Part shown: positions 1 through 64,000 of the stretch, one piece after another
Position numbering within the stretch: the stretch's first letter is position 1
How the letters are laid out: the number at the start of each line of letters is the position of its first letter
NCBI GenBank assembly: GCA_000002445.1
Contig: CM000207.1
Location: 384,001 to 448,000 of the forward strand
Origin: Trypanosoma brucei
Lineage: Eukaryota
Length of the DNA stretch: 64,000 nt
Reading direction: 5' to 3'
Translations under genes and position numbers: made by a program
Notes under the pieces: generated by a model
Told to the model about the DNA's origin: nothing
What the model saw: only the letters and a program-made list of their open reading frames with translations
The model's database searches: none

Positions 1-124
1 ACGACTTAAGGGCATCAAATAGTATTTTGTACTTACCAGACCGAATCATGTCGTCAATCAGAAGTGTGACTTTCTTGGCTGCACTAATGGGACCACAACC
101 CCTGTCCGCGGGCTCAGCCGCCAT
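1..124 (-). CDS. N-terminal fragment of an unidentified protein; the ORF runs off the left edge of the window
   Basis: The reverse complement of 1-124 translates as MAAEPADRGCGPISAAKKVTLLIDDMIRSGKYKILFDALKS with ATG at 122-124. The frame stays open upstream to a second ATG at 374-376 (stop at 404-406), so the true start is ambiguous. The position fits the next gene downstream in the minus-strand polycistron. Confidence 0.3.
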   Translation of the reverse strand, partial: MAAEPADRGCGPISAAKKVTLLIDDMIRSGKYKILFDALKS

Positions 125-830
125 GACTACACGTAATTGTGGCCTTCCTTTAGCGACGGAGTGACTTGTCGATATTGATCCGGTCCCAACTAAAGCGGAA
201 ACGCAGGAAACGGTAACAGAAACGAAAAAGAGGATGGATAGTCCGAAGAACGGAGTCCACGCAGAGTAGCGGATGTGAACATTGCAACTGGGGGTGACCG
301 GAAAACAATAACCGGTAGCTGACAGATGCCACAAATCACAAATAGCCGCAGGCCTTGGGGTAGGAAAAGGCCTCATATCAATAAAACAATGAAAGAATAA
401 TAATTAAGCAAACGAAAAATAGACCCTCCCCAAGACCGTTTCGCAGTGACAGCTACATTGAAAAAAAAAATGGAGGTCACATCTAAGCGGAATCGCTGAT
501 ATACGCACTCTATTGAACGTGAAAAACGGGGAAGAGCGATCGTGGTTCTTGCCCCTCCATCACAACATTTTGCAGCTAAAGAAGAAAAAAAGACATTCTA
601 AATATATGGTAACTAAAAATTCTATCACTTTCACACCCATGATGATGTTTTCCCGGTTACAAACGGAGCGGAGAACAGCATGGTGCGGTTCAACGGAGAA
701 GTGACTGCTGAAAAAAGCGCTCGTGAGTAAACGCAAGACCGAGAAACCAGCATCGAGTGCTGCACCACACATCTGAAAGAATCAATTAAAGAAGGTGGTG
801 TTGACGATAATTACTTATGGTCATACTATG

Positions 831-3026
831 TTACGCATCCTCTCGAAGGCTAATAACTAAGGCATTCTCCGGTGCGGCATTGCTCGCGCGCCATTGTACA
901 TCAGCGGAGCAACGTGGGCACCGCGGAATCAGCTTTGAGGGGCGCACATCACCAATCACACTCGTCTTATACCTACAGTGCTCACACTGAATGAAGCGAC
1001 GTACTGTCTCCCGTGTCTCAACAATGTGTCCTAGCGATTTGCACCGTTCGTTGCGACGTAAATACCAGCGGTCACATTGCCGACAGTAATGTGCCTTTAA
1101 CTTCTGCTCTGTAACATCAGCCAGCGCCTCCAGTGCTTTGTCCTGCTGAAGTAGCCGCTCGGCCTGCCGTTCAAGTCGCTGACGCTCGTCTAAAGCACGC
1201 AGTTCGTCATTGACACTATGAAGTGACTCTGCAACTTTTCCCAGCAGAGACGCGGGGGGAGGTGCAGAACCACCAGTCTTGTTGGCGGTAGTTTCTCGCA
1301 GCCTCACTTCCTCTTGCCCTACAGAGGATCGTCCGGCAAATTTAGCCAATGAACCTTCAGCACGCAGTTGCCGCTCAACAACGTTAACAATAGCACTGCG
1401 TGTACCCTTTCCCCCCTGCGTGGTAACACCACTATTGTAGCTATTTCTCCCTGTCAAAATTGCGTCACCACGGCGACCTCCCCGCAGGGGAGCGAAGGCT
1501 GAACGGTCGTGAGGGGCGCTAAGTGGGGCAAACTTTTCGCGGACCTCCACCCACGGTGGTTGTTCACAGCCTTCACGTGGTCGTTTGGTCCCCCGCTGAC
1601 TCGGATGAAGGGCAAGGCGAAGAAGGCGATCGAAATTCTTTGCTTCCTCCGCAGCGGCGGCAGCCCCAAGCACAGCACGACCTTGGGTTCCTACGCCAAT
1701 CTGCGTAGGGATATAGCTAGAGGTCATACCTTTACCATCGCCGTTGCTTAGCAGACGCTTCGCGTTCTGGGCCACGTCGTTAACAGGAAGTACGTCGCCT
1801 GCGACAACACCCGCGTAGGCGTTTCCCGCAGCCATAACATCTGCTGATGCAGGAGTTGATGCGGGTAAGCCAGTGGATCCCCTCACCGTGAGAAAGCCGA
1901 GTTTTTGGCGCCGCAAAGCTTGTGACGACGTTTTGGAGGCGGTTATTTGGGCAGACTGGAGAGTCGCCAGATTTATGCACGTTAACGCCGGCGCACTCAA
2001 TCGAGCTGTCCCCAAGGGCTGTGACCGGAATTTGCCACTAACACCGGGGGCAGCACCGCGTGCCTCACGCTGAAGGTTGGCCATATGATGTGCACAATAA
2101 TTCGATAACGACTTATTGACGATATTTTTACAGAGCTCTCCAGACCGTTGCTGAGTACCCTGACATGTAGCAAGGTCTGATGCGAAGCCCAGTACACGTA
2201 CCTGGTCGCATGTGGTAACCTTTAAAATTCCGCAGTCGCCACTCGCGGTAGAGCCCCCACTTGTGGTGGCGTTGAAAGTTGTCTTTCCTACACTTTGATT
2301 TTCCATCCGCTGCATTCCTGACACCGCCAACACCAAACCGCTCAGAATCCTCGTGTAATGTGTATCAAATGCAGACCCGCCAAGAAGAATGGCCACCTCG
2401 CCAGCAGGGCTCACAAATGGTCCTTTCATATCCCACAAGTAGACAACACCGTATCCACGCCCGGTAGACGCTCGCTTTGGCTCCGTCTTATGGACCACCA
2501 CACCAACAACAGTACTGGGGGGCAATGAGTTTCCTCCAGCTGACTTAACAGATCGTCGAAGTCCTTCAAACGTGGTAAAGGGATGCTGCGCCAAAATGAC
2601 GGCCAATTGCTCGCAACTTCGCGTTGGTCGACTAACTTTAATATTGCTGTTGGGCTCCCGTACGATTCCTAACTGCGGCTTCCTAATTGGGGCATCATCC
2701 ACACCTCCTTTTGCAGTGGGAGTTGCCGTGACAACACTCATGAACGAAGCGGAGGGGTTGGTACTGCCTTCTGCCCCACTAAAAGTTTTATTTGCTGGAA
2801 AGACACTTGTGCCGAGGTCGTGCAGTGCAAGCCGAGATACAACGGGGTCTTCCATAGCAGCAGTCACTTGACTGAGACGACTAGCCTGTGAGTTTGGCGC
2901 CACGCCGATTGTGGAATCAACCGACCCACTCACATTTCCACTGGGGTCATGGAATACCGCAAAAAGATCCTCATCGCTTCGATCGTCACTGTCACTTGGA
3001 CTTCTCTTCCCCTCACTTCGTGCCAT
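831..3026 (-). CDS. hypothetical protein (~731 aa), low-complexity Ser/Ala/Gly-rich, with a C-terminal double CxxC zinc-ribbon-like motif
   Basis: Long minus-strand ORF. The track start at 3047 is TTG, and the first in-frame ATG is at 3024-3026 (MARSEGKR...). The C-terminus reads CRQCDRWY...CKSLGH...CEHCRYKT...CPRCSADVQW. No recognisable enzyme motifs. Confidence 0.55.
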   Translation of the reverse strand: MARSEGKRSPSDSDDRSDEDLFAVFHDPSGNVSGSVDSTIGVAPNSQASRLSQVTAAMEDPVVSRLALHDLGTSVFPANKTFSGAEGSTNPSASFMSVVTATPTAKGGVDDAPIRKPQLGIVREPNSNIKVSRPTRSCEQLAVILAQHPFTTFEGLRRSVKSAGGNSLPPSTVVGVVVHKTEPKRASTGRGYGVVYLWDMKGPFVSPAGEVAILLGGSAFDTHYTRILSGLVLAVSGMQRMENQSVGKTTFNATTSGGSTASGDCGILKVTTCDQVRVLGFASDLATCQGTQQRSGELCKNIVNKSLSNYCAHHMANLQREARGAAPGVSGKFRSQPLGTARLSAPALTCINLATLQSAQITASKTSSQALRRQKLGFLTVRGSTGLPASTPASADVMAAGNAYAGVVAGDVLPVNDVAQNAKRLLSNGDGKGMTSSYIPTQIGVGTQGRAVLGAAAAAEEAKNFDRLLRLALHPSQRGTKRPREGCEQPPWVEVREKFAPLSAPHDRSAFAPLRGGRRGDAILTGRNSYNSGVTTQGGKGTRSAIVNVVERQLRAEGSLAKFAGRSSVGQEEVRLRETTANKTGGSAPPPASLLGKVAESLHSVNDELRALDERQRLERQAERLLQQDKALEALADVTEQKLKAHYCRQCDRWYLRRNERCKSLGHIVETRETVRRFIQCEHCRYKTSVIGDVRPSKLIPRCPRCSADVQWRASNAAPENALVISLREDA

Positions 3027-4393
3027 TCCAAAGGGGATCGGGCCCAACTATCTTACCTTTAGCTTTGCTATCCTGGGTTCCTAACGATTCACTTCCTTCC
3101 CGACGAACTCGCCAACGTGAATGCGGCTTTTAAAACAACAAATTCTGGCACACGTGGAGCCCACTGAATAACAAAAAAAAACGCTGTGTTTGCGCACCGC
3201 ATGGACAAGGGAAAGGAAAGGGGATAAAAGCGTATGGAAATGTAAATGATTTGAATAAGCAGCAGCATGCAAGGAAACATGTTGAAAGGACTGTGCAGTG
3301 GACCGCAGGGTGGGGAAATGTGTGGTGCGGGCACCAAAACAAAATATTGATATCGGACGAGCAAACATCCTCACTCTGAAGTTGGTACATCTAAAAACTC
3401 GCCTCACATACACAAGAAAACATAAAAAAGGGGGGAAATTATAAACGGAGAAATAATAAGGGGAATAAAATACAGTCTTCTATTTCATTCCCGGAACATC
3501 TAGTTCTCACTTACAAACTCCCACACACCTCTCGCACGCAGTTTTTCACTCAGCCACGCACAAAATCATATAATTACATACATTCACGGACCAGTCTTTC
3601 CTCATACCAAAGACAAAGTGAGGACGGGCACAAGTGCATACAGGTTGCACTAATTTCCCCTCTATTTCCTTCTCACTGCATGTCAAAACTTCCCCACCAC
3701 AAATGTGACAGGCAGAAATATGGACTTGTAATCGGGAGTGCGTGTGCGCACAGATACACACACGCATGAACTCGTGCCTCCAAATCCCCCCCCCTCTTTT
3801 TTTCTCCAGCGAAGTACTCATATTTGACGAAACAAAAAAAGGGATAATTACCCGCCCCCGCAGAAAGGGAGGGGGAAAACATTATATACATACATGACAA
3901 AAGGCACACAAACTAGTGGAGCTGGAGGTAGTTTGCTTGATCAAAGGTGGAACACAAGGATGAACAAATGAGCTCTAGCGAAAAATTCACATACAAGCAC
4001 AAAAAGAGTCCATGCGCGAGCTCAACACCTTGATGAACAAGAGGACACTAAATCATACATTAACAAGTAGAAAAGAGAATGCGCTCGTACAGAGTCAAAG
4101 AAAAATTAAAACTGTGATGGTCCATAATATTTCTCAAGCTGCTCGTCTACCATCTTCCCATACCCTCAGTTTCTTCTTCACAGAGCTTGCCACTGTCTAA
4201 AGATGTTTGAAATTGCATTACATTCATGTGACAACAAAGCGGAGGGGAGAAACGAGAACGAACGAACATGAGCAACGAAAAAAAAAAAGCACGAGGTGGA
4301 AAAACATGTAGCACCGCTCACACCATCAATTTTACAGATCACAAGTTTACTTCAGCTGCTACACGGTACGAGAACGCCCAAATCAATCCATGA

Positions 4394-7300
4394 TCATCTC
4401 CTGCTCAAACCAACTCTAGCCGTTTTTTGTGCCCTCCCTGCAGCAGCTCTTCCTGACAAGGGCGCATTTATTGGCAATGAGGGCACTTTTACTCCACCAG
4501 GGGCGGGACTGCTGCCAGAGGACGAAGCTGCATGACGCATAGCGTCCCTCATATCGCCTTTCCCTCGTTTGCCTTTGGACGGCGGTTGTGGGATCATTAC
4601 GTGGTGAGCGCTAGAAATCTCAGGTAGCGTAATAACCTTTGCCGTTGGTGAGTGTTCGCCGGCGGCGAACTCCTGCGAGGGATCCACAATTTGGGGGAGT
4701 GTGATAGCAACATCCTTCTCACTTCTCGTGGTGGCATTGACGATGGGATTGTTGTAGCTGATACCGTCTTTGCATTCGGTAACCACCTGGATGGTGTAGC
4801 TCGTTGACGGTTCAAGCCCTTCAAGTGTAAACGTCGAGTCAGAGACTGTGCTTGCAAGAATGGGTGTGCAGTTACGCACCCCAATGTAAACACGATAGTT
4901 AATAACCCGATTGCCAGACCGGTTGCTACTGGTCTCTGATCGCGATGGTGTCCACATCAGCGTGACGCTGTTGTCCGTGGTCCCCACCACCGTGAGATCG
5001 GTAACTGGCTCTGGCGCAGTACCACTTGTCACTCCAACGGGTTCACAATACTCGCTGAAAGGACTACCCTCATCAACAAGCGAACACTTCACCCGACAAC
5101 GCACCTTCGCGGCGGGTCCCGTAAATCGCACACGGCAGTTAGTTTCTTCAACAATATCGATAACGCGCCATTCCACCGATCCCTTTGGTTTCCCACGGGA
5201 GTCCGTTGGAGAATGTGACTGCTCAACAACATACCTGTACGCATGATAACAGTCTGGAGCCTCCCACTGTAGCAAACCTGTTTGAGCGTTCTGCCGCCGT
5301 AGAGTTACAGATTGAGGTGGGAATGGTGCCGTTGTCAAGTTGACCTCAACCCAAGCCCCCCAAGAGTTATGCTCATCCATCGCTCGGACTTTGACAGTGT
5401 AGGAGGTGCAGCCGGTGAGGCCATCAATCGTGATGTTCTTCATTGGACCCTCCTCTCCTTCCACATCAAACTCAAGCTGTCGGAAATAAGGCTTTGCCTG
5501 TGAGGCACACAGAACAATGCGGCGCCAATCTGGTAGAAAGTCGTCCCCGCCTTCCTCCGTGGGACCGGCCCCGACGGTACAAGCAGCGCCAACGTCAACG
5601 GCATTTGCACCATCTACTTCCCCTTCCACTGCCGCCGCAGCGCCACTGGCCGCAGGCAACTGCGTATCAGCGGGCTCAACCTCAAGAGGGGCTGCAGCAC
5701 GTGGCAGCGCTTCCGCAGCCTCCCCAGCTGAAACAGTATAAACTGTAGCAGCAGCGTCATTGTTCACGGCAGTAGCGTTAACCTCATCCCCATCGTCATC
5801 CTTATCTTTAGAAGGAATTTCGTCTGTCTTGCGTACTTCAACCTGATATTTCTTTACAATTTGAACAACTGCCTTCCGCTCCATGCTTCCCTCCTCACCA
5901 ACCTCTCCATCCACAATCCTGGCACCCCCGAGCAGTGGATCCCCATGCGCCGGTGGCGATGCTATTCCAGTAGGACTGCCACTGCTTTGTGCGTCAGGAG
6001 GTGAAACAAGCCTAGGGAGCAGGCTTCGTTCCGAAACGGGTGACGGAGACTGCTTTGCTGCCGCTCCTTTGCCCGACTTGCCCCGCTTTGACCCTCCACT
6101 CCCCTTGCTCCCCTTGGGACTTCGAGTACCTTTCCTGCCCCTCGAACCGGTCCTACCCTTTCCGGTGGAGGTTCTACCAGCTGCAGAGCCAGTCGCGTCC
6201 GGTGAAGCTTCGGGGGGTGGGGGTGGCTCCATTCGGTTGAGGGTGAACTCTGCGGAGTCGCATGTAACACCGTTGAGGGCAACACAAATGGGACACAGTG
6301 TCTTGAAACCAACCGTGGGGGTCCATTGGCCCCAACTTAATTCATCATACCGAGGTTGAAGTGCCATAAGATAATCCAAACCAGGAGAAAGGCCCTCCAG
6401 TAAATAGGTCGGAAGTAGAAACTCATCATCCGTCACGCCACAGTCACTTGGATTAATTACATGTTCCACAGTTTCATTACCACCCTTTAAGACAAGCTGG
6501 TATTCGCAGGGATCCAGCCGAGGTTGGGAGTTGCATTTTTCTTCGGAGCGATCACCTTCGCCACGGTCCCACTTCATACGCACATAGATTTCTCCTACAT
6601 TCACCACATCTAATCGCAACACACGCTGCGTGCGGAATAACCCTTCCTTGCTCCACAGACCCCAGCGCGAGTCCGTATTACATGAGCGTACAACGACAAC
6701 GTAGGCCGCATCAGCCTCCAGGGAGCAGATACGGTAGCGGTTCACATCCTTCGGGAACTGCTTATCAACGATAGCGAGGGCTGGAGAGTGTTGCGAAGCG
6801 AACACACACAAATGGTATGCAATTACCTCTGGTGTCCCAAGAACAACGGGAACTGCAGCAACGGCATTGTTTGTAGTACTAGGAAGGCTCTCTGGTTCGT
6901 CAGCAGAAGCCGGGGTCTCGCCGCAACACCCCACAATATCCGCGTATTCTTGCACAGTTTGTTCGTCACGGAACCACTCCACCGTGGCAAACTGTTCACC
7001 AGGGGAGGAGACAATAAGCTGCATCGGCTTTAGAGTCGCAAAGAACGTTCGATCACTCCAGGGGCTCCACGACTCCCGTCGAGAATCCAAGGAACGCACG
7101 GACACCGAGTAGACAGTGGCGGCTTCAAGCAACTTAGCCCGGTAGCTGTTTCGCGCGCCCTTGAACTGCTTGCTAATGTGGTAACTGTGCTCAAGACCGA
7201 TAACGTCCACCTGAAACGTTGAAAGGAAATCATCATTGCCGCAGAGCGCCTCCGATCCGTCTGGAAGTAGCAGAGATCGACGGGGTCTTTGCCAGGAAAA

Positions 7301-10300
7301 CTCGGCGTAATTTTCACCAATAGAACTCATTTCGACGGCAAACTTTGGTAAGGTCATAACATGGACGATTCGGCTCCACCGCCCCCATACATTGTCCACG
7401 CAGCAGCGCACATGAATTCGATATAGCGAATCGTGACGCAGATTGCGTGCAACATAAGTGGTTTCGCTTCCTGAGAGTGGTTTGTCAATTAGCAAAGACC
7501 CTTCATTTGCAGCAGCATTGGGGCCCACCTCATAAACACGAAGCTGGTAGCTATCCACGGGCTTGGGGGGAAACGGATTTCGCACTGGTAGTGGTTGGGC
7601 CCGCGGGTCACGCTCCCAATGGACAGCAAAGAAGTCCTCAGCGCCGTCATCCATGAAACACACCATGTCACGCAGAGTTACGTCATATAGACCATCACTC
7701 CACGCACCTGGCTCCGCTCTACTTTGGTTGAGAGCCTCCACTATGCCTTCATCCTCAGCCTGTGGGAGTTCGGGATGTATGGTATCAACAACAAACTCTT
7801 CGTGCGGCTTATACCAACGTCGCACACTCACACGGTATCGGTGATGAGATAGCAACTCCTTTACTGTGCTGTTACGAACATTTGATGGAATTATCATCGT
7901 GCGGCGTAACCGGGGGGGAAGCTCCTCTGCATCCTCCTCGCCATATGACACATCAGTGAAGTCGTGAACAGCTAGCTCATAGCAAATCAACTCTTCTACA
8001 TCCGAAGGTTGCAGGTCGCTCGTGGCAAATGAGTTCGGAAGTCGTTGCCACGACGCCGTTAGGTAGTCTTCACCAAGGCCAATCAACTCCACACTCAACA
8101 GATTGAGTGTTCCACAGGTAACGTGGGTGCTACTGAGGCCAAACTCACCGCTTCCGTAGCACGCACGGACGGCCAAAGAGTACCGTTTGTCTGGTTTTAG
8201 CGACGACACTGTGAATGTCGTCTTCTCACCTGGCACGTTGAATGTGACACCCTCATCCTCACCTTCTTGCACGAAAGTGATGGCATAGTATGCAACACGA
8301 GTCTTTGCGCTGTTGTACATCGCGGACCTTACTTCTGGTTGGTCCAGAAGGGGGTATCTCTTTTGGCACAATCCGGGTTTCAGTTTGTCAGGTGACATGG
8401 CCCTAAAGGAGGAGCGACGCCCATCTTCTCTTTCCAGAGTTGTTTGAGACTCCGCAGCGAAACCAGAACTTTCGGAGAAATCTCCGGTCTGGCCCCCAAC
8501 ACTTCTGCTGCTTTCCCCCACGGTGATGGGTGTGTTATCGTCGCTGTCACGCCCACTGCTTCCCCCGTTGGACGTTTCCTCACCTTCGTCACTTAGCGTA
8601 CCGTTAGTATCTGTGGATGTGCGCACCATTACTTGCAGTTCATCGGGTTCCTTGCGCCTCCAATGAAGGCGCACATAGTCCTCACCAATAGCCAATACTT
8701 CCGCGCTTATAAGCTTCATGGTGTACACGCAACGTTCCTCCGACCAGAAGCCCCATTCACCAAGGTTGTTCGACGCGCATATTTTAAAAGTATACGGCCT
8801 GTTCGGGGTGAGAGAATCGAGGCGGTACTCCTGAAGATCACCAGCAAACCGCTTTTCGCACAACAACTTGCGGCTGGCTTCATCACAGCGATAGATGCGT
8901 AGAAGGTAGCCGGAGCAATCGCGACACCCGACGCAGATCGTTGGATCAAACCTCCCCTCATATTCGGTACCCTCATCACCTTTTGGTTGTTGCTCCTCAC
9001 GACCCCACTCCAACATGACAGAGTGCTCTGTGATTTGTGTGGGGTAAACCTCTAGGCGCTTAAGTGTCACAAAACGAAGCGGTTCCGACCACATACTTGA
9101 TGCTTCACATTCGTCAATGGAAAGCACCCTGACGGTATAAACTGTGTCCAGGTTCAGGCTTTTCAAACGGTAGTAGGTGTTGGTGGCTCCCGTTAGTACA
9201 ACATTTAACTGCAAGCCATCACGCCCAAGTACATCAATCATGTATGCTGATGCAACGTAACTCCCGGTGAACACTTCAGCCATATCCATTCTCGGATGCT
9301 GCCTGGGGGGAACGCGTTTCCATTCAATTTCGGCGTACTGTTCGTCGATGTGCTTCACATTGACCCGGATCTTCGACATCGTGAGGAAGTGTTGTTCAGC
9401 GCTCCACGCGCCCAACTGGCCTCCCGTGGTCACGCTCATAACTTGGACACTGTAGAAACGATCTTGCTTCAGATTTTCCACTCGGAAAGAGAATGTGTCT
9501 TTGTTGAACCGTCTAGTTAGGTGCAGCCGACCACTCCCATCACTTTCGTACTCAACCGGATGCTCCTGCGGGGGCAGAGGGCCCTGTGTCTGCTGCGTAG
9601 TGGTTAAAACTCCCACAATTTCATCTGCTAGCGTCTTTGGCGCTAGTTCTTCTTCGCTTACCGCGGGTTCCTCACAGCTCTCCCCATCAACGCCATTATC
9701 TTGTAACTCCAACACCCGCACGTAAAACATTTCATTATCCACGCCATGTTGCAGAACATTCATATCATTGTCGTAGTCTACTCTTCGATCTCGTCGCCTC
9801 CAGGTTATCTGGGCCCAATCTTCACCGAGTTTCTCCACAGTTGCAGACATACCAGGCATTGTAACGCATGTTTTTGGAGCACACCAAAGCCCCCAAGCTT
9901 CCTCAGCACCCCACTCACGCACTTCAAACGTGTACTTTGTGTCCACCTGCAGCTTGTCAACACGGAAGACACAGCACGAGCGCATGGTGCGGTACTCCTC
10001 GCAGATCTTCCCCTCATCATCTTCATTCTCACTCTCCCATGTAATACGCAGTTGACAAACACATCCTTCATGAGAAGACGCATCACTTCTCAGTGTGTTA
10101 GCTTCATCTATAGGTGGCAGACGCTTATTTGGAGCTCGGTGCCACTCGATGTCCACAAAGGTTTCAGATATGCACGTGATGGACAACTGGATGAGGCTCT
10201 GCGTCATGAACTTCAACGGCGGCGTCCATGGACCCCAACCTACACCGTAATCGCAACACAGAAGTGCCGTGTACATAGTATTCCATACCAGTTGCTTCAC

Positions 10301-13300
10301 CGTGAAGGCACAGATGATGGGTTCGTTAGTATCTCCGTTACTTTTGCCTTGAATGTAATGATCTTCAAAGGTGCCATTCTGATGAATGATACGCAACTGA
10401 TAACCCCTAATCGGTGTGTGCTCGTGCACAACTACTTCACCACGACCGCTAGCAAGCCAGTTCCTCTTCGCCTTGACGCTTTCCTTAAGGTCACGAAAGG
10501 TGGCAATCCTAGTGTATAGTTCTTGCTGCTCTTCACTCGAAAGCTCCTGTTCCTTTGCCTTAATGTCCTTGGGGCACATACTAGAAAACTCCTTGTTAAG
10601 CTCGAACAACTGCCTCTCGTCTGCTTCAATTTTCGCCGACACAGCTGGTGGTAAGCGATGCCAATAAAGACTGATAAAATGCTCACCAAACCGTTCATGC
10701 AGAAGTTCGATTGGCCTCAACGTTACGAACCGGTTGCGCTCACTCCATGGGCACCAGTCCCCCACGGCGTTCCGCGTCCGCACCTCCATCTCGAAAGGTG
10801 AATCGGGCGTGAGACCCTTCACGGTAATGGAGAGCACTTCGGGGCGTAACTGCACGTCAAAGAGGACAGAGTCTTCCCTTGGTAGACCCAAATCCATGTT
10901 TGCAACTGCTGGAGTTGACGGCTCCCCACCGTCCGAGGACGTCGCCAACTGGGCGCCACCAGGAGCCGACATGTCCACATGGGCGCACTCCATATGGCAT
11001 GCACTGGTAGCTCCTGACATCAGCTTGCGTTGCTGCCGCTTCATTTTGGTCAATAATCTCATAGATTCCGCTCGGCGCTTTCGCCCAACCATCTTTTGAG
11101 AGGGAGAATGAAGTAATAAATGATGAACTCCCTGAATGGTTGGCATAACTCCTTCACCATAAAATCGCAGGTGGTATCCTGTTACCTCTGGGTCGCCCAA
11201 AACAATGTTTTCAACACGGAGGTGATGTATTGCGTCATTGCGGACCGCTGCGTTGTGCTCGTGCCGTAACTCAAGGTGGTCTTTCAAATTATTCCGCTCC
11301 TCTGACTCCTCCAGTTCCTGTAACCGTCGTTTCATGTCGAAAAGTTCGTGTCGCTCACGCTCATCACAGCGTCGCTCCTCTGCGGTACGGCGCTCTTCAA
11401 GGAATGCTTCGTATTTTCTGACATCCTGCGGTATCCGGAACCAGCGGATAATCGCCATCGTCTCGGTGTGGTGCGATACTTCGGTAACCATGGAGGTGAG
11501 AGTTAGCACAGATTCACGGTGAGAAAGCATCGACCAGTGTCTCTTTTCACTCAATGAACGCACGCACACAGAATAAATCTGGTCGGGTTGGAGACCGGTG
11601 ATACGAACAGACATTTGGTACTTGGATAACGTAAGGCACTGTTGCACATCGCACGTAATGCCCTCAAGATAAAGCTCGTAACGCTCGATGGAGTAGTCCC
11701 CAATTTGCACTGCGTCCCAATCGTTGCCGTCATCCTCACCGTCCTCGACCTGTAATTTGCCTTCCACTCCATTGTCACTGGGAAGCACGGACGCCGGCTC
11801 AGGCTCGGCGTCGGACCCCGCATCCAGACCACTGAGGATATCAGTTTCTGTAAACATGCCGCAAAGCTGGGGCAAGTCCCCCAAGTCATCAGGTTTGTTG
11901 AGATCAGGCCGAGCACAAGCCCAATCGGGTAGCGGTCGACTCCAACTCACCAGAATAACATCTTCATACACGGAGTGTACCTTCACCTTCAGTCGACCCT
12001 GCGACACAAACTTCGTTACCTCGCTCCACGGACCCCAGTACCCCTCTGCCTTGGCACGCATGCTCACCGCGTATATGGTGTTACTCACAAGGTTTCCTAA
12101 ATGATACGAGGTTGCAGTGGGCTCAAGAGAGAGAACAGTATCCAGCGAAAGGGGGCCCTCGTACTTCTTTTTTGCCTTAGCATCCAACCGAGTGGCACGA
12201 AGCTCATACGCAGTCACTTTCACCACACCACGAATAATACCCGTTTCTGGGGTTGTGTCAAGCTTCCGGGGAACGCGTCGCCACCCCACCAAGCAGTAGT
12301 CCTCACCAATTTCGATTGGTACAACACCCATCGGATGAACCATTTCCACGACAGCCGTTTGGGAAAAAGTTCCCCATGAATCGGGCACGAACTTCCCTCT
12401 GAAATCAATCCGTTGCTCGCATACAACAACACGGTAATGCGCACCTGGGGTTAAATTACAGAGTCGCAGTGATCGCTGGGAGGTTTCGTATAGTCGGGCA
12501 CCGTTTACAAGAGGTTCATCACGCTCATCGAACGGCTCTTCCGCTGCCAGAGGTTCGATGTGCACCTGGTAATTGTGGATGTCCGCTTCCTCGGGGTAGC
12601 AACAGAAGCAGTGGCTCACTGCTCTTGTCATGGGTGGACGAGTCCATGAAACGTTTATGAAAGTTTCGGTTATGCTGTCAGTACTTAACTTTAGGAGCGG
12701 ACACGTTACCAATATCCGTGGCTTGCTCCAGTGACCCCATGTGTTGTTTTTATCCTGCGCCCGTACGGTAAGGGTGTACTCGGCATCCGCCTGAAGATTT
12801 GTAACTAGTCGACCCATTTCGGCCGCCGGAGCATAAAACTCTACAATATCATCTGCACCAGGTAGGCCACCGGAGAGGCGACGGCACTCCATCTGGACAT
12901 GCCACTGCAGGATATCAGGGCATCCACGCATCACCGTCTCATCAAAAATGTAATCATCGTCCCCGTCACCACCTTCACCACTCGCTAACTCAGAGGATGC
13001 AGTGCAACCATAAACATGTCGGGCACCACGACTAATAATCGAAACACAGCTGCTAGCCCTCCGCTTTATTTGTTCAACATCAGACCCGCCCACATCTCCT
13101 TCTGCCGCCAACGCAGCTTCAGACGCGGCGCTATAGCTTCCGGTGTCACTGCTCCCCTCACCGTCTGTGAAGCCGGAAGTGCGCCGTCCGCTGCGTCGGT
13201 CCACAAGGTCGCTGCGCCGCTCTGCCAGATCGCTGCGGCGGCCCCATTCCAACTGACAAAATGTTTCACCGACAAGCAGCACGTTTGCTTCAACTGATTC

Positions 13301-16300
13301 GAGAGTCACGAAGCGCCTAGAATCACTCCACAAACCCAGTTCATCATATGTATCTTTTGCTGACACTTCGACCGAGTATATCGTTGAAAGTTTCAGCGAC
13401 GACAGCGTACATGTTGTTTGCCTAAAATTGACATACTGTGATACCACTTCATTACCTTCCTTGTCCAGTACATGTACCTTGTACCCGCTCACGGCCCTAT
13501 CCACTGCATTCGTCTCACCTTCATTTTCCCAATTCCTATCACCTGCCCAATTTGGTCGAAACCAAGACACTGTGACGTAATCTTCACCGATGGCCGTAAT
13601 GTCCAACTGCAATTTCGGTAGCGTGCGTACGCGGGCCTCCTCGTTCCAAAATCCCCATATACCCTCGTAGCCCTTCGCACACAGCCAGACACAATACTCC
13701 GCAGATGGCTGCAGATCTTTGAGCCGGAAACTGCTGACGTACGGGCTGAGATCGTAGACGTAATGAACCGGATCACCGACTCTCTCCACCCTTAGTCTGA
13801 ATTGCTGCACAACATCCTCAGACTCAAACACCGCTTCGGTGTCACAGCGGTCAAGGCACGTGGGCAGATGGCGACGCCATTCAACAATGGCAAAATGTTC
13901 GCCAACGTTCCCGAATGTCACACGGAGCCTCGGTTTGGTGTGAAACGACCGGGTCGCCCAAATTCCCCAATCCTGCTTATCTGAGCCACGTGACCGCACA
14001 CCGAATTTATACACCGTATCTGGAAGAAGACCACGAAAAAACAGCTTGTTGTCTTGCACCTCCTTCGTGAATTTGAAATATCCGTCGCCAGCGATGCATA
14101 CCTCGTAACCTTTCGCAGTGGCATCGGTGTTGAGAGCAGTGTCAAAACTAACCAAATTGGAGGTGTCAGACATTCGCGACCACGAAACCCACACGGCATC
14201 TTCGGACACGTGGTGGATGGAGATATCCATTCCAGGAATAGTGCGCACCTTTGCTTCTGTGCTCCACACGCCCCACACTGAATTTTCTCCACAAGTTTGC
14301 ACCACGATACCGTATGTGGTCGAGGGTTGCAGTTCATTGATGTGCAGCGCAGTGAGAGAATTGCTTACTTCAATCAACTTCTGAAAACTTCCATCAATTT
14401 CACGGATTTTTACTCGAGAGGCTACAATAGTTCCCTGTTCAAGTTTCACCTCTGACGATCCACTAACGTGTGGCGGGATGTTGTGCTTGTTGCGTTTCCA
14501 TCCTACACTGACAAAATCTTCTCCAATATCAGTGAACTCTACCTCTGTGGGTGGCACCGTGGCGAAGAAAAGCGGGGGCTGCGACCACATACCCCATTCA
14601 CCGTTCGTCAATTTTGACCGGACAGAAACACAGTACACGGTGTTGGCACGAAGACTGGGGATGGTATGTTCTGTGTCTTCCGTTGTGCTACAAAATTCAG
14701 TTTGGTATATCAAACGGTGGTCGGCTGCGTTTACTGGCAAAGACGAATTATGCACACGCGGCTTAAGTTGTCCTGTGGAACTATGAGGCAACAAGTTCTC
14801 TACGGGGGATGTTACGCACAACATAAGGCAAGGACGGCACTGGCCAAATACTACTACTCTATCGTCGCTGCTTCTGTTTCCATCGTCCTCAGGAAGCCGC
14901 TTCTGTTGGTGGGGCCGGTGTACATTGATTTCACAGAACTCCTCGGATATAACTCTCGTCTGGATTTCCAAGCTCTTCATCGTAAGGCACCACAGTGGCG
15001 AGCTCCATGAGCCCCACTCCTCGTCGTTGTAATTTGCCTTTATTTCCACGCAGTAGTATGTATCCGGCTTCAGGTTGGAGATACGGTACGGTGAGTCTCC
15101 ATCGCCAAGAAAAACTTCGAACACAACACCCCCAACGTTGAACACCCGCAAATGATACGATGTTACGACACCCCTCCCGGTTGCGTAATTTTTCTGGTTC
15201 GGCGGACGACGCCGCTCCCAAGCAATTATGGCATAATCGTCTGCTACTTCTACAGCCCGAGTAAGGATGGTATCACGGGTGAGTATTTGCACGGGCGGGG
15301 TCCAAAGCCCCCAATCCCCACTTGGTCCAGCGGCTCGTATTTGAATGTTGTATGCCGTGGCGTGGTGAAGTCCGTAAATCTTAAGCTCCCGCATGTCCGC
15401 TGGTAGTGAATGGTCCTTGGAGTAGGACTGGTCAATACTCTGTATGCGCAGTTCCTGCTTTGTGACGGTCAAGTCTCCAGTGTGGACATCCTTGTTTTTC
15501 AGCGGATTGGCATCTCGGCTCCACACAATGCTTACATAATTCTCTCCGATGATGAGGTTGTTCACCGGAATTCGAAACTGTGCGTTTGAACGGAAGCGCA
15601 ACGGCTGACTCCACAAGCCCCACATCCGCGTGGACGTGCACGCACGCACGACAGCCATATATTCTCGATCAGGAAGCAGGTCTTCCACACGTAACGACGT
15701 GTGCTCACTGGACACAACCTTGTACCGGGCAACTTCAGAGTTCCCACCCATATGATAGCCACTCAGCGAGCTCGCCGACGACCCAGAGAGCTCCCGGCTG
15801 AAAACAAACACAGCATAGCTCGATACGAACATATCAGCAGCTGCCACGGCCACCGTATTGTCCCTGTCATCACCTTTTGTATTAATGCCGTCTCCACCCA
15901 CCAGAACATCGTCAACTAGCTGCCGCTCCCACATGAGCCGCACAAAGTCCTCTCCGATTTCGTCAACATGCATCATCATAGGAGCCAGTGTACGCAGCTT
16001 CACGCGACTCCAAGCACCCCACTGCTCCACCTCGTTGCATGCACGGACTGAGACGATGTAAGTTGTTGCAGGCTGTAGGTTGCTGATCTTGAAACTCGTT
16101 CCCAACATTTCCTCCCTTAGGACTTCGGTTTCCCCAGAATCAACGCAGTCGACGCAAAGCTCATACTTGAGATCGGCCCATAACTCAGAGATCCCCATAT
16201 CAGAAGATCCCATAGGTAGGGGTACGTCAGAGAGTCCACGACGCCACACAACCTGGGCGAAGTCTTCACCAATATCCCATAGTCTCACACCAAGTGGTTG

Positions 16301-17833
16301 CAGCGTTTGTGTGTGTTTGGGGTCAGTGAACTCACCCCATCCCTCATAACCAGTTAGACGATTAAATTGGTATGACCTGCATTTTAAAATATACATGGTG
16401 TTGGGCCTCAGCTTCTCTACAGTAAACATACATGTATCTCCATCTGACACGATTTCCTCATCTTTCACAACATTCAACTCGTCATGGCTCTCAACCTGCA
16501 TAATAACGATGTTGAATCGAGATGCAAAGCGGCCGTTGCACTCTCCCTCGAGTTTCATAGTTATGAAGTCCTCACCGCGCTCCAAAAAAGTTAATGAAGC
16601 CCTTGCCTCCGTGCGAAATTTCTTGGGTTCTGTCCACATACCCCACTCATTGTTCAAGAACGTCCGTATTGATACATTATACTCCGTCCCGGATGTGAGA
16701 CCCTCAATGTGTATGACTTTATCATCTGCCAACGGTCCAACATCAAGCCTTTCCTCCTGCTTGTACACAGAGTTAAGACTACTGAGACGGTACTCTACCT
16801 GAGTCTCCGTCTCTGCGTCGATCATTCTGGCCCAGGTAAAAGAAAGGAATGACTCCCCTGAGGCAACTACAGATAGCTCCGGACGACTAGCAGTTCGCAC
16901 GCAAAGCGGTTCAGAGCACCTCCCCCAATAGCCCTGCACGCTCAGGCTACGGACAGTGAAAATATAAGAACCCCCTGGTGTTAACTTATCTAGGCGGTAC
17001 GTCCGCTCTTGTTGAGGGAACTCAACAGAGCGAAAAGTCTGACAATCCGATTGAACCAGGACCTCATAGCGGTGCACGTCGTTATCTGGCACAACGTAAC
17101 CGATGGTATCGTCTGAAGTACTGGCTAGAGCCCAACTGACGGTAACAACATCCTCACCGCAGCTCAGGAGTGACATGACATTCGTCTGCCTAGTGAGGAA
17201 GCGACCAACCTCCACCCATTTCTTCATGGTGTTGATGAGCGTCTTGTACCGAATCATAACAATATAAGCCGTACCTGGCCGCAGACCTCGAACTATGTGT
17301 GTTCGCACACCTGTTTCGAAGCGGTCACAAAATTCCTGCCTCATATCAGATTCCCTGAGTACCCGTAACTCAAAGTCGTCAATATCGGCAATGGAACGGG
17401 TGGCATCAGCATCGATTTCCGCAGCGATGCCCGTTGGGGCCCTTGCAGGTCTGTCCCACAGCACACGCACGTAGTCCTCACCAACATCATTGATTTGGCC
17501 CGTAACCGCCGCCAAAGTGGCCGTCCGTGTCACCTCCGACCACACGCTCCACGACATCGTTTTCTCCGAATACACACGAACACGGGCCCTATAAAAACTT
17601 GAAGCCCGAAGCTTCACCACTTTGTGACGCTGTTTGATAGGCAAGACTATATCGTAGAGAGTTTCAACAGTGTCTTCCCCTGCTGTTTCCTCATCCACCT
17701 GAAGCTGCCACTTCGTCACGTCGGTAACGTCATTCCAGCTATGCTTAGAATCAAACTGGAACCCAAACTCCCCAAACATCTCGCCCATACGGTTCACAAC
17801 GGCATTGCACAGAATATCTGTATTAGCTTCCAT
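4394..17833 (-). CDS. giant (~4480 aa) protein built from at least 30 tandem fibronectin-type-III-like beta-sandwich repeats; no signal peptide evident
   Basis: 13.4-kb uninterrupted minus-strand ORF. A W-G-x-W-[ST]-x-P/E motif recurs about every 100-130 aa (EWGMWTEP, QWGAWSRV, MWGLWSQP, DWGLWTPP, EWGSWSSP, VWGVWSTE, DWGIWATR, TWGHWSKP, YWGPWSEV, GWGPWTPP, AWGLWCAP, EWGFWSEE, VWGRWSRI, RWGLWSKE, SWGAWVEV and others), with conserved Y/L/V positions typical of FN3 and cytokine-receptor-type modules. A central Gly/Ser/Lys/Arg-rich linker is present. The track start at 17854 is TTG, and the first ATG is at 17831-17833 (MEANTDIL...). Confidence 0.8.
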   Translation of the reverse strand: MEANTDILCNAVVNRMGEMFGEFGFQFDSKHSWNDVTDVTKWQLQVDEETAGEDTVETLYDIVLPIKQRHKVVKLRASSFYRARVRVYSEKTMSWSVWSEVTRTATLAAVTGQINDVGEDYVRVLWDRPARAPTGIAAEIDADATRSIADIDDFELRVLRESDMRQEFCDRFETGVRTHIVRGLRPGTAYIVMIRYKTLINTMKKWVEVGRFLTRQTNVMSLLSCGEDVVTVSWALASTSDDTIGYVVPDNDVHRYEVLVQSDCQTFRSVEFPQQERTYRLDKLTPGGSYIFTVRSLSVQGYWGRCSEPLCVRTASRPELSVVASGESFLSFTWARMIDAETETQVEYRLSSLNSVYKQEERLDVGPLADDKVIHIEGLTSGTEYNVSIRTFLNNEWGMWTEPKKFRTEARASLTFLERGEDFITMKLEGECNGRFASRFNIVIMQVESHDELNVVKDEEIVSDGDTCMFTVEKLRPNTMYILKCRSYQFNRLTGYEGWGEFTDPKHTQTLQPLGVRLWDIGEDFAQVVWRRGLSDVPLPMGSSDMGISELWADLKYELCVDCVDSGETEVLREEMLGTSFKISNLQPATTYIVSVRACNEVEQWGAWSRVKLRTLAPMMMHVDEIGEDFVRLMWERQLVDDVLVGGDGINTKGDDRDNTVAVAAADMFVSSYAVFVFSRELSGSSASSLSGYHMGGNSEVARYKVVSSEHTSLRVEDLLPDREYMAVVRACTSTRMWGLWSQPLRFRSNAQFRIPVNNLIIGENYVSIVWSRDANPLKNKDVHTGDLTVTKQELRIQSIDQSYSKDHSLPADMRELKIYGLHHATAYNIQIRAAGPSGDWGLWTPPVQILTRDTILTRAVEVADDYAIIAWERRRPPNQKNYATGRGVVTSYHLRVFNVGGVVFEVFLGDGDSPYRISNLKPDTYYCVEIKANYNDEEWGSWSSPLWCLTMKSLEIQTRVISEEFCEINVHRPHQQKRLPEDDGNRSSDDRVVVFGQCRPCLMLCVTSPVENLLPHSSTGQLKPRVHNSSLPVNAADHRLIYQTEFCSTTEDTEHTIPSLRANTVYCVSVRSKLTNGEWGMWSQPPLFFATVPPTEVEFTDIGEDFVSVGWKRNKHNIPPHVSGSSEVKLEQGTIVASRVKIREIDGSFQKLIEVSNSLTALHINELQPSTTYGIVVQTCGENSVWGVWSTEAKVRTIPGMDISIHHVSEDAVWVSWSRMSDTSNLVSFDTALNTDATAKGYEVCIAGDGYFKFTKEVQDNKLFFRGLLPDTVYKFGVRSRGSDKQDWGIWATRSFHTKPRLRVTFGNVGEHFAIVEWRRHLPTCLDRCDTEAVFESEDVVQQFRLRVERVGDPVHYVYDLSPYVSSFRLKDLQPSAEYCVWLCAKGYEGIWGFWNEEARVRTLPKLQLDITAIGEDYVTVSWFRPNWAGDRNWENEGETNAVDRAVSGYKVHVLDKEGNEVVSQYVNFRQTTCTLSSLKLSTIYSVEVSAKDTYDELGLWSDSRRFVTLESVEANVLLVGETFCQLEWGRRSDLAERRSDLVDRRSGRRTSGFTDGEGSSDTGSYSAASEAALAAEGDVGGSDVEQIKRRASSCVSIISRGARHVYGCTASSELASGEGGDGDDDYIFDETVMRGCPDILQWHVQMECRRLSGGLPGADDIVEFYAPAAEMGRLVTNLQADAEYTLTVRAQDKNNTWGHWSKPRILVTCPLLKLSTDSITETFINVSWTRPPMTRAVSHCFCCYPEEADIHNYQVHIEPLAAEEPFDERDEPLVNGARLYETSQRSLRLCNLTPGAHYRVVVCEQRIDFRGKFVPDSWGTFSQTAVVEMVHPMGVVPIEIGEDYCLVGWRRVPRKLDTTPETGIIRGVVKVTAYELRATRLDAKAKKKYEGPLSLDTVLSLEPTATSYHLGNLVSNTIYAVSMRAKAEGYWGPWSEVTKFVSQGRLKVKVHSVYEDVILVSWSRPLPDWACARPDLNKPDDLGDLPQLCGMFTETDILSGLDAGSDAEPEPASVLPSDNGVEGKLQVEDGEDDGNDWDAVQIGDYSIERYELYLEGITCDVQQCLTLSKYQMSVRITGLQPDQIYSVCVRSLSEKRHWSMLSHRESVLTLTSMVTEVSHHTETMAIIRWFRIPQDVRKYEAFLEERRTAEERRCDERERHELFDMKRRLQELEESEERNNLKDHLELRHEHNAAVRNDAIHHLRVENIVLGDPEVTGYHLRFYGEGVMPTIQGVHHLLLHSPSQKMVGRKRRAESMRLLTKMKRQQRKLMSGATSACHMECAHVDMSAPGGAQLATSSDGGEPSTPAVANMDLGLPREDSVLFDVQLRPEVLSITVKGLTPDSPFEMEVRTRNAVGDWCPWSERNRFVTLRPIELLHERFGEHFISLYWHRLPPAVSAKIEADERQLFELNKEFSSMCPKDIKAKEQELSSEEQQELYTRIATFRDLKESVKAKRNWLASGRGEVVVHEHTPIRGYQLRIIHQNGTFEDHYIQGKSNGDTNEPIICAFTVKQLVWNTMYTALLCCDYGVGWGPWTPPLKFMTQSLIQLSITCISETFVDIEWHRAPNKRLPPIDEANTLRSDASSHEGCVCQLRITWESENEDDEGKICEEYRTMRSCCVFRVDKLQVDTKYTFEVREWGAEEAWGLWCAPKTCVTMPGMSATVEKLGEDWAQITWRRRDRRVDYDNDMNVLQHGVDNEMFYVRVLELQDNGVDGESCEEPAVSEEELAPKTLADEIVGVLTTTQQTQGPLPPQEHPVEYESDGSGRLHLTRRFNKDTFSFRVENLKQDRFYSVQVMSVTTGGQLGAWSAEQHFLTMSKIRVNVKHIDEQYAEIEWKRVPPRQHPRMDMAEVFTGSYVASAYMIDVLGRDGLQLNVVLTGATNTYYRLKSLNLDTVYTVRVLSIDECEASSMWSEPLRFVTLKRLEVYPTQITEHSVMLEWGREEQQPKGDEGTEYEGRFDPTICVGCRDCSGYLLRIYRCDEASRKLLCEKRFAGDLQEYRLDSLTPNRPYTFKICASNNLGEWGFWSEERCVYTMKLISAEVLAIGEDYVRLHWRRKEPDELQVMVRTSTDTNGTLSDEGEETSNGGSSGRDSDDNTPITVGESSRSVGGQTGDFSESSGFAAESQTTLEREDGRRSSFRAMSPDKLKPGLCQKRYPLLDQPEVRSAMYNSAKTRVAYYAITFVQEGEDEGVTFNVPGEKTTFTVSSLKPDKRYSLAVRACYGSGEFGLSSTHVTCGTLNLLSVELIGLGEDYLTASWQRLPNSFATSDLQPSDVEELICYELAVHDFTDVSYGEEDAEELPPRLRRTMIIPSNVRNSTVKELLSHHRYRVSVRRWYKPHEEFVVDTIHPELPQAEDEGIVEALNQSRAEPGAWSDGLYDVTLRDMVCFMDDGAEDFFAVHWERDPRAQPLPVRNPFPPKPVDSYQLRVYEVGPNAAANEGSLLIDKPLSGSETTYVARNLRHDSLYRIHVRCCVDNVWGRWSRIVHVMTLPKFAVEMSSIGENYAEFSWQRPRRSLLLPDGSEALCGNDDFLSTFQVDVIGLEHSYHISKQFKGARNSYRAKLLEAATVYSVSVRSLDSRRESWSPWSDRTFFATLKPMQLIVSSPGEQFATVEWFRDEQTVQEYADIVGCCGETPASADEPESLPSTTNNAVAAVPVVLGTPEVIAYHLCVFASQHSPALAIVDKQFPKDVNRYRICSLEADAAYVVVVRSCNTDSRWGLWSKEGLFRTQRVLRLDVVNVGEIYVRMKWDRGEGDRSEEKCNSQPRLDPCEYQLVLKGGNETVEHVINPSDCGVTDDEFLLPTYLLEGLSPGLDYLMALQPRYDELSWGQWTPTVGFKTLCPICVALNGVTCDSAEFTLNRMEPPPPPEASPDATGSAAGRTSTGKGRTGSRGRKGTRSPKGSKGSGGSKRGKSGKGAAAKQSPSPVSERSLLPRLVSPPDAQSSGSPTGIASPPAHGDPLLGGARIVDGEVGEEGSMERKAVVQIVKKYQVEVRKTDEIPSKDKDDDGDEVNATAVNNDAAATVYTVSAGEAAEALPRAAAPLEVEPADTQLPAASGAAAAVEGEVDGANAVDVGAACTVGAGPTEEGGDDFLPDWRRIVLCASQAKPYFRQLEFDVEGEEGPMKNITIDGLTGCTSYTVKVRAMDEHNSWGAWVEVNLTTAPFPPQSVTLRRQNAQTGLLQWEAPDCYHAYRYVVEQSHSPTDSRGKPKGSVEWRVIDIVEETNCRVRFTGPAAKVRCRVKCSLVDEGSPFSEYCEPVGVTSGTAPEPVTDLTVVGTTDNSVTLMWTPSRSETSSNRSGNRVINYRVYIGVRNCTPILASTVSDSTFTLEGLEPSTSYTIQVVTECKDGISYNNPIVNATTRSEKDVAITLPQIVDPSQEFAAGEHSPTAKVITLPEISSAHHVMIPQPPSKGKRGKGDMRDAMRHAASSSGSSPAPGGVKVPSLPINAPLSGRAAAGRAQKTARVGLSRR

Positions 17834-19011
17834 CTTACTTTTGTAATATACCAACCTGATCTTCCCTCACCTTCCCCCTTTCCTCTTCCTTATTTACAAA
17901 TAGTGATCCGTACTGTTTCCCTTCCTCTCTCCCTGATTAGTCACTATTCCTCCCCCTCAATTCCTTCCGTTCTTGAGCGGATGTCCCTTTTTCTCTAGAT
18001 GAATGTGCCGGAACAAACTTTTTGCCGGGCAGTCTCTTGTCGTGTTGCGTGCCCCCTTTCAGTTACCATGCAACGTAAGACAACAGTAGCAGGTGGGAAG
18101 TACAAATGGACAACAGAAACGAGACGGGACAACAACGAATATCCCCTCTCTACGACTCCGTCGTACACTCCGTCTTCCTTTTTTGGTTTGTTTCTCACCC
18201 TGCTGCAATAACGGAAGTAGCCACCAAAAAAAAATCGGAGCCCAAGAAATTAAAGAAAGGCAAAGATGCAAATGTGACGAAAGCGGTAGGAAATCGAAAC
18301 AGCAACTTGGGTTAGGATGAACAGAGCGAAAAGGAAAGGTGGCACATAGGTATTCACAGCCGTGGGCCTCAATTTATGAGAAGGAGGTGAAAGAACATGT
18401 TAAACAGAAAAAAGTGTAAGCACTTCAGCACGAAAAAGTGGAAACCTAAGGTGTGGTAGACAACAAAAAAACGCTAAAACAAAAAAGAATTAGGTCCACG
18501 CACACTTGCGCTTGTGTAAAACAGTCTCCGAGATAACAACTCCTAAAAAGGAACAAAAGAACGGGGCATGGAAAACAAAAAACAAGTGAAAACGGTCCTC
18601 AGTATACGTAACGGTGAGGAAGGACGTGATGTACCCGCTCCGACGGCCACGCATCCCGCACTGACAGGAGAGAGGTGGGAGTGGGGAAGAGTGCGAATCA
18701 ATCGTGACACACATCACGGAAGGGGCACCACATATGCCACAGCAACAGAAAACATATTTTGCGCCCTGAGAGACACATATCGCCTTGCGGTGGGCCCCCA
18801 GGCACCCTCAGGTGTAGACACACACGACGGAGTTTGTGAGTTTACTATAAACAAAGAAAATAAAAAAGAGAATCGGCAACCAACATTTCGCTTCCTTCCT
18901 CCGATCTAGGGTCCCCGTCAAAACCTCTAGTGGGAAAAGAAAAGTGAGGCAACGATCACGACAATGCTACAGAAGAAAGACATAAAATGGAAATGAGGCG
19001 GCGTCCCAGTC

Positions 19012-22000
19012 CTAAACGAACCCAAACTCATACATATGGTGGAGTGACACCTCCAACTTCTCCCGCATAGTGGCCGCGGAACTGTATGGCTGCAACAGCA
19101 GCGAGATGGGTGAACACGTGTGGGCCGTTGGAACGGCAGCGGGGTCATCCCCACACGATACCTGCACTTTTTCAGGCAATGGAACACGGCGCTGCCCACT
19201 GCAGAACAGCAAAAACATTGCACGCTGCCTGTTGCTCATGCCACGCACCACTTCAACGAGCATATCACAAACAGCTTTAGTTAACAAAGAAACATCTAGC
19301 GACGACATCACATCCTCGGCTGTTGCGCATGGTGAACCACAGACCCGCTGCTGCAGGTCGTCCCAGCGAATTAGTTGGAGAGAGTGAGAAGGAACAACAG
19401 AGGTAACACCCAGTCGCATGGCAGATAACAACTCGTCGTACTGGTGGACCAACGCTCGCCCTACCTCCGTGCGGCGCCTTTCAACTTCGATGCTCTTGCA
19501 CAAACCCTGCGAAGTAACAACGGCACCTTCCGAGAAACACCCTTTCGGGAATGCAGGTGCTAAAGATCGTTTGGAGCGCAGCGCCCCCACAGTATCAGAG
19601 GCAGCACAAACCAGCCCCCATTCAATCACAGGTATAGAATAATAAAACTCGTCATTGAGAAGAAAATCATCGTCTTCAAGAGCTCCGCGCACGCTGTCAT
19701 CAATGTCGGCGTAGTAGTCTTTTACAGTAACCTCGTCAAAGGTAAGGAACATCCACACGAGACGCGGCAGCGTTATTGAAAGCATCACGTAGCCACTCAA
19801 TGTGATGTTTCCAATTAGCTTCCCAAACCATGTAAAAAATTGCAGGAACAGCTGTCGGTGGTTGGGATTACTCCTGTAGAAATCGATGTTTGGCACCAGA
19901 GTCACCATAGTGCTGTGGCTTGATAGTTTGAAGAATGGAAGCAGTGGTTCCATACGACGCCCACCTTCGTCCTCACGGTACTGCAATTCATCGCACATCA
20001 TCGAAACTACAGAACGCGTTACACCACCCGCATCGTCCGCCACCTCGCCAGAAAGGCGGGTAGTAAACATGACAGCGTCACGGTAAATATCGGCATCATG
20101 CGTCTGATGAAATAATTGGCCGGTGACGCTCTTATCGAACAGAGTAATGAAGTCAAGAGTCTCACCATGCTCTAGCACGCCTTTAGCCTCCTTAAGATCA
20201 ATCAAAACATGCCGATGCCGCTTGACGTTGTTGCGGAGCAACCGACGGTCGATCTGTCGCTCTACGATAGCCCACCGCGCAGCAAAAAATAGGAGGCGAC
20301 GTACTTTTTCATAGTTTCTCATTAGAAACTGTGAGTTACGAAATATGTTGTGACTTTTCGCCACACTTACAGCTAGTGAGTTGATGGAACGTAGGTGTTG
20401 CAAGTAAGGCTTCAACTTGTACAGTGACCCGCCGCCAACTTCGGAAGACAAAAGAGGATAATTACGTAGCGCCTCACGCCCACCCTCCATCCATGTGTCG
20501 GTCTCTGCCAAAGAATCCACCGTAAACCCACAGTTCACAACATCGTTCACCAAATCACAGAGCTGCACGTAAAAGTCAAAGCATTGAGGTTTTACGGAAC
20601 TTTCTAGCCTTCCTCCCTCTTCGCCACATCCTGGGCTGAAGTCTTTGTAGCCTTCTGGCTTAAACTGCGTGTAGCTGAGTCGCACCAAAACACCGTGTGG
20701 ATCCATGGCTGCACTGACATAGGGGTAAATGGCCTCTCCTTTCCCTTGAGTCGACACAGCGATCCATGTGAGTTCTTCCCCGTTGACACTCCAGCACATC
20801 ATCATAGTATCAAGATCCAAAAGTGTACCAATAATATCACCGCCAACAATTGGTCGTGGTGTTACTAAAGCCTGTTCACCAGTCATTATGCGCAGCCGGT
20901 CTTGGCAATTAAACCCCCACGAATGGATGTCGCTTCCAACATGCTGTCCACTGCTGACCACTTCATGTTGTATTGTACCCCACCCCATAACGATTGTTTT
21001 GCCGCGCTCGTCAAAGTTTGGTGGTAGTACCACTTCATAATAGTAACGCCCACCCTTGTTACCAAGCACCCCCACACTTCCTCGTACTTGTCCTACTATT
21101 AGCTCGCCACCACTCCCCATCCTCGTGTCAGGAAGCTCCACAACGTACGGGAATGTGTCAGGTGACGGCTCATCGAATAGAGCAGGAAGACGTTGACTCC
21201 TTTCCATCCGCTCTCCGACCTCGATTAGCCAACTTGTAAGTGTTACATCTGCACTAATGGATGCGTTAACGCCTCGTAAGGAGGCGTGCACCATAAGCTG
21301 CTGTTGATTGGCAACCACAGGAACCATGGTGATTACCTCCCGCAGGCACTGCACATTAAGTTTCTGCCCAGATGCCTCCTCTAACAACAGGTTAAGGGCG
21401 GCGTAGCATACTTCACGGAACGTACGGTCACCACCCCCTCGAACGGCGTTGAGCGACAAGGCATACAACAGGTAGTGGCGTTGCTTCTGGAATGGTGTGT
21501 TGCAATTCATCAGCACGCGGGCTATGGAGGACAGCGACCACACCATCTGCTCACTCCTTTTGCCGGAAAGCAGAATTTGCAAACAGGAAGTAAATATACT
21601 TTGAGCGGCATCGGTGGTAACTTTTCTCAGCTGTGTAAGCCAGGTATCCTCAATCACGCGGAGGCGGCACAGAACACTAAACTTCGCCAACCCCTTTGGT
21701 GCAAGATTCGGTCCCCAACTGCAGACGATACGACTGCAGAAGTAAATAATCGCGGGAATGACTGCACGATAACCCCGCCCATCCTGTTTTTGCTCTTGTA
21801 TTGGGTTTACCTTCAACGACAGGCAACCGCTTTCAAATTGACCGTCGTCGTCAGAGGAGTGCATGAGGGGGGGGACGTAGCGGGTAAGATCACCGGCCTG
21901 CGGTGACACGGCCAACACAGCATCCAGCATCTTACGAAATGAGTACGCAGTGCTCTTCATGTCGGTGTACGACTGTTTTTCACTTCCAAAAGAAACAAAC

Positions 22001-25000
22001 CAGCTCATCCTATCTCCAGCGCCAACGAGTTTCGCCTCTGCCACACCAACATGCTTCTCCTCGGGTAACCACAAAGTCTCCTTCTGGCACTGTTCGCATA
22101 AGTACCGTGACTCAAACTGAATGAAAGAAATGTACTCACGCATTTTCCCGCACTGAGTGCAAAACGCTTGCTTGTTGTCGCTAACTGTTGATGCATCAGT
22201 AGAACCCAAACACAAGCGCATGTTGCCACACGTCGTACATACTTTGTTGTGATTTGAATTAAAGGCGTAGCTGCACAACATGCATGTCCACGTGGCTCCT
22301 GGGCGTGCTGTGGTGCACATTGCGCAGCGTGTAGAGTCTGAAAGGTTAATGAACGTGCACACTGCGCACGTCCACTCTTCCTCCGCCCTGTTAACATTGT
22401 TTGGTCTTTCCATACACTTGTACACGCAACGCCCACGCAAATGGTGACTTGAAACGTACTTCCCGCTAAAAGAAAAGGGTCCATGGGTATCAGCTCCTTC
22501 GCCTTCAACCTCATTTCCCGCGGTGACACGCAAAGTTACACAGACGCCCTCCTCAACCAGGAGCCACTCACAGGCGAAGCCAACAAAGGGAGAGGGAAGA
22601 CCGAGTCGCTGCATTACATGGTGAAGGGTTACACAAAGACTGTACGGGGCGGCGTGGCCCTCGCCCGCACAGTGGCCCCATTCCTCATCACAGACCGGAC
22701 AGCGGAGGTATACGATTTTTTCCGCCTCACCGGCATGCTCGTCTGCACGGGCATTGCCATCATCCGATCCACCCTCGCCACACTCGCTATATACATTATC
22801 ATCAATATCTTTCTTGTTGGAAATAGTCATACAGAGCTTGTCGTTGTCCGGTAACAACATCAACTCGTTCCACGCCTCCAACAAAATCTGCGACCCGTTA
22901 GGATGAACAGTATCCGGCATGGCCAGTATGCGAATGAATTGGCTTAACAACAGCCGCTGCGTCTCTTTGTCCCACAGTGTTACCTCCCCCATGTCTAACT
23001 CTGACAGAAGTCGAAGTGCGCAAATAAACGTTTTCGTCGAGTGGATGTAAACGATCTCATTGTTGTGCTCATCTGTGGTAAAACTAATAGACCTTGATAA
23101 GACACCCATAATCTCATTCGCAAGTAACCCCAGGGGAAGATCACCACTTACCACCGATTCATAATTTGGTTCTATTGCTACAGCAGGAACCGTGATGCTT
23201 CCACTACCACCTTCTCCTAAAACAATTTCGGCAAGAGAGCCCTTCTGTCTCACCAAGCGGACATCGAACGACCCTTTAATCTCTCCACGCGGCGGTCCAG
23301 TATAGGTAAACGACATTTCATCCCCGTCAGCACCCAAAACTTGAAGAGCCACAATTTCGTCCTGTCTCAACATTTGGGAAAGAAGCGGCACTAGAACAGA
23401 ATCCCAGCAACTGAGCATCGCCCGCATAACAAGTCGGGCACGGATGCCCGTTTCACAGGGCATGTACATCCACGAAGAAGTGGCGTCTTTATTATACATC
23501 TCCACAAACGGAAAGACAACCTTCACAGCAGATGGAATGTTTGTATAGAGAGTTCCCAATGGTAACTCATTGCGCCCAAAAGATATGCACCGTGCCTTTG
23601 TGTCAACTGTAACGGTAATTATATCACCTGAGCCAAAGATAATGCCATCTTTCTTCAGCATCCAGTGCTTAGAGTGTCGAAATAATTCAACACGGGCAGA
23701 TGGTGCCTCGACATCCGCAAAGTAATCCGTTATCGCGTAAACATGGTTCATGTCTTGCCGCGTTCCAGGATGTTGCTCAAGTTCTGTGCTTGTGGGGAGC
23801 GAATCATGGCAAGCAACGCCAACGTAGTAAAGGCGACCAAGAGAATCAAACTCAAAACCTCGTCTAACACGTACGGAAAACGACACAACATCGCCCAACG
23901 AACCGTCCAAAGGTATACCTTGTGATGCGAAGGAGGTGGTGTTCTGCACACCCCGGGAACTGCACTCCTCCGCTGTCAGTGATTTAACATGTCGACCGCC
24001 TGAAACAACGCGGAGGTCAGTTGCCGCGCTCGTTGTTGTGAAAAATGGTTTGTATACAGGGGCAGTAACCTGTCGAGAGAGTTGGCAGCAGCAATCCCAC
24101 AAGGGTATTGGATTGTACGTGGTGATGTCGAAGTTGCGGCCCGGTTCCTGCAGCACGACGTGTATTGTTGTCAGTGCTGCGCATCGTGCGCGCTCACCAG
24201 CCTCCTCACAGCAGACCACCTTTGTTAACGTACTGAGTATGTCCGCTGGGTGGGAAGAACAGTAAATTGCGGTACGCATAATGGTGATGTAGTCCATGAG
24301 AAAGCGGTGGTACACAAAAGAGGCAGCGCTCCGTTTCACTCGTTCAGTAGCATCATTAACATCATCAAGGAGTGAGAGATGCTTGATAGAATCAATAAGG
24401 CTTTCCACATTTTGACGCAGCCTGCAACAGCAACCGTCAATGAACCCCCTCCATGCCTCCTCGGAGTGGATGTGCCTTCTGCCAGAAGCGGTCCGATTCT
24501 TCACTTGCAACGAAGAGGAGGTGGGAGGGCTACTAACTCCACTTACCGACCGGTGAGCCTGAGCAAATCGCCGAGTACAGAGAGAAATCAAATAGGCGAA
24601 AACGAGAGTCGCGAACATAGAAATAAAGTGGCGGGTGGGTAGGCAATCACTACAAATTGATGCATCCCCTTTTCCTACCAAGCTGGCTGCGACAGTGGCA
24701 TCAATCGAACCAAGAACACTCAGCTCATCTGACCTAAACGAAATCCGAACGGCTTTCCCTTCCAAAGATAGTGAATCCGTAACGCCCACAAGAAGGTACA
24801 GCGCACGTGGGGGCGCTGGGAAAGAGGCAAAGCAGACGCCGTTCACAAGCAAACAAACCGCGCGCGTGGAAGTTTTGGGCGAAAAAGGGAAGCAAAACGT
24901 AACCCTGTCACCACGGGAAAGGGGCGGCAGAGAAAACACACGGTTTGCGTGACGAAGTTTTCCGCTGTGTGGTTCAAAATAAAACCCCAGTGGATCGCCT

Positions 25001-27945
25001 TCAACAATGTTACTCGTCACACCTGGGTGCTGTCCTGATGCGAGGGCAACAATCAACTCCTTTGACGGCATCGCCGTCAGGTTAATATCTGCGGCGTAGA
25101 GCATTGAAGAGGCAGCATTTGACGACGAAACGAGCGGCGGCGGCCGTGGTGATGAAAGCACCGAGGAAGGAAGAGTAGACGATATTGAAACGGTAGTTGA
25201 CGACAAGGAGAAAAGCTGAATGCTGGGAAAATACAACGGGGTGGAAGTGCTGCAAGCAGGTTCCCGGCCAGAAGGAACCCAGACGCCCAAACCACGCTCG
25301 CTGGCGCCGACCATGGTGAGCCCAACGAAGGTACCACCGTCATTCCCACCGTCACATTGCACCCTATCCCCTGTTTGTCCGCCATGTCTATGGACATCGC
25401 AATCCCCTATAAGGGCCCGCACGGACTCAATCACACTGTTCTCCTCCACTTCGTCCACCTTAAACGACGCAGTGCGCGCAAAATCGGTGAAACTGGGGAG
25501 GAGTCCCTCTACCTGACTAATAATTTTGTCCCAGATAAAGTCCAAATCCCTCTCATCCAACGGCGTTGCAAGTAGCGAAAGACTAATGAGCGCGAACGGA
25601 CCAAATTTATCCGTATCCCACAGGAACCGATGGGGCCCAAGTCTCCGCTGTTCTCCCTCAGGCATTGACATTACGTGCTGAAGCGCGGCAAATACGGCAG
25701 TGAACAATCGGTGTACCAAAACACGAATCTGTTCAGTCAAAACCTCTCCACAACCACTGAACCGCATCAGGTAGTGGTCACTTTCGTACATCATGAGGTC
25801 GCGAAGGAGGCTCACTACGCGGAACATATCCTGCGGAACGAAGCTTTCCTCCGCGCGCAGCAAAAGAAGCAAGGCACTTATGCACGTTCTCGCTCGCTCA
25901 GATTGTGTTGACAGATAATCACGCAGCTGAGCAACAGTAGCGGTGGATGAAAGAAGAGCAACGGTTCCTTCCACAATCTGCGTTGTTGACAGCTTGCAGG
26001 ATGATGCATGCTCGGAAGCAAACGCAGCCACGTCGGTGGCATCGGGATTCCCCCCAATCACACTGCTCGCAAGGCTAACGCGCTTCACAACATCCTGCCA
26101 AACCCATGACCCCCATGTTACTTGATCCGGCTCCCGCTCAGCAATGATGCTTCCAATCATACATAGCGCGGCACGAACGCCCCGCACATCACTCTGACGG
26201 CAAGAAATTCGCCTTCGCAGAGCACCGTCATCCATTTTTGCTATTTCCTTCAGCAGCGGTGGCAATTCCCTTGTCTCCACCCGAGGTTGCAGACCATTTG
26301 AGAACAGCATGATCGATTCCTCCCTCAGGTTTGTTGCGACGGGTGGACACTTTATTTGCTGCAGGAGATGGGTGGCGATTTCTAACTGGGCAGAACTTAA
26401 GGCGGCTCGAAACTCCTCTGCCCACCGACCATTCACTTCCACACACATCTCCAGCCGCACCTCCGCCTCCAACATAGGAACTCGAGCGCCTTCGTAACCC
26501 CTGCGGTACCTCAAGACACAACTGCAACCACCAATAAGTTCATGGGTCGCCTCCTCAACCGGCTCAAACCAAACTACGTTGGTTGATCGACGCGTCTCAC
26601 CGGCATCATCGCCGGTGCTCCCACCCCCAAGGGATGCATGCGGAATTAGTGCAATCTGCACATCATCACAATTTAACGCTTTCCGGACATGTACAGTGAC
26701 CTTCCGCGCCAGGGGAGCCACCAGAAACACTTCCGTTGTCTTCGCTAGCTCACTAGCAGGTGGGTTAAGTTCTAACGATCCGGCTTGTACCTTCGGCAGT
26801 TCAGTTTCAGCTGCACTAGTCCTTATTGCCGAGGGCTCATCTAGTCCCACCGGTAAGCGTCCCTCACCCAGTTGTGTATTTGAGGGAGACACCGAAGTCG
26901 ACTCGTTACGAGGTCCCACCTCAAGAGAGAGTACATACTTGGTCACGAAAGTCGCGGTTGACAACGAGCCGCGATTGGAACCACAGGGACGGGGTGGTCC
27001 CCGAACTCTTTCCAATATATGCGCCACATCCGCCGTGTCAGCCTCATCCAGCTTTGTGAAGCGCGTGATGTGAAGGATTGGCAGCACTACGTTGAAACCA
27101 AATATATCATTCTCCCCAGGAGTTTTGGATGACTCATTCCACCGGTCGAGCACCTCGCGTAGAATGCCAAGAAAAGCCACGGCGCTCCTTTTGTGGTGCA
27201 GCGCTTGCCCAGACAGGGATGCAGCTGTTGATACGAGCTGTTTTTGGCCATCGTTCTGCGGGGACGCCACCACCTCAACCATCTCCCTAATCCTCCCCTG
27301 CAGCCAACGCTCGTCTTGTCTCCCCTTAAGGTATGGAACCACCCAATTTAACGGGGCAAATCCTCGTCTTTCAGGGCTTACCATGGCTTCGCCACGAGGA
27401 ACATCTACACAGATTAAGGCCGATTCCGACAATCGACGTTGTGTCTTCTGGTTCATTGCTTCCCCACTGCCAGGCGCCCGACGCTCATTACATACGGACG
27501 AACTTTGCACCTCTAACTGACTGGATGGTAGCGTCGGATTTTCGAGGCATTGCTCTTGTGGAACCACGGCAGCTCTTTCACGTATAGATTGCAGCGCCTT
27601 TTGAAAGAGGGACGCACGCAACCAGTGACATGTCACCTGGTCCCAGCAAAACTCTGGGCGGACTGTTCTAACTATTTCAGCCACAGTATCATATATGACG
27701 CGGGCAAGCTGCATATCATCATTGTCGGACTGCGATACGCACGGCACCTTGAGCGGCCTAGCGCCCAAAGAGGCATCAAGGCCGAACTGAAGAAGCGGCC
27801 AAGCCAATTGGCAAAGGCGGTCAAGTGGAATGCTCATCATGTCGGCAATGGGGAAATCGATCACCTCCCCCGACGTAAGGCAGTGGCGAACGAAGCGACC
27901 CTGTGTCTGCTCTGGGAGTTCACCGGTTTGTTGCGACGTAATCAT
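19012..27945 (-). CDS. giant HECT-domain E3 ubiquitin ligase (~2977 aa) with two B30.2/SPRY domains and two RanBP2-type zinc fingers
   Basis: The C-terminus reads ...PTAHTCSPISLLLQPYSSAATMREKLEVSLHHMYEFGFV, matching the HECT C-lobe consensus LPxAHTCFNxLxLPxYxSxExLxxKLxxAI..GFG with the catalytic Cys retained. Two SPRY-like segments are present (GRYYYEVV...GWGT...SWGFNCQ...GDIIGTLLDLD...CWSVNGEE...YPYVS and ...GDIITVTVDTKARCISFGRNELPLG...VFPFVEMY). Two W-x-C-x2-C...N...C-x2-C RanBP2-type fingers are present (WTCAVCTFINLSDSTRCAMC and WTCMLCSYAFNSNHNKVCTTC). The track start at 28026 is GTG, and the first ATG is at 27943-27945 (MITSQQTG...). Confidence 0.85.
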   Translation of the reverse strand: MITSQQTGELPEQTQGRFVRHCLTSGEVIDFPIADMMSIPLDRLCQLAWPLLQFGLDASLGARPLKVPCVSQSDNDDMQLARVIYDTVAEIVRTVRPEFCWDQVTCHWLRASLFQKALQSIRERAAVVPQEQCLENPTLPSSQLEVQSSSVCNERRAPGSGEAMNQKTQRRLSESALICVDVPRGEAMVSPERRGFAPLNWVVPYLKGRQDERWLQGRIREMVEVVASPQNDGQKQLVSTAASLSGQALHHKRSAVAFLGILREVLDRWNESSKTPGENDIFGFNVVLPILHITRFTKLDEADTADVAHILERVRGPPRPCGSNRGSLSTATFVTKYVLSLEVGPRNESTSVSPSNTQLGEGRLPVGLDEPSAIRTSAAETELPKVQAGSLELNPPASELAKTTEVFLVAPLARKVTVHVRKALNCDDVQIALIPHASLGGGSTGDDAGETRRSTNVVWFEPVEEATHELIGGCSCVLRYRRGYEGARVPMLEAEVRLEMCVEVNGRWAEEFRAALSSAQLEIATHLLQQIKCPPVATNLREESIMLFSNGLQPRVETRELPPLLKEIAKMDDGALRRRISCRQSDVRGVRAALCMIGSIIAEREPDQVTWGSWVWQDVVKRVSLASSVIGGNPDATDVAAFASEHASSCKLSTTQIVEGTVALLSSTATVAQLRDYLSTQSERARTCISALLLLLRAEESFVPQDMFRVVSLLRDLMMYESDHYLMRFSGCGEVLTEQIRVLVHRLFTAVFAALQHVMSMPEGEQRRLGPHRFLWDTDKFGPFALISLSLLATPLDERDLDFIWDKIISQVEGLLPSFTDFARTASFKVDEVEENSVIESVRALIGDCDVHRHGGQTGDRVQCDGGNDGGTFVGLTMVGASERGLGVWVPSGREPACSTSTPLYFPSIQLFSLSSTTVSISSTLPSSVLSSPRPPPLVSSSNAASSMLYAADINLTAMPSKELIVALASGQHPGVTSNIVEGDPLGFYFEPHSGKLRHANRVFSLPPLSRGDRVTFCFPFSPKTSTRAVCLLVNGVCFASFPAPPRALYLLVGVTDSLSLEGKAVRISFRSDELSVLGSIDATVAASLVGKGDASICSDCLPTRHFISMFATLVFAYLISLCTRRFAQAHRSVSGVSSPPTSSSLQVKNRTASGRRHIHSEEAWRGFIDGCCCRLRQNVESLIDSIKHLSLLDDVNDATERVKRSAASFVYHRFLMDYITIMRTAIYCSSHPADILSTLTKVVCCEEAGERARCAALTTIHVVLQEPGRNFDITTYNPIPLWDCCCQLSRQVTAPVYKPFFTTTSAATDLRVVSGGRHVKSLTAEECSSRGVQNTTSFASQGIPLDGSLGDVVSFSVRVRRGFEFDSLGRLYYVGVACHDSLPTSTELEQHPGTRQDMNHVYAITDYFADVEAPSARVELFRHSKHWMLKKDGIIFGSGDIITVTVDTKARCISFGRNELPLGTLYTNIPSAVKVVFPFVEMYNKDATSSWMYMPCETGIRARLVMRAMLSCWDSVLVPLLSQMLRQDEIVALQVLGADGDEMSFTYTGPPRGEIKGSFDVRLVRQKGSLAEIVLGEGGSGSITVPAVAIEPNYESVVSGDLPLGLLANEIMGVLSRSISFTTDEHNNEIVYIHSTKTFICALRLLSELDMGEVTLWDKETQRLLLSQFIRILAMPDTVHPNGSQILLEAWNELMLLPDNDKLCMTISNKKDIDDNVYSECGEGGSDDGNARADEHAGEAEKIVYLRCPVCDEEWGHCAGEGHAAPYSLCVTLHHVMQRLGLPSPFVGFACEWLLVEEGVCVTLRVTAGNEVEGEGADTHGPFSFSGKYVSSHHLRGRCVYKCMERPNNVNRAEEEWTCAVCTFINLSDSTRCAMCTTARPGATWTCMLCSYAFNSNHNKVCTTCGNMRLCLGSTDASTVSDNKQAFCTQCGKMREYISFIQFESRYLCEQCQKETLWLPEEKHVGVAEAKLVGAGDRMSWFVSFGSEKQSYTDMKSTAYSFRKMLDAVLAVSPQAGDLTRYVPPLMHSSDDDGQFESGCLSLKVNPIQEQKQDGRGYRAVIPAIIYFCSRIVCSWGPNLAPKGLAKFSVLCRLRVIEDTWLTQLRKVTTDAAQSIFTSCLQILLSGKRSEQMVWSLSSIARVLMNCNTPFQKQRHYLLYALSLNAVRGGGDRTFREVCYAALNLLLEEASGQKLNVQCLREVITMVPVVANQQQLMVHASLRGVNASISADVTLTSWLIEVGERMERSQRLPALFDEPSPDTFPYVVELPDTRMGSGGELIVGQVRGSVGVLGNKGGRYYYEVVLPPNFDERGKTIVMGWGTIQHEVVSSGQHVGSDIHSWGFNCQDRLRIMTGEQALVTPRPIVGGDIIGTLLDLDTMMMCWSVNGEELTWIAVSTQGKGEAIYPYVSAAMDPHGVLVRLSYTQFKPEGYKDFSPGCGEEGGRLESSVKPQCFDFYVQLCDLVNDVVNCGFTVDSLAETDTWMEGGREALRNYPLLSSEVGGGSLYKLKPYLQHLRSINSLAVSVAKSHNIFRNSQFLMRNYEKVRRLLFFAARWAIVERQIDRRLLRNNVKRHRHVLIDLKEAKGVLEHGETLDFITLFDKSVTGQLFHQTHDADIYRDAVMFTTRLSGEVADDAGGVTRSVVSMMCDELQYREDEGGRRMEPLLPFFKLSSHSTMVTLVPNIDFYRSNPNHRQLFLQFFTWFGKLIGNITLSGYVMLSITLPRLVWMFLTFDEVTVKDYYADIDDSVRGALEDDDFLLNDEFYYSIPVIEWGLVCAASDTVGALRSKRSLAPAFPKGCFSEGAVVTSQGLCKSIEVERRRTEVGRALVHQYDELLSAMRLGVTSVVPSHSLQLIRWDDLQQRVCGSPCATAEDVMSSLDVSLLTKAVCDMLVEVVRGMSNRQRAMFLLFCSGQRRVPLPEKVQVSCGDDPAAVPTAHTCSPISLLLQPYSSAATMREKLEVSLHHMYEFGFV

Positions 27946-27965
27946 TTCAGAAAGCAAACAATGCA

Positions 27966-28000
27966 CTGAAGGAACAATAACCCCCCCCAAAAAAAAAACA
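27966..28000 (-). promoter_or_regulatory. putative trans-splicing signal for the HECT gene: a T10 polypyrimidine tract followed by an AG acceptor about 20 nt upstream of the ATG
   Basis: The minus strand reads TGTTTTTTTTTTGGGGGGGGTTATTGTTCCTTCAG|TGCATTGTTTGCTTTCTGAA-ATG. The AG corresponds to plus-strand CT at 27966-27967. This is pattern-based only, with no RNA evidence. Confidence 0.35.
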
Positions 28001-28149
28001 AGATGACGAATCAACAGGGTCGGCACGGAGCGAAATGAAATGTCGATCCCTAAGTAAAAAAAAACAAACTTACTTCTACCAGTTTGTTTTCGTTGACGAC
28101 CACCACTGCCCCCTTAGTTACACTACTAACCGATGCTGGTATACGTGTA

Positions 28150-28167
28150 ATATATATATATATATAT
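28150..28167. repeat. (TA)n microsatellite
   Basis: Direct read of atatatatatatatatat. Confidence 0.9.
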
Positions 28168-28452
28168 TTTATTTATTTAGAGATGTACACTTCCCCTTCC
28201 ACCTACTCACTACCAGATACGACAACCTCCCGCAGTCTTGTCGAACACAAAATACAGGCAAACACTGCACACTCGCACCTTTAAAAAAATGCACCGCGAA
28301 TACCAGTGTGTTCAGCCCCTAGATCTTCGAAACGAATAACACAGAGCACAGTTAGAGAATAGCAATAATAAAAAAAAAGCGTGGCGAGCGGCAAAGCAAT
28401 ATAAGAAGGCAGTTGGTAACGACGAGGAGGCGGTTTCCCCCGCCACAACCAC

Positions 28453-28487
28453 ATATATATATATATATATTTATTTATATATTATAC
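28453..28487. repeat. (TA)n / (TTTA)-type AT microsatellite
   Basis: Direct read of atatatatatatatatatttatttatatattata. Confidence 0.9.
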
Positions 28488-29926
28488 GTTCGTACCCTTT
28501 CCGCTTTGCAACATTGAGAAGGACCGGGTTGTCCCACCTTTTGAGGTAGTGAGACTGCCGCACTCGCTCCAAACCAGCTAAATTCGAGATTCTGTGTAGT
28601 GGTTTGGAAAAAAAAAAGAGTTCGGAACCATACAAATAAACACAATAATCACCTTATATCTCAAATGATGGGACAGATGAAGTGGAACCGGTGCGGTTTA
28701 GGTGAAGAGCCTGCACCACCGCTCCCTAACAAAATGCGTATACAACTCCTCTAACCAAACAAATAACTGTGGTGAGTCGAGAAACCATTACGCAACAAGC
28801 AAAAGTGTAAGCATACGTCCATGCTTACATTCATTCATTCAGTGGGATCCCGCGAATCCCTACGCTCATTTCGCACCCAACCGCAGTATTCACAAGGTCT
28901 CGAAAACCGGTTAGAGGTTCCAACAATATTCCGCGCACACCAAATACGCACTTAGATTGCCATGAGCAACCCCAACGAAATGATTTGTCCCTTCCCTCTT
29001 TTTTTAAAAAAAAAAGATACAACTTCGGGCACAGCAACGTATTACACACAAGGAAATGGCACCATCCACGGTGCAATCGGGAAGCATACCCAACAGGAAC
29101 ATTATGCGGTAACTAAACCGCACACGTTGGCATTGCCCCGAGGTGCCCTCCATGACACGTCACAAATTCATGATGCACCACCTTCTCATATTTTTGTTTT
29201 TTTATTTATTTTTAGGTGCGGTTGGCAGCTCGAGTGACAATCCACGTTGTTAAATGCCGGCAAGTTGTACCCCTTCCGATTTCGCCTTCGGGTAAAACAA
29301 ACAAACAAAAAACCTTGCCCTGCGTCAGTTATCTCCCGTCCCCACATACAGATGCACGCACACACACAGGAGGAGTACAACAAATTCTACACCATAAGCA
29401 AAATATTCCATATGAATAGGGGCGGTGCTTGCCAGCACATTGTGGGTAATCAAATATAAAATGGCCCACATCAGCGATTTTGGTACGGAATGGATGTCTT
29501 ATGCGGAACCCTCTACTCGCACTTCCTTGGTAAACCTTTTTTTTTTACAAACATGCAAGTACAGTGGTGGTTTTAATTATTTTTTTTTCTACTGCGCCAA
29601 AAAACTGCCTTGTTTATGTCAATCACATCCGCAAATAAATTCTTTTTTTTTCGGTGCCGTAATGATCTAAACTGTACGAAATACGGCTGAAAAGAGACTT
29701 TGAGGGGCTGTTTCGCCCACGCTGGGCACCGATCGAAGCACTAAAAAAAAAAACGTTGATGCAGAGAGGATTCCAGTAGACCACAAACACGGTTCTCTGA
29801 AAGGGACCCGCTAAACACAAAGAGTGATTAAAGGAGTTTGGCAATTCCACAGAAAGCACGTTAGGATAGTATCTGAAAGTGGGAAAACGCCAAATGGCAC
29901 AAAGACCAAAACGGCCGGGCCGGTGC

Positions 29927-31810
29927 TTATGATATTCCTTCACCAAGAACAGTGAGCTGGCGCAGTGCTTCATTCCCCGTCATCATTGCGGTACAGCCAT
30001 AACTAACCGCCTTTCGTGGATGTGCGGCTTCCCACTGCTTGAGATCGTCGTACTCGGCCACGCAACCACCGCCAATGGTGAAAACAATAGCCTGTGAAAA
30101 ATGTGCTTCATTGAGGTCAACTTGTTTCCTGCTGCGTGGATCGTACCCTACTACTGTTGCTAAAAGTTCCGCCCGCAAATTGCTACTGCCTGCTGCGCGG
30201 GAACCACCAACGCCCACACCGGATGAGGTTGAGGAATCCTGCAAAAGAGAGTCCACAAGTTTCGTTAGTGGCAACTGGGACTTTGAGTTCGCGCCAAGTG
30301 AATTAACAATATTCTTAGCCAGTGTTTGCGCCAAACCCCACGCAAAACCATGGGCACCGTCTGCTTCACCACCAGTGGGATTGGCGGTTCCAAGTGACCA
30401 CTGACGTAAATGTTTGAGGTATGAAAGTGCCGAAAACGGCATGCCCTCGAAAGCTGGGGCACACTGTTCCAGAACTGTTTCGTGCTCTCCTTGCGTGCCA
30501 AGAAGGTACGCAATCAGATAAAGTCGCTGACGATCCTCAGCGGTCCCACAACCAGTTAGCAATAGGTTTTCAAACTGCTCGTGGTCGAGCCCCTCCTGTT
30601 GAATAATGCCCAGTTCTACCCCATGGAAGCGATCAAGGTGGGTTTGACGAATGCGATGAAGAAGACTGTACGCCATTTTTGTGTGTGCATCCAACATTCG
30701 CTTCTTCTCCCCAAGTTTTGGAGCATTGGCAAGCAGTTTCGACATGGAGTCCGTGCCCACATCACCATCCACATCACATGTGCTTTCCGAAAGGTTAGCA
30801 TGCTCTTCGCGGTACCGTTTCAGCGCCGCCTCAATATTACCACCCACTGCGCTAAAGTCAAGAAGAGCGTTATTGCGGTAGAAATCATCTCGATCGGGGT
30901 TTATTTCGAAAAACGTCTCAACTCCGTCATCCCCCAGCACAGTGACTTTATTTAGGTGCATGTCTCCCAGTTCCGCGAGTAGTCCCCGATACGAGAATGG
31001 GTGATGGAGAACCGTAGCAAGGTCACTGGAGCGGTCGACAATAAGAAGTAGTGGACGTCCAAGCACATTGGCAGATGCAGGTGTTAGGGTTCGCTCGTTC
31101 AGAGAGTCATTAAGAGACACAGACAAACGCCGAGCGACCTCCTCCGCCGGCCCCGTCCTGCTGTGTGCAATAACTGGAAGCACTTGCTGGGACAAGAGGA
31201 CATGCAAGATGCCCATAACTATTTCATTTAAGTGAGCTTCCACATCTTCATCCTTGGCGTGGCGGCTGTTTAGTATAACGAAGGAATCCTTCTGCATCAA
31301 GGTAAACAGGTCATCCTCCAGTGCCACGTAGTTCAGCGTGCGATCGAAAACTCTAATATGTTCAATGTTCTGGAGTTGACCACGAGTTAGCCTCTCAGCC
31401 AGATGCTCCATGCTTCTTCGAGAAATCTGCGAAGTGAAATTTATGTACACCCACTCATAAAATTCCTTCACCGCATCACTAGCCATTATGTTTATGTTTT
31501 CGTCAGTCGGTGCACAGAAGTAGATGGCCGGAGCACCAGGCACTGGATCCCGTTTAGATTTGATGTGCATATACAACGTAATGCCAAGTTCCCGAAGGTC
31601 CCCAACCCTCAGCAGCGGGGCAATAATGTCGCGTCCGATGTCATCGTAAATGAGGAGACGCCATGGGGCAACCGCCGCTGGCCCGTAAGTTGCAGTCATC
31701 GGTTGAGGCGCTGGAACACCGCCCTGCCCAAGCGGTAGAGCAGATGAAATCATTGCTTGTATGACATCTCTCTGTCGCTGACGCAGTGAAATCTTCCGCT
31801 GCGGTGGCAT
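29927..31810 (-). CDS. SLY1: SLY1 homologue (Sec1/Munc18 family, ER-Golgi SNARE regulator)
   Basis: The N-terminus MPPQRKISLRQRQRDVIQAMISS..., then WRLLIYDDIGRDIIAPLLRVGDLRELGITLYMHIKSKRDPVPGAPAIYFCAPTDENI, aligns motif-for-motif with yeast Sly1 (ISLRDMQISAILKML / LRVNDLLKAGITVH / PDVPAIYFVSPTKENI). Length of 627 aa is typical. The track start at 31825 is TTG, and the first ATG is at 31808-31810. Confidence 0.85.
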   Translation of the reverse strand: MPPQRKISLRQRQRDVIQAMISSALPLGQGGVPAPQPMTATYGPAAVAPWRLLIYDDIGRDIIAPLLRVGDLRELGITLYMHIKSKRDPVPGAPAIYFCAPTDENINIMASDAVKEFYEWVYINFTSQISRRSMEHLAERLTRGQLQNIEHIRVFDRTLNYVALEDDLFTLMQKDSFVILNSRHAKDEDVEAHLNEIVMGILHVLLSQQVLPVIAHSRTGPAEEVARRLSVSLNDSLNERTLTPASANVLGRPLLLIVDRSSDLATVLHHPFSYRGLLAELGDMHLNKVTVLGDDGVETFFEINPDRDDFYRNNALLDFSAVGGNIEAALKRYREEHANLSESTCDVDGDVGTDSMSKLLANAPKLGEKKRMLDAHTKMAYSLLHRIRQTHLDRFHGVELGIIQQEGLDHEQFENLLLTGCGTAEDRQRLYLIAYLLGTQGEHETVLEQCAPAFEGMPFSALSYLKHLRQWSLGTANPTGGEADGAHGFAWGLAQTLAKNIVNSLGANSKSQLPLTKLVDSLLQDSSTSSGVGVGGSRAAGSSNLRAELLATVVGYDPRSRKQVDLNEAHFSQAIVFTIGGGCVAEYDDLKQWEAAHPRKAVSYGCTAMMTGNEALRQLTVLGEGIS

Positions 31811-32140
31811 CTTTATGCAAAACAAGAATCAAGCTAACGAGGTGGAAAAAGAAAAAAAGAGAAATTACCATATCTTCCCGGAAATAAGTACGGCGCTCAT
31901 GCCTGCAGCCTACACTCAGACTATGGCAGTGGGCAACGAGGTCCTAAGTGGTTGGGACTACGGAAAAGTCGCAGAACATGTGCAACGGTAGCAAAGTGAA
32001 GCACAGACTGGTTGAAGTGCAACCGCGAGAATATATTTAACACGGCAATGAGTCATGAAGCTCATGGAAACAATGTGTGGCCCCACAACAACAGAATGCA
32101 CAGCGCATTGCGATCCTTCTCCACGCACACCGCAGCAAAA

Positions 32141-32869
32141 TCACTTGCTTTGTGGAAACGAAATATCCCAATACGATGAGGGTGTGCACTGCGTGCCACC
32201 CTCGTCATCGCTCTCGTTGTGCTCATTATCCTCACCATAGAGCGTGGCATCCTCCAAATAATCCCGAGCACGCTGCCGAGCGGTTCGCATGCGATTAATC
32301 GGTTTTCTTAGAGGGACGACTAACTGATCGTCAGACGGGTCTGCGGAGAGCTCCGAACAAGCAAGACGTGGAATTGCGGCTAATATATCCACCGCGGTGG
32401 CAGAATTATTCTCGGGGTCCCTTTTTTGCATAACTGATCTCGATGGTGGATCCACACGACGGGGCCGTTTTAGCTTCTTTACAGAAAAAAAATCCTCCAA
32501 CTCACGGCGTACAGGTGATGGCGTCGCATTCAACTGCCTCTCACCCCTCAATGCCTCTAGAGACGCAATGGGGGGTGACCCTTCTTGTGTCATTGCATTA
32601 CTGGGTGGTGTTTCACAGACCATTGTGTCTTGCTTATACACGCATTGCTGATCTTCACAGACAGCTGTGATTTCCTGCTCCGGGAGCTCCTCAGGCAGCT
32701 CATCACGTTCCAAGCAGTCCGCCAAATACTCCAGCAGAGCAGCACGGGCATTGAGAGCGGCCTCTTCCTCCTGCAATGCGCGGATTTGCTCCTCATGCAG
32801 CTGTAGTAGTCCCGCAAGAGAAGACGTGACGCTGTCGCCGCGTGAATCCATCACGAACCCCCGACCCAT
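32141..32869 (-). CDS. hypothetical protein (~242 aa), acidic, with predicted coiled-coil
   Basis: Minus-strand ORF. The N-terminal 47 codons of the track ORF look like untranslated-region read-through, so the start is placed at ATG 32867-32869 (MGRGFVMDSRGD...). An alternative ATG lies at 32849-32851. No known domain recognised. Confidence 0.4.
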   Translation of the reverse strand: MGRGFVMDSRGDSVTSSLAGLLQLHEEQIRALQEEEAALNARAALLEYLADCLERDELPEELPEQEITAVCEDQQCVYKQDTMVCETPPSNAMTQEGSPPIASLEALRGERQLNATPSPVRRELEDFFSVKKLKRPRRVDPPSRSVMQKRDPENNSATAVDILAAIPRLACSELSADPSDDQLVVPLRKPINRMRTARQRARDYLEDATLYGEDNEHNESDDEGGTQCTPSSYWDISFPQSK

Positions 32870-33109
32870 GCATGTCGCTTTTGTAGCCTTGACGCTAAAG
32901 CGTGCAAAACACTCAGTGGAAAAAAGGGAATAAATAAATAAGGAAATAGGTGAGCGCAAATGGAGGAAAATCACAGTTGCCACACGGAGAAGACCAAAAG
33001 CGCAAGACAAAAAAGGGGTAATAGGCGAAAATAACCGTGTTAGGGGCCATTAAAGAACACCCAAAAGAAAAGGTTAAATAAATGAACCGGTATCTCACAA
33101 TATGTCGCA

Positions 33110-33493
33110 TCAAACCTTCACGGCGTATATGCGCCTCGGGAATTTGTGGGCCATGCGGAGTTGGCGGCGGGTCTTACGGTTCTTCTCGTTGGCCTTCAGT
33201 GCTAGGCGACGCCGGTGTGTCAGCTTTGCACGAAGTGTTTTGGGCTTCGCCGACCGCAGCTTCTTGTCCGAATAAAACTTGCGGAGGTTTTCACGTTCGT
33301 TCTTGTTAAGCACCGTCATTATGCGGGCAATGCCTTTGCGAATGGTGCGAATGCGACCAAGACGAGCAGCACCAACGTTCATCTGCTGAGAGACACGAAG
33401 TTGCGACAACTCCTTCTTGAATTCAGAAAGCTGCTTCAGCAGGTCATCCTTCCCCTTTTCCTTCAGGTCACGGATTTTGACGATGTGCGACAT
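33110..33493 (-). CDS. RPL35: 60S ribosomal protein L35 (uL29), copy 1
   Basis: 127 aa: MSHIVKIRDLKEKGKDDLLKQLSEFKKELSQLRVSQQMNVGAARLGRIRTIRKGIARIMTVLNKNERENLRKFYSDKKLRSAKPKTLRAKLTHRRRLALKANEKNRKTRRQLRMAHKFPRRIYAVKV, the canonical uL29/L35 family sequence. ATG at 33491-33493 verified. Confidence 0.92.
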   Translation of the reverse strand: MSHIVKIRDLKEKGKDDLLKQLSEFKKELSQLRVSQQMNVGAARLGRIRTIRKGIARIMTVLNKNERENLRKFYSDKKLRSAKPKTLRAKLTHRRRLALKANEKNRKTRRQLRMAHKFPRRIYAVKV

Positions 33494-33787
33494 GGTTTGT
33501 GCACCTACTCCACACCAAATCGAAAACAATGTAAAGAAAGAACAAGATAGAGAGACAAAAAGAGCGAATTATTAACTAGCACGGCCACTACATCAAACGC
33601 ACAGGTAACAATGCCCGACGCGGGTAGGGGAATGGGGGGCAATCAGCGACGTCACTGGACATCGAGATGTTACGTATGCAAATTGGCAGAAGCAATCACT
33701 AAAGGGAACTTAAAAATAAAAGAAACGAAAAGGAAGAGCGGCTGCGCGGACTACCGTACACTAAACAGTATGTCACAATATGTCGCA

Positions 33788-34171
33788 TCAAACCTTCACG
33801 GCGTATATGCGCCTCGGGAATTTGTGGGCCATGCGGAGTTGGCGGCGGGTCTTACGGTTCTTCTCGTTGGCCTTCAGTGCTAGGCGACGCCGGTGTGTCA
33901 GCTTTGCACGAAGTGTTTTGGGCTTCGCCGACCGCAGCTTCTTGTCCGAATAAAACTTGCGGAGGTTTTCACGTTCGTTCTTGTTAAGCACCGTCATTAT
34001 GCGGGCAATGCCTTTGCGAATGGTGCGAATGCGACCAAGACGAGCAGCACCAACGTTCATCTGCTGAGAGACACGAAGTTGCGACAACTCCTTCTTGAAT
34101 TCAGAAAGCTGCTTCAGCAGGTCATCCTTCCCCTTTTCCTTCAGGTCACGGATTTTGACGATGTGCGACAT
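33788..34171 (-). CDS. RPL35: 60S ribosomal protein L35 (uL29), copy 2, identical in coding sequence to copy 1
   Basis: Same 127-aa product, and the nucleotide sequence appears identical to copy 1 by eye. ATG at 34169-34171 verified. Confidence 0.92.
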   Translation of the reverse strand: MSHIVKIRDLKEKGKDDLLKQLSEFKKELSQLRVSQQMNVGAARLGRIRTIRKGIARIMTVLNKNERENLRKFYSDKKLRSAKPKTLRAKLTHRRRLALKANEKNRKTRRQLRMAHKFPRRIYAVKV

Positions 34172-34600
34172 GGTTTGTGCACCTACTCCACTACAACCTT
34201 TACGGAGAAGTAGAAACGCGACATCGCAGTTTGAAATTGGGAAGAGACTGACAGCACTGCGTACAGAAGACAAGAACAGTGTAGGATCGTTCTCCAAATA
34301 CCTAATATAAGTGCTGATAGTGTGAACGAATTAGCGTAGTGGTAAATACGAAACAACGGTGTGAGGAGAACAAAGTGGCTCGCAGTGAAACGAACATCAA
34401 ACATGATAAATTGCTCCACAACTCAACTGTCTTTATAACGTGCCAGACCTGTACTCTCCTTCCACGCACCCCACCGTTCCTTTTTAAGTTTCTTTTTCTT
34501 CCTCACTCTTTGTGGCTCCATGATCTAACAATTTTTTTTCATTTACATAGAAGTGGTAAGTGGTAGATGAGCGGGCAAATATACAGAAAAACACATGAAC

Positions 34601-36310
34601 CTACAGATACGTAATACCTGGCGTTATGTCTACAGGAATCACGCGGTCCATTTGAACCGCAAAGGCGGCGGGGCCCGGCGCAATCGCCATAGCCAGTACC
34701 GGTTCATCGCCAATGACTTTGTAGCTTGTAAAGCTTAGCCGAAAAAACTTATCACGCGGCGTGTCATATGTGGCGGTTGAGACGCTTTTCATAGCCTCAC
34801 TTCGTTTCTCTACTGCCTCACGTAAATCGGCCAGCTCAGCATTGCGCTCCTTCTCCCTCTCCTGGGTAAACTCAGATAGTTCCTTCTTCTGCTGTTCATC
34901 TAGAAGTTCAAGAGGGTCATCTTCTTCACTCTGCTCCTCCTCATCTTCAAGCTCCTCCTCCTCCTCAGCAAACTCATCGTCCCCTTCCTCCATCTCATCT
35001 TCTTCTTCGTCTTCCTCATCTTCCTCAGCGGCTCGGGCCTTCCGCTCCGCACGAGCTGCGGCGCGCGCTGCAGCGCGCTCCTTTCTCTCTTCAGCCCTCT
35101 TCGCAGCCCGTGCCTTCCTAGCAGCCTTCACCAACTCCTTCTTCTTTTGGGCAACGGCCTTCCGACAGCGACGAAAAATCACCCGTTTGGCAATAAGGAG
35201 CGTTTGACGCATCTCACGAGTATCCATCCGTACGCACGACGAGTTTCGCGAAAGAAATTGGAGCACCGTCTTTGACAGTGCGCGCACATCTATACCCAAA
35301 ACGTATCCCTCCGAGGCGCCCACGAAGCAAAAAGCAGCCTCCTCACGTCTGGCAGCCACGGTGTGTGGCGTTATTGGAATTTCAACGGTACCAACAGCGT
35401 CGACCCTCTGGATAGGGGGTTCAGGTCGCCCCTTTAGAGCAGACTTCAACGAGGATTTATTACCTTCAGCCGCCTGGGAGTTAGAAACACTAAGCGACCC
35501 GCTCCTTACCAGTCCGTCAGTTTGGGGAGCTACGTTCTCCGAATGTGACAACGCACCTTCCGCCAGTTCTCCCTGGCTTTCAAGGTCATTCTCATCTTCA
35601 TCTGCACCTGGTTCTTTAAAGGATACAGTCGCTTGACGATTCAGGATGCCTGATATGTACAAGGCCTCATTTTGATCCATCTCACTAGGATCTGGTAGCC
35701 GCCATATTTTCATTGTGAGATCACGGCTGAAGGAAAAGAGTAGCTGCCCCTCCGCTACAACACGCAGGCACTTGACGTGATTAGTGTGGCCAATAAGCAC
35801 CCGAACAGTTTTCCCCGTTCTGCCGTCCCACACGCGTATTTGATTATCGTATCCACCAGTAACAATAATCTGTGCCTCCTCTGAGGCACATGCGATGCAG
35901 GAAAGAACATCTTTGTGACCCGGCAACGCAGAACGCCGTTCCCCTGATATCACTTGCAGGCATCCATTGTCATCGCCAGCGTAGAGGCGGTCACCGCACA
36001 TCGCAAGACAGCGCAAAGGAACAACAATTTTAATTAACTTTAAGCACCGTTGTGGTGTCTCTTGCTCGGGGTCAACTGACCACTGTCGAATGTTGCCGTC
36101 CATAGCACAAGTAAACACCTGATCCAACGCCGGGGCCACAATTGCAGTGACAGTTTTAGTATGGCCGTAGAATGTCACGATAGGTGTTCCCCCACGCGTG
36201 ATATCCGACAGTTTGTAATAGTCAACCGTGCCATCCTCTCTACCAACGAATAGTGGCACGGGATCCTCCTCGGGAATAGTACAAAGAGCTGTGACTGTGC
36301 GTTTAGCCAT
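34601..36310 (-). CDS. WD40-repeat protein (569 aa) with a highly charged Lys/Ala then Glu/Asp-rich C-terminal tail
   Basis: Repeated GH...WD-like units (GHTKTVTAIV, GHKDVLSCIA, GHTNHVKCLRV, ...IRVWD, ...KIWRL). The tail reads KKKELVKAARKARAAKRAEERKERAAARAAARAERKARAAEEDEEDEEEDEMEEGDDEF.... ATG at 36308-36310 verified. Confidence 0.75.
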   Translation of the reverse strand: MAKRTVTALCTIPEEDPVPLFVGREDGTVDYYKLSDITRGGTPIVTFYGHTKTVTAIVAPALDQVFTCAMDGNIRQWSVDPEQETPQRCLKLIKIVVPLRCLAMCGDRLYAGDDNGCLQVISGERRSALPGHKDVLSCIACASEEAQIIVTGGYDNQIRVWDGRTGKTVRVLIGHTNHVKCLRVVAEGQLLFSFSRDLTMKIWRLPDPSEMDQNEALYISGILNRQATVSFKEPGADEDENDLESQGELAEGALSHSENVAPQTDGLVRSGSLSVSNSQAAEGNKSSLKSALKGRPEPPIQRVDAVGTVEIPITPHTVAARREEAAFCFVGASEGYVLGIDVRALSKTVLQFLSRNSSCVRMDTREMRQTLLIAKRVIFRRCRKAVAQKKKELVKAARKARAAKRAEERKERAAARAAARAERKARAAEEDEEDEEEDEMEEGDDEFAEEEEELEDEEEQSEEDDPLELLDEQQKKELSEFTQEREKERNAELADLREAVEKRSEAMKSVSTATYDTPRDKFFRLSFTSYKVIGDEPVLAMAIAPGPAAFAVQMDRVIPVDITPGITYL

Positions 36311-37156
36311 AAGCGAGTTTCACTCAAAATAAAAAGGGAAACAAATCACCTCGACAAAGGTGACTCTAATTGCTTGCTGCTACAGCGGTCGTCACAACTT
36401 TCCCCTTCCCCTTTCTGCCCGATGTTCGCTGAGCCTGTTTTTCTGTAAACAAATGCAACAACAGAAAACCTGGCTTTGCCGCAGTCCTCACAAACTAAGC
36501 ACGCCAGTCTGTACGGTTTAATGCTTTTCCTATTGGCACTTGTGTAGGAGCTGGACCCACTTTCCCAAACAGCGAGAAAACATAACAAAGGGGGAGCATT
36601 AACAAGTATTTTGTTAGCGTCAAATTCATTCTCTGTGTAGCAGCCTCTGCAAAATTATGATAAGAAGAAATGGAAACACAGTTTCGGGTAAGAACCGGCA
36701 CGAGGCGTTTGTTGTGTCAACCATCATCCACACCTTTTCACGCAAAAGCAGGTCCGCCAAAAAGGCATGTACCTTAGGTTGGCGTCGTCAACGTGCGAAA
36801 ACGGATGTTAACGCCAACATGAATCCCATGCCAACAACAAAAAAAAAAAGGGACAACCAAAAGCAACCGCAACAAGCACGTACCAAATGCGTTAAACATC
36901 AATTAGAAGGGTGAATCAGTCATATATCTCTTTTTTTTCTTTCCCCCGCACCCAAAGCCACTGTGCTCCTACTGGCAGAGCAGCAAAAAGAGACCAACAA
37001 GAAGGAGCGGTATGCAAAGTACCTTGATCACAGAGAATATGTTTGCTCCGCTGGCACATCCCTCCTTGCTTTTGGTCGCTGCAGTTGCTCTCTCTCTTTC
37101 AAAAGAAATGGTACAGCGGAAAACTGAACTAAACTAAAAGAACGCTGAGGAGAGGT

Positions 37157-37804
37157 TCAACATTTGTTAACCCTTTCGGTCGGTCGTAGGGGCTTCGCGA
37201 GTCGCGCCAGATACCCCAAATCCGGAGGCCGCTCTTTACTTGTAGACTTAACATTTCCACCGGAAACAAGGAGAAGCTTTCCATCGTTGTATTTCGCACG
37301 TGATGACGGCGTGCGCCACCCCGACTCAAGTGACCGATGTATGTCGCGTTGTCTTAACATCCTCCTTCCGCGCCTTGTTTCAGCGAGGACCTCGTCGGAT
37401 AATACCACTTGTCGTTGCCGGGCTTCTTTCTTTCGCTCTGTCATGTTTTGCATTTGTTGTTCATACATGCGCTTTACCAGTGACCTGAGCTCTTCACTGC
37501 TAAGACGTTTTGGGGGAACTGGTTTGTATACGTCCCATGCTAACTTCGTCATGTTTTTCTGCCGCCGAAGCATCTCCTGGTAAACCATCCTATTGGCGTG
37601 TTCTTCTATTTGCTGCCTTGAACGTATTGGTGCTGCAGGACACGTGTGTTTTTGGTGGGCGGACTCTGCACGGCGCAGAGCGTCCATGTGTCGCTGAATA
37701 CTAACCGTATGCAACCGATGAACAGAGTCCCGCAGCATCTGAGCTGAGGCGTAGTACTCCACGAAGCGGGCTGCTTCATAATTTCCGGTGTACGGGTTAG
37801 GCAT
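37157..37804 (-). CDS. hypothetical protein (~215 aa), basic, predicted coiled-coil
   Basis: Minus-strand ORF, with the start placed at ATG 37802-37804 (MPNPYTGNYEAARF...). The upstream 25 codons of the track ORF look non-coding. No domain recognised. Confidence 0.45.
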   Translation of the reverse strand: MPNPYTGNYEAARFVEYYASAQMLRDSVHRLHTVSIQRHMDALRRAESAHQKHTCPAAPIRSRQQIEEHANRMVYQEMLRRQKNMTKLAWDVYKPVPPKRLSSEELRSLVKRMYEQQMQNMTERKKEARQRQVVLSDEVLAETRRGRRMLRQRDIHRSLESGWRTPSSRAKYNDGKLLLVSGGNVKSTSKERPPDLGYLARLAKPLRPTERVNKC

Positions 37805-38767
37805 CGCTTCCCTCACGGGAATAAGGCAAACACGTGAGCTCGGCTCTATCGTAAAAAGAAAAAAGTTGCAAATCCACAATTAAAAAAAAAAAAATAGGGG
37901 CGCACAAAAGTTCTAAAACTTATGATTTCTATCGGTATTGGCCGTATGAGAATTTCTTTCCTCACACCTTTCCCTCCCGCAAGTACCTGTATGGAATATA
38001 TCTATACGTGGAAAGGCAACGACGCCTTATCTCACAGCCAGACGCAATCTTTTGTGCCTACACAGCCCTCCCTAAGCTATCTAACCCCCTAGCTTCAACC
38101 AATAACACGCTTCAGTCCGAAGGCGCAAGACGTTGTCTTTAAGTACATAAACCAACCGATAGCAGAGAGGCAAAAGATTAAGAGATATAATGCAGATGCA
38201 CAACAATATGTCAGTAACCCCCAAAAGGGATAAAGCACAGAGTTATGCGGAAAGTAGTAAAAACGCCGATGTAATCCCAGTCGTGTAGGAACGCTTATCC
38301 GATATCTTTCTCCGTGAGGGTGTTCCTACAAGCTCCTTCATTCCATAATCTAGTGTAGGCCACATGCAAAGCGTCCATCTAGTCACTCGGATACGTGGCT
38401 ACTAAAAATTAAAGAAAACGTTTTGACACATATCCCCTGCGAAAAGATGGAAACAAAAAAAGAGCGTCGCCGCTACACAGTCACCATCGTACTAATTATA
38501 ACAAAAATTATTCAAATCGCTAATACCCTACGAAAACAAAACAAAAAGCCTCTCCACAGCAAACGGTGAGACACACTTCCACATTCACTTTCTCACGTAG
38601 CGTCCCGCTCCATCCCACCTTTCAGATGTTGTGCCTCAAGTAACTAGTAAAGAATATGAGAAAAGAGACGACACAAAAAATAAGGGAAAGTTGATGGTGA
38701 CGGACACAGCCGGTTCCCACCATTCCCACCGCGTACCAGCAGACCACCACCAAAATAATCACCACAT

Positions 38768-39097
38768 TTACCGCATCTTCGGAAAAAAACAAGACATCAC
38801 CATGCGCCCGATGCCCCATAATTCCATCAAACGTAGAAATCCTACCCTCATGGGCGCGATACACTCAAGATAATTCGATAGCAGCACTGGATCGAACTCG
38901 GCCGTTTCAAGCATCGGCATCGTTGGTGTCGTGGACTGCACCAACGGTATCACTGACCGGGTTGCCGTTGCCATTGCGGGTAGCAGTGGCACTAAGCTTG
39001 GTAACCTCCTCCGGGCCTGCGCTTGAGAACAGATGCGAAGTTTGGTGTACATTGCTAACGGAATAGCCGCGCTCCCAAAAATGCGTCGACTGTGCAT
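38768..39097 (-). CDS. doubtful small ORF (109 aa from first ATG); the track's 197-aa version starts at GTG
   Basis: Only an ATG-initiated 109-aa reading (MHSRRIFGSAAIPLAMYTKL...) is available. No motifs, so this may be untranslated sequence. Confidence 0.2.
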   Translation of the reverse strand: MHSRRIFGSAAIPLAMYTKLRICSQAQARRRLPSLVPLLPAMATATRSVIPLVQSTTPTMPMLETAEFDPVLLSNYLECIAPMRVGFLRLMELWGIGRMVMSCFFPKMR

Positions 39098-39684
39098 ATA
39101 TATTGGTCTTAATGAAAACGGCCCTGTAAATCTATACGGCTTTGCGTCTGGATGCAAAAGTTTCTCCAAAGGAGGAAGATGAGATAAAGCGACGAGATAG
39201 ATCCAACTTCCCTCCCAGCTTTGTTTCGCGCCTTCGCGTGGTCCTCTTACTCCTTTCTCCGTCCGTGCGCGTCCTTGCCGCGACTGATGAGCCTTCTGTA
39301 ATCTAGGGGCACTGCTGTTGGTGGCACCTTCCTCAGCAACAACAGTAAAAGAAGATGGCACGAAAGAAGTTTAATAGGGGAAATGTTAAATTAACAGAAA
39401 AGAAATAACCACCACCCCCCCAATAGAGGAAAATTAACTCCCGCCGGTAGTGGGGGATATACTTTCGTTGTTGAACCCCATCAGATAGCTGCCCTGATAG
39501 CTACAGAAATGATCTTTAAAAGCGTCAAGAAGAACCTTGGACGCACTCTTCCAACACGCCAGTACAAACAGTCACCAGCCCTTTCAACCAAGGGCGCAAA
39601 CATGGAGTAATAATCAAGCAACAAAGAGAAATAAAGGGAATTCGCCTTGTGGTTAAGCAGGACGGGCACGTTACACTAGTGCCA

Positions 39685-42600
39685 TCATCCCATCAAACCA
39701 AGAAGCAACTCACGCACTTCGGTGATGCGCACGCGCTCGCCAATGGCACAGTTCAACTCACGGCGGAGAGTATCAACGCGGACGTCGACATCCTCAAGGA
39801 TAGAACGCTGCAAGTCTACCATCTTTTCATCGATTACCTCTTGGTCTTCCTTTCGTGCGAGTAGCGCAACAAATGATGCCCAAAGGCTCTCGAACCGGCT
39901 GTCAAGCTGGGACTTTGTATACAAAGCGCAAAGGTCATTCCTCTGCGCTAGCAACCCTTGTTGAACCTCGGAAACGGCAGCCTCCGCAGTCACTAAGCGC
40001 TCCACAACGGTGCCTAAGGTGGTATTGCCATCTTTCGCTAATGGAGTGTCGGTTATTACTGGTGTCGTCTCCTCTTCCACTGCGTGGTGGACAGCACCGG
40101 TCTTTAAGTGTTTTTCTATATATTTTATCTGCTCGTGGCAGAGAGAAAGACTCACTTTTGTCTCCATAAAGCCGTCCGAACAAGCGGTGAGAGCCCGTTC
40201 TAATGACAATATGCGGTCCAAAACTGTATCACCAACTGGCTGAGAAGCAATGATTGTTCCACCACCACGTAACTCTGTTACCTCGTTCTCTACCCTCTGC
40301 AGGCGCCCCCCAAGCGTAACTAGTTGATCTGACACACCGTCTGCCGTTGGCAAAGAAGGGGGGGCCGACAGCTTAGTGTCAATATCGTCCACAGCTGTTG
40401 CTAACATCCCTAGACAACTTCTCATAAAATCTAACGCATCGTTCAAATGCACTGATACAAGCGTATGCACTGCCCCTAGATTCTCCTCTGCACAATCAAT
40501 CCGCTGCTCCAGTGACAAAAGTGAAGACTGATGAACAGAACAATCTCCTTCGGGACGCGGTTCAAGCTGAGTGCTGTTCTCCACTGACCTCCGAGTTTCT
40601 TCGAATTGTGCTGTTAAACCCAGCCAGCTGCTGCGCAGCCGAGACAATTCCTCCTCGCAAATAACCAACCTTCCTTCAATAGGTGCAAACTTATCAAGTA
40701 CTGCATTCCTTTCATGTTTATGTTTCTCTAGGAACGTGGAGAACGCAGCCACGCTCGCCGAAACGTCACTCCACTCCTCAGATGCCTTCCTTATGCAACC
40801 CAAAAAAGCCTTCTCAAGCTTCTTCGTCTCAGTATGCAAAGTCTCAACGGACGCACCCAATTTTAATATGTCGGATGCGTTCATATCACTAGACTTTTTG
40901 TTTAGTGACGTAATACCTTCCAGTGTGTTAAGTTTTTCTTCTAACATGCAGAAACGGGACCGAAGCTTCTCATGTTCGTCTCGAAGATCAGAAGAGTCCC
41001 GGCGCAACTTCTCCTCATTTGCACAGACTCTATCCAACACACTCGCTACACTCTGCGACATTAACTTCATGTTGCTTTCGAATCCGTTTAAAACGGTTTG
41101 AATAGATCCGAACCTCGAATCGGTAGCCCAAGCCTGCTCCTGAACACACAAAAGGGTGTGGGGTGGTTGCGCATTATAAGGACGTGCATCAGCGCCTTTT
41201 CCCTCATCGACACACCCATACGGACTGCTCGGTTCCTTGAAGGGGTATGCAGATGTACTTTGCGCTCCCAGTGTCACTGTTTGCTCACGCAGAAAAGCGG
41301 AGTTGGACAAGGCCGCTGATAGCTTTTTGTCCATGGAAGTAACAAAGCGATAATATGAATTAGTGTGCTCCTCCACAACATTTTCACAACTGACAAGTAA
41401 CCGAAACATCTCTTTTAACTGTGCCTCGTGCTGAACCAATTTGGTCTGATTCCCATGAACTAGCAATTTTAACTCACAAATCTGGTTTTCGGTTAGGGCC
41501 ATAACCATCTCCCTGAGATGTTGAACCGCACTGCAGTTCGCCTTACCAGTGGCGGAGCCGACATGCACTGAATCATCCATTGAAGGCATAGCTGCCAGAC
41601 TGCCGTAAACACCTACGATATTTTTGAAGGCATTTACTTCGTCGCGGAGGTTCGTAATACTGCTGTCATGACTACCGACTTTCTCTATTACGGAACGTAA
41701 CCTTTCATCCATGTACCTATTACGGTTAACATCACTCAAGACGCTACCGAATTTATTGTTCAGGTTCTCGAGTTCATGTCTCACGTCACCGACATCATCC
41801 CTCGCTTTCATCTGTTGTTCTGATATCAAACTACACAAATCTTGATATTTTCTTTCGAGCGCGGCTCGTTCGTGCCTCATCGATTCCTCTAGTAGATTCT
41901 CAACCTCTCCTCGAATGTACCCCTTCGAAATTACGAGCTCCAGTGCATCAAGCCTTCGGAAGGCATCTTCAATCTTCGCCTTGGCCCCACTGGGCGCGCC
42001 AAAGTGATTTAATTGCCTAGTCACCTCACCAGTTGCGCGACGCATTTCATCCACTTTTATATTTAGTTGATCAGTTTCCTTTGTGACTTCATCGAACTTT
42101 TGGTTGATTGCATCTCTTAGTTCCACAGCCATCACATCATGCGCACCTCTTATTTCTTGAATAATGCTCGCTAGGGAGCGCTGCGCCAGTGTGCTTTGAC
42201 TGGGCGGTGTAGAAAGCTTTCCAGTTAAAGCTTGGAGCCTTCTTAGGGCGGTGAATATAGTTTCAAAACGATCATCAGTAGATATCCCGCTGTCCCTAAC
42301 CAGGGAAACCATGGTATCGAGTCTGTCGTTAAGCGCCGAGACGTTTTTGTCGTGCATGGAAACCACTGCACTAACTTTGGTATTATCTTCATTAACTGCA
42401 TCCAACAGTTTCCTGTGGTCCTGTAACTGAGCCTTGATGGCGTTGATTTCCCCAAATACCGAATTCTCAAGCTGGCGCAACGCGGCGTTTACACATTGTA
42501 TATCTTCTCTGTATTTTGATGATAGGTCAAGTTGTTTTCTGGATACAAGGGCAATTTCTTCCCTTAGTTGGTTGATATCTCTACTTACACTAGAACTATC

Positions 42601-43059
42601 ATTGCTGATTTGCCCTCTCAGTTCGGCGAAACCACGGCTCATCATTTTGGAGAGAGCTTCCGCCTCTGTATTTGAGCATTCTTGTCCTGTAGACGCGCTC
42701 GGTTTCTGTTTCTCGAGTTTGTGGACGCGATCGCGCAACCTTCTGCTCTCCTCCCTCAGATCACGTACTTCACACATAATTCCATTCACGGTGTTACAGA
42801 CAGACGATGTAGATTCTTGCCGACGATGTTGCGTCAAAAGCACTATTTTAGACATTTCATCGGTATTCTCCCTTTGTTTGCAAATAATGTCCTTAAGAAT
42901 TTTGTCATTATCCCGCTGGTATTTCAGGAAACCTTCGCATAACGAATGAGTGTTGCTTATGTCGTTGTTTAACTGGCGTAAAAATATTCGTAAAACGGCT
43001 GGAATGTTCAACCACTCCTCATCATTATTTAGTGTTGCCTCCCTTGCGCTAAACGTCAT
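39685..43059 (-). CDS. large coiled-coil protein (~1124 aa), heptad-rich along its full length, with no motor or enzyme domain recognised
   Basis: Long minus-strand ORF with pervasive L/E/K/R heptad patterning. The track start at 43128 is TTG, and the first ATG is at 43057-43059 (MTFSAREATL...). Confidence 0.7.
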   Translation of the reverse strand: MTFSAREATLNNDEEWLNIPAVLRIFLRQLNNDISNTHSLCEGFLKYQRDNDKILKDIICKQRENTDEMSKIVLLTQHRRQESTSSVCNTVNGIMCEVRDLREESRRLRDRVHKLEKQKPSASTGQECSNTEAEALSKMMSRGFAELRGQISNDSSSVSRDINQLREEIALVSRKQLDLSSKYREDIQCVNAALRQLENSVFGEINAIKAQLQDHRKLLDAVNEDNTKVSAVVSMHDKNVSALNDRLDTMVSLVRDSGISTDDRFETIFTALRRLQALTGKLSTPPSQSTLAQRSLASIIQEIRGAHDVMAVELRDAINQKFDEVTKETDQLNIKVDEMRRATGEVTRQLNHFGAPSGAKAKIEDAFRRLDALELVISKGYIRGEVENLLEESMRHERAALERKYQDLCSLISEQQMKARDDVGDVRHELENLNNKFGSVLSDVNRNRYMDERLRSVIEKVGSHDSSITNLRDEVNAFKNIVGVYGSLAAMPSMDDSVHVGSATGKANCSAVQHLREMVMALTENQICELKLLVHGNQTKLVQHEAQLKEMFRLLVSCENVVEEHTNSYYRFVTSMDKKLSAALSNSAFLREQTVTLGAQSTSAYPFKEPSSPYGCVDEGKGADARPYNAQPPHTLLCVQEQAWATDSRFGSIQTVLNGFESNMKLMSQSVASVLDRVCANEEKLRRDSSDLRDEHEKLRSRFCMLEEKLNTLEGITSLNKKSSDMNASDILKLGASVETLHTETKKLEKAFLGCIRKASEEWSDVSASVAAFSTFLEKHKHERNAVLDKFAPIEGRLVICEEELSRLRSSWLGLTAQFEETRRSVENSTQLEPRPEGDCSVHQSSLLSLEQRIDCAEENLGAVHTLVSVHLNDALDFMRSCLGMLATAVDDIDTKLSAPPSLPTADGVSDQLVTLGGRLQRVENEVTELRGGGTIIASQPVGDTVLDRILSLERALTACSDGFMETKVSLSLCHEQIKYIEKHLKTGAVHHAVEEETTPVITDTPLAKDGNTTLGTVVERLVTAEAAVSEVQQGLLAQRNDLCALYTKSQLDSRFESLWASFVALLARKEDQEVIDEKMVDLQRSILEDVDVRVDTLRRELNCAIGERVRITEVRELLLGLMG

Positions 43060-43212
43060 CGAACAAAGTTTAGAAGAGTAACTAATAGACAAGTGGGCGG
43101 TAAATTTTACCAGTTTCCTCAGCAACAAGACTCAATCACACTCAGTTTTCTTTTTTTCGCATACTTCGCCAAAATGGGAGAAGTACCCAGGAAACAATAT
43201 CAAGAATTGGGT

Positions 43213-44436
43213 CTAGTGTAGACCGTACCCACTCTCAGTTACCATTTTAATGTTGTGCTGGCGGAAAAAATTCATGTAATTCCAGAACTCGTATGGGTTT
43301 ATGGCATAATAAACCTGGTGATCTCTGACGTCAGCAAAATGGACATTCCTTAAGGCGGGTCTTACACGACCCATATCCATCATGAATTTGAATTTGTAGT
43401 ACCAGTCTTGTTTCCGTAGCAACCCAGGAACAAATACTAAGCTGTGCACTCCATTAAGATTCCGTATCTTGTCCTGCGGACGATCCAATGGCCTGAAGGG
43501 TGTGCCAGACCGTCCCAGGATCGCAGTGACACTGATTGCCACATCTTTATGCTCCATAACAGTACGTAGAGCAACATATGCTCCATTCCCCTTCCCAAAT
43601 AAATGAACTCTTCCGTGCTCAACATTGAAATTTTCCACAATCCAATCACAGAATCGAGCGACTATAGCCTCCACTGGAATTTGAAAATTGTGCTTAATAT
43701 TGATCACTGGGGCAACGACAACCCACTTTTGCTCCGTCATTAACTGTCGATGCACCGGCCTTTCAAAGAAATTGGCACACACATCCTCAAAATCTCTTGC
43801 AACACCTCGGTGGTCTGGGAGGACAACCATGTATGGGCACTGGTCCGTTTTTGACCAACCAGAGGGAACAATCATGCTAAAAACCATCGGAGAGGGGTCT
43901 TCGTCTGGACTGAAGGCACTGTGATCAACACAATCAGCCTGTCCTTCAACGAGGGCTAAACCGGTGCTCATCGGATATAAGGCACGCAACTCGTACTCAT
44001 TAGGAATTCGCGTATTTTTTGGAAGTCTGCGGAAAGATGTCTCGTTCGGGACATAGCTCACCTCCGGCTGAGGAACCCGAACAACCTTACGCCGACCACG
44101 GTCGCTAACGGAATCAGAGGTTGCATCTTTTCTCTTAGAACCGATGTATGGTCCCTCCTGGGAGAAAAGGTACTTCAGTTGGTTCATCTCAACAAAAACA
44201 TTTTCCTTCTCTGATACGGGGTGGACATCGCCTAATTTAATTCCCCCATGTTTGTCCTCATATATTTGATTAGGAATGTTAACCTCGCTGATAACGACAG
44301 CCTCACGGACAGATGAGTCTTTCAGAGAATCCTCGCCAACAGGATCTACATTTTCTACGCAACTTGTCCGCAACAGGCGCACGTGCATGAGCAAACTTTG
44401 CCTAATACAGCTTCTCGCACATAGCCTACGATACAT
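43213..44436 (-). CDS. alpha/beta-hydrolase-fold-like protein (~407 aa) whose nucleophile-elbow position is not Ser; possible N-terminal mitochondrial presequence (MYRRLCARSCIRQSLLMHVRLLR)
   Basis: Esterase-like order of motifs: PYMVVLPDHRG ... WVVVAPV ... RVHLFGKGNGAYVA (G-x-S-x-G elbow reading G-K-G-N-G) ... VAISVTAILG ... HSLVFVPGLL. The track start at 44547 is TTG and runs through a CA-rich microsatellite, and the first ATG is at 44434-44436. Confidence 0.5.
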   Translation of the reverse strand: MYRRLCARSCIRQSLLMHVRLLRTSCVENVDPVGEDSLKDSSVREAVVISEVNIPNQIYEDKHGGIKLGDVHPVSEKENVFVEMNQLKYLFSQEGPYIGSKRKDATSDSVSDRGRRKVVRVPQPEVSYVPNETSFRRLPKNTRIPNEYELRALYPMSTGLALVEGQADCVDHSAFSPDEDPSPMVFSMIVPSGWSKTDQCPYMVVLPDHRGVARDFEDVCANFFERPVHRQLMTEQKWVVVAPVINIKHNFQIPVEAIVARFCDWIVENFNVEHGRVHLFGKGNGAYVALRTVMEHKDVAISVTAILGRSGTPFRPLDRPQDKIRNLNGVHSLVFVPGLLRKQDWYYKFKFMMDMGRVRPALRNVHFADVRDHQVYYAINPYEFWNYMNFFRQHNIKMVTESGYGLH

Positions 44437-45131
44437 CTTCAAGGGCGTATGTGCGTGTGTGTATGTGTGTTTAAAAGCAAACAAAGAAGGTAATATCACG
44501 GACTTTCTATCAGGACAACTGGAGGGTGAGACAACAATTGAAAACAAATAGCAAAGTGCTTGAAGTCACCAAACGATATTAATTTCAAATGCGTTATAAA
44601 ACTAAGCTACCATAAAATTGAAGCATATCACCGTTTGAAATAAATCACTAATTACAAAGCCGTAGTTTACTACCCCCTGTCCTCATGTCCGGCAGGTGGT
44701 GTCAGTAACTATACAGCACTCTCAACAATGGAAACGAAAACAATGTTGCACACCTCCTAGCACAGTGGAAAAAACTACGGGCAAAAGTGGCTTCAAATTT
44801 TCGTGTGCAGTAAAACGAATGAAAAAATAGAGAGCACGTAACAACTTTCTCGTGTACGAGACCTCTTTCAGAATTTACGAATACCAAGAAGTACACTAGA
44901 TAACAGTTTTAGCTCGTACACTACGCTAATATAAAATAAAGTGGCACAAAGGAGAAACCCGGGATGCTCCGGCACAAGTGGTTCAAAAACATAGCATAAA
45001 CAAATAAGGGTTACCTAACCGACAAGGGCGCTGAGGCAATAATGGAATTTAAAAACATTCTGAATGTAGTTACACACATACCAGCTACACCATCAGGTCA
45101 AGGAACATAGTTTCGTTTTTTCCCGGCTTCG

Positions 45132-45953
45132 CTACTTCCAAGTTAAAGAATAAAGATCATGACGGACTCCACTCAGTATTGGAATCATGTTTCTTGTTGT
45201 TTTGACCATGTTTATGTCCAAATCCGCATCAAAATAAGTTTCTCCCTCATCAGCCATGGCAATTACCCTCCCCATTGGGTCCACAATTATCGAATGACCC
45301 CATGCCACGTACTCTCCCCCTGCATCACGAGCAGGGGAACACATGATAACAAACTGTTGGTTGTCCACAGCACGAGACTTGGCAGCGATTTCCCAGTGCG
45401 CTGGCCCAGTTACCATGTTAAACGCAGCGGGGTAAACCAGGAAAGAGGTTCCCTCCGCTGCGTACTTCCACGCCAAAAACGGAAACCGCACATCAAAACA
45501 TATACCAAGTCCGAACTTTACGTCGCCCTCGATAGTGACGGGTGTGGCGTCCGATCCCGCAGAGAGGACTTCTCCCTCATCCATTTTGAGTGTATCGGTA
45601 TTGATTCGAAAGAGGTGGACCTTGCGGTGGATATGCTTTAAGTCTCCTCTAGGGTCGAATACCATCGCCGAGTTAAACAGCTTCCCTTCCAACCTTTCCG
45701 GTATGCTCCCTGCAACAACCCAAACCGAGTTCTCCCTTGCTACTTTGGACATAGCATCAAATGTAGGAAACCCCGCTTGTACCTCCTCCGAATACTCCGC
45801 GAAGTACTTCGTCCCATATGGGCAATTGAAGCACTCGGGCAACACCACAAAGTCAGTACCGCGCTTCGCTGCAGCAGCAATCATTTCCACAGCTTTGCGA
45901 ATATTGGCTTCCTTGGACTTACCAACAGTCATCTGACACAAAGTAACGCGCAT
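45132..45953 (-). CDS. NIT2: nitrilase-superfamily omega-amidase (NIT2-like carbon-nitrogen hydrolase), 273 aa
   Basis: The Glu-Lys-Cys triad context is conserved: VVLPECFNCPYG (Glu), HRKVHLF (Lys), GLGICFDVRFP (Cys). The overall fold order matches Nit2/omega-amidase. ATG at 45951-45953 verified. Confidence 0.85.
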   Translation of the reverse strand: MRVTLCQMTVGKSKEANIRKAVEMIAAAAKRGTDFVVLPECFNCPYGTKYFAEYSEEVQAGFPTFDAMSKVARENSVWVVAGSIPERLEGKLFNSAMVFDPRGDLKHIHRKVHLFRINTDTLKMDEGEVLSAGSDATPVTIEGDVKFGLGICFDVRFPFLAWKYAAEGTSFLVYPAAFNMVTGPAHWEIAAKSRAVDNQQFVIMCSPARDAGGEYVAWGHSIIVDPMGRVIAMADEGETYFDADLDINMVKTTRNMIPILSGVRHDLYSLTWK

Positions 45954-46882
45954 TCTGACTTACCTCCCCCTTTAACTCCTAGTGGAACCAATATTTTGTG
46001 TTTGTCCTATTGTATTTCTAGTTTTTTCTTTTTTGTAATCGTATAAATTGATTTATCCCTTCGCAGTAACAAATGATGTCTGAAGCCCCTTTATTACCTC
46101 CTCTAACTGAAAGGTCCTTGAAAAGCTTAGACAAGATCGAAGAGGAATATTTTCCATTATAGTATCTACGGCGCTTCTCGAAGGAAGTCTCATCGAATTA
46201 TGCATTACAAAACAAACCAGAAAGTAAGCACAACAAATTCATTAGTCACATAGCACTTTATACAGGCAGCTGCGCATGTTACGCCAATGCAACCATACTT
46301 GATAACGGTGAAGGAAGAGCGGCTTCTCCACAAAAAACTCCAGGGTCGATCATACACAAGACCCCGTCCACGGTTCCACTGGGCCGGTTCGTCGTAAAGA
46401 CACTCGCTATTGCAGTGCAGAAAATATAAGATAACTTAAAGCAGCGGGCACACAATCACAGCAACAACGCCTTGTGTGCATAAAACCGGGGGGAAAAGCA
46501 GCGACGCAACGTTAATCTAGCGCATTCATGTAGCATTTTCTGCTGCTGACGCAAGCGTTCACGTAGCATTCCCCAGTGAACTTCCCTACTAGTCACTTTT
46601 GCAAAACAAAAAAATCGACACCACCTTGCAACTCCCAATAAATCACAAAACCGACTCAAATATTGCTCAAACACCACAAAGCCATCTTCGCGCAGTGCCA
46701 GGGTCCAGCACCCCGCCTCATCGGGGGAAGCCAAGAGTCAGCAGAGTTCCTTTCATGGGGAACACTGCTGTGCTCCGGCTACGGCATCATACAGCACAGG
46801 GATCAGCAGCGTCTTGCTGGGACACCGTTTTTTATTTGTCGATCCCTGGGCACGTGCCATCAGTAGTATCATCCGCACTAAG

Positions 46883-47473
46883 ATGCTGCTGTCCGGTGAT
46901 GTGGAAGAGAATCCCGGCCCGTCGTTTCGCGGGATGCAGTGGAACTGCGCCGGGCTATCTCAAGGAAAGAGATTAGCACTCCACAAAACCCTTGTTGATG
47001 AGCGGATTGCCTTTTGTCTGTTGAGCGAGACAAGGATGACGCCTGGAGAGGCGGCTTGCTTTAGCGTTGCTGGCTACCAACATCACGTAATAGCTCGTAA
47101 CTGCAAAGGAGGTGCTATATCAATACTAGTGAGGGAGGACCTGCCAGTCGAGACCGGTATGGTCGTCGTTGGTCGCATTGAACAAGTGCATGCAACAATT
47201 CACCTTGCACGTGGAACGGCGCTGACTGTCACGTCGGCACACATCCCACCAAAACACACCTTCACGGCAACTGACCTAGATACGCTTCTGACGACTGACG
47301 GTGCCCAGCTCATCGGTGCAGACGCTAACGCACACGCGTTGGCATGGGATCGCGCGAGCCCACCAAATACCAAGGGTGAAACCCTCACACAGTGGTGCAT
47401 TGACAACCAGTTTCTGGTCTGCAACACTGGTGAGTGCACAAGATACGCGCCACCACGGGGAGTCCACCCCTGA
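46883..47473 (+). pseudogene. retroelement ORF fragment carrying the N-terminal 2A peptide and an AP-endonuclease domain (frame A), terminated by a frameshift
   Basis: MLLSGDVEENPGPSFRGMQWNCAGLSQGKR...ISILVREDL...LTVTSAHIPP... is an endonuclease/exonuclease/phosphatase-fold sequence. The frame stops at 47473, while the continuation is in another frame opening at 47301. Confidence 0.8.
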
Positions 47474-49640
47474 TGTGACACTGTCAAGGAATTGTAGAGT
47501 GTACACGTGGATATCGCTGTATTCTCCCGATAGCGATCACCATCACATATTTTTCGACGTTATCGTTGGAGACGAAACAGATGCGCTGAGCTGCCCGCGG
47601 CCTCGAAAGCCCATGTACGCATGGCTAAAAGCTGACTGGAGGAATTTCCGTCTGAAGGTTGACGAGTACTGCAGGAAAATTGGTAGAAAGAAGAACGTCA
47701 ACACCCTGGAACAGAAATTGAGCTCCGCCATCCGCATTGCGACGAAGGTCTCCGTCCCCCGTGGCTGCAGAGCAACGCCACCACATTGGACACCTGCGCT
47801 CGCGAAACTCGATGAAGAGATCGCTGGATGCGGACCCTCCCACCGAAGGGAAAAGTTGGTAGCCACGCGTAAGCAGATCCTGGACCGTACCACAAAGAAG
47901 AGATGGAGCACGCTATGCTCCAGACTTGCGGTGTCAGACCGCTGCAGTTGGCACATTGTCAAGAAGGTATATGCACCACGACCACTAACCACACCGGCGG
48001 CGCTGGTTGATAACGCGGCCATCACGGACTACCGTCAAGCTGAGAGGTTCATTAAACTGTACTCGTCCCGCGCAAGAAGACACCCCGACTCACACCCACC
48101 GGCACCCATAAAGACGACAGCGAGTGAGTTCAGTCCCATCACGATGGCTGAACTACGGAGATCGATCAAACTGCTACCGAGTGGATCCGCAGCCGGACCT
48201 GATTGCTTATACAACGAGGCACTACAACATATCGGTAGAACAGCGCTGAATGTTGTTCTGAGGCTATTCAACGAGAGCCTACGAACGGGAGTCGTGCCGC
48301 CTGCATGGAAGACTGGTGTTATCATCCCCATCCTGAAGGCCGGAAAAAAGGCGGAGGACCTCAAATCTTACAGGCCTATGACACTCACGAGCTGTCTCTG
48401 CAAAGTCATGGAACGCATAATTGCCGCGAGGCTTAGAGACACTGTTGAGTCCCAGCTGACGCCGCAGCAATCAGGCTTTCGCCCCGGATGCTCAACGCTC
48501 GAACAACTCCTGCACGTCCGTGCTGCCCTCTGCCGTCCCACGCACCAATATCGTACGGGTGCTGTATTCGTCGACTACTCGAAGGCATTCGATACAGTAG
48601 ACCATGACAAAATTGCGAGGGAAATGCACAGAATGAAGGCATCACCCCACATTGTGAAGTGGTGCGTATCATTTCCGAGTAACCGAACTGGCAGAGTGAG
48701 ATTCAAGGAGAAGCTTTCCAGAAGCAGAACATTTGAGCGAGGAGTGCCACAAGGAACTGTCCTTGGCCCAATCATGTTCATTATTGTCATGAACTCGTTG
48801 AGCCAATGCCTTGCAGAAGTGCCGTTACTGCAGCACGGATTCTTTGCAGACGACCTAACGCTACTTGCGAGGCACACAGAGAGGGATGTCATCAACCACA
48901 CGCTACAATGCGGCCTAAACGTGGTGTTACAGTGGTCAAAAGAGTACTTCATGTCTATCAATGTAGCGAAAACAAAGTTCACACTCTTCGGGTGTATAGA
49001 GCGCCACCCCCTTACATTACAACTGGACGGCGAAAGAATAGGAGCTGACAGGACACCGAAGCTTCTAGGAGTAACATTCCAGTGTCTGCAAGGGATGGCA
49101 ACACATGCGACCGAAACGGGACGCAAGATGGACTTCAGACTACTGCAGATAGCGGCCATCTCAGCTTCTACATGGGGGCCAAGAAGACAAGTACTGAGAG
49201 CTTTTTATCTAGCACTCGTACAGGCACACACCATGTATGGCATTGAGGTATGGTACTGGTATGCTTGGAAACGAAGTCGCGACCTCCTTGCAGCAGCGCA
49301 ACACAAAGCCAGTCGCATCATAGCTGGCATACCGCATGGGACGCGCGAAGAGGACTCTCTGCTGGAAGAAAACCTCCTGCCACTCAAGACGACCACTCTT
49401 GTGCGCAGCATGAAATTCATGCTGATGTGTGAGTCACGAGGCGGATGTTTGCGCTGCAGTGCTGAGGAAGTATACCGCAGCAAACACCCAGTCAGAGCCC
49501 TACATTCCCGCAGCATGCGGTCCTACCCCCACCTCCGCATTGAGCCATGGAAACAACCACTTTGGCCGGCGGTTCTTCAATGTAACTGCAGGACGATATT
49601 TTACACATGGGACAAGCCCGTGGGCAACGGGCACCCCTGA
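47301..49640 (+). pseudogene. retroelement ORF fragment with the endonuclease C-terminus and a reverse-transcriptase domain (frame B)
   Basis: 779-aa frame with LINE-type RT motifs (PILKAGKK, FRPGCST, YSKAFDTVDH, FADDLTLLA). It is offset from the upstream endonuclease frame and truncated before the C-terminal RNaseH-like and zinc-finger region expected in intact ingi/L1Tc. Confidence 0.8.
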
Positions 49641-51248
49641 CGATATGAAAAAGGAAGCTTCTGAGAAATGTGTAAAAAGCAAACGCAAAAGACAAATGGA
49701 GGAGGGTTCATACGCCGAAAAAAATAGGGATATTCAATAAGATGGACTCAAAAGTTTCAACAGATGGTGAGTTTAGGCAGTTCGTCCGGCGCAGAAATGG
49801 TAATCTTCGGCAACATGGAAAAATACAGAATTAAAGGGATAGCGGAATATTGGGATGCAGTCATTGTGCGGAAGCAGTGCCAATGGAAAAGATGCTAAAC
49901 ACGGTACTGGACACAATGAAAGGCAGAGTCGCGTGGAGGATGGAATCCCGAGCCGCGTATGGAAGGGTGATTTTCACAGTCAGTTAAAAGAATGAGGTGA
50001 TTTCTATGCAGCTTATTTTCTTCCACCACGTTGTTTGGAAAGAGAGTGCAATATCAGATGAGATTACAGTCAAAAACAACTGCAGAAAGGCACACCTAAC
50101 GTGTAAAGTTGATATTTTGGTGGGAGACATGAAACAGAAGCGTAACAAAAGAACACGCTGCATTCGAAGCTGGATAAGGGCGAAACGCGCACAGCAGTCT
50201 TGGCGGCACTCAACTCGACCCGAGGAAGCTGCAACCCACCAGCATGGAGAAAATTATATCCGACTTGTTCCGTGCAGGTGCCCCCAAGCACCTTGTGCGA
50301 TTCCGAAGGACTACCGTTCCTAATAAGCAGGGGAACAAATGCGGATGCCACAGCATTCAAGAAGAAATTGAGAGAAAACGGCCCTACACATATCGAAAGA
50401 ACTAGGCGCAACGTGGCTATTCCTGAACTTAGAGGGAAGAATTCGGCTTCTGGTGACGTTGCCAGAGTGCAGTTTGATATGATAATGACGACATGCGGCG
50501 GACAACCACGCGGTAAAAAGGCACGATCATATGGTATTCTTCACTGATATGTTAAACGTGAAGTACACGGACAAACATGAGGGAGTAACCATATCAGGAA
50601 AGGTGAGCAGAAGGAAGCGGAGGGAATAAGAAGGTTAGCGCCGTGAAGGTGCAACGGTGCTTCCCTGGTGGCGGAAGAGTTGCTGGAAATATGGGCGGCG
50701 AAACCATCACATTGCGTCCAAACGTAATGCTAATGGGAGGGACTCCGTACGGCAAAGCAATGTGGGGAGGGGGACGGAATGCAGCAGCCATAAGAACGTT
50801 TACAGAAGAGGGAACGAGGATATTAACCGTGCCATTTGAACATCACACTCTATTGGCGTGTTTAAGTTCACGTCTCAAAAAGGTTGGTCTGGCGAGGCGC
50901 CTGTGATGAGTGCGCGGTTGCGGAGGGAAGTCCGCGACCATTAAAAAACCAGGGTCCCAAAGACCCTCCGGCGGTCCGCACAGAAAGTCAGCAGTACAAA
51001 CGCTAGGGAATAAAATAGGGCACGTGAGTGCAGGAGAGCAGCAGCTACGCTCGCACGTAAAACTGGCAGCGTTCCAACTGAAGCTCTACAGGTCGCTGAA
51101 CGGGCACAAAACCATCATCGCGGACAACGGAACGGAATCAAAGGAAAGGAGCTGTCCAATGACCTCTCGCCTTCTTTTGGCAACCATTCTCGACCCTACT
51201 CCACAGCAGTATCGCACTCTTGAACGGCGTCAAAGGTTCCCTGCCTAA
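49641..51248 (+). pseudogene. fragmented remnants of the retroelement C-terminal coding region (several short plus-strand ORFs in different frames)
   Basis: Plus-strand ORFs at 49997-50323, 50200-50547, 50643-50906 and 50910-51248 are broken by stops and frameshifts, consistent with a decayed ingi/L1Tc 3' half. Confidence 0.5.
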
Positions 51249-51980
51249 ATGAACGCGTTTTCAAGGTAATCGAAGGTTGTCCAGTGGCTTCGGGGGTGCA
51301 CGTGTGCGAAGCGGTCTTACTTGCTCGAGGTTTTGTATAATGAAGTGGTTTTCACTGTGATGGGGCACCGACGGCCGCACAGGTTAAGCGCCTAACTTGA
51401 AAAAGTATTTACTCTCTTTTTTTTTTTTTTGCATCAACCTTTACTAACTGTTGATTGCAATGCACTGCCGCCATTGAGCTACCTAATCGCACTGCTGTGC
51501 CGTGGTGGGGGATTTCCCCTCTCCGTGGTTGGTGCCTTTTTGTAAACATCAACAAACGGTAGTGGAGGTGGTGTTAGGGAGAAACGTACCAACAGTTTAC
51601 GAAGGGGTAAGGAGAGATGCAGTCAGCCGGGAACGACGATAGTGTCCGATCCGGTTCATGACTGAGGGAACGAGAGAACATGCGACACAGGACGCCCACT
51701 TCGCAATTTTTTTAAAAAATTGGTGCGTGTTTATAACTATAAGCAAAACACTTGTAATTGTTCACTCATGTGGGTGCGCACTACCCACATATCTGTCTAG
51801 GAAGAGGTAAAAGACGTGGGAAATATGATTTTCATGAAGCTGAATCTCGGTGGCGCTTGAGGACGGAAATCGCCTTCCCACCGCGGTTTGTAGACTGTAT
51901 GGCTTTTCCTCCCTTAGTAGCAATCGCTGCACACGTACACACACAAAAAAAAAAGGAACATTAGACCGAGAATCTTCCGA

Positions 51981-53909
51981 TTATTCACTCAGTACCTTAA
52001 CAAACTCATTCGGCCGAAGCAAGGACGTCCCTCCAATGATAAACTCGCACCCAAGTTTCTTTGTTGCCTCATACGCTGCTCGAATTTCACTGAAGGTAAT
52101 TCCACCCAACACAAAAAATACGAAGCGCTGTTTGCTCGACCGCCCACCAACGTTCCCAGTGCCCGCCAAATCGTGTACTGCCTTCGGTAGCGGGGGGAGC
52201 GCGGCAATAGCGGCGAGAGGTTTTTCACTGGCGCTGCTAAGCGTATCGCTTATGGCGGATCCTTTGTCACTCCATAACGCACTCGACCCCAGAGCCACAC
52301 GCAATGACTTTTTTGTGTTCGCACCGCCGGAAGGGGCGGTATTGGAAGTGGCATCCCCGCTGGACTCATCTGACCGTGTCACATACTTATAGTCCGCCGT
52401 GTCAAGTTTGTTCCCTGCCAAGGCTTCCATAATCTGATATGTCTGCGTGATGAAAGGGTCTTTTTCCGCCGAAGTTTTTGCATTCCGCCCCTCGGGATTA
52501 AGTTTTCCTACTCTGCTCGTCAGTTGTTCTAGTTTAGAGAAGGCGCCAGCTACCTCCGTTAGTTCTGACTGTTTGATAAGCGTTTGTTTCTTTGCCTCTG
52601 AGTATTCAGAGGTGTCAGTTGCAGCGGACAGCAACAAAAGCAGCCGCAGTCGCACATCCCTCGGCACTGCCTGATCCTTTATGATGTGCCGCACCGTTTC
52701 AAAGTTCGTTTTGAACGACTTACGACCAGCAGCTATATCCTGCTCTGCTTCGCAGACAACATCGAGGCATTGTTCCCGATAAAGATTAAAAATTTTTGTG
52801 CAGATATCAATGTGTACAGACAACCTTCCTTGATCCTTCTGAAACGTAGAGAGCACCCGCGTGACATTGCTAAGTTCCGTGATGCTTGGTGATGCTTCCC
52901 TCGTGTTAACCAGATGGGGATTCTCATTGTGGAGTTTCTTGAGTTCTGCAGGAAACTCTTCCATGCACTCGGCGAAAAACCGATGTCGGTACTGACACCA
53001 GTAGGGGTCCTCTTCATCGACGGAGAGTTCACGCGTGGAGCGCTCCCCCGAGCGTGTTTCAAACTTTTGCACGTACATATCGTTTTCGAGGGGCATCAAA
53101 TCTTCCAGTAAACATTGGTATGTTCTGTGGTGCATCAGCGGGGTAACGGTGTCGAACGACCTATCGAGAATAATCAACACGGGTTTACTGCTGTCCACCC
53201 CGTCGTCGTCAACCCCATTTTCAAAGTTTGGTACACTGATGGCCAACTTGGCCAGTTCGTCTAGCAGTAATCGAGAGAATACCTCGCAGCTCTGGCTTCT
53301 CCCCTGGGCGCGGACAACAGGAATACCACCTCCCATTGCATGAAGTACTTGTGTTAGCCGCGCTGCGGCTTCAGACAGAAAACTCTCACACTGTGGTGAC
53401 TGCATGGGTAACATCAGTCTTGATAAATCATTCTGCATATTGAAGTGGAAGACTAATCGCTCGGGGACCAAGAAATTCAGCATCATATCTTTAAAACCGG
53501 TCACTCTCTGCGCAACTCTTGCGCGCGCAAGTCGTTGCATGTAACTGTCAGGGGTCGTTCCCAGGGCAAAAAGGTGAACCTCCTTGTACGGGTCCTTTTC
53601 TTCCCAGTCATCAATGATGCGCTCCACCGACTCGTCGTTGGGATCAAAGAAGTACATGGCGGGTAGGCAGATTAAGGGTTGCCGTTTCTTTTTAAGGTCC
53701 TCCACTAACGCGACTCCATGTTCCATGAGGTCATTCATTCTCGCAAAACTATTGAGAACCACCGCTGAGGGGGGGTCGCAAATGATAACTTTATATTTCC
53801 CGGGAACGGCGTCTAGCATGTTTTTAAACACATACCTTTGCACGCAGCTGCGTATGCCCGGACTTTCAGGCGGTTTCTGTTTCGACAGCTTTGCATGGTT
53901 GCTCATCAT
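51981..53909 (-). CDS. Sec1/Munc18 (SM) family protein, 642 aa; subfamily not resolved (exocytic Sec1/Munc18-like or Vps45-like)
   Basis: KVIICDPPSAVVLNSFARMNDLMEHGVALVEDLKKKRQPLICLPAMYFFDPNDESVERIIDDW aligns with the SM-family domain-1 consensus (KVLVVD..S.R.LSS.CKM.DI...GIT.VEDI.K.REPLP...AVYLI.P...SV..LI.DF). The C-terminus ...FIIGGTSLLRPNEFVKVLSE is SM-like. ATG at 53907-53909 verified. Confidence 0.82.
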   Translation of the reverse strand: MMSNHAKLSKQKPPESPGIRSCVQRYVFKNMLDAVPGKYKVIICDPPSAVVLNSFARMNDLMEHGVALVEDLKKKRQPLICLPAMYFFDPNDESVERIIDDWEEKDPYKEVHLFALGTTPDSYMQRLARARVAQRVTGFKDMMLNFLVPERLVFHFNMQNDLSRLMLPMQSPQCESFLSEAAARLTQVLHAMGGGIPVVRAQGRSQSCEVFSRLLLDELAKLAISVPNFENGVDDDGVDSSKPVLIILDRSFDTVTPLMHHRTYQCLLEDLMPLENDMYVQKFETRSGERSTRELSVDEEDPYWCQYRHRFFAECMEEFPAELKKLHNENPHLVNTREASPSITELSNVTRVLSTFQKDQGRLSVHIDICTKIFNLYREQCLDVVCEAEQDIAAGRKSFKTNFETVRHIIKDQAVPRDVRLRLLLLLSAATDTSEYSEAKKQTLIKQSELTEVAGAFSKLEQLTSRVGKLNPEGRNAKTSAEKDPFITQTYQIMEALAGNKLDTADYKYVTRSDESSGDATSNTAPSGGANTKKSLRVALGSSALWSDKGSAISDTLSSASEKPLAAIAALPPLPKAVHDLAGTGNVGGRSSKQRFVFFVLGGITFSEIRAAYEATKKLGCEFIIGGTSLLRPNEFVKVLSE

Positions 53910-54088
53910 TTCCTTTCACAACAAAGTGTATAGTTAATAGATCACGAAGAAAGAAAAGGAACAAGAAAAAGAGAGCCGATTTTTTTTTGTTTTTCCAGAC
54001 TTGACATGGCGAAGGTTCTACCACCATTGTTGTGAGGTTCTTGTCGCAGATTTTACGGTGACAGGCGGCCGCCAGCCGTTACCAAAAC

Positions 54089-54089
54089 G

Positions 54090-54128
<39 letters not shown>
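54089..54128. repeat. compound (CA)n(TA)n microsatellite
   Basis: Direct read of cacacacacacacacacatatatatatatatatatatatat. Confidence 0.9.
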
Positions 54129-54454
54129 GGATACGTGCACGCGTGAAGACGGGATATGTAGGGTTCATACCTGCCAGTGACAGAATGGACAAGTACATAG
54201 CGCGTTTGTGCGCACATCTGTGGTGATTTTGTTTTTTTTTGAAATATTTTCTCGTACATAAGAGAGGAAAAAGAAGACGTATACAAGAAAAGGACAGGGA
54301 AATGTTTTATCTACATGTTTTCGTTGAGATACTTTTCTTCATTTTACTTTTCTTCTCCCATTTTCCCCCTTTTCTACTCTGGTGGAAGAGATGCCTGGTA
54401 GCGTTAACGCCGCCCCCCCCCCACAAAAAGAAATTAACCTGCGCACGGTGGCCT

Positions 54455-56569
54455 CTACCGACTCGTCATGTTGTATGACACGTTATAATGCCCAGGACCA
54501 GGCGCCCGGGGGTTCTTGCGTTCCCACCTCTCGGACTGCAATCGATGACCACAGAACTGTGTCTCTTTGGTTATTTGCCTCTCAAAAAGCGGAACCGACT
54601 TGCATTTGTAGGGGATGTCAACATTGTAGACTGCCTGGGCACCGCATCCACCGGTGTTGAATAATCGCGCACGTTTTTCGCGCGAAACGTGTGTTTCAAT
54701 CATCGGGTTCCCCACCACACGAGGTTCTACTAGTCGGCGATTGCTGGTATCATAGCAAAGGTCATGCATCACTTGCCAGGTCGCAGGCGGCCGCGAGCTC
54801 CCATTTATTTTTGCTGCACGCTCTGTTGTTGGTTTCACCCATTTGTAATTCGGTACCTCGCCAATCTCCGCTGGGTTCGGTTGGTGCAATGGCGTGTGAC
54901 CAGGGGCCTTCGGGTTTATATACACCGCTACCGAACGTTTTGTCACAGGAGCCAAATTAACATTCTCCGGGGCCTCTGGCGCAACTGAAGTTGGTGCAAA
55001 GGAGCTCCGACCTTTCATCCTGGAAAACTGCCGTACCCGCGGGGCGTCACAACGATCGAACATGCCGCGAGGGAATGAGGTGTCGCGCTCGATCGACACG
55101 GAGCGGTCCACATTCTTCATCCGCTGCTGCTTCTCCAATTGCTCTTCAGTCGACAGCCGCGGTGCCATTAGTACGTTGCGAGTGCGCCGCCTCACGGCGT
55201 TCAATGCATTATCCACATCGGCGACATCCGGCACTGCTCTGTACGGGGGAGCCTTATTCAACCAGTGTTTCTCCCGTGTACTCTCACGGTCCATGGCGAC
55301 AATACGGTGGGGATTGTGCGCGATGTCACCTCCGACGTCGTACATACCCACCGCCGCCGCTGCCGCGACCGCCTCACGTTTTCGCTCAGTCACAGTAAAA
55401 GCGAACTTTGCGGGGCAGCGGACACGCTTAACAGTGGAACGAACATCGGCGTACGGGAAGTAGTCCAAGTCTGCTGCGGCACTCCGTGCACTGGCGACAG
55501 ATCGCGGCGTTTTAGATGTGAAGAAATAGCTCCCTGTGTTTGCCGGAGCCAACCGCTCGCGCACAACGAACGCGGGTTCCGGGACGCGGTAAGTAACACT
55601 CACTGCGAAGTCCCGCACGCTCTCCGCGCCGTGGATAGAAGGTGTCTGACAATCGAACACAGTTTTAGGGCGCGACAAACTGAGTTCCTCTGGTTGTTCC
55701 TCTTCTTTAACAGTTCGGGTACGTGGAGGGGCAATATACCCGCCAGTTACCCGTGGTTCCACCTGGCTGAAGCGCAGGTGGTAGTGTCCCAGTTCCGGAT
55801 GCCACACCCCAGGCAATGAGGACCCGTCGTGGAAGCGTTTCGCACGCTTGAAACTTGGTGATACCGACCTACCTGTCTCCCTCGGCGACTTCGCGCGACC
55901 TGAAAGCGTGGTTGCCCCCATTCCGTTTGCTGTTGCGGACAGCTGCGCCTCAGGGAGAATCGCAGCATTAAATTCAGAGGCCGTGGTCCAGTGCTCACGG
56001 CCCACGGCGTCAGAAACCGCGTCCGCATCGATGAGCCTATTCGCTGGAAGCATGAAGAGCGTAGTCTCCAGTTGCCGCGCGTCATCGGGATGTGGGGCGT
56101 TCTCAGTCGTCTTTTGCGCCATACGAGCCGTCCGTAACGCATCGATGCGGTAGGGACGAAAACTACTAATCAGTTCGTCGTTGTCTGCTATGTGTTTGAT
56201 CGTCTCCGCTGTGGGTACCATATCAACGATGGTGTTGTACCCGGCGCCCTCGATGATGGTGCCGCCCAGGTCGTTATTTACGTCAGCCGCCGCCTTTGTG
56301 CACGAAGGCGCCATGGTGCGGAGCTCTGGTAATACAAGACGGAATTCTGCCGCTACGTCCCAAGCTTTTTGGGACTCCCTTTGGAGCTGTAGCAGCCGCT
56401 CCCGCTCCTTTTTGCCGACGGACTGCACATTCTGAGAGATGCCGGCGCGACGGAGAAACGCATCACTTTTGTCGATTGAACAACCAACGCGGCTGAGACT
56501 CGGCTGGATGGTTGTCACGATCCGATTCAACATCTGCACGTCATCTAGAGCATTGTCCACAACCACCAT
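54455..56569 (-). CDS. hypothetical protein (704 aa), basic, Pro/Arg/Ala-rich, with no recognisable domain
   Basis: Long minus-strand ORF (MVVVDNALDDVQMLNRIV...) with ATG at 56567-56569 verified. The coding-like composition is continuous. Confidence 0.55.
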   Translation of the reverse strand: MVVVDNALDDVQMLNRIVTTIQPSLSRVGCSIDKSDAFLRRAGISQNVQSVGKKERERLLQLQRESQKAWDVAAEFRLVLPELRTMAPSCTKAAADVNNDLGGTIIEGAGYNTIVDMVPTAETIKHIADNDELISSFRPYRIDALRTARMAQKTTENAPHPDDARQLETTLFMLPANRLIDADAVSDAVGREHWTTASEFNAAILPEAQLSATANGMGATTLSGRAKSPRETGRSVSPSFKRAKRFHDGSSLPGVWHPELGHYHLRFSQVEPRVTGGYIAPPRTRTVKEEEQPEELSLSRPKTVFDCQTPSIHGAESVRDFAVSVTYRVPEPAFVVRERLAPANTGSYFFTSKTPRSVASARSAAADLDYFPYADVRSTVKRVRCPAKFAFTVTERKREAVAAAAAVGMYDVGGDIAHNPHRIVAMDRESTREKHWLNKAPPYRAVPDVADVDNALNAVRRRTRNVLMAPRLSTEEQLEKQQRMKNVDRSVSIERDTSFPRGMFDRCDAPRVRQFSRMKGRSSFAPTSVAPEAPENVNLAPVTKRSVAVYINPKAPGHTPLHQPNPAEIGEVPNYKWVKPTTERAAKINGSSRPPATWQVMHDLCYDTSNRRLVEPRVVGNPMIETHVSREKRARLFNTGGCGAQAVYNVDIPYKCKSVPLFERQITKETQFCGHRLQSERWERKNPRAPGPGHYNVSYNMTSR

Positions 56570-56722
56570 GATGGTCGCACTCGTCTAGATAATGTCTCAC
56601 CCTACCCCTGCTGTGTAAAACCTAACGAGAAACAATGAACTCTTCTCACCGTTGCCGTTCAGTTATCTCCTTTCCCGCGCGCAAATGTGGCTCCGGGCTC
56701 TACTCTAAAGAACAGTCAGAAG

Positions 56723-56743
56723 CAACAACAACAACAACAACAA
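56723..56743. repeat. (CAA)7 microsatellite
   Basis: Direct read. Confidence 0.9.
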
Positions 56744-57165
56744 AGTCGTGCTGCTGCAGAAACACGGCGTTTCCTTCCTCCCTTTATTTGCCTTCACAAT
56801 AGTTGTTGGGGAAAAGAAAGAAGGAGTGGGGGGCAATAATGGGCAGGAAAAAAAAAGAAAAGACCGCGGGTAAATGATGGGCTAAGGGATAGTAAGGCAG
56901 AGGCGGACCGCACCGATAGGAGGTTGCACCTCCGTTGAAGAGGAGAAGAAAAAAGAGTGAAGACGGCTACACGTTCGTTTTGGTTGTTCGTTCGCTTGCC
57001 CCCCCCCGTCACAACTCGGGAGGAGAATAGAAATGCGATGGAACGCACAGGGGGGAGGGAGTAATTTCGTGGGTAGTGTGCGCGCGCGTGGGGAAGGGGA
57101 AAAGATGCAGCTGCTTGTTGTAGAGAGAGGAAGATCACAAAAGGTAAAAACAAACAATCGAAAAC

Positions 57166-57189
57166 ATATATATATATATATATATATAT
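57166..57189. repeat. (AT)12 microsatellite
   Basis: Direct read. Confidence 0.9.
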
Positions 57190-57395
57190 GCATTAAAATA
57201 CGTGGAGCTACATACTTTAAAAGTAAAAATTAAATAAACATACCACGTTTCGGCTTTTTTTTCTTCAAAGGGGGGATGAGCGGGACCGTTAGTGTTGTCC
57301 CTGGGCACACACACAAAAAAAAAACGACAGCAGCAACCAAGTACAAGGAGTTGCGCAGTTGGGGAGGGATGCGATAGGGACGGAGTAGACAAACC

Positions 57396-57414
57396 GACAC
57401 ACACACACACACAC
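57396..57414. repeat. (CA)n microsatellite
   Basis: Direct read. Confidence 0.9.
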
Positions 57415-58830
57415 TCACGGGCAGGTGTTTGATACAAGAGTAACAATCAAGAAGGTAGTGGCAACAACGCAAAGAACAAAGACAGTGATAAATAGACGGA
57501 GCGCAAGCCCCTCCCCGCCACAGCAACCCACATTAAAACATCACTCTCTTCACTTCCCTTAGAACTCTCCCACTTTCATGTATTCCTGCCTGTTTAACTT
57601 TCTTTTCCTTTTGATTCCTCTGCCCCGCCCTTCCAACCACTTGGGTCGTTGCCCACGCAACCCAAATTCAACCACATGCCTTTCCGAGTATTTCCTTCAC
57701 CACTCAACGTGGCCAAAAGATCCCCCACCATTTTTACTTGTTTATTCCTCTCCAGCGATAATGGAGGTGCCGCCCAACTCCCTTTTGCTTTCCGCTGCTG
57801 CCACCATTACTGCTCCCATGCACTGCATTTTGGTCATACGGAAGAGGGAGTTGGAGAGGAGTGCGGTGAAGGGTGTTATGAGTCGAAATCGTAACAACTG
57901 GTGGGGCGATGCGGATAAATGGTAGTGAAACAAAACACACAGAGTAAATAGCATGCGACCAAGCACAAGTACCAAACGCAAAAGTTATAATAGAGAGATG
58001 GCGAGAAGAAAGGAGTGACACTAATAACTACTAACGGATAAGAATAAAGGATATGGTAGGTGTGTTTGTTGAAACGAACCCCCTTCCCCAATCATTTGCC
58101 CTCACCGTCATTAATGAAACACCATAACCAAGCCGAATACCAGCGAAAAAAAGGAAACACCTACCAGCGAACAGACGACGACACAAACCGAATACGGCAA
58201 CGCGAAGAAATAGTTTCTTTGTTTTTCTTCAGCCTTCCGGGCACATGCCCACCCTTCCCCATCTCATACAGCTACCGACACATTTCCCTATGCGTGAGAC
58301 GTGCCGTTTACAAAGCGAAAGCACACACACACACACAAAAAAAAACACAACCGAAACATAACCAATCGTACACACACTCACATTGTAGTAGAAAGTTCCC
58401 CCTCCCGTTTAGTTTTTGCTCACGCGTAAATATATTTGTCCAGCAACCTCTCCTCACTCGGGCTGCTTTTTTTTTTTGCATGTTTCGCTGCCCCTACCCT
58501 GTTTTCCTTTATCAGCATCCACAGCCCTCTACACCTCCTGATGCTTTCCACCAGTTGCACACCCTCACAAAAATGAAAGAAATAATAAAAAAAAAAGAAA
58601 CAACAGCTGATCGCTACAATTTGCTTCAAAGTTCCCAGTTTCTCTTCATATCTATCGACCCCTCATCTCACTCTGATACCCCATGATCCAAACTTAGTCA
58701 GCCCCGCGTGTGAGCACCTCAGTTCCGAAACATTACCAACCCTTTCACACTAATGGATTCCCCCCCCTTTCCATTTATCTTTTCCTCACACCTGCCACCT
58801 AAAAGTCCCCGTCCACAAACTCCCAGGGAC

Positions 58831-60222
58831 TTAAAAACACTCGGCTATGGCACGCGCGGCAAGCAGCACATCCTTGAAAGTGTTGTACAACGGCACTGGA
58901 GCGAGGAAGACAAGGTCCGTCGAGCACGTACTAACAATAATACCGACATCACGCAGATACCGCTCCATGCACTCCGCGTCACTTTCACTCTCACCCCCAT
59001 ATGAGGCCCGTGGCGTAAGGCTCGCTGACAATTTATTGGGTAGTATACGAATAGTCAACTGTGCTCCGCGCTGGCTTGGGTCGACGGAGGTCAAAAGGCG
59101 GATGGAGCCAGGCGGAACCAACTCACCGAGCAATAACTCCAAATAGGATGTCAGCAAAAGTGATTTCTCGCGTAGTGAGTCCATGCCAACCTTTGCTATG
59201 AGGCGCACACTTGGTAACAGGGCCATCATGCCAAGCACTGACACATTACTGAGCTGAAACCCTGCAGCGCCTTCCGCAGGCTCAAATTTATAGGACGGAT
59301 CAATGAGATCCCGCGGTTCGTGACCCCTACAGCCACGGAGCGTCTTGAGCTCACTCCCAACCTGCGTATGCTTCGTGTGCACAAAGGCACCAGCAAGGTT
59401 TCCTGGCCCGCTGTTTAGGTATCTATAAGTGCACCAACTTGCAAAATCCACCTCCCACTCGTGCAATTTGAGAGGCACGTTACCCACGGCGTGCGCACAA
59501 TCCACACCCACGATGATGCCTTTGGCGTGCGCGGCCTTCGTTATGGCCTGCACGTCAACCAGTTGCCCCGTAATAAAGTGGAGGGCGCTGAGTAGTATCA
59601 CCGCAATCTCACTCCCCCGCTTGTCGATGATGGAGAGGTATTCGGTCATTGGTATGTGTGCTGGGGAATCTTTCCCATCCTCATCTTTAGGAGCACACAC
59701 AGTGATGAGGTCCTCCGCTGGGTTAAGGCCCCGGGCCTCCAATTGCGACATCACCGCATAAACATTGTTGGGAAGGGCATAGTTCCCCATCATCACTAGC
59801 CGCCGATTTCCTTTCGGCTTGTAGAAGGCTATTAGCAACAAATGCAAGTTCACCGTGTAGGAATTCATTGTGATTACCTCACTCTCCTGCGCCCCGACAA
59901 TTTCCGCGATCTCCTTCCGGCCAAGGCGATCGACCTCAGCCCACGGGTTAGGGTGTTGGAATTCAGCGAGCACGCCGAGCTCACGCCACCGCTTCAGGGC
60001 ACCAGCAACACTCGACTCCACGTCCTTGTGCTGCAAACCAAGTGTTTGCCCACAGAGGTAAACGTGATCGGAACCGTCGCGCCGCTTTGGAATATTAAAG
60101 GCGTCGCGATGCACTTGCAGTGGGTCATTGCGGTCCATGCACTCAGCAAAACCATCTTCGGTGAGCGCAAGACCCTCGGCTCGTGCGGTGCTAAGAAGTT
60201 TTTCCGCTGCGTTATTGCGCAT
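58831..60222 (-). CDS. kynureninase-like PLP-dependent (fold-type I, class V) enzyme, 463 aa, with Arg in place of the expected Schiff-base Lys
   Basis: HAVGNVPLKLHEWEVDFASWCTYRYLNSGPGNLAGAFVHTKH and GAAGFQLSNVSVL align closely with human KYNU ([42 protein letters not shown] ... GVCGFRISNPPIL) and bacterial kynureninase (CTYKYLNGGPG). The codon at 59422-59424 (minus) is AGA, giving Arg where the PLP lysine is expected. ATG at 60220-60222 verified. Confidence 0.85.
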   Translation of the reverse strand: MRNNAAEKLLSTARAEGLALTEDGFAECMDRNDPLQVHRDAFNIPKRRDGSDHVYLCGQTLGLQHKDVESSVAGALKRWRELGVLAEFQHPNPWAEVDRLGRKEIAEIVGAQESEVITMNSYTVNLHLLLIAFYKPKGNRRLVMMGNYALPNNVYAVMSQLEARGLNPAEDLITVCAPKDEDGKDSPAHIPMTEYLSIIDKRGSEIAVILLSALHFITGQLVDVQAITKAAHAKGIIVGVDCAHAVGNVPLKLHEWEVDFASWCTYRYLNSGPGNLAGAFVHTKHTQVGSELKTLRGCRGHEPRDLIDPSYKFEPAEGAAGFQLSNVSVLGMMALLPSVRLIAKVGMDSLREKSLLLTSYLELLLGELVPPGSIRLLTSVDPSQRGAQLTIRILPNKLSASLTPRASYGGESESDAECMERYLRDVGIIVSTCSTDLVFLAPVPLYNTFKDVLLAARAIAECF

Positions 60223-60483
60223 ATAGGCGTCGAATGTATTGGAAGCGGTGTACTTGCACTTGGGTGCACGTTATACCCTCCGCTACTTCGGCTACTTCTT
60301 TGGCGACCTGCTCCGTCTCTGTTATGTACGTAAGCTATGCGTTCCAGGTGCTTAACTTTACACCAGTTGATGTATAAGGTTACCCGATACGATTCTACTT
60401 TTTCACCCTTCCCTTAGTTGTCAGCCCCCAGGATACCGGAGAATAATGACTAATTTCCTCCCTTACCCCGCTTCCCTTACGTT

Positions 60484-60506
60484 TTATTATTATTATTATT
60501 ATTATT
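60484..60506. repeat. (TTA)n microsatellite
   Basis: Direct read of ttattattattattattattatt. Confidence 0.9.
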
Positions 60507-61133
60507 TTTTACTTCCTCAAAGTTCAAGCGCACTATTTGCCTGTGTAAATGCTTCTTTCCTTATTTATTTGCTTAGTTTTCACAACTTCTGTGCTTCCTC
60601 CCCTTTGTTTGCTTCTCTCTGCTTTTTTTTCCCCCTTCACCTTTCCCTACTTATTTCCCCTCGTTTCTACTGTATTTTGTTTTTCCCCCTTATTATTTTT
60701 GTCTTCCTTTTATTTCCTTTCCTTACCAAAAAGGTTTGAGACAAGTTCCTTGGCGACGCCGTGACGGAGGAAAAAGGGGGGAAAAGGGGTAAGTGTATGT
60801 ATTTATGTATGTGTGTGTGTGTGACGTAACGTGACATGTACACACGTATGGCGACACCGCAACGAGTGATAAAAAGAAGAGGAGGATAACGACAGACGAA
60901 AAAAGGGAATAAAAAAATGAGAGCAGGCGATGGTAATGATGGAGCGCGTCATCTCAGTGGTGAGGGCCCTTCTTCTCCACCCCTCCCCCTCAACTTCATA
61001 CCCAATTTCAACCGAATTAGTTCAGTGCTGCGGCGATTAGAAAATATATAACCAAGTGGTTGTAGGCGGCTGCATCCAAACGACACTATCAATAGCTTTT
61101 GTCTGTGTCGAATATCCGGGTGAGAATGCTCAT

Positions 61134-61146
61134 GGGGGGGGGGGGG
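61134..61146. repeat. G13 homopolymer
   Basis: Direct read. Possible assembly or sequencing trouble spot. Confidence 0.85.
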
Positions 61147-61471
61147 AACTTGGGTACTACTACTACTTCAACTTCATACATGCATGAAAAAGTAAGAGAT
61201 GAATAAGAGAATTGGAATTCTAAAGGTATGAGCTTTTTTGTAGCGCAAGTAGGAGACACCCCTCAATGCTCCTCTTTTTCGATGGTTGCTAAATTATATT
61301 AAAAATTAGGAAAATACCGCATAGGAGGGAGGGGACGGGGGGACCAAAACCGAAAGAGACGCTAGCACAGTTGACCGATTCATATGGATGCACACGTGCT
61401 TACCGCATGTGTTTCCTTCCTTCTGTTTTTGCATTCTCAGTGTTCTCAGCATTCACTTGCTTCCTCGATCC

Positions 61472-61720
61472 TCATTTGCTCGGTGTGTTCTTGTTGGCGT
61501 GCGAACGGGAAGTGACGGTGATCTTCTTTACGGATGGATGGATGGAGCGTTCGATCTTGTCAGCCTTCTTTTTGTCAGCCATCACGAGGGTGTAAAGGTG
61601 GCGACTGCAACGGACCTTGAATTTGGTCACCTTCGGGTTGTGCTTCACCTTCACACAACGGGCATCCTTGCGACTGCAAATAGCAAGGAACTCCTTGAGG
61701 TTCTTGATCTCACGCGGCAT
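61472..61720 (-). CDS. RPL38: 60S ribosomal protein L38 (eL38), 82 aa
   Basis: [59 protein letters not shown]... matches the eL38 consensus ([60 protein letters not shown]). ATG at 61718-61720 verified. Confidence 0.88.
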
Positions 61721-62544
61721 TTCTGCCCCTTAGGGGTAACGTTGCAAGGTATAAGTTGCCATTTGTGTGATGCACAACGGCGGCACACAGAAGGACATGA
61801 TGGAATGGGTGGGGGTTTTGTGTGTGTGTGTGTTGGGGGAACAAGTGAAGAAAATGGAAGGAGAAAATTAATAGAAAATAATCGTGTAGTAAGTTGGGGG
61901 ACACATCAAGCACAAAATGAAAGAAATGGCAGCTCAGAGCCCTTTGCACACAAGGGCAACAACATTAGGGCCACGGGTAAAAAAACAACGTCCTCGTTCG
62001 GTGAGTTCGTGTATATATAATATTTTGTGAGCTCGAGCCGATTAAACAAAGAAAAAAATTGTGAAAAAACCAACGGAAGTAACGACAGTTGCGGGTGAAA
62101 ACGAGCAATTGCATGAGTTTGAAGCGTTTCCTTGTTTTTTTTCCCCGCTACCTGTTGTTTCCTTCACAGCGCACCTGCACAATTTGAAGCTTCAGTTTCT
62201 TTCAGTCTGCTCAATTATCAGTTTCATTCGCATCTTTCCAACGTGTGCACGACCACACTCAGTGCTCAAATATAGTAGTTTGCATATCTAAAAAAAACAA
62301 AAAGAGAAGTTATTTATGCACGCGTCCGAACGTTAACAAACAGAATGAAGGGAAAATATAACCGTAAGAGGGGAAATACATCGAGCGCTGCATTCATTCA
62401 CCCGAGTGGGTGAATAATGTCAGGTCATCACTGTACGATTCTATGTGAGGGAACCTCCGACCGAAAGGCCCCAGTAAGAAATGACGGGGTGAAAGGAGAG
62501 GAGTACCAACTCTTCCGTCGTCAGGCTCGTTAAAACGCGCCTCA

Positions 62545-62570
62545 ACCCCCCCCCCCCCAAAAAAAAAAAA
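62545..62570. repeat. C14 followed by A12 homopolymer pair
   Basis: Direct read. On the minus (transcribed) strand this is T12G14, a possible polypyrimidine element upstream of RPL38. Confidence 0.85.
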
Positions 62571-62710
62571 GAAACAAACAAACGAAAAAGGGACGGAGAA
62601 TAGAGGAAAAAACAATTACTCCCTCATGTATGTAAAAAGCGATACAAAATCCGGTATTGCAACGGTGCTCATAATGCGAGACACAATATGGCGAGTGTGA
62701 GCCTCTCTCA

Positions 62711-64000
62711 TCACAGGGATAAAATGCCCTTGAGTTCCCGCAGCACTTCTTCAAAACGATTCTCTGCAGAATCCAGTCCACAATCCACTCGTTCCTGTCG
62801 TAGTGCCTCCCCGCGCGCTGTGAGAGCGGCTTGCATGGACTCTAGTGTCCAGGTTCCATTAAAGGAGAAAACTTCTTCATTCCCACGGCGTTGTGGGCGG
62901 GAGATGATGCCAATGTCCGCAAAACCATCGATGGCCGACGAAATCCCTGCCGCATTCATTGACGGGAATCTTTGTTGGCCCATTAGTGCTGTATACAGGC
63001 GGTGCACAACCCGCGTCGTGAAGGTGCCGGGAACTACTGGACCCGGCTCTGCCGCGGAGTATGAGCCGAACGAAGACCCAATGGCCGTTTTGTTTTGCCG
63101 CCGCCCAACAGCGGAGGTGCTACCGATGCTCACCTTTGCGATTTGACTGTCTCGTTGTTGCCGCAGCATAAGTACAACGAGACAACTAAGGACGTAGAGC
63201 ATTTGCTCCGGCATTGCCGACACATATTCGAAGACACGGTCGCCAACAGAGTCGGGTCCACGGAGTATTTTTTGGCTCTGAGCCAATGTGATGAGCGCCG
63301 CTGGGACCCCGGGAGAGTTTCCACCAGGAGCAGTTGCCCCCGCCAGTTCACGGCTGCCCCGCGGCGTCTCACCGCCCTCGGTGGACACACGCCCCTTAGG
63401 AGGGACACTTTTCTTCTGTTCCTCTACGGCCGTGTGAATCAATCGTCGGCACATGACGGCCACTTGCCGCACATCACCCGAAAACTCAACAAGGGCCTTA
63501 CGAGCGATGTATCTAATGAGTCCCGGACTAAGCTGCACCTGTTCCTTCTCCTTCCGTGTGAAATGGGCAGCGGCGACGATGTGATTACCAATACTTTCTA
63601 ACATCTCGGCGCTGTAAGCCTCAAAAGGCAACTCCTTTAGTAACATGTGGGGGACGTGCACGAACTCCCGCTGGTTCGATATGAATACGAGGGCGAGTTG
63701 TGAGGCGTACTCAGCCGATAGTTCGGCTAGGGATGCAAGCGCTCCGCGTGCGGCGGCGCGAACGTATTCCACCTCATCGAGTACAAGAACATGCAGTGGT
63801 GTCTTCACCGTAGTCTTTGTCAACCCCGCAGTTGGGAGTCCCTCTTCTATTGGTTGTTGGTCGTAGTGCTTAAGTAGTTCGCGGCTGCGGCGCCTCATTG
63901 CCGAAACTCGCTTCGGAATACCCCCGACCGCATTTACGAGGGTGCGAGTCTGCGCATCCAAGCGAACCTGTGAACTGCAAAATGTTTCACTAATGGAATC
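62711..64000 (-). CDS. AAA+ ATPase, ORC1/Cdc6-like, truncated at the N-terminus by the window edge
   Basis: ...TPLHVLVLDEVEY (Walker B/DExD) ...QLALVFISNQREF (sensor-1-like IgIaN) ... organisation resembles Orc/Cdc6 initiators. The frame remains open to position 64000, and the track start at 63961 is TTG, not ATG. The stop at 62711-62713 was verified. Confidence 0.55.
   Translation of the reverse strand, partial: DSISETFCSSQVRLDAQTRTLVNAVGGIPKRVSAMRRRSRELLKHYDQQPIEEGLPTAGLTKTTVKTPLHVLVLDEVEYVRAAARGALASLAELSAEYASQLALVFISNQREFVHVPHMLLKELPFEAYSAEMLESIGNHIVAAAHFTRKEKEQVQLSPGLIRYIARKALVEFSGDVRQVAVMCRRLIHTAVEEQKKSVPPKGRVSTEGGETPRGSRELAGATAPGGNSPGVPAALITLAQSQKILRGPDSVGDRVFEYVSAMPEQMLYVLSCLVVLMLRQQRDSQIAKVSIGSTSAVGRRQNKTAIGSSFGSYSAAEPGPVVPGTFTTRVVHRLYTALMGQQRFPSMNAAGISSAIDGFADIGIISRPQRRGNEEVFSFNGTWTLESMQAALTARGEALRQERVDCGLDSAENRFEEVLRELKGILSL

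What the first reader, a model, noticed from the sequence alone, without database searches (positions are those of the whole stretch)
4394..17833. 4480-aa protein composed almost entirely of FN3-like repeats, with no signal peptide
At least 30 tandem modules with a W-G-x-W-S/T signature and flanking conserved aromatic positions resemble fibronectin-type-III and cytokine-receptor-type beta-sandwiches. The N-terminus has no secretory signal, so this looks like an intracellular titin-like or scaffold protein rather than a surface protein. Giant all-beta repeat proteins are uncommon in kinetoplastids and are candidates for cytoskeletal or flagellar rulers. Repeat-to-repeat identity is low, which points to an ancient array rather than recent amplification.
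Basis: partly seen in the sequence, partly recalled or inferred. Interest (0 to 1): 0.5.

Follow-up and report, generated by a model that had tools for sequence, protein, structure and literature searches.

The report
Giant flagellar FN3-repeat rod protein
This is the already annotated Trypanosoma brucei gene Tb927.9.1750, a 4479-residue chain of about 33 fibronectin-type-III domains; its Leishmania counterpart sits in the flagellar skeleton and is needed for normal swimming, but how it works has not been studied.

Summary
A 4479-aa ORF lies on the minus strand (4394-17833) and is built almost entirely of about 33 tandem FN3 modules. Pfam fn3 scores E=3e-113. AlphaFold and Foldseek give tandem FN3 sandwiches. 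There are no ASH/MSP hits and no signal peptide or transmembrane segment in any of 19 orthologues.

The protein is identical to T. b. brucei TREU927 XP_803466.1, which is Tb927.9.1750. Every module has its own colinear orthologue in trypanosomes, Leishmania and Bodo, and most also do in Prokinetoplastina and Diplonema. Module number is constant (30-32 detected) while protein length varies from 3958 to 5138 aa. Modules within the protein are only about 23% identical, and there are no DNA-level repeats. The array is therefore ancient and fixed.

Published screens already place the protein. The L. mexicana orthologue LmxM.26.2380 is about 31-fold enriched in detergent-insoluble flagella. Its knockout is viable but swims at about 4 µm/s against about 7. 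T. brucei RIT-seq shows strong fitness loss in bloodstream forms.

The best reading is a Euglenozoa-specific, rod-like structural protein of the flagellar cytoskeleton. The "ruler" idea is plausible but untested. The gene is already known and annotated, so interest is moderate.

The parts
4394..17833 (-). Complete coding sequence of the giant FN3 protein (4479 aa plus stop at 4394-4396). This is T. b. brucei TREU927 XP_803466.1 / Q38FX4, gene Tb927.9.1750.
   Evidence: ORF list and translation. Exact identity to P0020. Gene id from the orthologue table of Beneke 2019.
6290..17833 (-). Modules 1-30 (aa 1-3848): the WGxWS-type FN3 array. The module consensus is .iGEdfv.v.W.R, then a variable B-C region, then yeLrv....L.pdT.Y.v.vRa......WG.WSep..frTl. 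Modules are joined by 6-residue links.
   Evidence: Self-HMM boundaries, consensus, Pfam fn3, colinear orthology of each module.
13295..14530 (-). Modules 11-14 (aa 1102-1513), modelled as four consecutive seven-stranded beta sandwiches.
   Evidence: AlphaFold2 on alignment A1: pLDDT 84.6, pTM 0.66. Best Foldseek PDB matches are fibronectin FN7-B-8-9 (3t1w, 5e-20), LAR FN1-4, gp130 and thick-filament titin/MyBP-C chains.
11225..11422 (-). Alpha-helical hairpin (aa ~2138-2203, containing CDERER..LF.MKRR) inserted between strands B and C of module 19.
   Evidence: AlphaFold2 on A2: helices at residues 16-51 and 57-81 of the model, pLDDT about 80-93. The sequence is conserved in trypanosomatid orthologues.
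10877..11125 (-). Disordered, basic, low-complexity loop inside module 19 (aa ~2237-2319).
   Evidence: pLDDT below 50 for model residues 115-197. Poorly conserved in alignment A2.
10451..10648 (-). Second helical insertion (aa ~2396-2461) at the same B-C position in module 20. It follows the near-invariant start RFGEHYINLYWHR.
   Evidence: AlphaFold2 helices at model residues 274-294, 299-308 and 311-339. Invariant or near-invariant columns F260 G261 E262 H263 Y264 I265 N266 L267 W269 R271 of A2.
5324..6271 (-). Module 31 (aa 3855-4170), split by a long low-complexity insert that includes a K/R/G/S-rich patch. The insert is not conserved in sequence among orthologues.
   Evidence: Self-HMM split hits, translation, weak orthologue matches confined to the module's C-terminal part.
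4739..5311 (-). Modules 32-33 (aa 4175-4365): two canonical FN3 domains without the WGxWS motif.
   Evidence: Best-scoring Pfam fn3 stretch at 4276-4359. PDB sequence hits to fibronectin at 4266-4367. Colinear orthologues.
4397..4738 (-). C-terminal tail (aa 4366-4479): non-FN3, S/T/P/G-rich and strongly basic. It carries short conserved motifs (LPEI..., and a near-terminal (D/S)RLPxL(K/R)(K/R) in other trypanosomatids).
   Evidence: Alignment of tails. The last 90 aa have pI 10.1-12.0 in 9 of 10 orthologues, while the whole protein has pI 5.1-5.6.

Best explanation
The gene is Tb927.9.1750. It encodes a cytoplasmic, detergent-insoluble structural protein of the flagellar cytoskeleton that is confined, as far as seen, to Euglenozoa (kinetoplastids and diplonemids).

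Shown:
- The protein is a chain of about 33 FN3 beta-sandwich modules joined by short links of constant length.
- It has no secretory signal or membrane anchor.
- Each module has its own orthologue in the same position in trypanosomatids and Bodo, and mostly so out to Diplonema. Module number is constant, and all length variation sits in loops.
- The Leishmania orthologue fractionates with insoluble flagella. Its deletion leaves cells alive and motile but roughly halves swimming speed and directionality.
- RNAi in bloodstream T. brucei causes strong fitness loss.

Inferred:
- The chain forms a stiff, acidic rod of fixed length. That would be about 115 nm if each module adds ~3.5 nm, as I recall for fibronectin FN7-10.
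- The rod lies along the axoneme and/or paraflagellar rod.
- Individual modules and their conserved B-C loops, including the two helical hairpins in modules 19-20, dock onto position-specific partners.
- The basic C-terminal tail binds an acidic surface such as tubulin tails.
- The rod works as a longitudinal strut or spacer that keeps flagellar substructures in register so that the beat propagates normally.
For: Fold and architecture:
- Pfam fn3 E=3e-113. AlphaFold model pLDDT 84.6 with seven strands per module. Foldseek top hits are tandem FN3 structures.
- Module boundaries with 6-residue links. The spacing from WGxWS to the next GED is near-constant, 17-22 residues.

Cytoplasmic, not secreted:
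- No conserved hydrophobic segment in 19 orthologues.
- The Leishmania entry lists 0 TM domains and no signal peptide.

Position-specific conservation:
- Colinear best hits for nearly all modules in T. cruzi, L. mexicana and Bodo, and for most in Prokinetoplastina and Diplonema. These score 2-4 times the best paralogous module.
- 30-32 modules detected in 17 orthologues whose lengths range from 3958 to 5138 aa.
- Loops are nearly as conserved as strands (0.61 vs 0.68).

Localisation and function, from Beneke et al. 2019 (PMC6615630):
- LmxM.26.2380 (5059 aa, the same length as orthologue P0013) is paired with Tb927.9.1750.
- Spectral counts are Ci 14, Cs 0, Fi 44, Fs 1. log2(cell body/flagella) is -4.95 and log2(soluble/insoluble) is -7.43.
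- Flagellar evidence is recorded as 'proteome and tagging'. The orthologue is marked present in the Subota 2014 T. brucei and Dupe 2015 L. donovani flagellar proteomes.
- The deletion is complete. Speed is 3.98 +/- 0.08 µm/s and directionality 0.16, both p<0.0005. Unaffected mutants give about 6.9-7.8 µm/s and 0.30-0.37.

T. brucei fitness:
- Ouna et al. 2012 (PMC3332058, Table 4): RIT-seq representation of Tb927.9.1750 falls to 0.05 at day 3 and 0.02 at day 6 in bloodstream forms. Hydin gives 0.05 and 0.01.

Charge: acidic rod and basic tail.

Distribution:
- Every named hit of this module type in an exhaustive HMMER search is a kinetoplastid or diplonemid.
- The published orthogroup has no Chlamydomonas or human member.
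Against: - No sub-flagellar localisation (axoneme, PFR, base or tip) could be obtained. The tagging images are not held, and the TrypTag supplements held do not list the gene.
- The protein is not a chain in any solved trypanosome flagellar structure. The PDB sequence search found only generic fibronectin hits at 1e-5. So it is either not a regular, well-ordered axonemal component or has not been resolved.
- It is marked absent from the salt-extracted T. brucei flagellar proteome of Broadhead 2006.
- 14 of 59 spectra were in the insoluble cell-body fraction.
- mRNA is low, about 0.5 copy per cell.
- The knockout phenotype is a single screen entry. I saw no add-back or flagellum-length entry for this line.
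- Rod length, stiffness and partner docking are inferences. Model coordinates could not be measured with these tools.
Confidence: 0.6

Rival explanations
1. A molecular ruler in the strict sense. The fixed number of FN3 modules would set a flagellar periodicity, for example the register between the 96-nm axonemal repeat and the 56-nm paraflagellar-rod repeat. Changing the module number would then change that spacing.
For: - Constant module count (30-32) despite about 1200 aa of length variation.
- One-to-one module orthology, in most cases as far as diplonemids.
- Links of near-constant length.
- Insoluble flagellar fraction and a motility defect.
- The estimated ~115 nm is close to 2 x 56 nm. 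This is my arithmetic from general knowledge of FN3 size, not a measurement.
Against: - No periodic localisation data.
- No clear super-repeat inside the array, only a weak +5 register.
- Not seen in solved axoneme structures.
- The knockout still builds a beating flagellum without curling, which is mild for the loss of a ruler.
- Presence in euglenids, which also have a paraflagellar rod, could not be tested.
Confidence: 0.2
2. A locally placed scaffold or signalling platform, for example at the flagellar base, the tip or the attachment zone, rather than a strut repeated along the flagellum. Its loss would alter beat regulation indirectly.
For: - Low mRNA and modest spectral counts for a 5059-aa protein.
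- Tb927.9.1750 is listed as a candidate TbDYRK kinase substrate and is labelled by APEX fused to Alba3/4 (PMC10998879).
- It is marked absent from the Broadhead 2006 salt-extracted proteome.
Against: - Strong enrichment in isolated, detergent-insoluble flagella. Such flagella lack the base that stays with the cell body after deflagellation.
- No catalytic or adaptor domain other than FN3.
Confidence: 0.15
3. A cell-body cytoskeleton (subpellicular corset) or RNA-granule-associated protein that contaminates flagellar preparations. The motility defect would come from altered cell-body mechanics.
For: - 14 spectra in the insoluble cell-body fraction.
- APEX proximity to cytoplasmic Alba3/4 alongside the corset protein WCB.
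Against: - About 31-fold enrichment in flagella over cell bodies.
- The authors record tagging as evidence for flagellar localisation.
- Marked present in two other flagellar proteomes.
Confidence: 0.04
4. A secreted or surface adhesin, or a hydin-like ASH/MSP-domain central-pair protein misread as FN3. These are the first reader's own refutation scenarios.
For: - FN3 arrays are usually extracellular.
- The WGxWS motif resembles the WSXWS motif of cytokine receptors.
- Hydin is another giant all-beta flagellar protein.
Against: - No signal peptide or transmembrane segment in 19 orthologues.
- Detergent-insoluble.
- No ASH, MSP or PapD hit in the Pfam search (max E-value 1), while fn3 scores 370 bits.
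- Structural matches are FN3.
- Hydin is a separate gene, Tb927.6.3150 / LmxM.29.1810.
Confidence: 0.01

Closest known systems
Titin, twitchin, obscurin and myosin-binding protein C (animal sarcomere)
   Same: - Intracellular rods made of tandem ~100-aa beta-sandwich modules with short links.
- Each module is individually conserved between species.
- They bind along a filament system.
- Thick-filament chains are among the structural matches (8q6t_I, 8g4l_am, titin A84-A86 8bnq).
   Different: - No Ig (I-set) modules. I-set scores E=0.028, 14.9 bits, below its cut-off of 23.7.
- No kinase domain and no clear super-repeat.
- The organism has no sarcomere, and the location is the flagellum.
- No sequence relationship beyond the shared FN3 fold, with about 13-17% identity in structural alignments.
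Hydin, CFAP47 and CFAP65 (giant ASH/MSP-domain axonemal proteins)
   Same: - Multi-thousand-residue, all-beta repeat proteins of the flagellar cytoskeleton.
- Loss impairs motility.
- RNAi is deleterious in bloodstream T. brucei (hydin BS3/BS6 0.05/0.01 against 0.05/0.02 here).
   Different: - The domain type is FN3, not ASH/MSP.
- Hydin is conserved across ciliated eukaryotes. This protein has no Chlamydomonas or human orthologue, and its named relatives are all Euglenozoa.
- The hydin knockout is far more severe: 2.29 µm/s with curled flagella.
CCDC39/CCDC40 (the 96-nm axonemal ruler)
   Same: An elongated protein of defined length lying along the axoneme. This is the functional model that the 'ruler' idea borrows.
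   Different: That ruler is a coiled coil, whereas this protein is a beta-sandwich chain with only two short helical inserts. No evidence here for periodic placement.
Class I cytokine receptors (WSXWS motif in the membrane-proximal FN3)
   Same: - A W-x-x-W-S motif just before the last strand.
- A conserved basic residue in the F strand (v.vRa). This is the sequence arrangement that forms the Trp-Arg ladder in those receptors (consensus).
- gp130 is among the top structural matches, and Pfam Interfer-bind hits.
   Different: - Not extracellular: no signal peptide and no membrane span.
- The second position is Gly, not Ser.
- The motif recurs in about 22 tandem modules instead of one.
Cytoplasmic FN3 pairs of integrin beta4
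   Same: Intracellular FN3 modules that dock cytoskeletal linker proteins. 6gvk, 6gvl and 1qg3 appear among the structural matches to modules 19-20.
   Different: That is a two-plus-two-domain segment of a membrane receptor tail, not a free 33-module rod.

Membership tests
Fibronectin type III domain (Pfam PF00041, E-set clan) | Profile match above the curated threshold | tested here: met
   370.6 bits against a cut-off of 25, E=3.1e-113, 18 significant stretches.
Fibronectin type III domain (Pfam PF00041, E-set clan) | Seven-stranded beta sandwich of ~90-100 residues | tested here: met
   The AlphaFold2 model of modules 11-14 has seven strands per ~100 aa, with pLDDT 84.6.
Fibronectin type III domain (Pfam PF00041, E-set clan) | Structural similarity to solved FN3 domains | tested here: met
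   Foldseek: 3t1w 5.4e-20, 6tpw 1.6e-18, 1fnf 8.6e-17. Modules 19-20: 7y6e 5e-9.
Fibronectin type III domain (Pfam PF00041, E-set clan) | Conserved core residues (Trp in strand B; Tyr in strands C and F) | tested here: met
   The module consensus keeps W.R in strand B, y.L in strand C and T.Y.v.v in strand F.
ASH/MSP (hydin-like) domain arrays | Profile match to ASH, MSP or PapD-like families | tested here: not met
   No such family among the 16 families listed (max E-value 1).
Class I cytokine receptor homology module | WSXWS-type motif before strand G | tested here: inconclusive
   WGxW[ST] is present 14 times and relaxed forms about 22 times.
Class I cytokine receptor homology module | Type I membrane protein with signal peptide and extracellular FN3 pair | tested here: not met
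   No signal peptide or transmembrane segment in 19 orthologues. Found in the detergent-insoluble flagellar fraction.
Titin-like sarcomeric rulers | Mixed Ig (I-set) and FN3 modules arranged in super-repeats | tested here: not met
   I-set is below threshold, at 14.9 bits against 23.7. Only a weak +5 module register is seen.
Titin-like sarcomeric rulers | Serine/threonine kinase domain near the C-terminus | tested here: not met
   No kinase family in the Pfam scan.
Titin-like sarcomeric rulers | Length of the protein sets the length or periodicity of a filament system | not testable with these tools
   This needs module deletion or insertion followed by ultrastructure. Only the constant module number is shown here.
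Flagellar cytoskeleton proteins of trypanosomatids | Enrichment in isolated, detergent-extracted flagella | tested here: met
   Published data for the orthologue LmxM.26.2380: Fi 44 and Ci 14 spectra, Cs 0, Fs 1; log2(cell body/flagella) -4.95. Not measured for the T. brucei protein itself, though it is marked present in the Subota 2014 flagellar proteome.
Flagellar cytoskeleton proteins of trypanosomatids | Loss of function alters motility | tested here: met
   Published knockout K21: 3.98 µm/s, directionality 0.16, both p<0.0005. RIT-seq fitness loss in bloodstream T. brucei.

The most novel reading that the evidence does not exclude
Tb927.9.1750 would be a Euglenozoa-specific flagellar ruler or strut: a rod of fixed length (~115 nm, 33 FN3 modules). 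Its individually conserved modules would dock at successive sites along the axoneme/paraflagellar-rod interface and set or maintain the register between the two lattices. That would make it the first all-FN3 intracellular ruler outside animal muscle.
Probability: 0.2. Interest if true: 0.7.

Novelty: already known. Interest (0 to 1): 0.38.

Why it matters
Flagellar motility is needed for viability of bloodstream T. brucei and for Leishmania transmission. This protein has no human or Chlamydomonas orthologue in the published orthogroup table. It is therefore a lineage-specific, apparently fitness-critical flagellar component.

It also shows FN3 modules, usually extracellular, being used as an intracellular cytoskeletal rod in a protist. 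The array has been frozen since before kinetoplastids and diplonemids diverged. If it proves to be a spacer or ruler, it would give a direct handle on how trypanosomatid-specific flagellar lattices are kept in register.

As it stands it is an annotated gene with screen-level phenotypes and no mechanistic study that I could find.

Tried and rejected
1. ASH/MSP or hydin-like fold: rejected by the Pfam scan and the structure search.

2. Secreted or membrane protein: rejected by hydrophobicity scans of 19 orthologues and by the published fractionation.

3. Recent amplification: rejected. There are no DNA repeats, modules are 23% identical to each other, and each has a colinear orthologue.

4. Super-repeat search: only a weak +5 offset was found (m06-m11, m23-m28, m24-m29). 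This is not strong enough to claim.

5. Chains in solved trypanosome flagellar structures: none match. The PDB sequence search found only generic fibronectin hits at 1e-5.

6. Literature searches that found nothing relevant:
- FN3 terms combined with trypanosome, TrypTag or paraflagellar terms.
- An attempt to get the gene id from neighbouring Sec1-family genes.
- The held TrypTag supplements contain neither 'fibronectin' nor Tb927.9.1750.
- The hyperLOPIT supplements have no 'fibronectin' entry.
- Subota 2014 is not held.

7. Presence in euglenids:
- A search with alignment A1 returned nothing, although orthologues exist.
- The full Diplonema protein timed out.
- A 785-aa Diplonema fragment returned one unnamed hit.
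- The question remains open.

8. Extra domains in the shorter diplonemid paralogues: only FN3 families were found.

9. Helical inserts of modules 19-20: Foldseek matched only the FN3 parts.
Full report
**What is in the sequence.** The finding's coordinates hold a single open reading frame on the minus strand. It is open over 4394..17854, with the first ATG at 17833 and the stop at 4394-4396, giving 4479 aa. All large neighbouring ORFs out to about 45 kb are on the same strand and encode unrelated housekeeping proteins: an Mcm10-like zinc-finger protein, a 3004-aa HECT/SPRY ligase, a Sec1-family protein, a WD40 protein and a nitrilase. This is the polycistronic layout expected of a kinetoplastid, so the neighbours say nothing about function. 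[quoted passage not shown]

**Checking the observation.** Pfam fn3 scores 370.6 bits (E=3e-113) with 18 separately significant stretches. The other hits are FN3-type families (Pur_ac_phosph_N, Interfer-bind, FN3_DSCAM and others). No ASH, MSP or PapD family appears in the hit list (max E-value 1). An HMM built from the protein's own repeats converges on 38 hits. These merge into 33 modules of about 100 aa separated by 6-residue gaps. Modules 15, 18, 19, 20, 22, 25 and 31 are split or lengthened by insertions.

The strict motif WGxW[ST] occurs 14 times against 0.023 expected from composition. Relaxed forms mark about 22 modules. The last two modules are canonical FN3 without the motif. The module consensus is .iGEdfv.v.W.R, then a variable B-C region, then yeLrv...L.pdT.Y.v.vRa......WG.WSep..frTl.

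Modules are on average 22.7% identical to one another, with a range of 12.9-34.6%. At the DNA level there is nothing repeated beyond a 21-nt 2.5-copy repeat and one 31-nt pair.

There is no signal peptide or transmembrane segment. The most hydrophobic 19-residue window in the first ~58 residues scores at most 1.28 in the protein and in 18 orthologues, and the few windows above 1.6 elsewhere are not at conserved positions. The ORF cannot be extended upstream by more than seven codons. T. cruzi and T. melophagium start at the equivalent residue. Two corrections apply: the gene is on the minus strand, and the motif marks about two thirds of the modules rather than all of them.

**Structure.** AlphaFold2 on modules 11-14, using 11 orthologous rows, gives pLDDT 84.6 and pTM 0.66, with four consecutive seven-stranded sandwiches. 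The best Foldseek matches in the PDB are tandem FN3 structures. They include fibronectin FN7-B-8-9 (3t1w, 5e-20), LAR FN1-4, gp130, fibronectin FN7-10, and titin/MyBP-C chains of cardiac thick filaments.

A second model covers modules 19-20 (pLDDT 75). It shows that each of these modules carries an alpha-helical hairpin of about 65 residues between strands B and C. That is the position where other modules have their variable loop. Module 19 also has an ~80-residue disordered basic loop. Foldseek matched only the FN3 parts of this model.

**Evolution.** A word-indexed search found 19 full-length relatives of 4.3-5.3 kaa. They come from Trypanosoma, Leishmania, Leptomonas, Bodo saltans, a free-living prokinetoplastid (the EukProt 'PhM_4' entry; the identification as a prokinetoplastid is from my memory) and Diplonema papillatum. 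An exhaustive HMMER search of 1.84 billion representatives with the module 11-14 profile gave 54 hits below 1e-30. I looked up 20 of the listed hits. All 9 that carried a source name are kinetoplastids or diplonemids (Diplonema, Sulcionema, Namystynia, Apiculatamorpha), and the rest are unnamed metagenome entries. Lower-ranking hits that lack the WGxWS and GED motifs often have signal peptides and look like ordinary FN3 proteins.

Module-by-module BLAST shows that nearly every T. brucei module finds its best match at the colinear position in T. cruzi, L. mexicana and Bodo. Most do so in the prokinetoplastid and Diplonema as well. These matches typically score 2-4 times the best paralogous module.

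The number of detectable modules is 30-32 in 17 orthologues whose lengths range from 3958 to 5138 aa. All length variation therefore lies in loops and inserts. Loops are almost as conserved as strands (0.61 against 0.68 column identity).

The array was therefore assembled before kinetoplastids and diplonemids diverged and has been frozen since. Only a faint +5-module register hints at older block duplications. Whether euglenids have the protein could not be determined.

**What is already known about the gene.** The supplements of Beneke et al. [quoted passage not shown] Its length of 5059 aa matches the L. mexicana orthologue P0013. Its only listed T. brucei orthologue is Tb927.9.1750, and no Chlamydomonas or human orthologue is listed.

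In their fractionation proteome the spectral counts were insoluble cell body 14, soluble cell body 0, insoluble flagella 44 and soluble flagella 1. This gives log2(soluble/insoluble) of -7.43 and log2(cell body/flagella) of -4.95. The entry records no transmembrane domains and no signal peptide.

In their knockout library the line 'K21' has these entries:
- The deletion is complete.
- Evidence for flagellar localisation is 'proteome and tagging (this study)'. Only a C-terminal mNeonGreen tag was made, and the images are not held.
- The orthologue is marked present in the Subota 2014 T. brucei and Dupe 2015 L. donovani flagellar proteomes, and absent from Broadhead 2006 and Oberholzer 2011.
- Swimming speed is 3.98 +/- 0.08 µm/s and directionality 0.161, both p<0.0005.
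- There is no flagellar curling.

For comparison, mutants with no significant change swim at about 6.9-7.8 µm/s with directionality 0.30-0.37. The DRC2 knockout gives 3.98 µm/s and the hydin knockout 2.29 µm/s.

For T. brucei, Table 4 of Ouna et al. 2012 (PMC3332058), quoting the RIT-seq screen, lists Tb927.9.1750 among essential genes. Its mRNA is about 11 rpkm, roughly 0.5 copy per cell. Representation falls to 0.05 at day 3 and 0.02 at day 6 of RNAi in bloodstream forms, much like hydin at 0.05 and 0.01. It is established knowledge, from my own memory of work by Broadhead, Ralston and others, that motility defects are lethal to bloodstream forms. The RIT-seq result fits a flagellar role.

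A 2024 study lists the protein as a candidate TbDYRK substrate labelled by APEX-Alba3/4 (PMC10998879). No paper in the held library discusses the protein's architecture or mechanism. It is not a chain in any solved structure.

**How it most likely works.**

*Shown:* it is a cytoplasmic chain of about 33 FN3 modules with short links of constant length. The chain is acidic overall (pI about 5.2) and has a strongly basic, S/T/P/G-rich C-terminal tail (pI 10-12 in 9 of 10 orthologues). The Leishmania orthologue sits in the detergent-insoluble flagellar skeleton and is needed for normal speed and directionality of swimming, but not for building a beating flagellum.

*Inferred:* the short links and the one-to-one conservation of every module, loops included, point to a stiff rod whose successive modules each meet a different partner. 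Titin's modules do this along the thick filament. The rod would be about 115 nm long if each module adds ~3.5 nm, as I recall for fibronectin FN7-10. The basic tail is a plausible anchor on acidic tubulin tails. The two helical hairpins in the middle of the rod are plausible docking points for coiled-coil partners.

I therefore read it as a longitudinal strut or spacer along the axoneme and/or paraflagellar rod. Confidence is about 0.6 for 'structural rod of the flagellar skeleton required for normal beating'. It is about 0.2 for the stricter claim that it is a ruler that sets a periodicity.

Points that weigh against a regular, abundant axonemal component:
- It is absent from solved doublet structures.
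- It is marked absent from the salt-extracted proteome.
- Its mRNA is low.
- The knockout phenotype is mild.

The rivals are a locally placed scaffold (0.15) and a cell-body cytoskeleton protein (0.04). Surface-adhesin and hydin-like readings are excluded.

**Comparison with known families.** It is a bona fide FN3-domain protein, with all four membership features met. It works like the titin/twitchin class in being an intracellular module rod. It is not a member of that class, because it has no Ig modules, no kinase and no super-repeat.

It parallels hydin, CFAP47 and CFAP65 as a giant all-beta flagellar protein, but with a different domain type and a lineage-restricted distribution.

Its WGxWS motif, together with the F-strand Arg/Lys, mirrors the WSXWS arrangement of class I cytokine receptors. 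The protein fails the defining topological features of that family.

**Verdict.** However, the gene (Tb927.9.1750) is already annotated as an FN3 protein and already has screen-level localisation and phenotype data. The new points from this analysis are:
- the module map of 33 modules;
- the frozen one-to-one orthology extending to diplonemids;
- the constant module number;
- the helical inserts in modules 19-20;
- the acidic-rod, basic-tail layout.

Interest is moderate (0.38). It would rise considerably if the ruler or strut role were demonstrated.

Noticed in passing
window 19012-28026 (-): The next gene upstream is another giant ORF of 3004 aa. It has HECT (2e-34), SPRY and RanBP-type zinc-ribbon domains, so it is a large E3 ubiquitin ligase.
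   Followed up: no
window 46814-49640 (+): A reverse-transcriptase ORF (RVT_1, 3e-44, 779 aa at 47301-49640) lies on the plus strand inside an otherwise minus-strand gene array. A 219-aa ORF sits just upstream. It looks like a retroelement insertion, and an ingi-type element is my guess.
   Followed up: no
window 29927-31825 (-) and 51981-53909 (-): Two Sec1/Munc18-family genes lie 22 kb apart in the same transcription unit.
   Followed up: no
proteins P0034 (Diplonema DIPPA_17498), P0069 (DIPPA_01460), P0037 and P0053 (Apiculatamorpha), P0064, P0067 and P0074 (Namystynia): Diplonemids and prokinetoplastids carry further, shorter (2.2-3.8 kaa) proteins built of the same WGxWS-type FN3 module. 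In several of them modules start 'KIWEDF' instead of 'IGEDF'. Only FN3 families were found in the three scanned (P0034, P0069, P0064). Whether trypanosomatids retain any of these paralogues was not checked.
   Followed up: partly
window 4394-17833 (-), modules 6/11, 23/28 and 24/29: There is weak extra similarity between modules five positions apart (mean 26.2 bits at offset 5 against about 22-24 at most other offsets). This may be a trace of an old five-module block duplication.
   Followed up: partly
window 13189-13241: The only tandem DNA repeat in the gene is a 21-nt unit present 2.5 times. It encodes RSDL(A/V)(E/D)RR in the acidic, low-complexity insert of module 15.
   Followed up: no
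window 9746-10519 (+) and 5883-6359 (+): Antisense ORFs of 257 and 158 aa lie inside the giant gene. They are probably chance products of its composition.
   Followed up: no
protein P0019 (Diplonema papillatum DIPPA_09465), about the last 400 aa: The gene model repeats the final FN3 module and tail almost verbatim. This may be an assembly or annotation artefact, and it explains the count of 32 modules against 30-31 elsewhere.
   Followed up: no
Leishmaniinae orthologues (P0010-P0016): The N-terminus carries an extra ~45-250 residues of low-complexity sequence, and module 13 has a 20-70-aa insert that is absent from Trypanosoma. This accounts for much of their greater length.
   Followed up: no

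What the first reader, a model, noticed from the sequence alone, without database searches (positions are those of the whole stretch)
46845..51954. Degenerate ingi/L1Tc-type LINE inserted antisense in a polycistron, ending 26 nt past the stop codon of the SM-family gene
A 5.1-kb plus-strand element is the only plus-strand coding-like feature in 64 kb of minus-strand genes. It has a Pr77-like 5' hallmark, a 2A peptide, an APE endonuclease, a reverse-transcriptase domain and an A10 tail. The A-tail (51945-51954) lies just 26 nt downstream of the stop codon (51981-51983) of the Sec1/Munc18-family gene, so the element occupies essentially the whole 3' flank of that gene. The coding part is broken by at least one frameshift between the endonuclease and RT frames (around 47300-47473), and the C-terminal third is shattered. 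This is therefore a non-autonomous copy. No flanking target-site duplication was recognisable, which suggests an old insertion or recombined ends.
Basis: partly seen in the sequence, partly recalled or inferred. Interest (0 to 1): 0.5.

Follow-up and report, generated by a model that had tools for sequence, protein, structure and literature searches.

The report
Dead ingi retroposon, half old, half refreshed
This is a dead copy of the known Trypanosoma brucei "ingi" jumping gene lying backwards between two housekeeping genes; its front 2.9 kb still looks like a modern ingi while its back half is an ancient wreck, most likely because other ingi copies have repeatedly overwritten the front.

Summary
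The window is Trypanozoon (T. brucei group) DNA. The + strand feature between the Sec1/syntaxin-binding-protein gene and a nitrilase gene is a real ingi-clade non-LTR retroposon. It has a 2A peptide, an APE endonuclease and a reverse transcriptase (Pfam RVT_1, 151 bits).

1. The Pr77 signature lies at about 46668-46745, not 46845. The CCCTGG at 46845 is an internal ingi motif.
2. The frameshift is a 2-bp deletion at 47445/47446.
3. The element is a mosaic. Positions 46695-49546 are 95.2% identical to canonical 5255-bp ingi (nt 28-2890). Identity then collapses in register to 56% and then to noise.
4. Positions 49770-50524 hold a very old, decayed RNase H/zinc-finger relic: about 30% amino-acid identity, 10 frameshifts, 4 stops.
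5. Positions 50573-51954 cannot be assigned to the element. The A10 "tail" follows a polymorphic (AC)n and fits only by length.

Between strains the flanks differ by about 1.6% but the ingi-like part by 3-5%, and T. b. gambiense has its junction about 90 nt further 3'. This favours recurrent gene conversion of an old DIRE by ingi copies. In two other assemblies the element is split by 35-53 kb of VSG-bearing DNA. The family is known and the locus is of modest interest.

The parts
46668..46694 (+). Projected first 27 nt of the element (5' part of the Pr77 region). It is decayed, and the same sequence is present in all strains examined.
   Evidence: In register with ingi nt 2-27 but only 11/26 identical. 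GCCATCTTCGCGCAGTGCC in the window corresponds to GCCACCTCAACGTGGTGCC in ingi. The junction with flanking DNA is identical in the gambiense and IVM-t1 nitrilase-side pieces.
46695..46745 (+). Conserved part of the Pr77 / 79-nt ingi-clade 5' signature (GTGCCAGGGTCCAG...CATCGGGGGAAGCCAAGAG).
   Evidence: blastn-short of ingi nt 1-79 matches 46695-46737 at 90.7% (E 2e-10). It is the only such match in the 64 kb. No Rfam ribozyme hit.
46695..49546 (+). Young, ingi-like tract, equal to canonical Tbingi nt 28-2890.
   Evidence: 2714/2850 = 95.2% identity to the 5255-bp ingi at L002 4514-9768. dN/dS against two ingi copies is 0.44-0.59, like ingi against ingi at 0.43. A T. equiperdum OVI contig breaks at 49467, close to the edge of this repeat-like tract at 49546.
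46883..46921 (+). Start codon and N-terminal 2A peptide, MLLSGDVEENPGP.
   Evidence: Read from the sequence and the ORF translation. The motif D(V/I)ExNPGP is intact.
46934..47549 (+). APE-type endonuclease domain, interrupted by the frameshift.
   Evidence: Pfam Exo_endo_phos and Exo_endo_phos_2 match. After restoring 2 nt, Exo_endo_phos_2 scores 41.2 bits, E 1.7e-10, over profile positions 2-116/117.
47445..47446 (+). Site of the 2-bp deletion (CG in ingi) that splits the ORF. It is private to this haplotype.
   Evidence: Alignments to ingi and to the gambiense and IVM-t1 copies. All other copies carry the two bases.
48351..49079 (+). Reverse-transcriptase domain, inside the open 779-aa frame 47301-49640.
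   Evidence: Pfam RVT_1, E 3.2e-44, 151.5 bits. The best database hit is a T. b. equiperdum ingi reverse transcriptase, 90% identity.
49547..49700 (+). In-register transition zone from young to old sequence.
   Evidence: Identity falls from 95.2% to 56.2% without an indel. In T. b. gambiense the ingi-like sequence runs about 90 nt further, to about 49636.
49770..50524 (+). Ancient decayed RNase H, FRxGxxKH...CxC motif and C2H2 finger relic (DIRE-like part).
   Evidence: Frameshift-aware alignment to P0003 (Tv/Tco-ingi type) scores 148. Controls: shuffles 57 +/- 9 (maximum 86), minus strand 49, reversed protein 51. There are 77/261 identities, 10 frameshifts and 4 stops. phmmer gives iE 6e-6 for 49673-49921. 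Tbingi scores 110 and L1Tc gives nothing. Pfam does not recognise it.
50573..51944 (.). Unassigned 1.4 kb. It may be the fully decayed 3' end of the old element, native intergenic or Sec1 3'-UTR DNA, or both.
   Evidence: No signal against the ingi C-terminus (53 against shuffles 47 +/- 7) or the ingi 3' 900 nt (14 against 12.6 +/- 1.3). It is 98-100% conserved among Trypanozoon strains.
51930..51954 (+). (AC)n followed by A10: the candidate remnant of the poly(A) tail.
   Evidence: The run is present. (AC)n and A-run lengths differ between strains. The position fits canonical ingi geometry within about 60 nt (inference).
51981..53909 (-). Sec1/Munc18-family (syntaxin-binding protein 1) gene: the upstream gene of the polycistron.
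   Evidence: Pfam Sec1, E 4e-102. The protein exactly matches T. equiperdum SCU70162.
45132..45953 (-). Nitrilase (CN hydrolase) gene: the next gene downstream in the polycistron.
   Evidence: Pfam CN_hydrolase, E 3e-56. The protein exactly matches T. b. brucei TREU927 EAN76308.

Best explanation
[quoted passage not shown] Its 5' 2.85 kb (46695-49546) was later overwritten, probably more than once, by ectopic gene conversion from Tbingi copies elsewhere in the genome. That part therefore still looks like a modern ingi: 2A, APE, RT and a 779-aa open frame.

The extreme 5' 27 nt and everything 3' of about 49546 lie outside the convertible homology and kept decaying. The copy in this window then acquired a private 2-bp deletion.

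The element is dead. It has no usable RNase H or zinc-finger region, no intact Pr77 start and a split ORF. Its likely effects are passive:
- It fills the 3' flank of Sec1.
- Read-through of the polycistron makes antisense ingi RNA, a plausible siRNA substrate.
- It offers 2.9 kb of homology for ectopic recombination.

Shown: the domains, the mosaic, the in-register junction and the strain differences. Inferred: gene conversion as the mechanism, the age of the old part, the 3' end at A10 and any RNA-level effect.
For: - Identity to canonical ingi is 95.2% over 46695-49546, then 56% and then about 42%, with no indel at the switch.
- The protein alignment crosses the junction in frame: KPVATGTPDDMKKEASEKC aligns with KPVCTDDPDDLKREASEK.
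- The 3' part is a co-linear ingi-clade RNase H/zinc-finger relic, z about 6.5-10 against shuffles, with 10 frameshifts and 4 stops in 0.75 kb. The 5' part has one frameshift in 2.76 kb.
- The same mosaic sits at the same site in T. equiperdum OVI, T. b. equiperdum IVM-t1 and T. b. gambiense.
- Between haplotypes the unique flanks differ by 1.56-1.68%. The ingi-like tract differs by 5.1% over 46695-47300 and 2.9-3.7% over 47301-48363, which is as much as between unrelated ingi copies.
- The haplotype-B 5' piece resembles a different ingi subtype (I2, 2.8% divergence) from the one the window copy resembles.
- The gambiense junction lies about 90 nt further 3', with a cluster of I2-type variants at 49293-49517.
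- dN/dS of 0.44-0.59 against real ingi copies suggests the 5' tract derives from lineages that were under selection, meaning active ingi.
- No ingi-like sequence was found downstream of Sec1 in T. theileri or T. vivax.
Against: - Only two full ingi references were available, so donors and conversion tracts could not be mapped formally.
- The gambiense assembly has a 100-N scaffold gap inside the element. Repeat-induced consensus errors could inflate divergence or shift its junction.
- The old part scores better against Tv/Tco-type ingi than against Tbingi (148 against 110). If it belongs to another subclade, homology-driven conversion would have been harder to start.
- No TSD and no insertion-site signature were found to anchor the original insertion.
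- The copy number of the old part in the genome was not measured.
Confidence: 0.7

Rival explanations
1. The chimera arose in a single retrotransposition. Reverse transcription started on the RNA of an already degenerate DIRE and jumped, in register, to a Tbingi RNA. The mosaic would then have been inserted as such and merely drifted afterwards.
For: The junction is in register at a stretch of residual homology. Length is conserved: 5.29 kb from 46668 to 51954 against 5255 bp for ingi. A terminal A-run exists.
Against: It does not explain why orthologous copies differ three times more in the ingi-like tract than in the flanks. It also does not explain why they resemble different ingi subtypes, or why the gambiense junction differs. 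No TSD was found. The first 27 nt are decayed although the next 2.85 kb are not.
Confidence: 0.1
2. The structure arose from two elements and a deletion. A Tbingi recombined with, or inserted beside, an old DIRE, and unequal crossing-over between them removed what lay in between. That could include the 35-53 kb VSG-bearing segment seen in other strains. It would leave one hybrid element without any later conversion.
For: In gambiense and IVM-t1 the element exists as two pieces in direct orientation overlapping by 1.05 kb (window 47308-48363), separated by 35-53 kb. Recombination between them would give exactly the contiguous element of this window.
Against: The young/old junction near 49546 is already present in the Sec1-side piece of the split haplotype, so the mosaic predates or is independent of that rearrangement. 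The window copy shows no single switch from nitrilase-side-like to Sec1-side-like variants in the overlap; both differ by about 3.5%.
Confidence: 0.12
3. The pattern is an assembly artefact. The ingi-like tract, or its contiguity with both flanks, is a collapse or consensus of reads from many ingi copies, and the true locus differs.
For: ingi is a high-copy repeat. The OVI short-read contig stops at 49467, near the tract's edge at 49546. The gambiense scaffold has a gap there. Two other assemblies place 35-53 kb between the two halves.
Against: The window copy carries about 40 private variants spread along the tract, including the 2-bp deletion, that occur in no other copy examined. The old/young junction is identical in three independent assemblies. 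The 5' junction with unique DNA is shared by all.
Confidence: 0.06

Closest known systems
Tbingi (T. brucei ingi, 5.25-kb autonomous non-LTR retroposon; ingi4 subclade in PMC3820030)
   Same: Positions 46695-49546 are 95.2% identical to ingi nt 28-2890. They share the same N-terminal 2A peptide, APE and RT, the same domain order and nearly the same overall length.
   Different: There is no similarity to ingi nt 2891-5255 and no RIME-B 3' half. The first 27 nt are decayed. The ORF is split by a 2-bp deletion. No 12-bp TSD and no ingi4 upstream motif were found.
TbDIRE (degenerate ingi/L1Tc-related elements, ~5 kb, extinct; PMC3820030)
   Same: Positions 49547-50572 behave like a DIRE. They hold a co-linear ingi-clade coding relic riddled with frameshifts and stops. 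The relic is closest to the Tv/Tco-ingi type, to which one described TbDIRE group is related. The element also sits at a synteny break.
   Different: More than half of the element is not degenerate at all. It has 95% identity to active-type ingi and a 779-aa open frame. I did not see this described for DIREs in the papers I could read. The key survey, Bringaud et al. 2009 (Eukaryot Cell 8:1532), was not available.
L1Tc of T. cruzi
   Same: Same clade and architecture: Pr77, 2A, APE, RT, RNase H and a C2H2 finger.
   Different: The L1Tc C-terminus gives no signal on the old part. The element is clearly of the African-trypanosome ingi type, so the label 'L1Tc-type' holds only at clade level.
Non-allelic gene conversion among dispersed repeats (for example human Alu; PMC8230782)
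   Same: It works the same way: part of a resident old copy is replaced by sequence from younger paralogues. This gives mosaic ages and extra divergence between orthologous copies.
   Different: This is a resemblance of mechanism only and was inferred here from four assemblies. In the papers I could search I did not find it documented for ingi/DIRE.

Membership tests
ingi/L1Tc clade non-LTR retroposon | 76-79-nt 5' signature (Pr77 hallmark) | tested here: met
   ingi nt 28-70 match 46695-46737 at 90.7%, the only such match in the window. However, nt 1-27 are decayed, with 11/26 identical.
ingi/L1Tc clade non-LTR retroposon | N-terminal APE-type endonuclease | tested here: met
   Exo_endo_phos_2 scores 41.2 bits, E 1.7e-10, after frame restoration, and 28.2 bits as found.
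ingi/L1Tc clade non-LTR retroposon | Reverse-transcriptase domain | tested here: met
   RVT_1 scores 151 bits, E 3e-44. The nearest proteins are T. brucei, T. congolense and T. vivax ingi.
ingi/L1Tc clade non-LTR retroposon | RNase H domain followed by a C2H2 zinc-finger region | tested here: inconclusive
   Pfam finds nothing. A frameshift-aware alignment finds a decayed co-linear relic at 49770-50524, score 148 against shuffles 57 +/- 9.
ingi/L1Tc clade non-LTR retroposon | 3' poly(A) tail | tested here: inconclusive
   A10 is at 51945-51954, at about the expected distance. It follows a polymorphic (AC)n, and 1.4 kb of unassignable DNA separates it from the last recognisable element sequence.
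ingi/L1Tc clade non-LTR retroposon | Target-site duplication (~12 bp) and conserved upstream endonuclease motif | tested here: not met
   No flank repeat above the shuffle level. The best matches are 5/10 for the ingi4 motif and 5/6 for the ingi6 motif, at positions that do not fit the element start. This is expected for an old or recombined copy.
Tbingi (intact or simply truncated copy) | High nucleotide identity along the whole 5.25 kb, including the 3' RIME half | tested here: not met
   Only nt 28-2890 are similar. nt 2891-5255 are at noise level and there is no RIME-B match.
[quoted passage not shown] | ~5-kb ingi-related sequence with coding capacity destroyed by many frameshifts and stops | tested here: inconclusive
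   Met for 49547-50572, with 10 frameshifts and 4 stops. Not met for 46695-49546, with one frameshift and a 779-aa ORF.
2A self-cleaving (ribosome-skipping) peptide | C-terminal motif D(V/I)ExNPGP in frame with the downstream protein | tested here: met
   MLLSGDVEENPGP is at 46883-46921, in frame with the APE domain. Activity is not testable here.
HDV-like ribozyme L1TcRz within Pr77 | Match to an HDV-like ribozyme fold over the first 77 nt | tested here: not met
   No Rfam match at E <= 1 in 46400-52100. The first 27 nt are not conserved. I did not check whether Rfam holds a model for the trypanosomatid ribozyme.

The most novel reading that the evidence does not exclude
An extinct DIRE in the chromosome core is kept partly 'young' by repeated gene conversion from active ingi copies. 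Because of that retained homology, it acts as a recombination anchor through which a 35-53 kb VSG-bearing segment has been gained or lost between Trypanozoon haplotypes. Dead retroposons would then be maintained entry points for VSG-array DNA into housekeeping polycistrons.
Probability: 0.3. Interest if true: 0.5.

Novelty: new member of a known kind. Interest (0 to 1): 0.3.

Why it matters
For annotation, this is an ordinary dead ingi/DIRE copy and should be masked as such.

There are two modest points of wider interest:
1. It is a clean example of one retroposon copy with two ages joined in register. Dating insertions from divergence to a consensus would be wrong here by a large factor. The example suggests ingi copies evolve in concert by gene conversion.
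2. The same element marks a large structural polymorphism (35-53 kb with VSG genes) and a synteny break. This fits the idea that ingi-family homology shapes the boundary between core and VSG-array DNA in T. brucei.

Tried and rejected
- Rfam scans of the whole window (gathering thresholds) and of 46400-52100 (E <= 1) found nothing.
- The tandem-repeat scan of 45900-52100 found nothing.
- The L1Tc C-terminus gave no signal on the old part.
- A profile of ingi-clade C-termini was less sensitive than single-sequence comparison. Its best domain had iE 0.03.
- Pfam did not recognise the reconstructed RNase H relic.
- The TSD search and the ingi4/ingi6 insertion-motif scans were negative or uninformative.
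- T. theileri and T. vivax loci showed no ingi-like sequence near Sec1. Synteny is not conserved there, so they are not true 'empty sites'.
- T. cruzi synteny is also broken.
- No encoding contig was on record for the T. congolense ortholog, the TREU927 Sec1 protein or the window nitrilase protein.
- I first read the gambiense locus as a VSG rearrangement exactly at the ingi 5' end. I then found a 100-N scaffold gap inside the element, so that join is unreliable.
- I looked for a single crossover in the 1.05-kb overlap that would show the window copy is a recombinant of the two split pieces. No clear switch point was found.
- Bringaud et al. 2009 could not be read.
Full report
**Source and context**

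The two genes flanking the feature are a Sec1-family gene (51981-53909, -) and a nitrilase gene (45132-45953, -). Pfam gives Sec1 E 4e-102 and CN_hydrolase E 3e-56. Their proteins exactly match "syntaxin binding protein 1" of T. equiperdum and "nitrilase" of T. b. brucei TREU927. The window is therefore Trypanozoon (T. brucei group) DNA.

All large ORFs are on the - strand except the element. A few other + ORFs lie inside or antisense to - strand genes, or have no family match.

**Checking the observation**

- The ORF 46814-47473 carries ...MLLSGDVEENPGP (2A motif at 46898-46921) and matches APE-type endonuclease profiles.
- The ORF 47301-49640 (779 aa) matches RVT_1 at E 3e-44.
- Its best database relative is an ingi reverse transcriptase of T. 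b. equiperdum (90% identity), followed by T. congolense and T. vivax ingi proteins.
- Restoring two bases at 47445/47446 gives one 919-aa frame from the ATG at 46883. Exo_endo_phos_2 then rises to 41 bits and RVT_1 stays at 151 bits.

I fetched a canonical ingi as reference: L002 4514-9768, 5255 bp, starting CCCTGGCG and ending in A9. Against it, blastn aligns window 46695-49670 to ingi nt 28-3013 at 93.5%.

**Corrections at the 5' end**

The conserved Pr77 core (GTGCCAGGGTCCAG...CATCGGGGGAAGCCAAGAG) is at 46695-46745. This is the only Pr77-like match in the 64 kb. Ingi nt 1 projects to about 46668.

The first 27 nt are only 11/26 identical to ingi, yet they are in register. The same decayed start and the same junction with flanking DNA occur in T. 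b. gambiense and T. b. equiperdum IVM-t1.

**The mosaic**

| Window positions | Identity to ingi | Note |
|---|---|---|
| 46695-49546 | 95.2% (2714/2850) | young, ingi-like tract |
| 49547-49700 | 56.2% | no indel at the switch |
| 49701 onwards | about 42% | noise level |

These figures come from a global alignment to ingi. The reading frame continues across the switch.

I wrote a frameshift-tolerant protein-DNA aligner to probe the 3' part. Results for the + strand of 49700-51980:

| Query | Score | Shuffle mean +/- SD | Shuffle max | Minus strand | Reversed protein |
|---|---|---|---|---|---|
| P0003 (Tv/Tco-type ingi) C-terminus | 148 | 57 +/- 9 | 86 | 49 | 51 |
| P0001 (Tbingi) C-terminus | 110 | 60 +/- 8 | 85 | 81 | 57 |

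The best path covers 49770-50524 with 77/261 identities, 10 frameshifts and 4 stops. It passes through these recognisable motifs:
- AVEDAILRRIW aligned with AVEDGIPSRVW
- QFVFSHCGV aligned with QLIFFHHVV
- FRTGTSKH aligned with FRAGAPKH
- a C2H2 finger, CPLC...HLVKIH aligned with CPEC...HAVKRH

phmmer independently gives iE 6e-6 for 49673-49921. L1Tc gives nothing, and Pfam cannot see the relic.

So the "shattered third" is a much older, DIRE-like RNase H/zinc-finger remnant joined in register to a young ingi-like 5' tract.

**The 3' end**

Beyond about 50570 I found no similarity to the ingi C-terminus or to the ingi 3' 900 nt. There is no RIME-B half.

The A10 at 51945-51954 is real. It follows an (AC)n whose length, like that of the A-run, varies between strains.

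If the old element kept ingi geometry, its end would fall near 51890. This estimate takes the ORF remainder plus the 864-nt 3' region of ingi. The A10 is therefore a reasonable but unproven tail.

No TSD was found, and no convincing ingi4 or ingi6 upstream motif as given in PMC3820030.

**Other strains**

T. equiperdum OVI (L001) is essentially identical to the window from 54250 down to 49467. Its contig stops there, close to the edge of the repeat-like tract at 49546.

T. b. gambiense (L003) and T. b. equiperdum IVM-t1 (L007) carry the same old part and the same ingi-like tract downstream of Sec1.

Divergence from the window is uneven:

| Region | Divergence from the window |
|---|---|
| Genes and the old part | about 1-1.7% |
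| ingi-like tract, 47301-48363 | 2.9-3.7% |
| ingi-like tract, 46695-47300 | 5.1% |

The 5.1% figure is the same as between unrelated ingi copies.

In 46695-47300 the gambiense and IVM-t1 copy resembles a second ingi, I2 (2.8-3.1% divergence), while the window copy does not (6.6%). The window copy has about 40 private variants, including the 2-bp deletion.

The young/old junction is at 49546 in the window, OVI and IVM-t1. In gambiense it is near 49636, preceded by a cluster of I2-type variants.

dN/dS between the window tract and two ingi copies is 0.44-0.59, like ingi against ingi at 0.43. The tract looks like a sample of the ingi family rather than a copy that has only decayed in place.

**Mechanism**

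The simplest account is as follows:
1. An old antisense insertion decayed to a DIRE.
2. Its 5' 2.85 kb has been overwritten, probably repeatedly and differently in different lineages, by gene conversion from Tbingi copies.
3. The terminal 27 nt and the 3' part lie outside the homology that conversion can use, so they decayed.

The conversion mechanism itself is inferred.

Rivals are scored in the report sections:
- a one-step template-switch chimera
- a two-element recombinant formed by deletion
- an assembly artefact

Each explains the in-register junction. None explains well the excess, subtype-specific divergence between orthologous copies together with the shared outer junctions.

One caveat applies to the gambiense evidence. 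That scaffold has a 100-N gap inside the element, so its details need long-read confirmation.

**Function**

The element cannot transpose. It has a split ORF, no RNase H or zinc-finger region and a damaged Pr77 start.

Polycistronic transcription must read through it in antisense. ingi is a known source of siRNAs in T. brucei (PMC4721609). Whether this copy contributes, and where the Sec1 3' UTR ends, cannot be tested here.

**Wider context**

In gambiense and IVM-t1 the element is split into two pieces:
- The Sec1-side piece corresponds to window 51954 down to about 47300.
- The nitrilase-side piece corresponds to window 46695-48363.

The pieces overlap by 1.05 kb. Sec1 and nitrilase are 40.8 kb apart in gambiense and 59.4 kb apart in IVM-t1, against 6.0 kb in the window. 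The extra DNA carries VSG genes. IVM-t1 also has an inverted full-length ingi abutting the Sec1-side piece.

Downstream synteny also differs in other species:
- T. theileri has an extra gene and a 5.5-kb gene-free gap.
- T. vivax has unrelated genes with no family match.
- T. cruzi has a small-gene array, and an L1Tc lies upstream of Sec1.

None of them shows an ingi-like sequence between Sec1 and the next gene (T. cruzi by gene calls only). I could not retrieve the T. congolense locus.

**Verdict**

This is a real but ordinary member of a well-known family (ingi/DIRE).

The added value is the two-age, in-register mosaic with signs of recurrent gene conversion, and the association with a large VSG-bearing structural polymorphism. 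Interest is modest.

Noticed in passing
L007 (T. b. equiperdum IVM-t1) and L008; L003 and L009 (T. b. gambiense); corresponds to window 46695-48363 and 47300-51954: In these two assemblies the element is split into two direct-orientation pieces overlapping by 1.05 kb. Between them lie 35 kb (gambiense) or 53 kb (IVM-t1) of extra DNA that carries VSG genes. Sec1 and nitrilase are 6 kb apart in the window and 41-59 kb apart there.
   Followed up: partly
L007 16617-21869: A full-length ingi (95.1% to the L002 reference, nt 1-5254) lies inverted, head-to-head. It abuts the Sec1-side piece, which is truncated at ingi nt ~652.
   Followed up: partly
L003 16660-16759: The T. b. gambiense DAL972 chromosome 9 scaffold has a 100-N gap inside the element. 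The contig beyond it (ingi 5' end followed by VSG genes) is oriented opposite to the matching ingi in IVM-t1, so the scaffold join may be wrong.
   Followed up: partly
L008 about 7520-7600: A near-perfect palindrome (GCACGAGCTCTGAGCTGAAT...ATTCAGCTCAGAGCTCGTGC) sits directly at the truncated end (ingi nt 1706) of the nitrilase-side piece. This suggests a fold-back or inversion breakpoint.
   Followed up: no
window 51930-51954 and 51707-51719: Two simple-sequence tracts in the Sec1 3' flank vary in length between strains: (AC)n(A)n, and a T/A run that is A14 in gambiense.
   Followed up: partly
L005 12597-18920 (T. theileri): Between Sec1 and nitrilase, T. theileri has an extra 259-aa gene (faint MRP-S34 hit) that is absent from the window. 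It also has a 5.5-kb stretch without called genes. Only one tiny tblastx hit links that stretch to the window element.
   Followed up: partly
L006 1-4099 and 13920-21202 (T. cruzi): An L1Tc lies about 6 kb upstream of the T. cruzi Sec1 gene. Downstream there is an array of 128-139-aa genes spaced about 2.2 kb apart. The Sec1 gene therefore also sits at retroelement-associated synteny breaks in T. cruzi.
   Followed up: no
window 51417-51430: A T14 run (A14 on the gene strand) lies about 550 nt downstream of the Sec1 stop codon. Its relation to mRNA 3'-end formation is unknown.
   Followed up: no
window 4394-17854 and 19012-28026 (- strand): Two very long ORFs (4486 aa and 3004 aa) lie in the same polycistron. 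They were not examined.
   Followed up: no

What the first reader, a model, noticed from the sequence alone, without database searches (positions are those of the whole stretch)
58831..60222. Kynureninase-like gene encodes Arg (AGA) at the position of the PLP Schiff-base lysine
The protein aligns almost residue-for-residue with kynureninases across the active-site segment (DFASWCTYRYLNSGPG versus human [17 protein letters not shown] and Pseudomonas CTYKYLNGGPG). At the residue that forms the internal aldimine with pyridoxal phosphate (human Lys276, P. fluorescens Lys227, as I recall them), this sequence has Arg267, codon AGA at minus-strand 59424-59422. The neighbouring Asp that binds the PLP pyridine nitrogen (GVDCAHAVGN) is retained. 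Arg cannot form the Schiff base, so this is either a catalytically dead kynureninase-like pseudoenzyme, a protein with a repurposed PLP-independent function, or a single A-to-G base error (AAA/AAG to AGA). A kynureninase in a trypanosome is itself worth confirming.
Basis: partly seen in the sequence, partly recalled or inferred. Interest (0 to 1): 0.6.

Follow-up and report, generated by a model that had tools for sequence, protein, structure and literature searches.

The report
Lysine-less "dead" kynureninase kept by trypanosomes
The gene annotated as kynureninase in Trypanosoma brucei really does lack the lysine that holds the vitamin-B6 cofactor, plus eight other universally conserved active-site residues; the whole genus shares this, yet the protein is kept under strong selection, so it is most likely a non-catalytic pseudoenzyme and not the enzyme its name implies.

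Summary
ORF 58831-60222 (-) encodes a 463-aa kynureninase homologue, and codon AGA at 59424-59422 gives Arg267 where human Lys276, P. fluorescens Lys227 and IscS Lys206 align.

It is not a base error. The same protein occurs in independent Trypanozoon assemblies. All nine Trypanosoma species examined lack the Lys: seven have Arg, encoded by AGA, CGT or CGG, and two have Met. All 235 non-trypanosomatid kynureninases examined have Lys.

The change is not isolated. Of 74 columns at least 97% conserved in canonical kynureninases, T. brucei has changed 17. These are enriched in active-site residues: S75T, H102E, L137Y, F165L, S167N, D168N, K276R, W305C and R434F. Asp241, which binds the cofactor's ring nitrogen, is retained.

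The predicted fold is intact (TM 0.88-0.92 to human KYNU) and gene order is conserved. dN/dS between Lys-less species is 0.05-0.13, the same as a neighbouring gene. The former active-site codons evolve 1.4-2.8 times faster than the rest of the protein.

Best reading: a selected, catalytically dead kynureninase-fold pseudoenzyme with an unknown, non-catalytic role. The rest of the kynurenine pathway is reported missing in most trypanosomatids. I found no paper noting the loss, but the one biochemical paper on the T. cruzi protein could not be read.

The parts
58831..60222 (-). Complete CDS (463 codons plus TAA) of the kynureninase-fold protein. It is identical to T. brucei TREU927 XP_803513.1/Q38FV7 over residues 29-463 and to the 463-aa T. 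b. gambiense / T. equiperdum protein over its full length.
   Evidence: TIGR01814 286.8 bits (cut-off 246.4); Pfam KYNU_C and Aminotran_5
59422..59424 (-). Codon AGA = Arg267, in the column of the PLP Schiff-base lysine (human K276, P. fluorescens K227, IscS K206).
   Evidence: Lys in 235/235 non-trypanosomatid homologues; R or M in all 9 Trypanosoma species
59500..59502 (-). Codon GAT = Asp241, equivalent to human D250 (binds the pyridine nitrogen). Retained in all Trypanosoma and Leishmania examined.
59764..59775 (-). L150-P-N152-N153, replacing the invariant F165-P-S167-D168 motif (Phe stacks on the PLP ring; Asp168).
59326..59331 (-). C298-R299, replacing the invariant W305-W/F306. This is the loop that, in solved kynureninases, reaches the partner subunit's phosphate site. 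The AF2 model has its lowest confidence here (residues 291-320).
58906..58908 (-). Codon TTC = Phe439, replacing invariant Arg434 (binds the substrate alpha-carboxylate).
59857..60045 (-). This segment carries T60 (human S75), E87 (H102) and Y122 (L137), three more invariant pocket residues that are replaced. T123 (T138) is retained.
60139..60222 (-). The first 28 codons (MRNNAAEKLLSTARAEGLALTEDGFAEC) are missing from the TREU927 annotation, which starts at M29. Residues 1-15 are among the most conserved 15-residue stretches of the protein within Trypanosoma (0.89 mean pairwise identity). The MRN start and the block behind it are present in nearly every full-length trypanosomatid sequence aligned (two have MQN).
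61475..61720 (-). Ribosomal protein L38 gene, the upstream synteny anchor shared with T. vivax, T. melophagium and Leishmania loci.
54455..56569 (-). 704-aa conserved protein with no Pfam domain, the downstream synteny anchor (58% identical to the T. vivax neighbour). A gene of similar size (704-903 aa) lies downstream in every locus long enough to show it; only the T. vivax copy was compared by sequence.

Best explanation
This is a real, expressed-type gene for a kynureninase-fold (fold-type I, class V aminotransferase-like) protein that has lost its catalytic machinery. The Schiff-base Lys became Arg once, at the base of the genus Trypanosoma, together with loss of H102, L137 and D168. Later, individual lineages also lost F165, S75, W305 and R434. 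Without the Lys that forms the internal aldimine and shuttles protons, the Phe that stacks on the cofactor, the Trp that holds the phosphate and the Arg that holds the substrate carboxylate, the T. brucei protein cannot plausibly hydrolyse kynurenine or 3-hydroxykynurenine. Yet the fold, the reading frame and the chromosomal position are all kept. Selection is as strong as on a neighbouring housekeeping-type gene, while the former pocket is now the fastest-evolving part. The selected function therefore resides in the scaffold, not the pocket: the dimeric body and surfaces such as the trypanosomatid-specific conserved N-terminus. Shown here: the substitutions, their phylogenetic distribution, the purifying selection, and fold retention in a model. 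Inferred: loss of activity, loss or weakening of PLP binding, and a non-catalytic (binding, regulatory or scaffolding) role. Speculative: Arg267 (Met in the T. theileri group) fills the vacated cofactor site and may pair with the retained Asp241.
For: Arg267 aligns to K276, K227 and IscS K206. An identical protein occurs in independent Trypanozoon assemblies. All nine Trypanosoma species lack Lys, with codons AGA, CGT, CGG or ATG. Lys is present in 235/235 non-trypanosomatid homologues. T. brucei has changed 17 of 74 near-invariant columns; 9 of 13 a-priori active-site residues changed versus 8 of 61 other invariant columns, Fisher p=1e-4. dN/dS is 0.05-0.13 between Lys-less species by four methods, with bootstrap upper bounds of 0.16 or less. 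The neighbouring control gene gives 0.084-0.085. Former active-site codons have pN 1.4-2.8 times that of the rest. The AF2 model has pLDDT 88.8 and TM 0.88-0.92 to human KYNU. Synteny and a gene tree that matches the species tree indicate orthology. There are at least three further independent Lys losses (K to T in L. martiniquensis and Porcisia; K to N with D250N in Leptomonas seymouri), plus pocket erosion in Lys-retaining Leishmania. Trypanosomatids are NAD auxotrophs lacking the de novo pathway (PMC3833962), and TDO is found only in a few kinetoplastids (PMC12145556).
Against: No biochemical data were available to me. Ecco et al. [quoted passage not shown] Asp241, His244, Tyr266, Thr123 and Asn326 are retained in T. 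brucei, and the segment around R267 is highly conserved, so non-covalent binding of PLP/PMP or a related ligand is not excluded. A metabolomics paper reports anthranilate and 3-hydroxyanthranilate in bloodstream T. brucei (PMC12145556). The roles assigned to individual residues come from my recollection of the human and Pseudomonas structure papers, which were not readable here. I found no T. brucei expression, localisation or knock-down data.
Confidence: 0.76

Rival explanations
1. Sequencing or assembly error: a single A-to-G miscall turned AAA/AAG (Lys) into AGA.
For: AGA is one transition away from AAA.
Against: The 463-aa protein is 100% identical in T. b. gambiense DAL972, T. equiperdum and further contigs. 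T. congolense, T. vivax, T. cruzi (5 cluster members, 8 contigs), T. conorhini, T. rangeli and T. grayi all have Arg, and T. theileri and T. melophagium have Met. The Arg codons differ: AGA, CGT, CGG.
Confidence: 0.01
2. A decaying relic: the pathway was lost, the gene is no longer needed, and it is drifting towards pseudogenisation without any function.
For: The rest of the kynurenine/NAD de novo pathway is reported absent (PMC3833962, PMC12145556). Active-site residues erode progressively and independently in several lineages. The gene is reported lost in Vickermania (PMC7828693).
Against: The ORFs are intact and full-length in all eight Trypanosoma and four Leishmania genomes sampled. dN/dS is 0.05-0.13, equal to the neighbouring epimerase gene at 0.084-0.085. 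57 of 74 family-invariant (mostly structural) positions are kept. The predicted fold has high confidence. Arg is maintained through synonymous codon turnover.
Confidence: 0.05
3. Still an active kynureninase or another PLP enzyme. Arg267 is tolerated because PLP binds non-covalently and substrate forms the external aldimine directly. The enzyme would detoxify host 3-hydroxykynurenine or make anthranilate.
For: It scores above the TIGR01814 equivalog cut-off. Asp241, His244, Tyr266, Thr123 and Asn326 are retained. The literature treats the T. cruzi protein as a kynureninase (PMC3197528, PMC10811785), and the title of Ecco et al. 2009 implies a recombinant protein was characterised. Anthranilate and 3-hydroxyanthranilate were reported in T. 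brucei extracts (PMC12145556).
Against: The Lys is invariant in 235/235 other family members. In T. brucei the ring-stacking Phe, Asp168, the phosphate-binding Trp, the carboxylate-binding Arg and the 3-OH-recognising His102/Ser75 are also gone. Pocket positions differ among Trypanosoma species and evolve faster than the rest of the protein; an active site would be the slowest-evolving part. Met at this position in two species cannot act as a base. Citing papers call the T. cruzi protein 'putative' (PMC3197528).
Confidence: 0.08
4. Neofunctionalised enzyme with Lys-independent chemistry, for example a PMP-type fold-type I enzyme like the sugar 3-dehydratases ColD/E1 (His replaces the Lys), or a new small-molecule-binding or sensor protein that uses the remodelled pocket.
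For: Strong purifying selection. Asp241 is retained and the R267 loop is highly conserved. Arg is conserved in 7 of 9 species through codon turnover. From my own knowledge, Lys-less fold-type I enzymes are precedented (ColD, E1).
Against: The replacement residue is Arg or Met, not a catalytic His. Pocket-lining positions are not fixed to a new consensus within Trypanosoma, for example position 165 = L,L,I,S,S,L,F,F and position 434 = F,F,F,R,R,L,L,H. No new conserved Lys or other nucleophile appears at pocket positions.
Confidence: 0.1

Closest known systems
Canonical kynureninase (EC 3.7.1.3; human KYNU 2hzp/3e9k, P. fluorescens 1qz9; TIGR01814, Pfam KYNU_C + Aminotran_5)
   Same: It is a clear homologue and orthologue by descent: 34% identity to human, TM 0.88-0.92, a TIGR01814 score above the cut-off, and the same two-domain architecture. 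Asp250, His253, Tyr275, Thr138 and Asn333 equivalents are retained.
   Different: It lacks the Schiff-base Lys and eight other residues that are invariant in all 87 canonical sequences compared (S75, H102, L137, F165, S167, D168, W305, R434), plus R313, F314, D426 and R428. It carries a kinetoplastid-specific C-terminal-domain insertion and a conserved N-terminal extension. Its pathway partners are reported absent (PMC3833962, PMC12145556).
Lys-less fold-type I PLP-family pseudo-subunits, e.g. serine palmitoyltransferase LCB1/SPTLC1 (own knowledge)
   Same: A fold-type I PLP-enzyme homologue that has lost the cofactor lysine yet is conserved and functional as a protein.
   Different: LCB1 works as an obligate heterodimer with a catalytically competent paralogue (LCB2). 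No second, intact kynureninase paralogue appears for T. brucei in the protein search, so a homodimer of two dead subunits is expected.
Trypanosomatid 'prozymes': catalytically dead paralogues that activate AdoMetDC, deoxyhypusine synthase and PRMT1 (own knowledge)
   Same: It occurs in the same group of organisms, has dead-enzyme architecture and is under strong conservation, in a lineage with a known habit of re-using dead enzymes as regulators.
   Different: Prozymes arise by duplication and pair with the live paralogue. This gene is single-copy, and it is the orthologue itself that died.
PMP-dependent sugar 3-dehydratases ColD / E1 (own knowledge)
   Same: Fold-type I proteins that function without the canonical Lys.
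   Different: They carry a catalytic His at that position and a conserved, specialised pocket. Here the residue is Arg or Met and the pocket is variable.

Membership tests
Kynureninase (EC 3.7.1.3) | Sequence homology above the curated family threshold | tested here: met
   TIGR01814 scores 286.8 bits against a cut-off of 246.4. Other Trypanosoma score 273-323, canonical kinetoplastids 373-382 and a bacterial enzyme 487.
Kynureninase (EC 3.7.1.3) | Fold-type I PLP fold with the kynureninase C-terminal domain | tested here: met
   AF2 model pLDDT 88.8. Foldseek TM 0.88/0.91-0.92 and rmsd 2.3-2.4 A to 2hzp/3e9k. Pfam KYNU_C and Aminotran_5.
Kynureninase (EC 3.7.1.3) | Lysine forming the internal aldimine with PLP (human K276 / Pf K227) | tested here: not met
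   Arg267 (AGA) occupies this column. Lys is present in 235/235 non-trypanosomatid members.
Kynureninase (EC 3.7.1.3) | Aspartate binding the pyridine nitrogen (human D250) | tested here: met
   Asp241 is retained in all Trypanosoma.
Kynureninase (EC 3.7.1.3) | Cofactor ring and phosphate environment (F165 stacking, D168, T138, Y275, W305*, N333*) | tested here: not met
   F165L, D168N and W305C are changed; T123, Y266 and N326 are retained. The residue roles are from my own knowledge of the structure papers.
Kynureninase (EC 3.7.1.3) | Arginine binding the substrate alpha-carboxylate (human R434), and 3-OH recognition residues (S75, H102*) | tested here: not met
   R434F, S75T and H102E.
Kynureninase (EC 3.7.1.3) | Hydrolysis of L-kynurenine / 3-hydroxykynurenine | not testable with these tools
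   This needs an enzyme assay. The only biochemical paper (Ecco et al. 2009, PMID 19699281) is not held in the library.
Kynureninase (EC 3.7.1.3) | Pathway context (TDO/IDO, formamidase, KMO, HAAO) | not tested
   Literature only. The de novo NAD pathway is absent in trypanosomatids (PMC3833962). No TDO/IDO has been found in T. brucei (PMC12145556). The genome outside the window was not searchable.
Pseudoenzyme (catalytically dead homologue maintained by selection) | Loss of residues essential for catalysis | tested here: met
   Fisher p=1e-4 for enrichment in active-site positions.
Pseudoenzyme (catalytically dead homologue maintained by selection) | Retention of the fold and purifying selection after the loss | tested here: met
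   dN/dS is 0.05-0.13 between Lys-less species, against a control gene at 0.084-0.085. Fold retention.
Pseudoenzyme (catalytically dead homologue maintained by selection) | Demonstrated absence of activity and a demonstrated alternative function | not testable with these tools
   Needs biochemistry and genetics.
Trypanosomatid prozyme | Dead paralogue coexisting and hetero-oligomerising with a live paralogue of the same enzyme | tested here: not met
   Only one T. brucei cluster (P0001/P0121) appears among the 120 best hits. An intact paralogue would be expected to score at least as well as the distant bacterial kynureninases that made the list (lowest listed 314 bits).
Lys-less PMP-dependent fold-type I enzymes (ColD/E1 type) | Catalytic His in place of the Lys, and a conserved specialised pocket | tested here: not met
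   The residue is Arg or Met, and pocket positions vary among species.

The most novel reading that the evidence does not exclude
At the origin of the genus Trypanosoma the only surviving enzyme of a lost tryptophan-to-NAD pathway was converted into a non-catalytic protein with a new, selected role. Possible roles are a prozyme-like regulator of another protein, or a sensor or binder of host-derived kynurenines, aromatic keto-acids or B6 vitamers. This would be the first pseudo-kynureninase and a further instance of the trypanosomatid habit of recycling dead enzymes. The parallel Lys losses in Mundinia, Porcisia and Leptomonas seymouri would then mean that the non-catalytic role predates the loss and is shared by all trypanosomatids.
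Probability: 0.25. Interest if true: 0.8.

Novelty: new variant of a known kind. Interest (0 to 1): 0.55.

Why it matters
The gene is annotated 'kynureninase' in every trypanosomatid genome because it passes the family HMM threshold. That label is used in three ways. It feeds metabolic reconstructions. It supports arguments for a kynurenine pathway in T. brucei (PMC12145556). It also supports proposals that T. cruzi uses the enzyme to escape host 3-hydroxykynurenine or to make AhR-active metabolites (PMC3197528, PMC10811785). If the protein is catalytically dead, those inferences fail for Trypanosoma.

The protein then becomes an open question of a different kind. It would be a single-copy, strongly conserved pseudoenzyme of unknown function in major pathogens. 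It would also be the only Lys-less clade found among about 270 diverse kynureninase-family sequences. The case is directly testable with a PLP spectrum, an activity assay, an R267K revertant and a knock-out.

Tried and rejected
- **Base error:** rejected on cross-assembly and cross-species evidence.
- **Relocated Lys:** I listed every Lys conserved in at least 6 of 8 Trypanosoma species. None sits at a known pocket position, and the nearest candidate (K293) is Arg in T. conorhini.
- **Prozyme model:** no intact paralogue was found.
- **Reading the primary papers:** Ecco et al. 2009, Lima et al. 2007 and Phillips 2011 are not held in the library. Residue roles therefore rest on my own knowledge plus the invariance computed here.
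- **T. brucei expression or phenotype data:** the literature and one proteomics supplement gave nothing.
- **T. congolense DNA:** not on record, so the closest-pair dN/dS could not be computed. The T. brucei-T. vivax and T. brucei-T. cruzi pairs are saturated at synonymous sites (pS about 0.8), so selection was measured within the T. cruzi and T. theileri clades.
- **Bacterial promoter/terminator scan:** irrelevant for a trypanosome polycistron.
- **Model coordinates:** not exposed, so pocket volume, a possible Arg267-Asp241 contact and dimer-interface conservation could not be measured.
Full report
**Observation**

The minus-strand ORF 58831..60222 encodes 463 residues. The window is Trypanosoma brucei brucei TREU927. 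The protein is 100% identical to 'kynureninase, putative' XP_803513.1/Q38FV7 over residues 29-463.

HMMER alignment to solved structures gives human kynureninase at E=5e-74 and P. fluorescens kynureninase at E=4e-27. It places WCTYRYLNSGPG opposite human [12 protein letters not shown] and Pseudomonas CTYKYLNGGPG. Counting residues along the printed PDB chains reproduces the literature numbering:
- Tb R267 = human K276 = Pf K227
- Tb D241 = human D250 = Pf D201
- Tb F439 = human R434

An independent alignment to E. coli IscS puts R267 opposite the His-Lys of the IscS cofactor motif. The protein passes the NCBIfam kynureninase equivalog (286.8 bits; cut-off 246.4) and hits Pfam KYNU_C and Aminotran_5.

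**Not an error, and not confined to T. brucei**

A 463-aa protein annotated in T. b. gambiense DAL972 and T. equiperdum, found on five contigs, is identical to the window ORF. In an alignment of trypanosomatid orthologues the Lys column reads as follows:
- Arg in T. brucei, T. congolense, T. vivax, T. cruzi (all five cluster members, including T. c. marinkellei), T. conorhini, T. rangeli and T. grayi.
- Met in T. theileri and T. melophagium.

The codons are AGA, CGT, CGG and ATG. Arg has therefore been kept while its codon turned over.

Most monoxenous trypanosomatids and Leishmania keep Lys. L. martiniquensis and Porcisia have Thr. Leptomonas seymouri has Asn and also D250N. A neighbour-joining tree recovers the species relationships. 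Trypanosoma is monophyletic in it and the other Lys-less taxa are scattered, so the Lys was lost at least four times within Trypanosomatidae (a crude tree).

Outside trypanosomatids the column is Lys in 87 of 87 sequences from the first search. It is also Lys in 148 of 148 further representatives, each from a different 50%-identity cluster of the 1.84-billion-protein library.

**The Lys is only the most visible casualty**

I reconstructed human numbering from the PDB alignment and tabulated the residues I know from the human and Pseudomonas structure papers to form the cofactor and substrate site. That knowledge is my own; the papers were not readable here. In the 87 non-trypanosomatid sequences, S75, H102, L137, F165, S167, D168, D250, H253, Y275, K276, W305 and R434 are each 100% invariant.

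T. brucei has:
- Changed: T60 (S75), E87 (H102), Y122 (L137), L150 (F165), N152 (S167), N153 (D168), R267 (K276), C298 (W305), R299 (W306) and F439 (R434).
- Retained: T123 (T138), D241 (D250), H244 (H253), Y266 (Y275) and N326 (N333).

Of the 74 columns at least 97% conserved in canonical enzymes, T. brucei keeps 57, largely Gly, Pro, Trp, Asn and Asp scaffold positions. It changes 17. Nine of the 13 a-priori active-site residues are changed, against 8 of 61 other invariant positions (Fisher p=1e-4).

H102, L137, D168 and K276 are changed in every full-length Trypanosoma sequence, which suggests ancestral loss. F165, S75, W305 and R434 are lost lineage by lineage. Leishmania, although it retains Lys, has lost Y275, R434 and often W305.

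**Selection**

Codon alignments were built from orthologue DNA. Between species that both lack the Lys, dN/dS is:

| Pair | dN/dS (NG86) |
|---|---|
| T. cruzi - T. conorhini | 0.067 |
| T. cruzi - T. rangeli | 0.098 |
| T. conorhini - T. rangeli | 0.118 |
| T. melophagium - T. theileri | 0.078 |

Bootstrap 95% upper bounds are 0.16 or less. LWL85, YN00 and ML estimates agree, spanning 0.05-0.13. The neighbouring epimerase/dehydratase gene in the same genomes gives 0.084-0.085. The Lys-less gene is therefore as constrained as an ordinary gene.

Leishmania pairs give 0.18-0.23 for this gene and 0.21-0.30 for the control. Pairs that include T. brucei are saturated at synonymous sites, and T. congolense DNA was not on record.

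Nineteen codons correspond to the former pocket. Their non-synonymous divergence is 1.4-2.8 times that of the rest of the protein in every pair. This is the reverse of what an enzyme shows.

Within Trypanosoma the least conserved stretch is residues 301-315. This is the loop that, in solved kynureninases, crosses to the partner subunit's active site. Residues 1-15 tie with 106-120 as the most conserved 15-residue stretches (0.89), closely followed by 271-285 (0.88), which lies just after R267.

**Fold and locus**

An AlphaFold2 model built on the 34-sequence alignment has mean pLDDT 88.8 and pTM 0.89. Confidence dips lowest at residues 291-320, with smaller dips at 181-190 and 401-410. Foldseek finds human kynureninase first (TM 0.88 by query, 0.91-0.92 by target, rmsd 2.3-2.4 A). 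P. fluorescens kynureninase comes next, followed by cysteine desulfurases.

Gene order is conserved. It runs RPL38, then an epimerase gene in the T. cruzi and T. theileri clades and Leishmania, then this gene, then a 700-900-aa protein with no recognised domain. In T. brucei, RPL38 lies at 61475-61720 and the downstream neighbour at 54455-56569. The epimerase is absent in both T. brucei and T. vivax. The gene is thus the positional orthologue of the Lys-containing genes of other kinetoplastids.

**Biological context from the literature**

- Trypanosomatids need exogenous nicotinate or nicotinamide and lack the Trp-to-NAD machinery (PMC3833962).
- Among kinetoplastids, TDO homologues are reported only from Paratrypanosoma, Bodo saltans, T. 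theileri and T. melophagium (PMC12145556).
- The gene is reported lost in Vickermania (PMC7828693).
- T. cruzi transcripts are detected (PMC10204194), and the L. braziliensis protein is detected (PMC8886221).
- Papers cite Ecco et al. 2009 for a 'putative T. cruzi kynureninase'. They build hypotheses on it about detoxifying host 3-hydroxykynurenine or producing AhR-active metabolites (PMC3197528, PMC10811785).
- No paper I could search mentions the missing Lys or calls the protein a pseudoenzyme.

**Mechanism**

The best-supported reading is a pseudoenzyme. It is a homodimer-type fold-type I scaffold whose catalytic pocket has been released from constraint while the body of the protein is selected.

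- Shown: the substitutions and their phylogeny; purifying selection after the loss; faster evolution of the pocket; a confident kynureninase-like model; orthology.
- Inferred: no kynurenine hydrolysis; weakened or lost PLP binding; a function carried by the scaffold or surfaces, possibly including the trypanosomatid-specific N-terminus.
- Speculative: Arg or Met at position 267 plugs the vacant cofactor site next to the retained Asp241.

Rivals are listed with their tests:
- A base error is excluded.
- A drifting relic is contradicted by dN/dS and by the intact ORFs.
- Retained kynureninase activity would require catalysis without nine invariant residues.
- A new Lys-independent chemistry or ligand-binding pocket is possible. 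It is weakened by the lack of a new pocket consensus and by the Arg/Met alternation.

**Comparison and novelty**

By descent and fold the protein belongs to the kynureninase family. By the defining catalytic features it fails membership as an enzyme.

It resembles Lys-less fold-type I subunits such as LCB1/SPTLC1, and the dead 'prozymes' of trypanosomatid polyamine, hypusine and arginine-methylation enzymes. Unlike these, it is single-copy with no live partner. I rate it a new variant of a known kind: a pseudoenzyme derived from kynureninase, apparently undescribed.

Interest is moderate. It corrects an annotation that is in active use in parasite metabolism and host-parasite hypotheses, and it defines a cleanly testable question. 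However, pseudoenzymes are common, and no function can yet be proposed with confidence.

**Limits**

- Residue roles come from memory.
- The neighbour-joining tree and the pairwise dN/dS values are simple methods.
- No T. brucei expression or fitness data were retrieved.
- The key biochemical paper was unread.

Noticed in passing
window 60139-60222 (-): The TREU927 annotation of this gene (XP_803513.1, 435 aa) starts at Met29. The upstream in-frame Met1 adds 28 residues (MRNNAAEKLLSTARAEGLALTEDGFAEC). These are present in nearly every full-length trypanosomatid orthologue aligned, and residues 1-15 are among the most conserved stretches within Trypanosoma. The T. b. gambiense and T. equiperdum annotations use Met1, so the TREU927 gene model is probably truncated at the N-terminus.
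   Followed up: partly
window 60223-61474; loci L001, L002, L004, L005, L006, L008-L011: An NAD-dependent epimerase/dehydratase gene lies between RPL38 and the kynureninase-like gene in T. melophagium and Leishmania, and immediately upstream of the kynureninase-like gene in T. cruzi, T. conorhini and T. theileri. It is absent from that interval in T. brucei and T. vivax (no tblastn hit). This suggests the gene was lost in salivarian trypanosomes.
   Followed up: partly
window residues 395-420 of the ORF (about 58963-59040); alignment A1 columns about 590-620: Kinetoplastid kynureninase homologues, including Lys-retaining bodonid-like sequences, carry an insertion of about 25 residues in the C-terminal domain ('YECG...D' in most, 'SYGGESESD' in T. 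brucei). It is absent from human and bacterial enzymes, and its role is unknown.
   Followed up: no
P0021, P0024, P0026, P0029, P0031, P0017 (Leishmania, Porcisia, Leptomonas seymouri): Leishmania orthologues keep the Lys but have lost Tyr275, Arg434 and often Trp305. L. martiniquensis and Porcisia have Thr, and Leptomonas seymouri has Asn (plus D250N), at the Lys position. The 'kynureninase' of Leishmania may therefore also be inactive.
   Followed up: partly
window 4394-17854 (-) and 19012-28026 (-): There are two giant ORFs. One is a 4,486-aa protein built of many fibronectin type III-like repeats. The other is a 3,004-aa HECT-domain ubiquitin ligase with SPRY and RanBP zinc-ribbon domains.
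   Followed up: no
window 47301-49640 (+): This is the only ORF of at least 250 aa on the plus strand that does not overlap a larger minus-strand ORF, in a window where nearly all long ORFs lie on the minus strand. I did not check whether it is a real gene or a strand-switch.
   Followed up: no
L006 1739-3028 (T. theileri epimerase gene): The T. theileri copy of the neighbouring epimerase carries a long poly-Asn insertion (NNNNNTNTTNNNNNNNNNNNNNN) that is absent from the T. cruzi copy.
   Followed up: no
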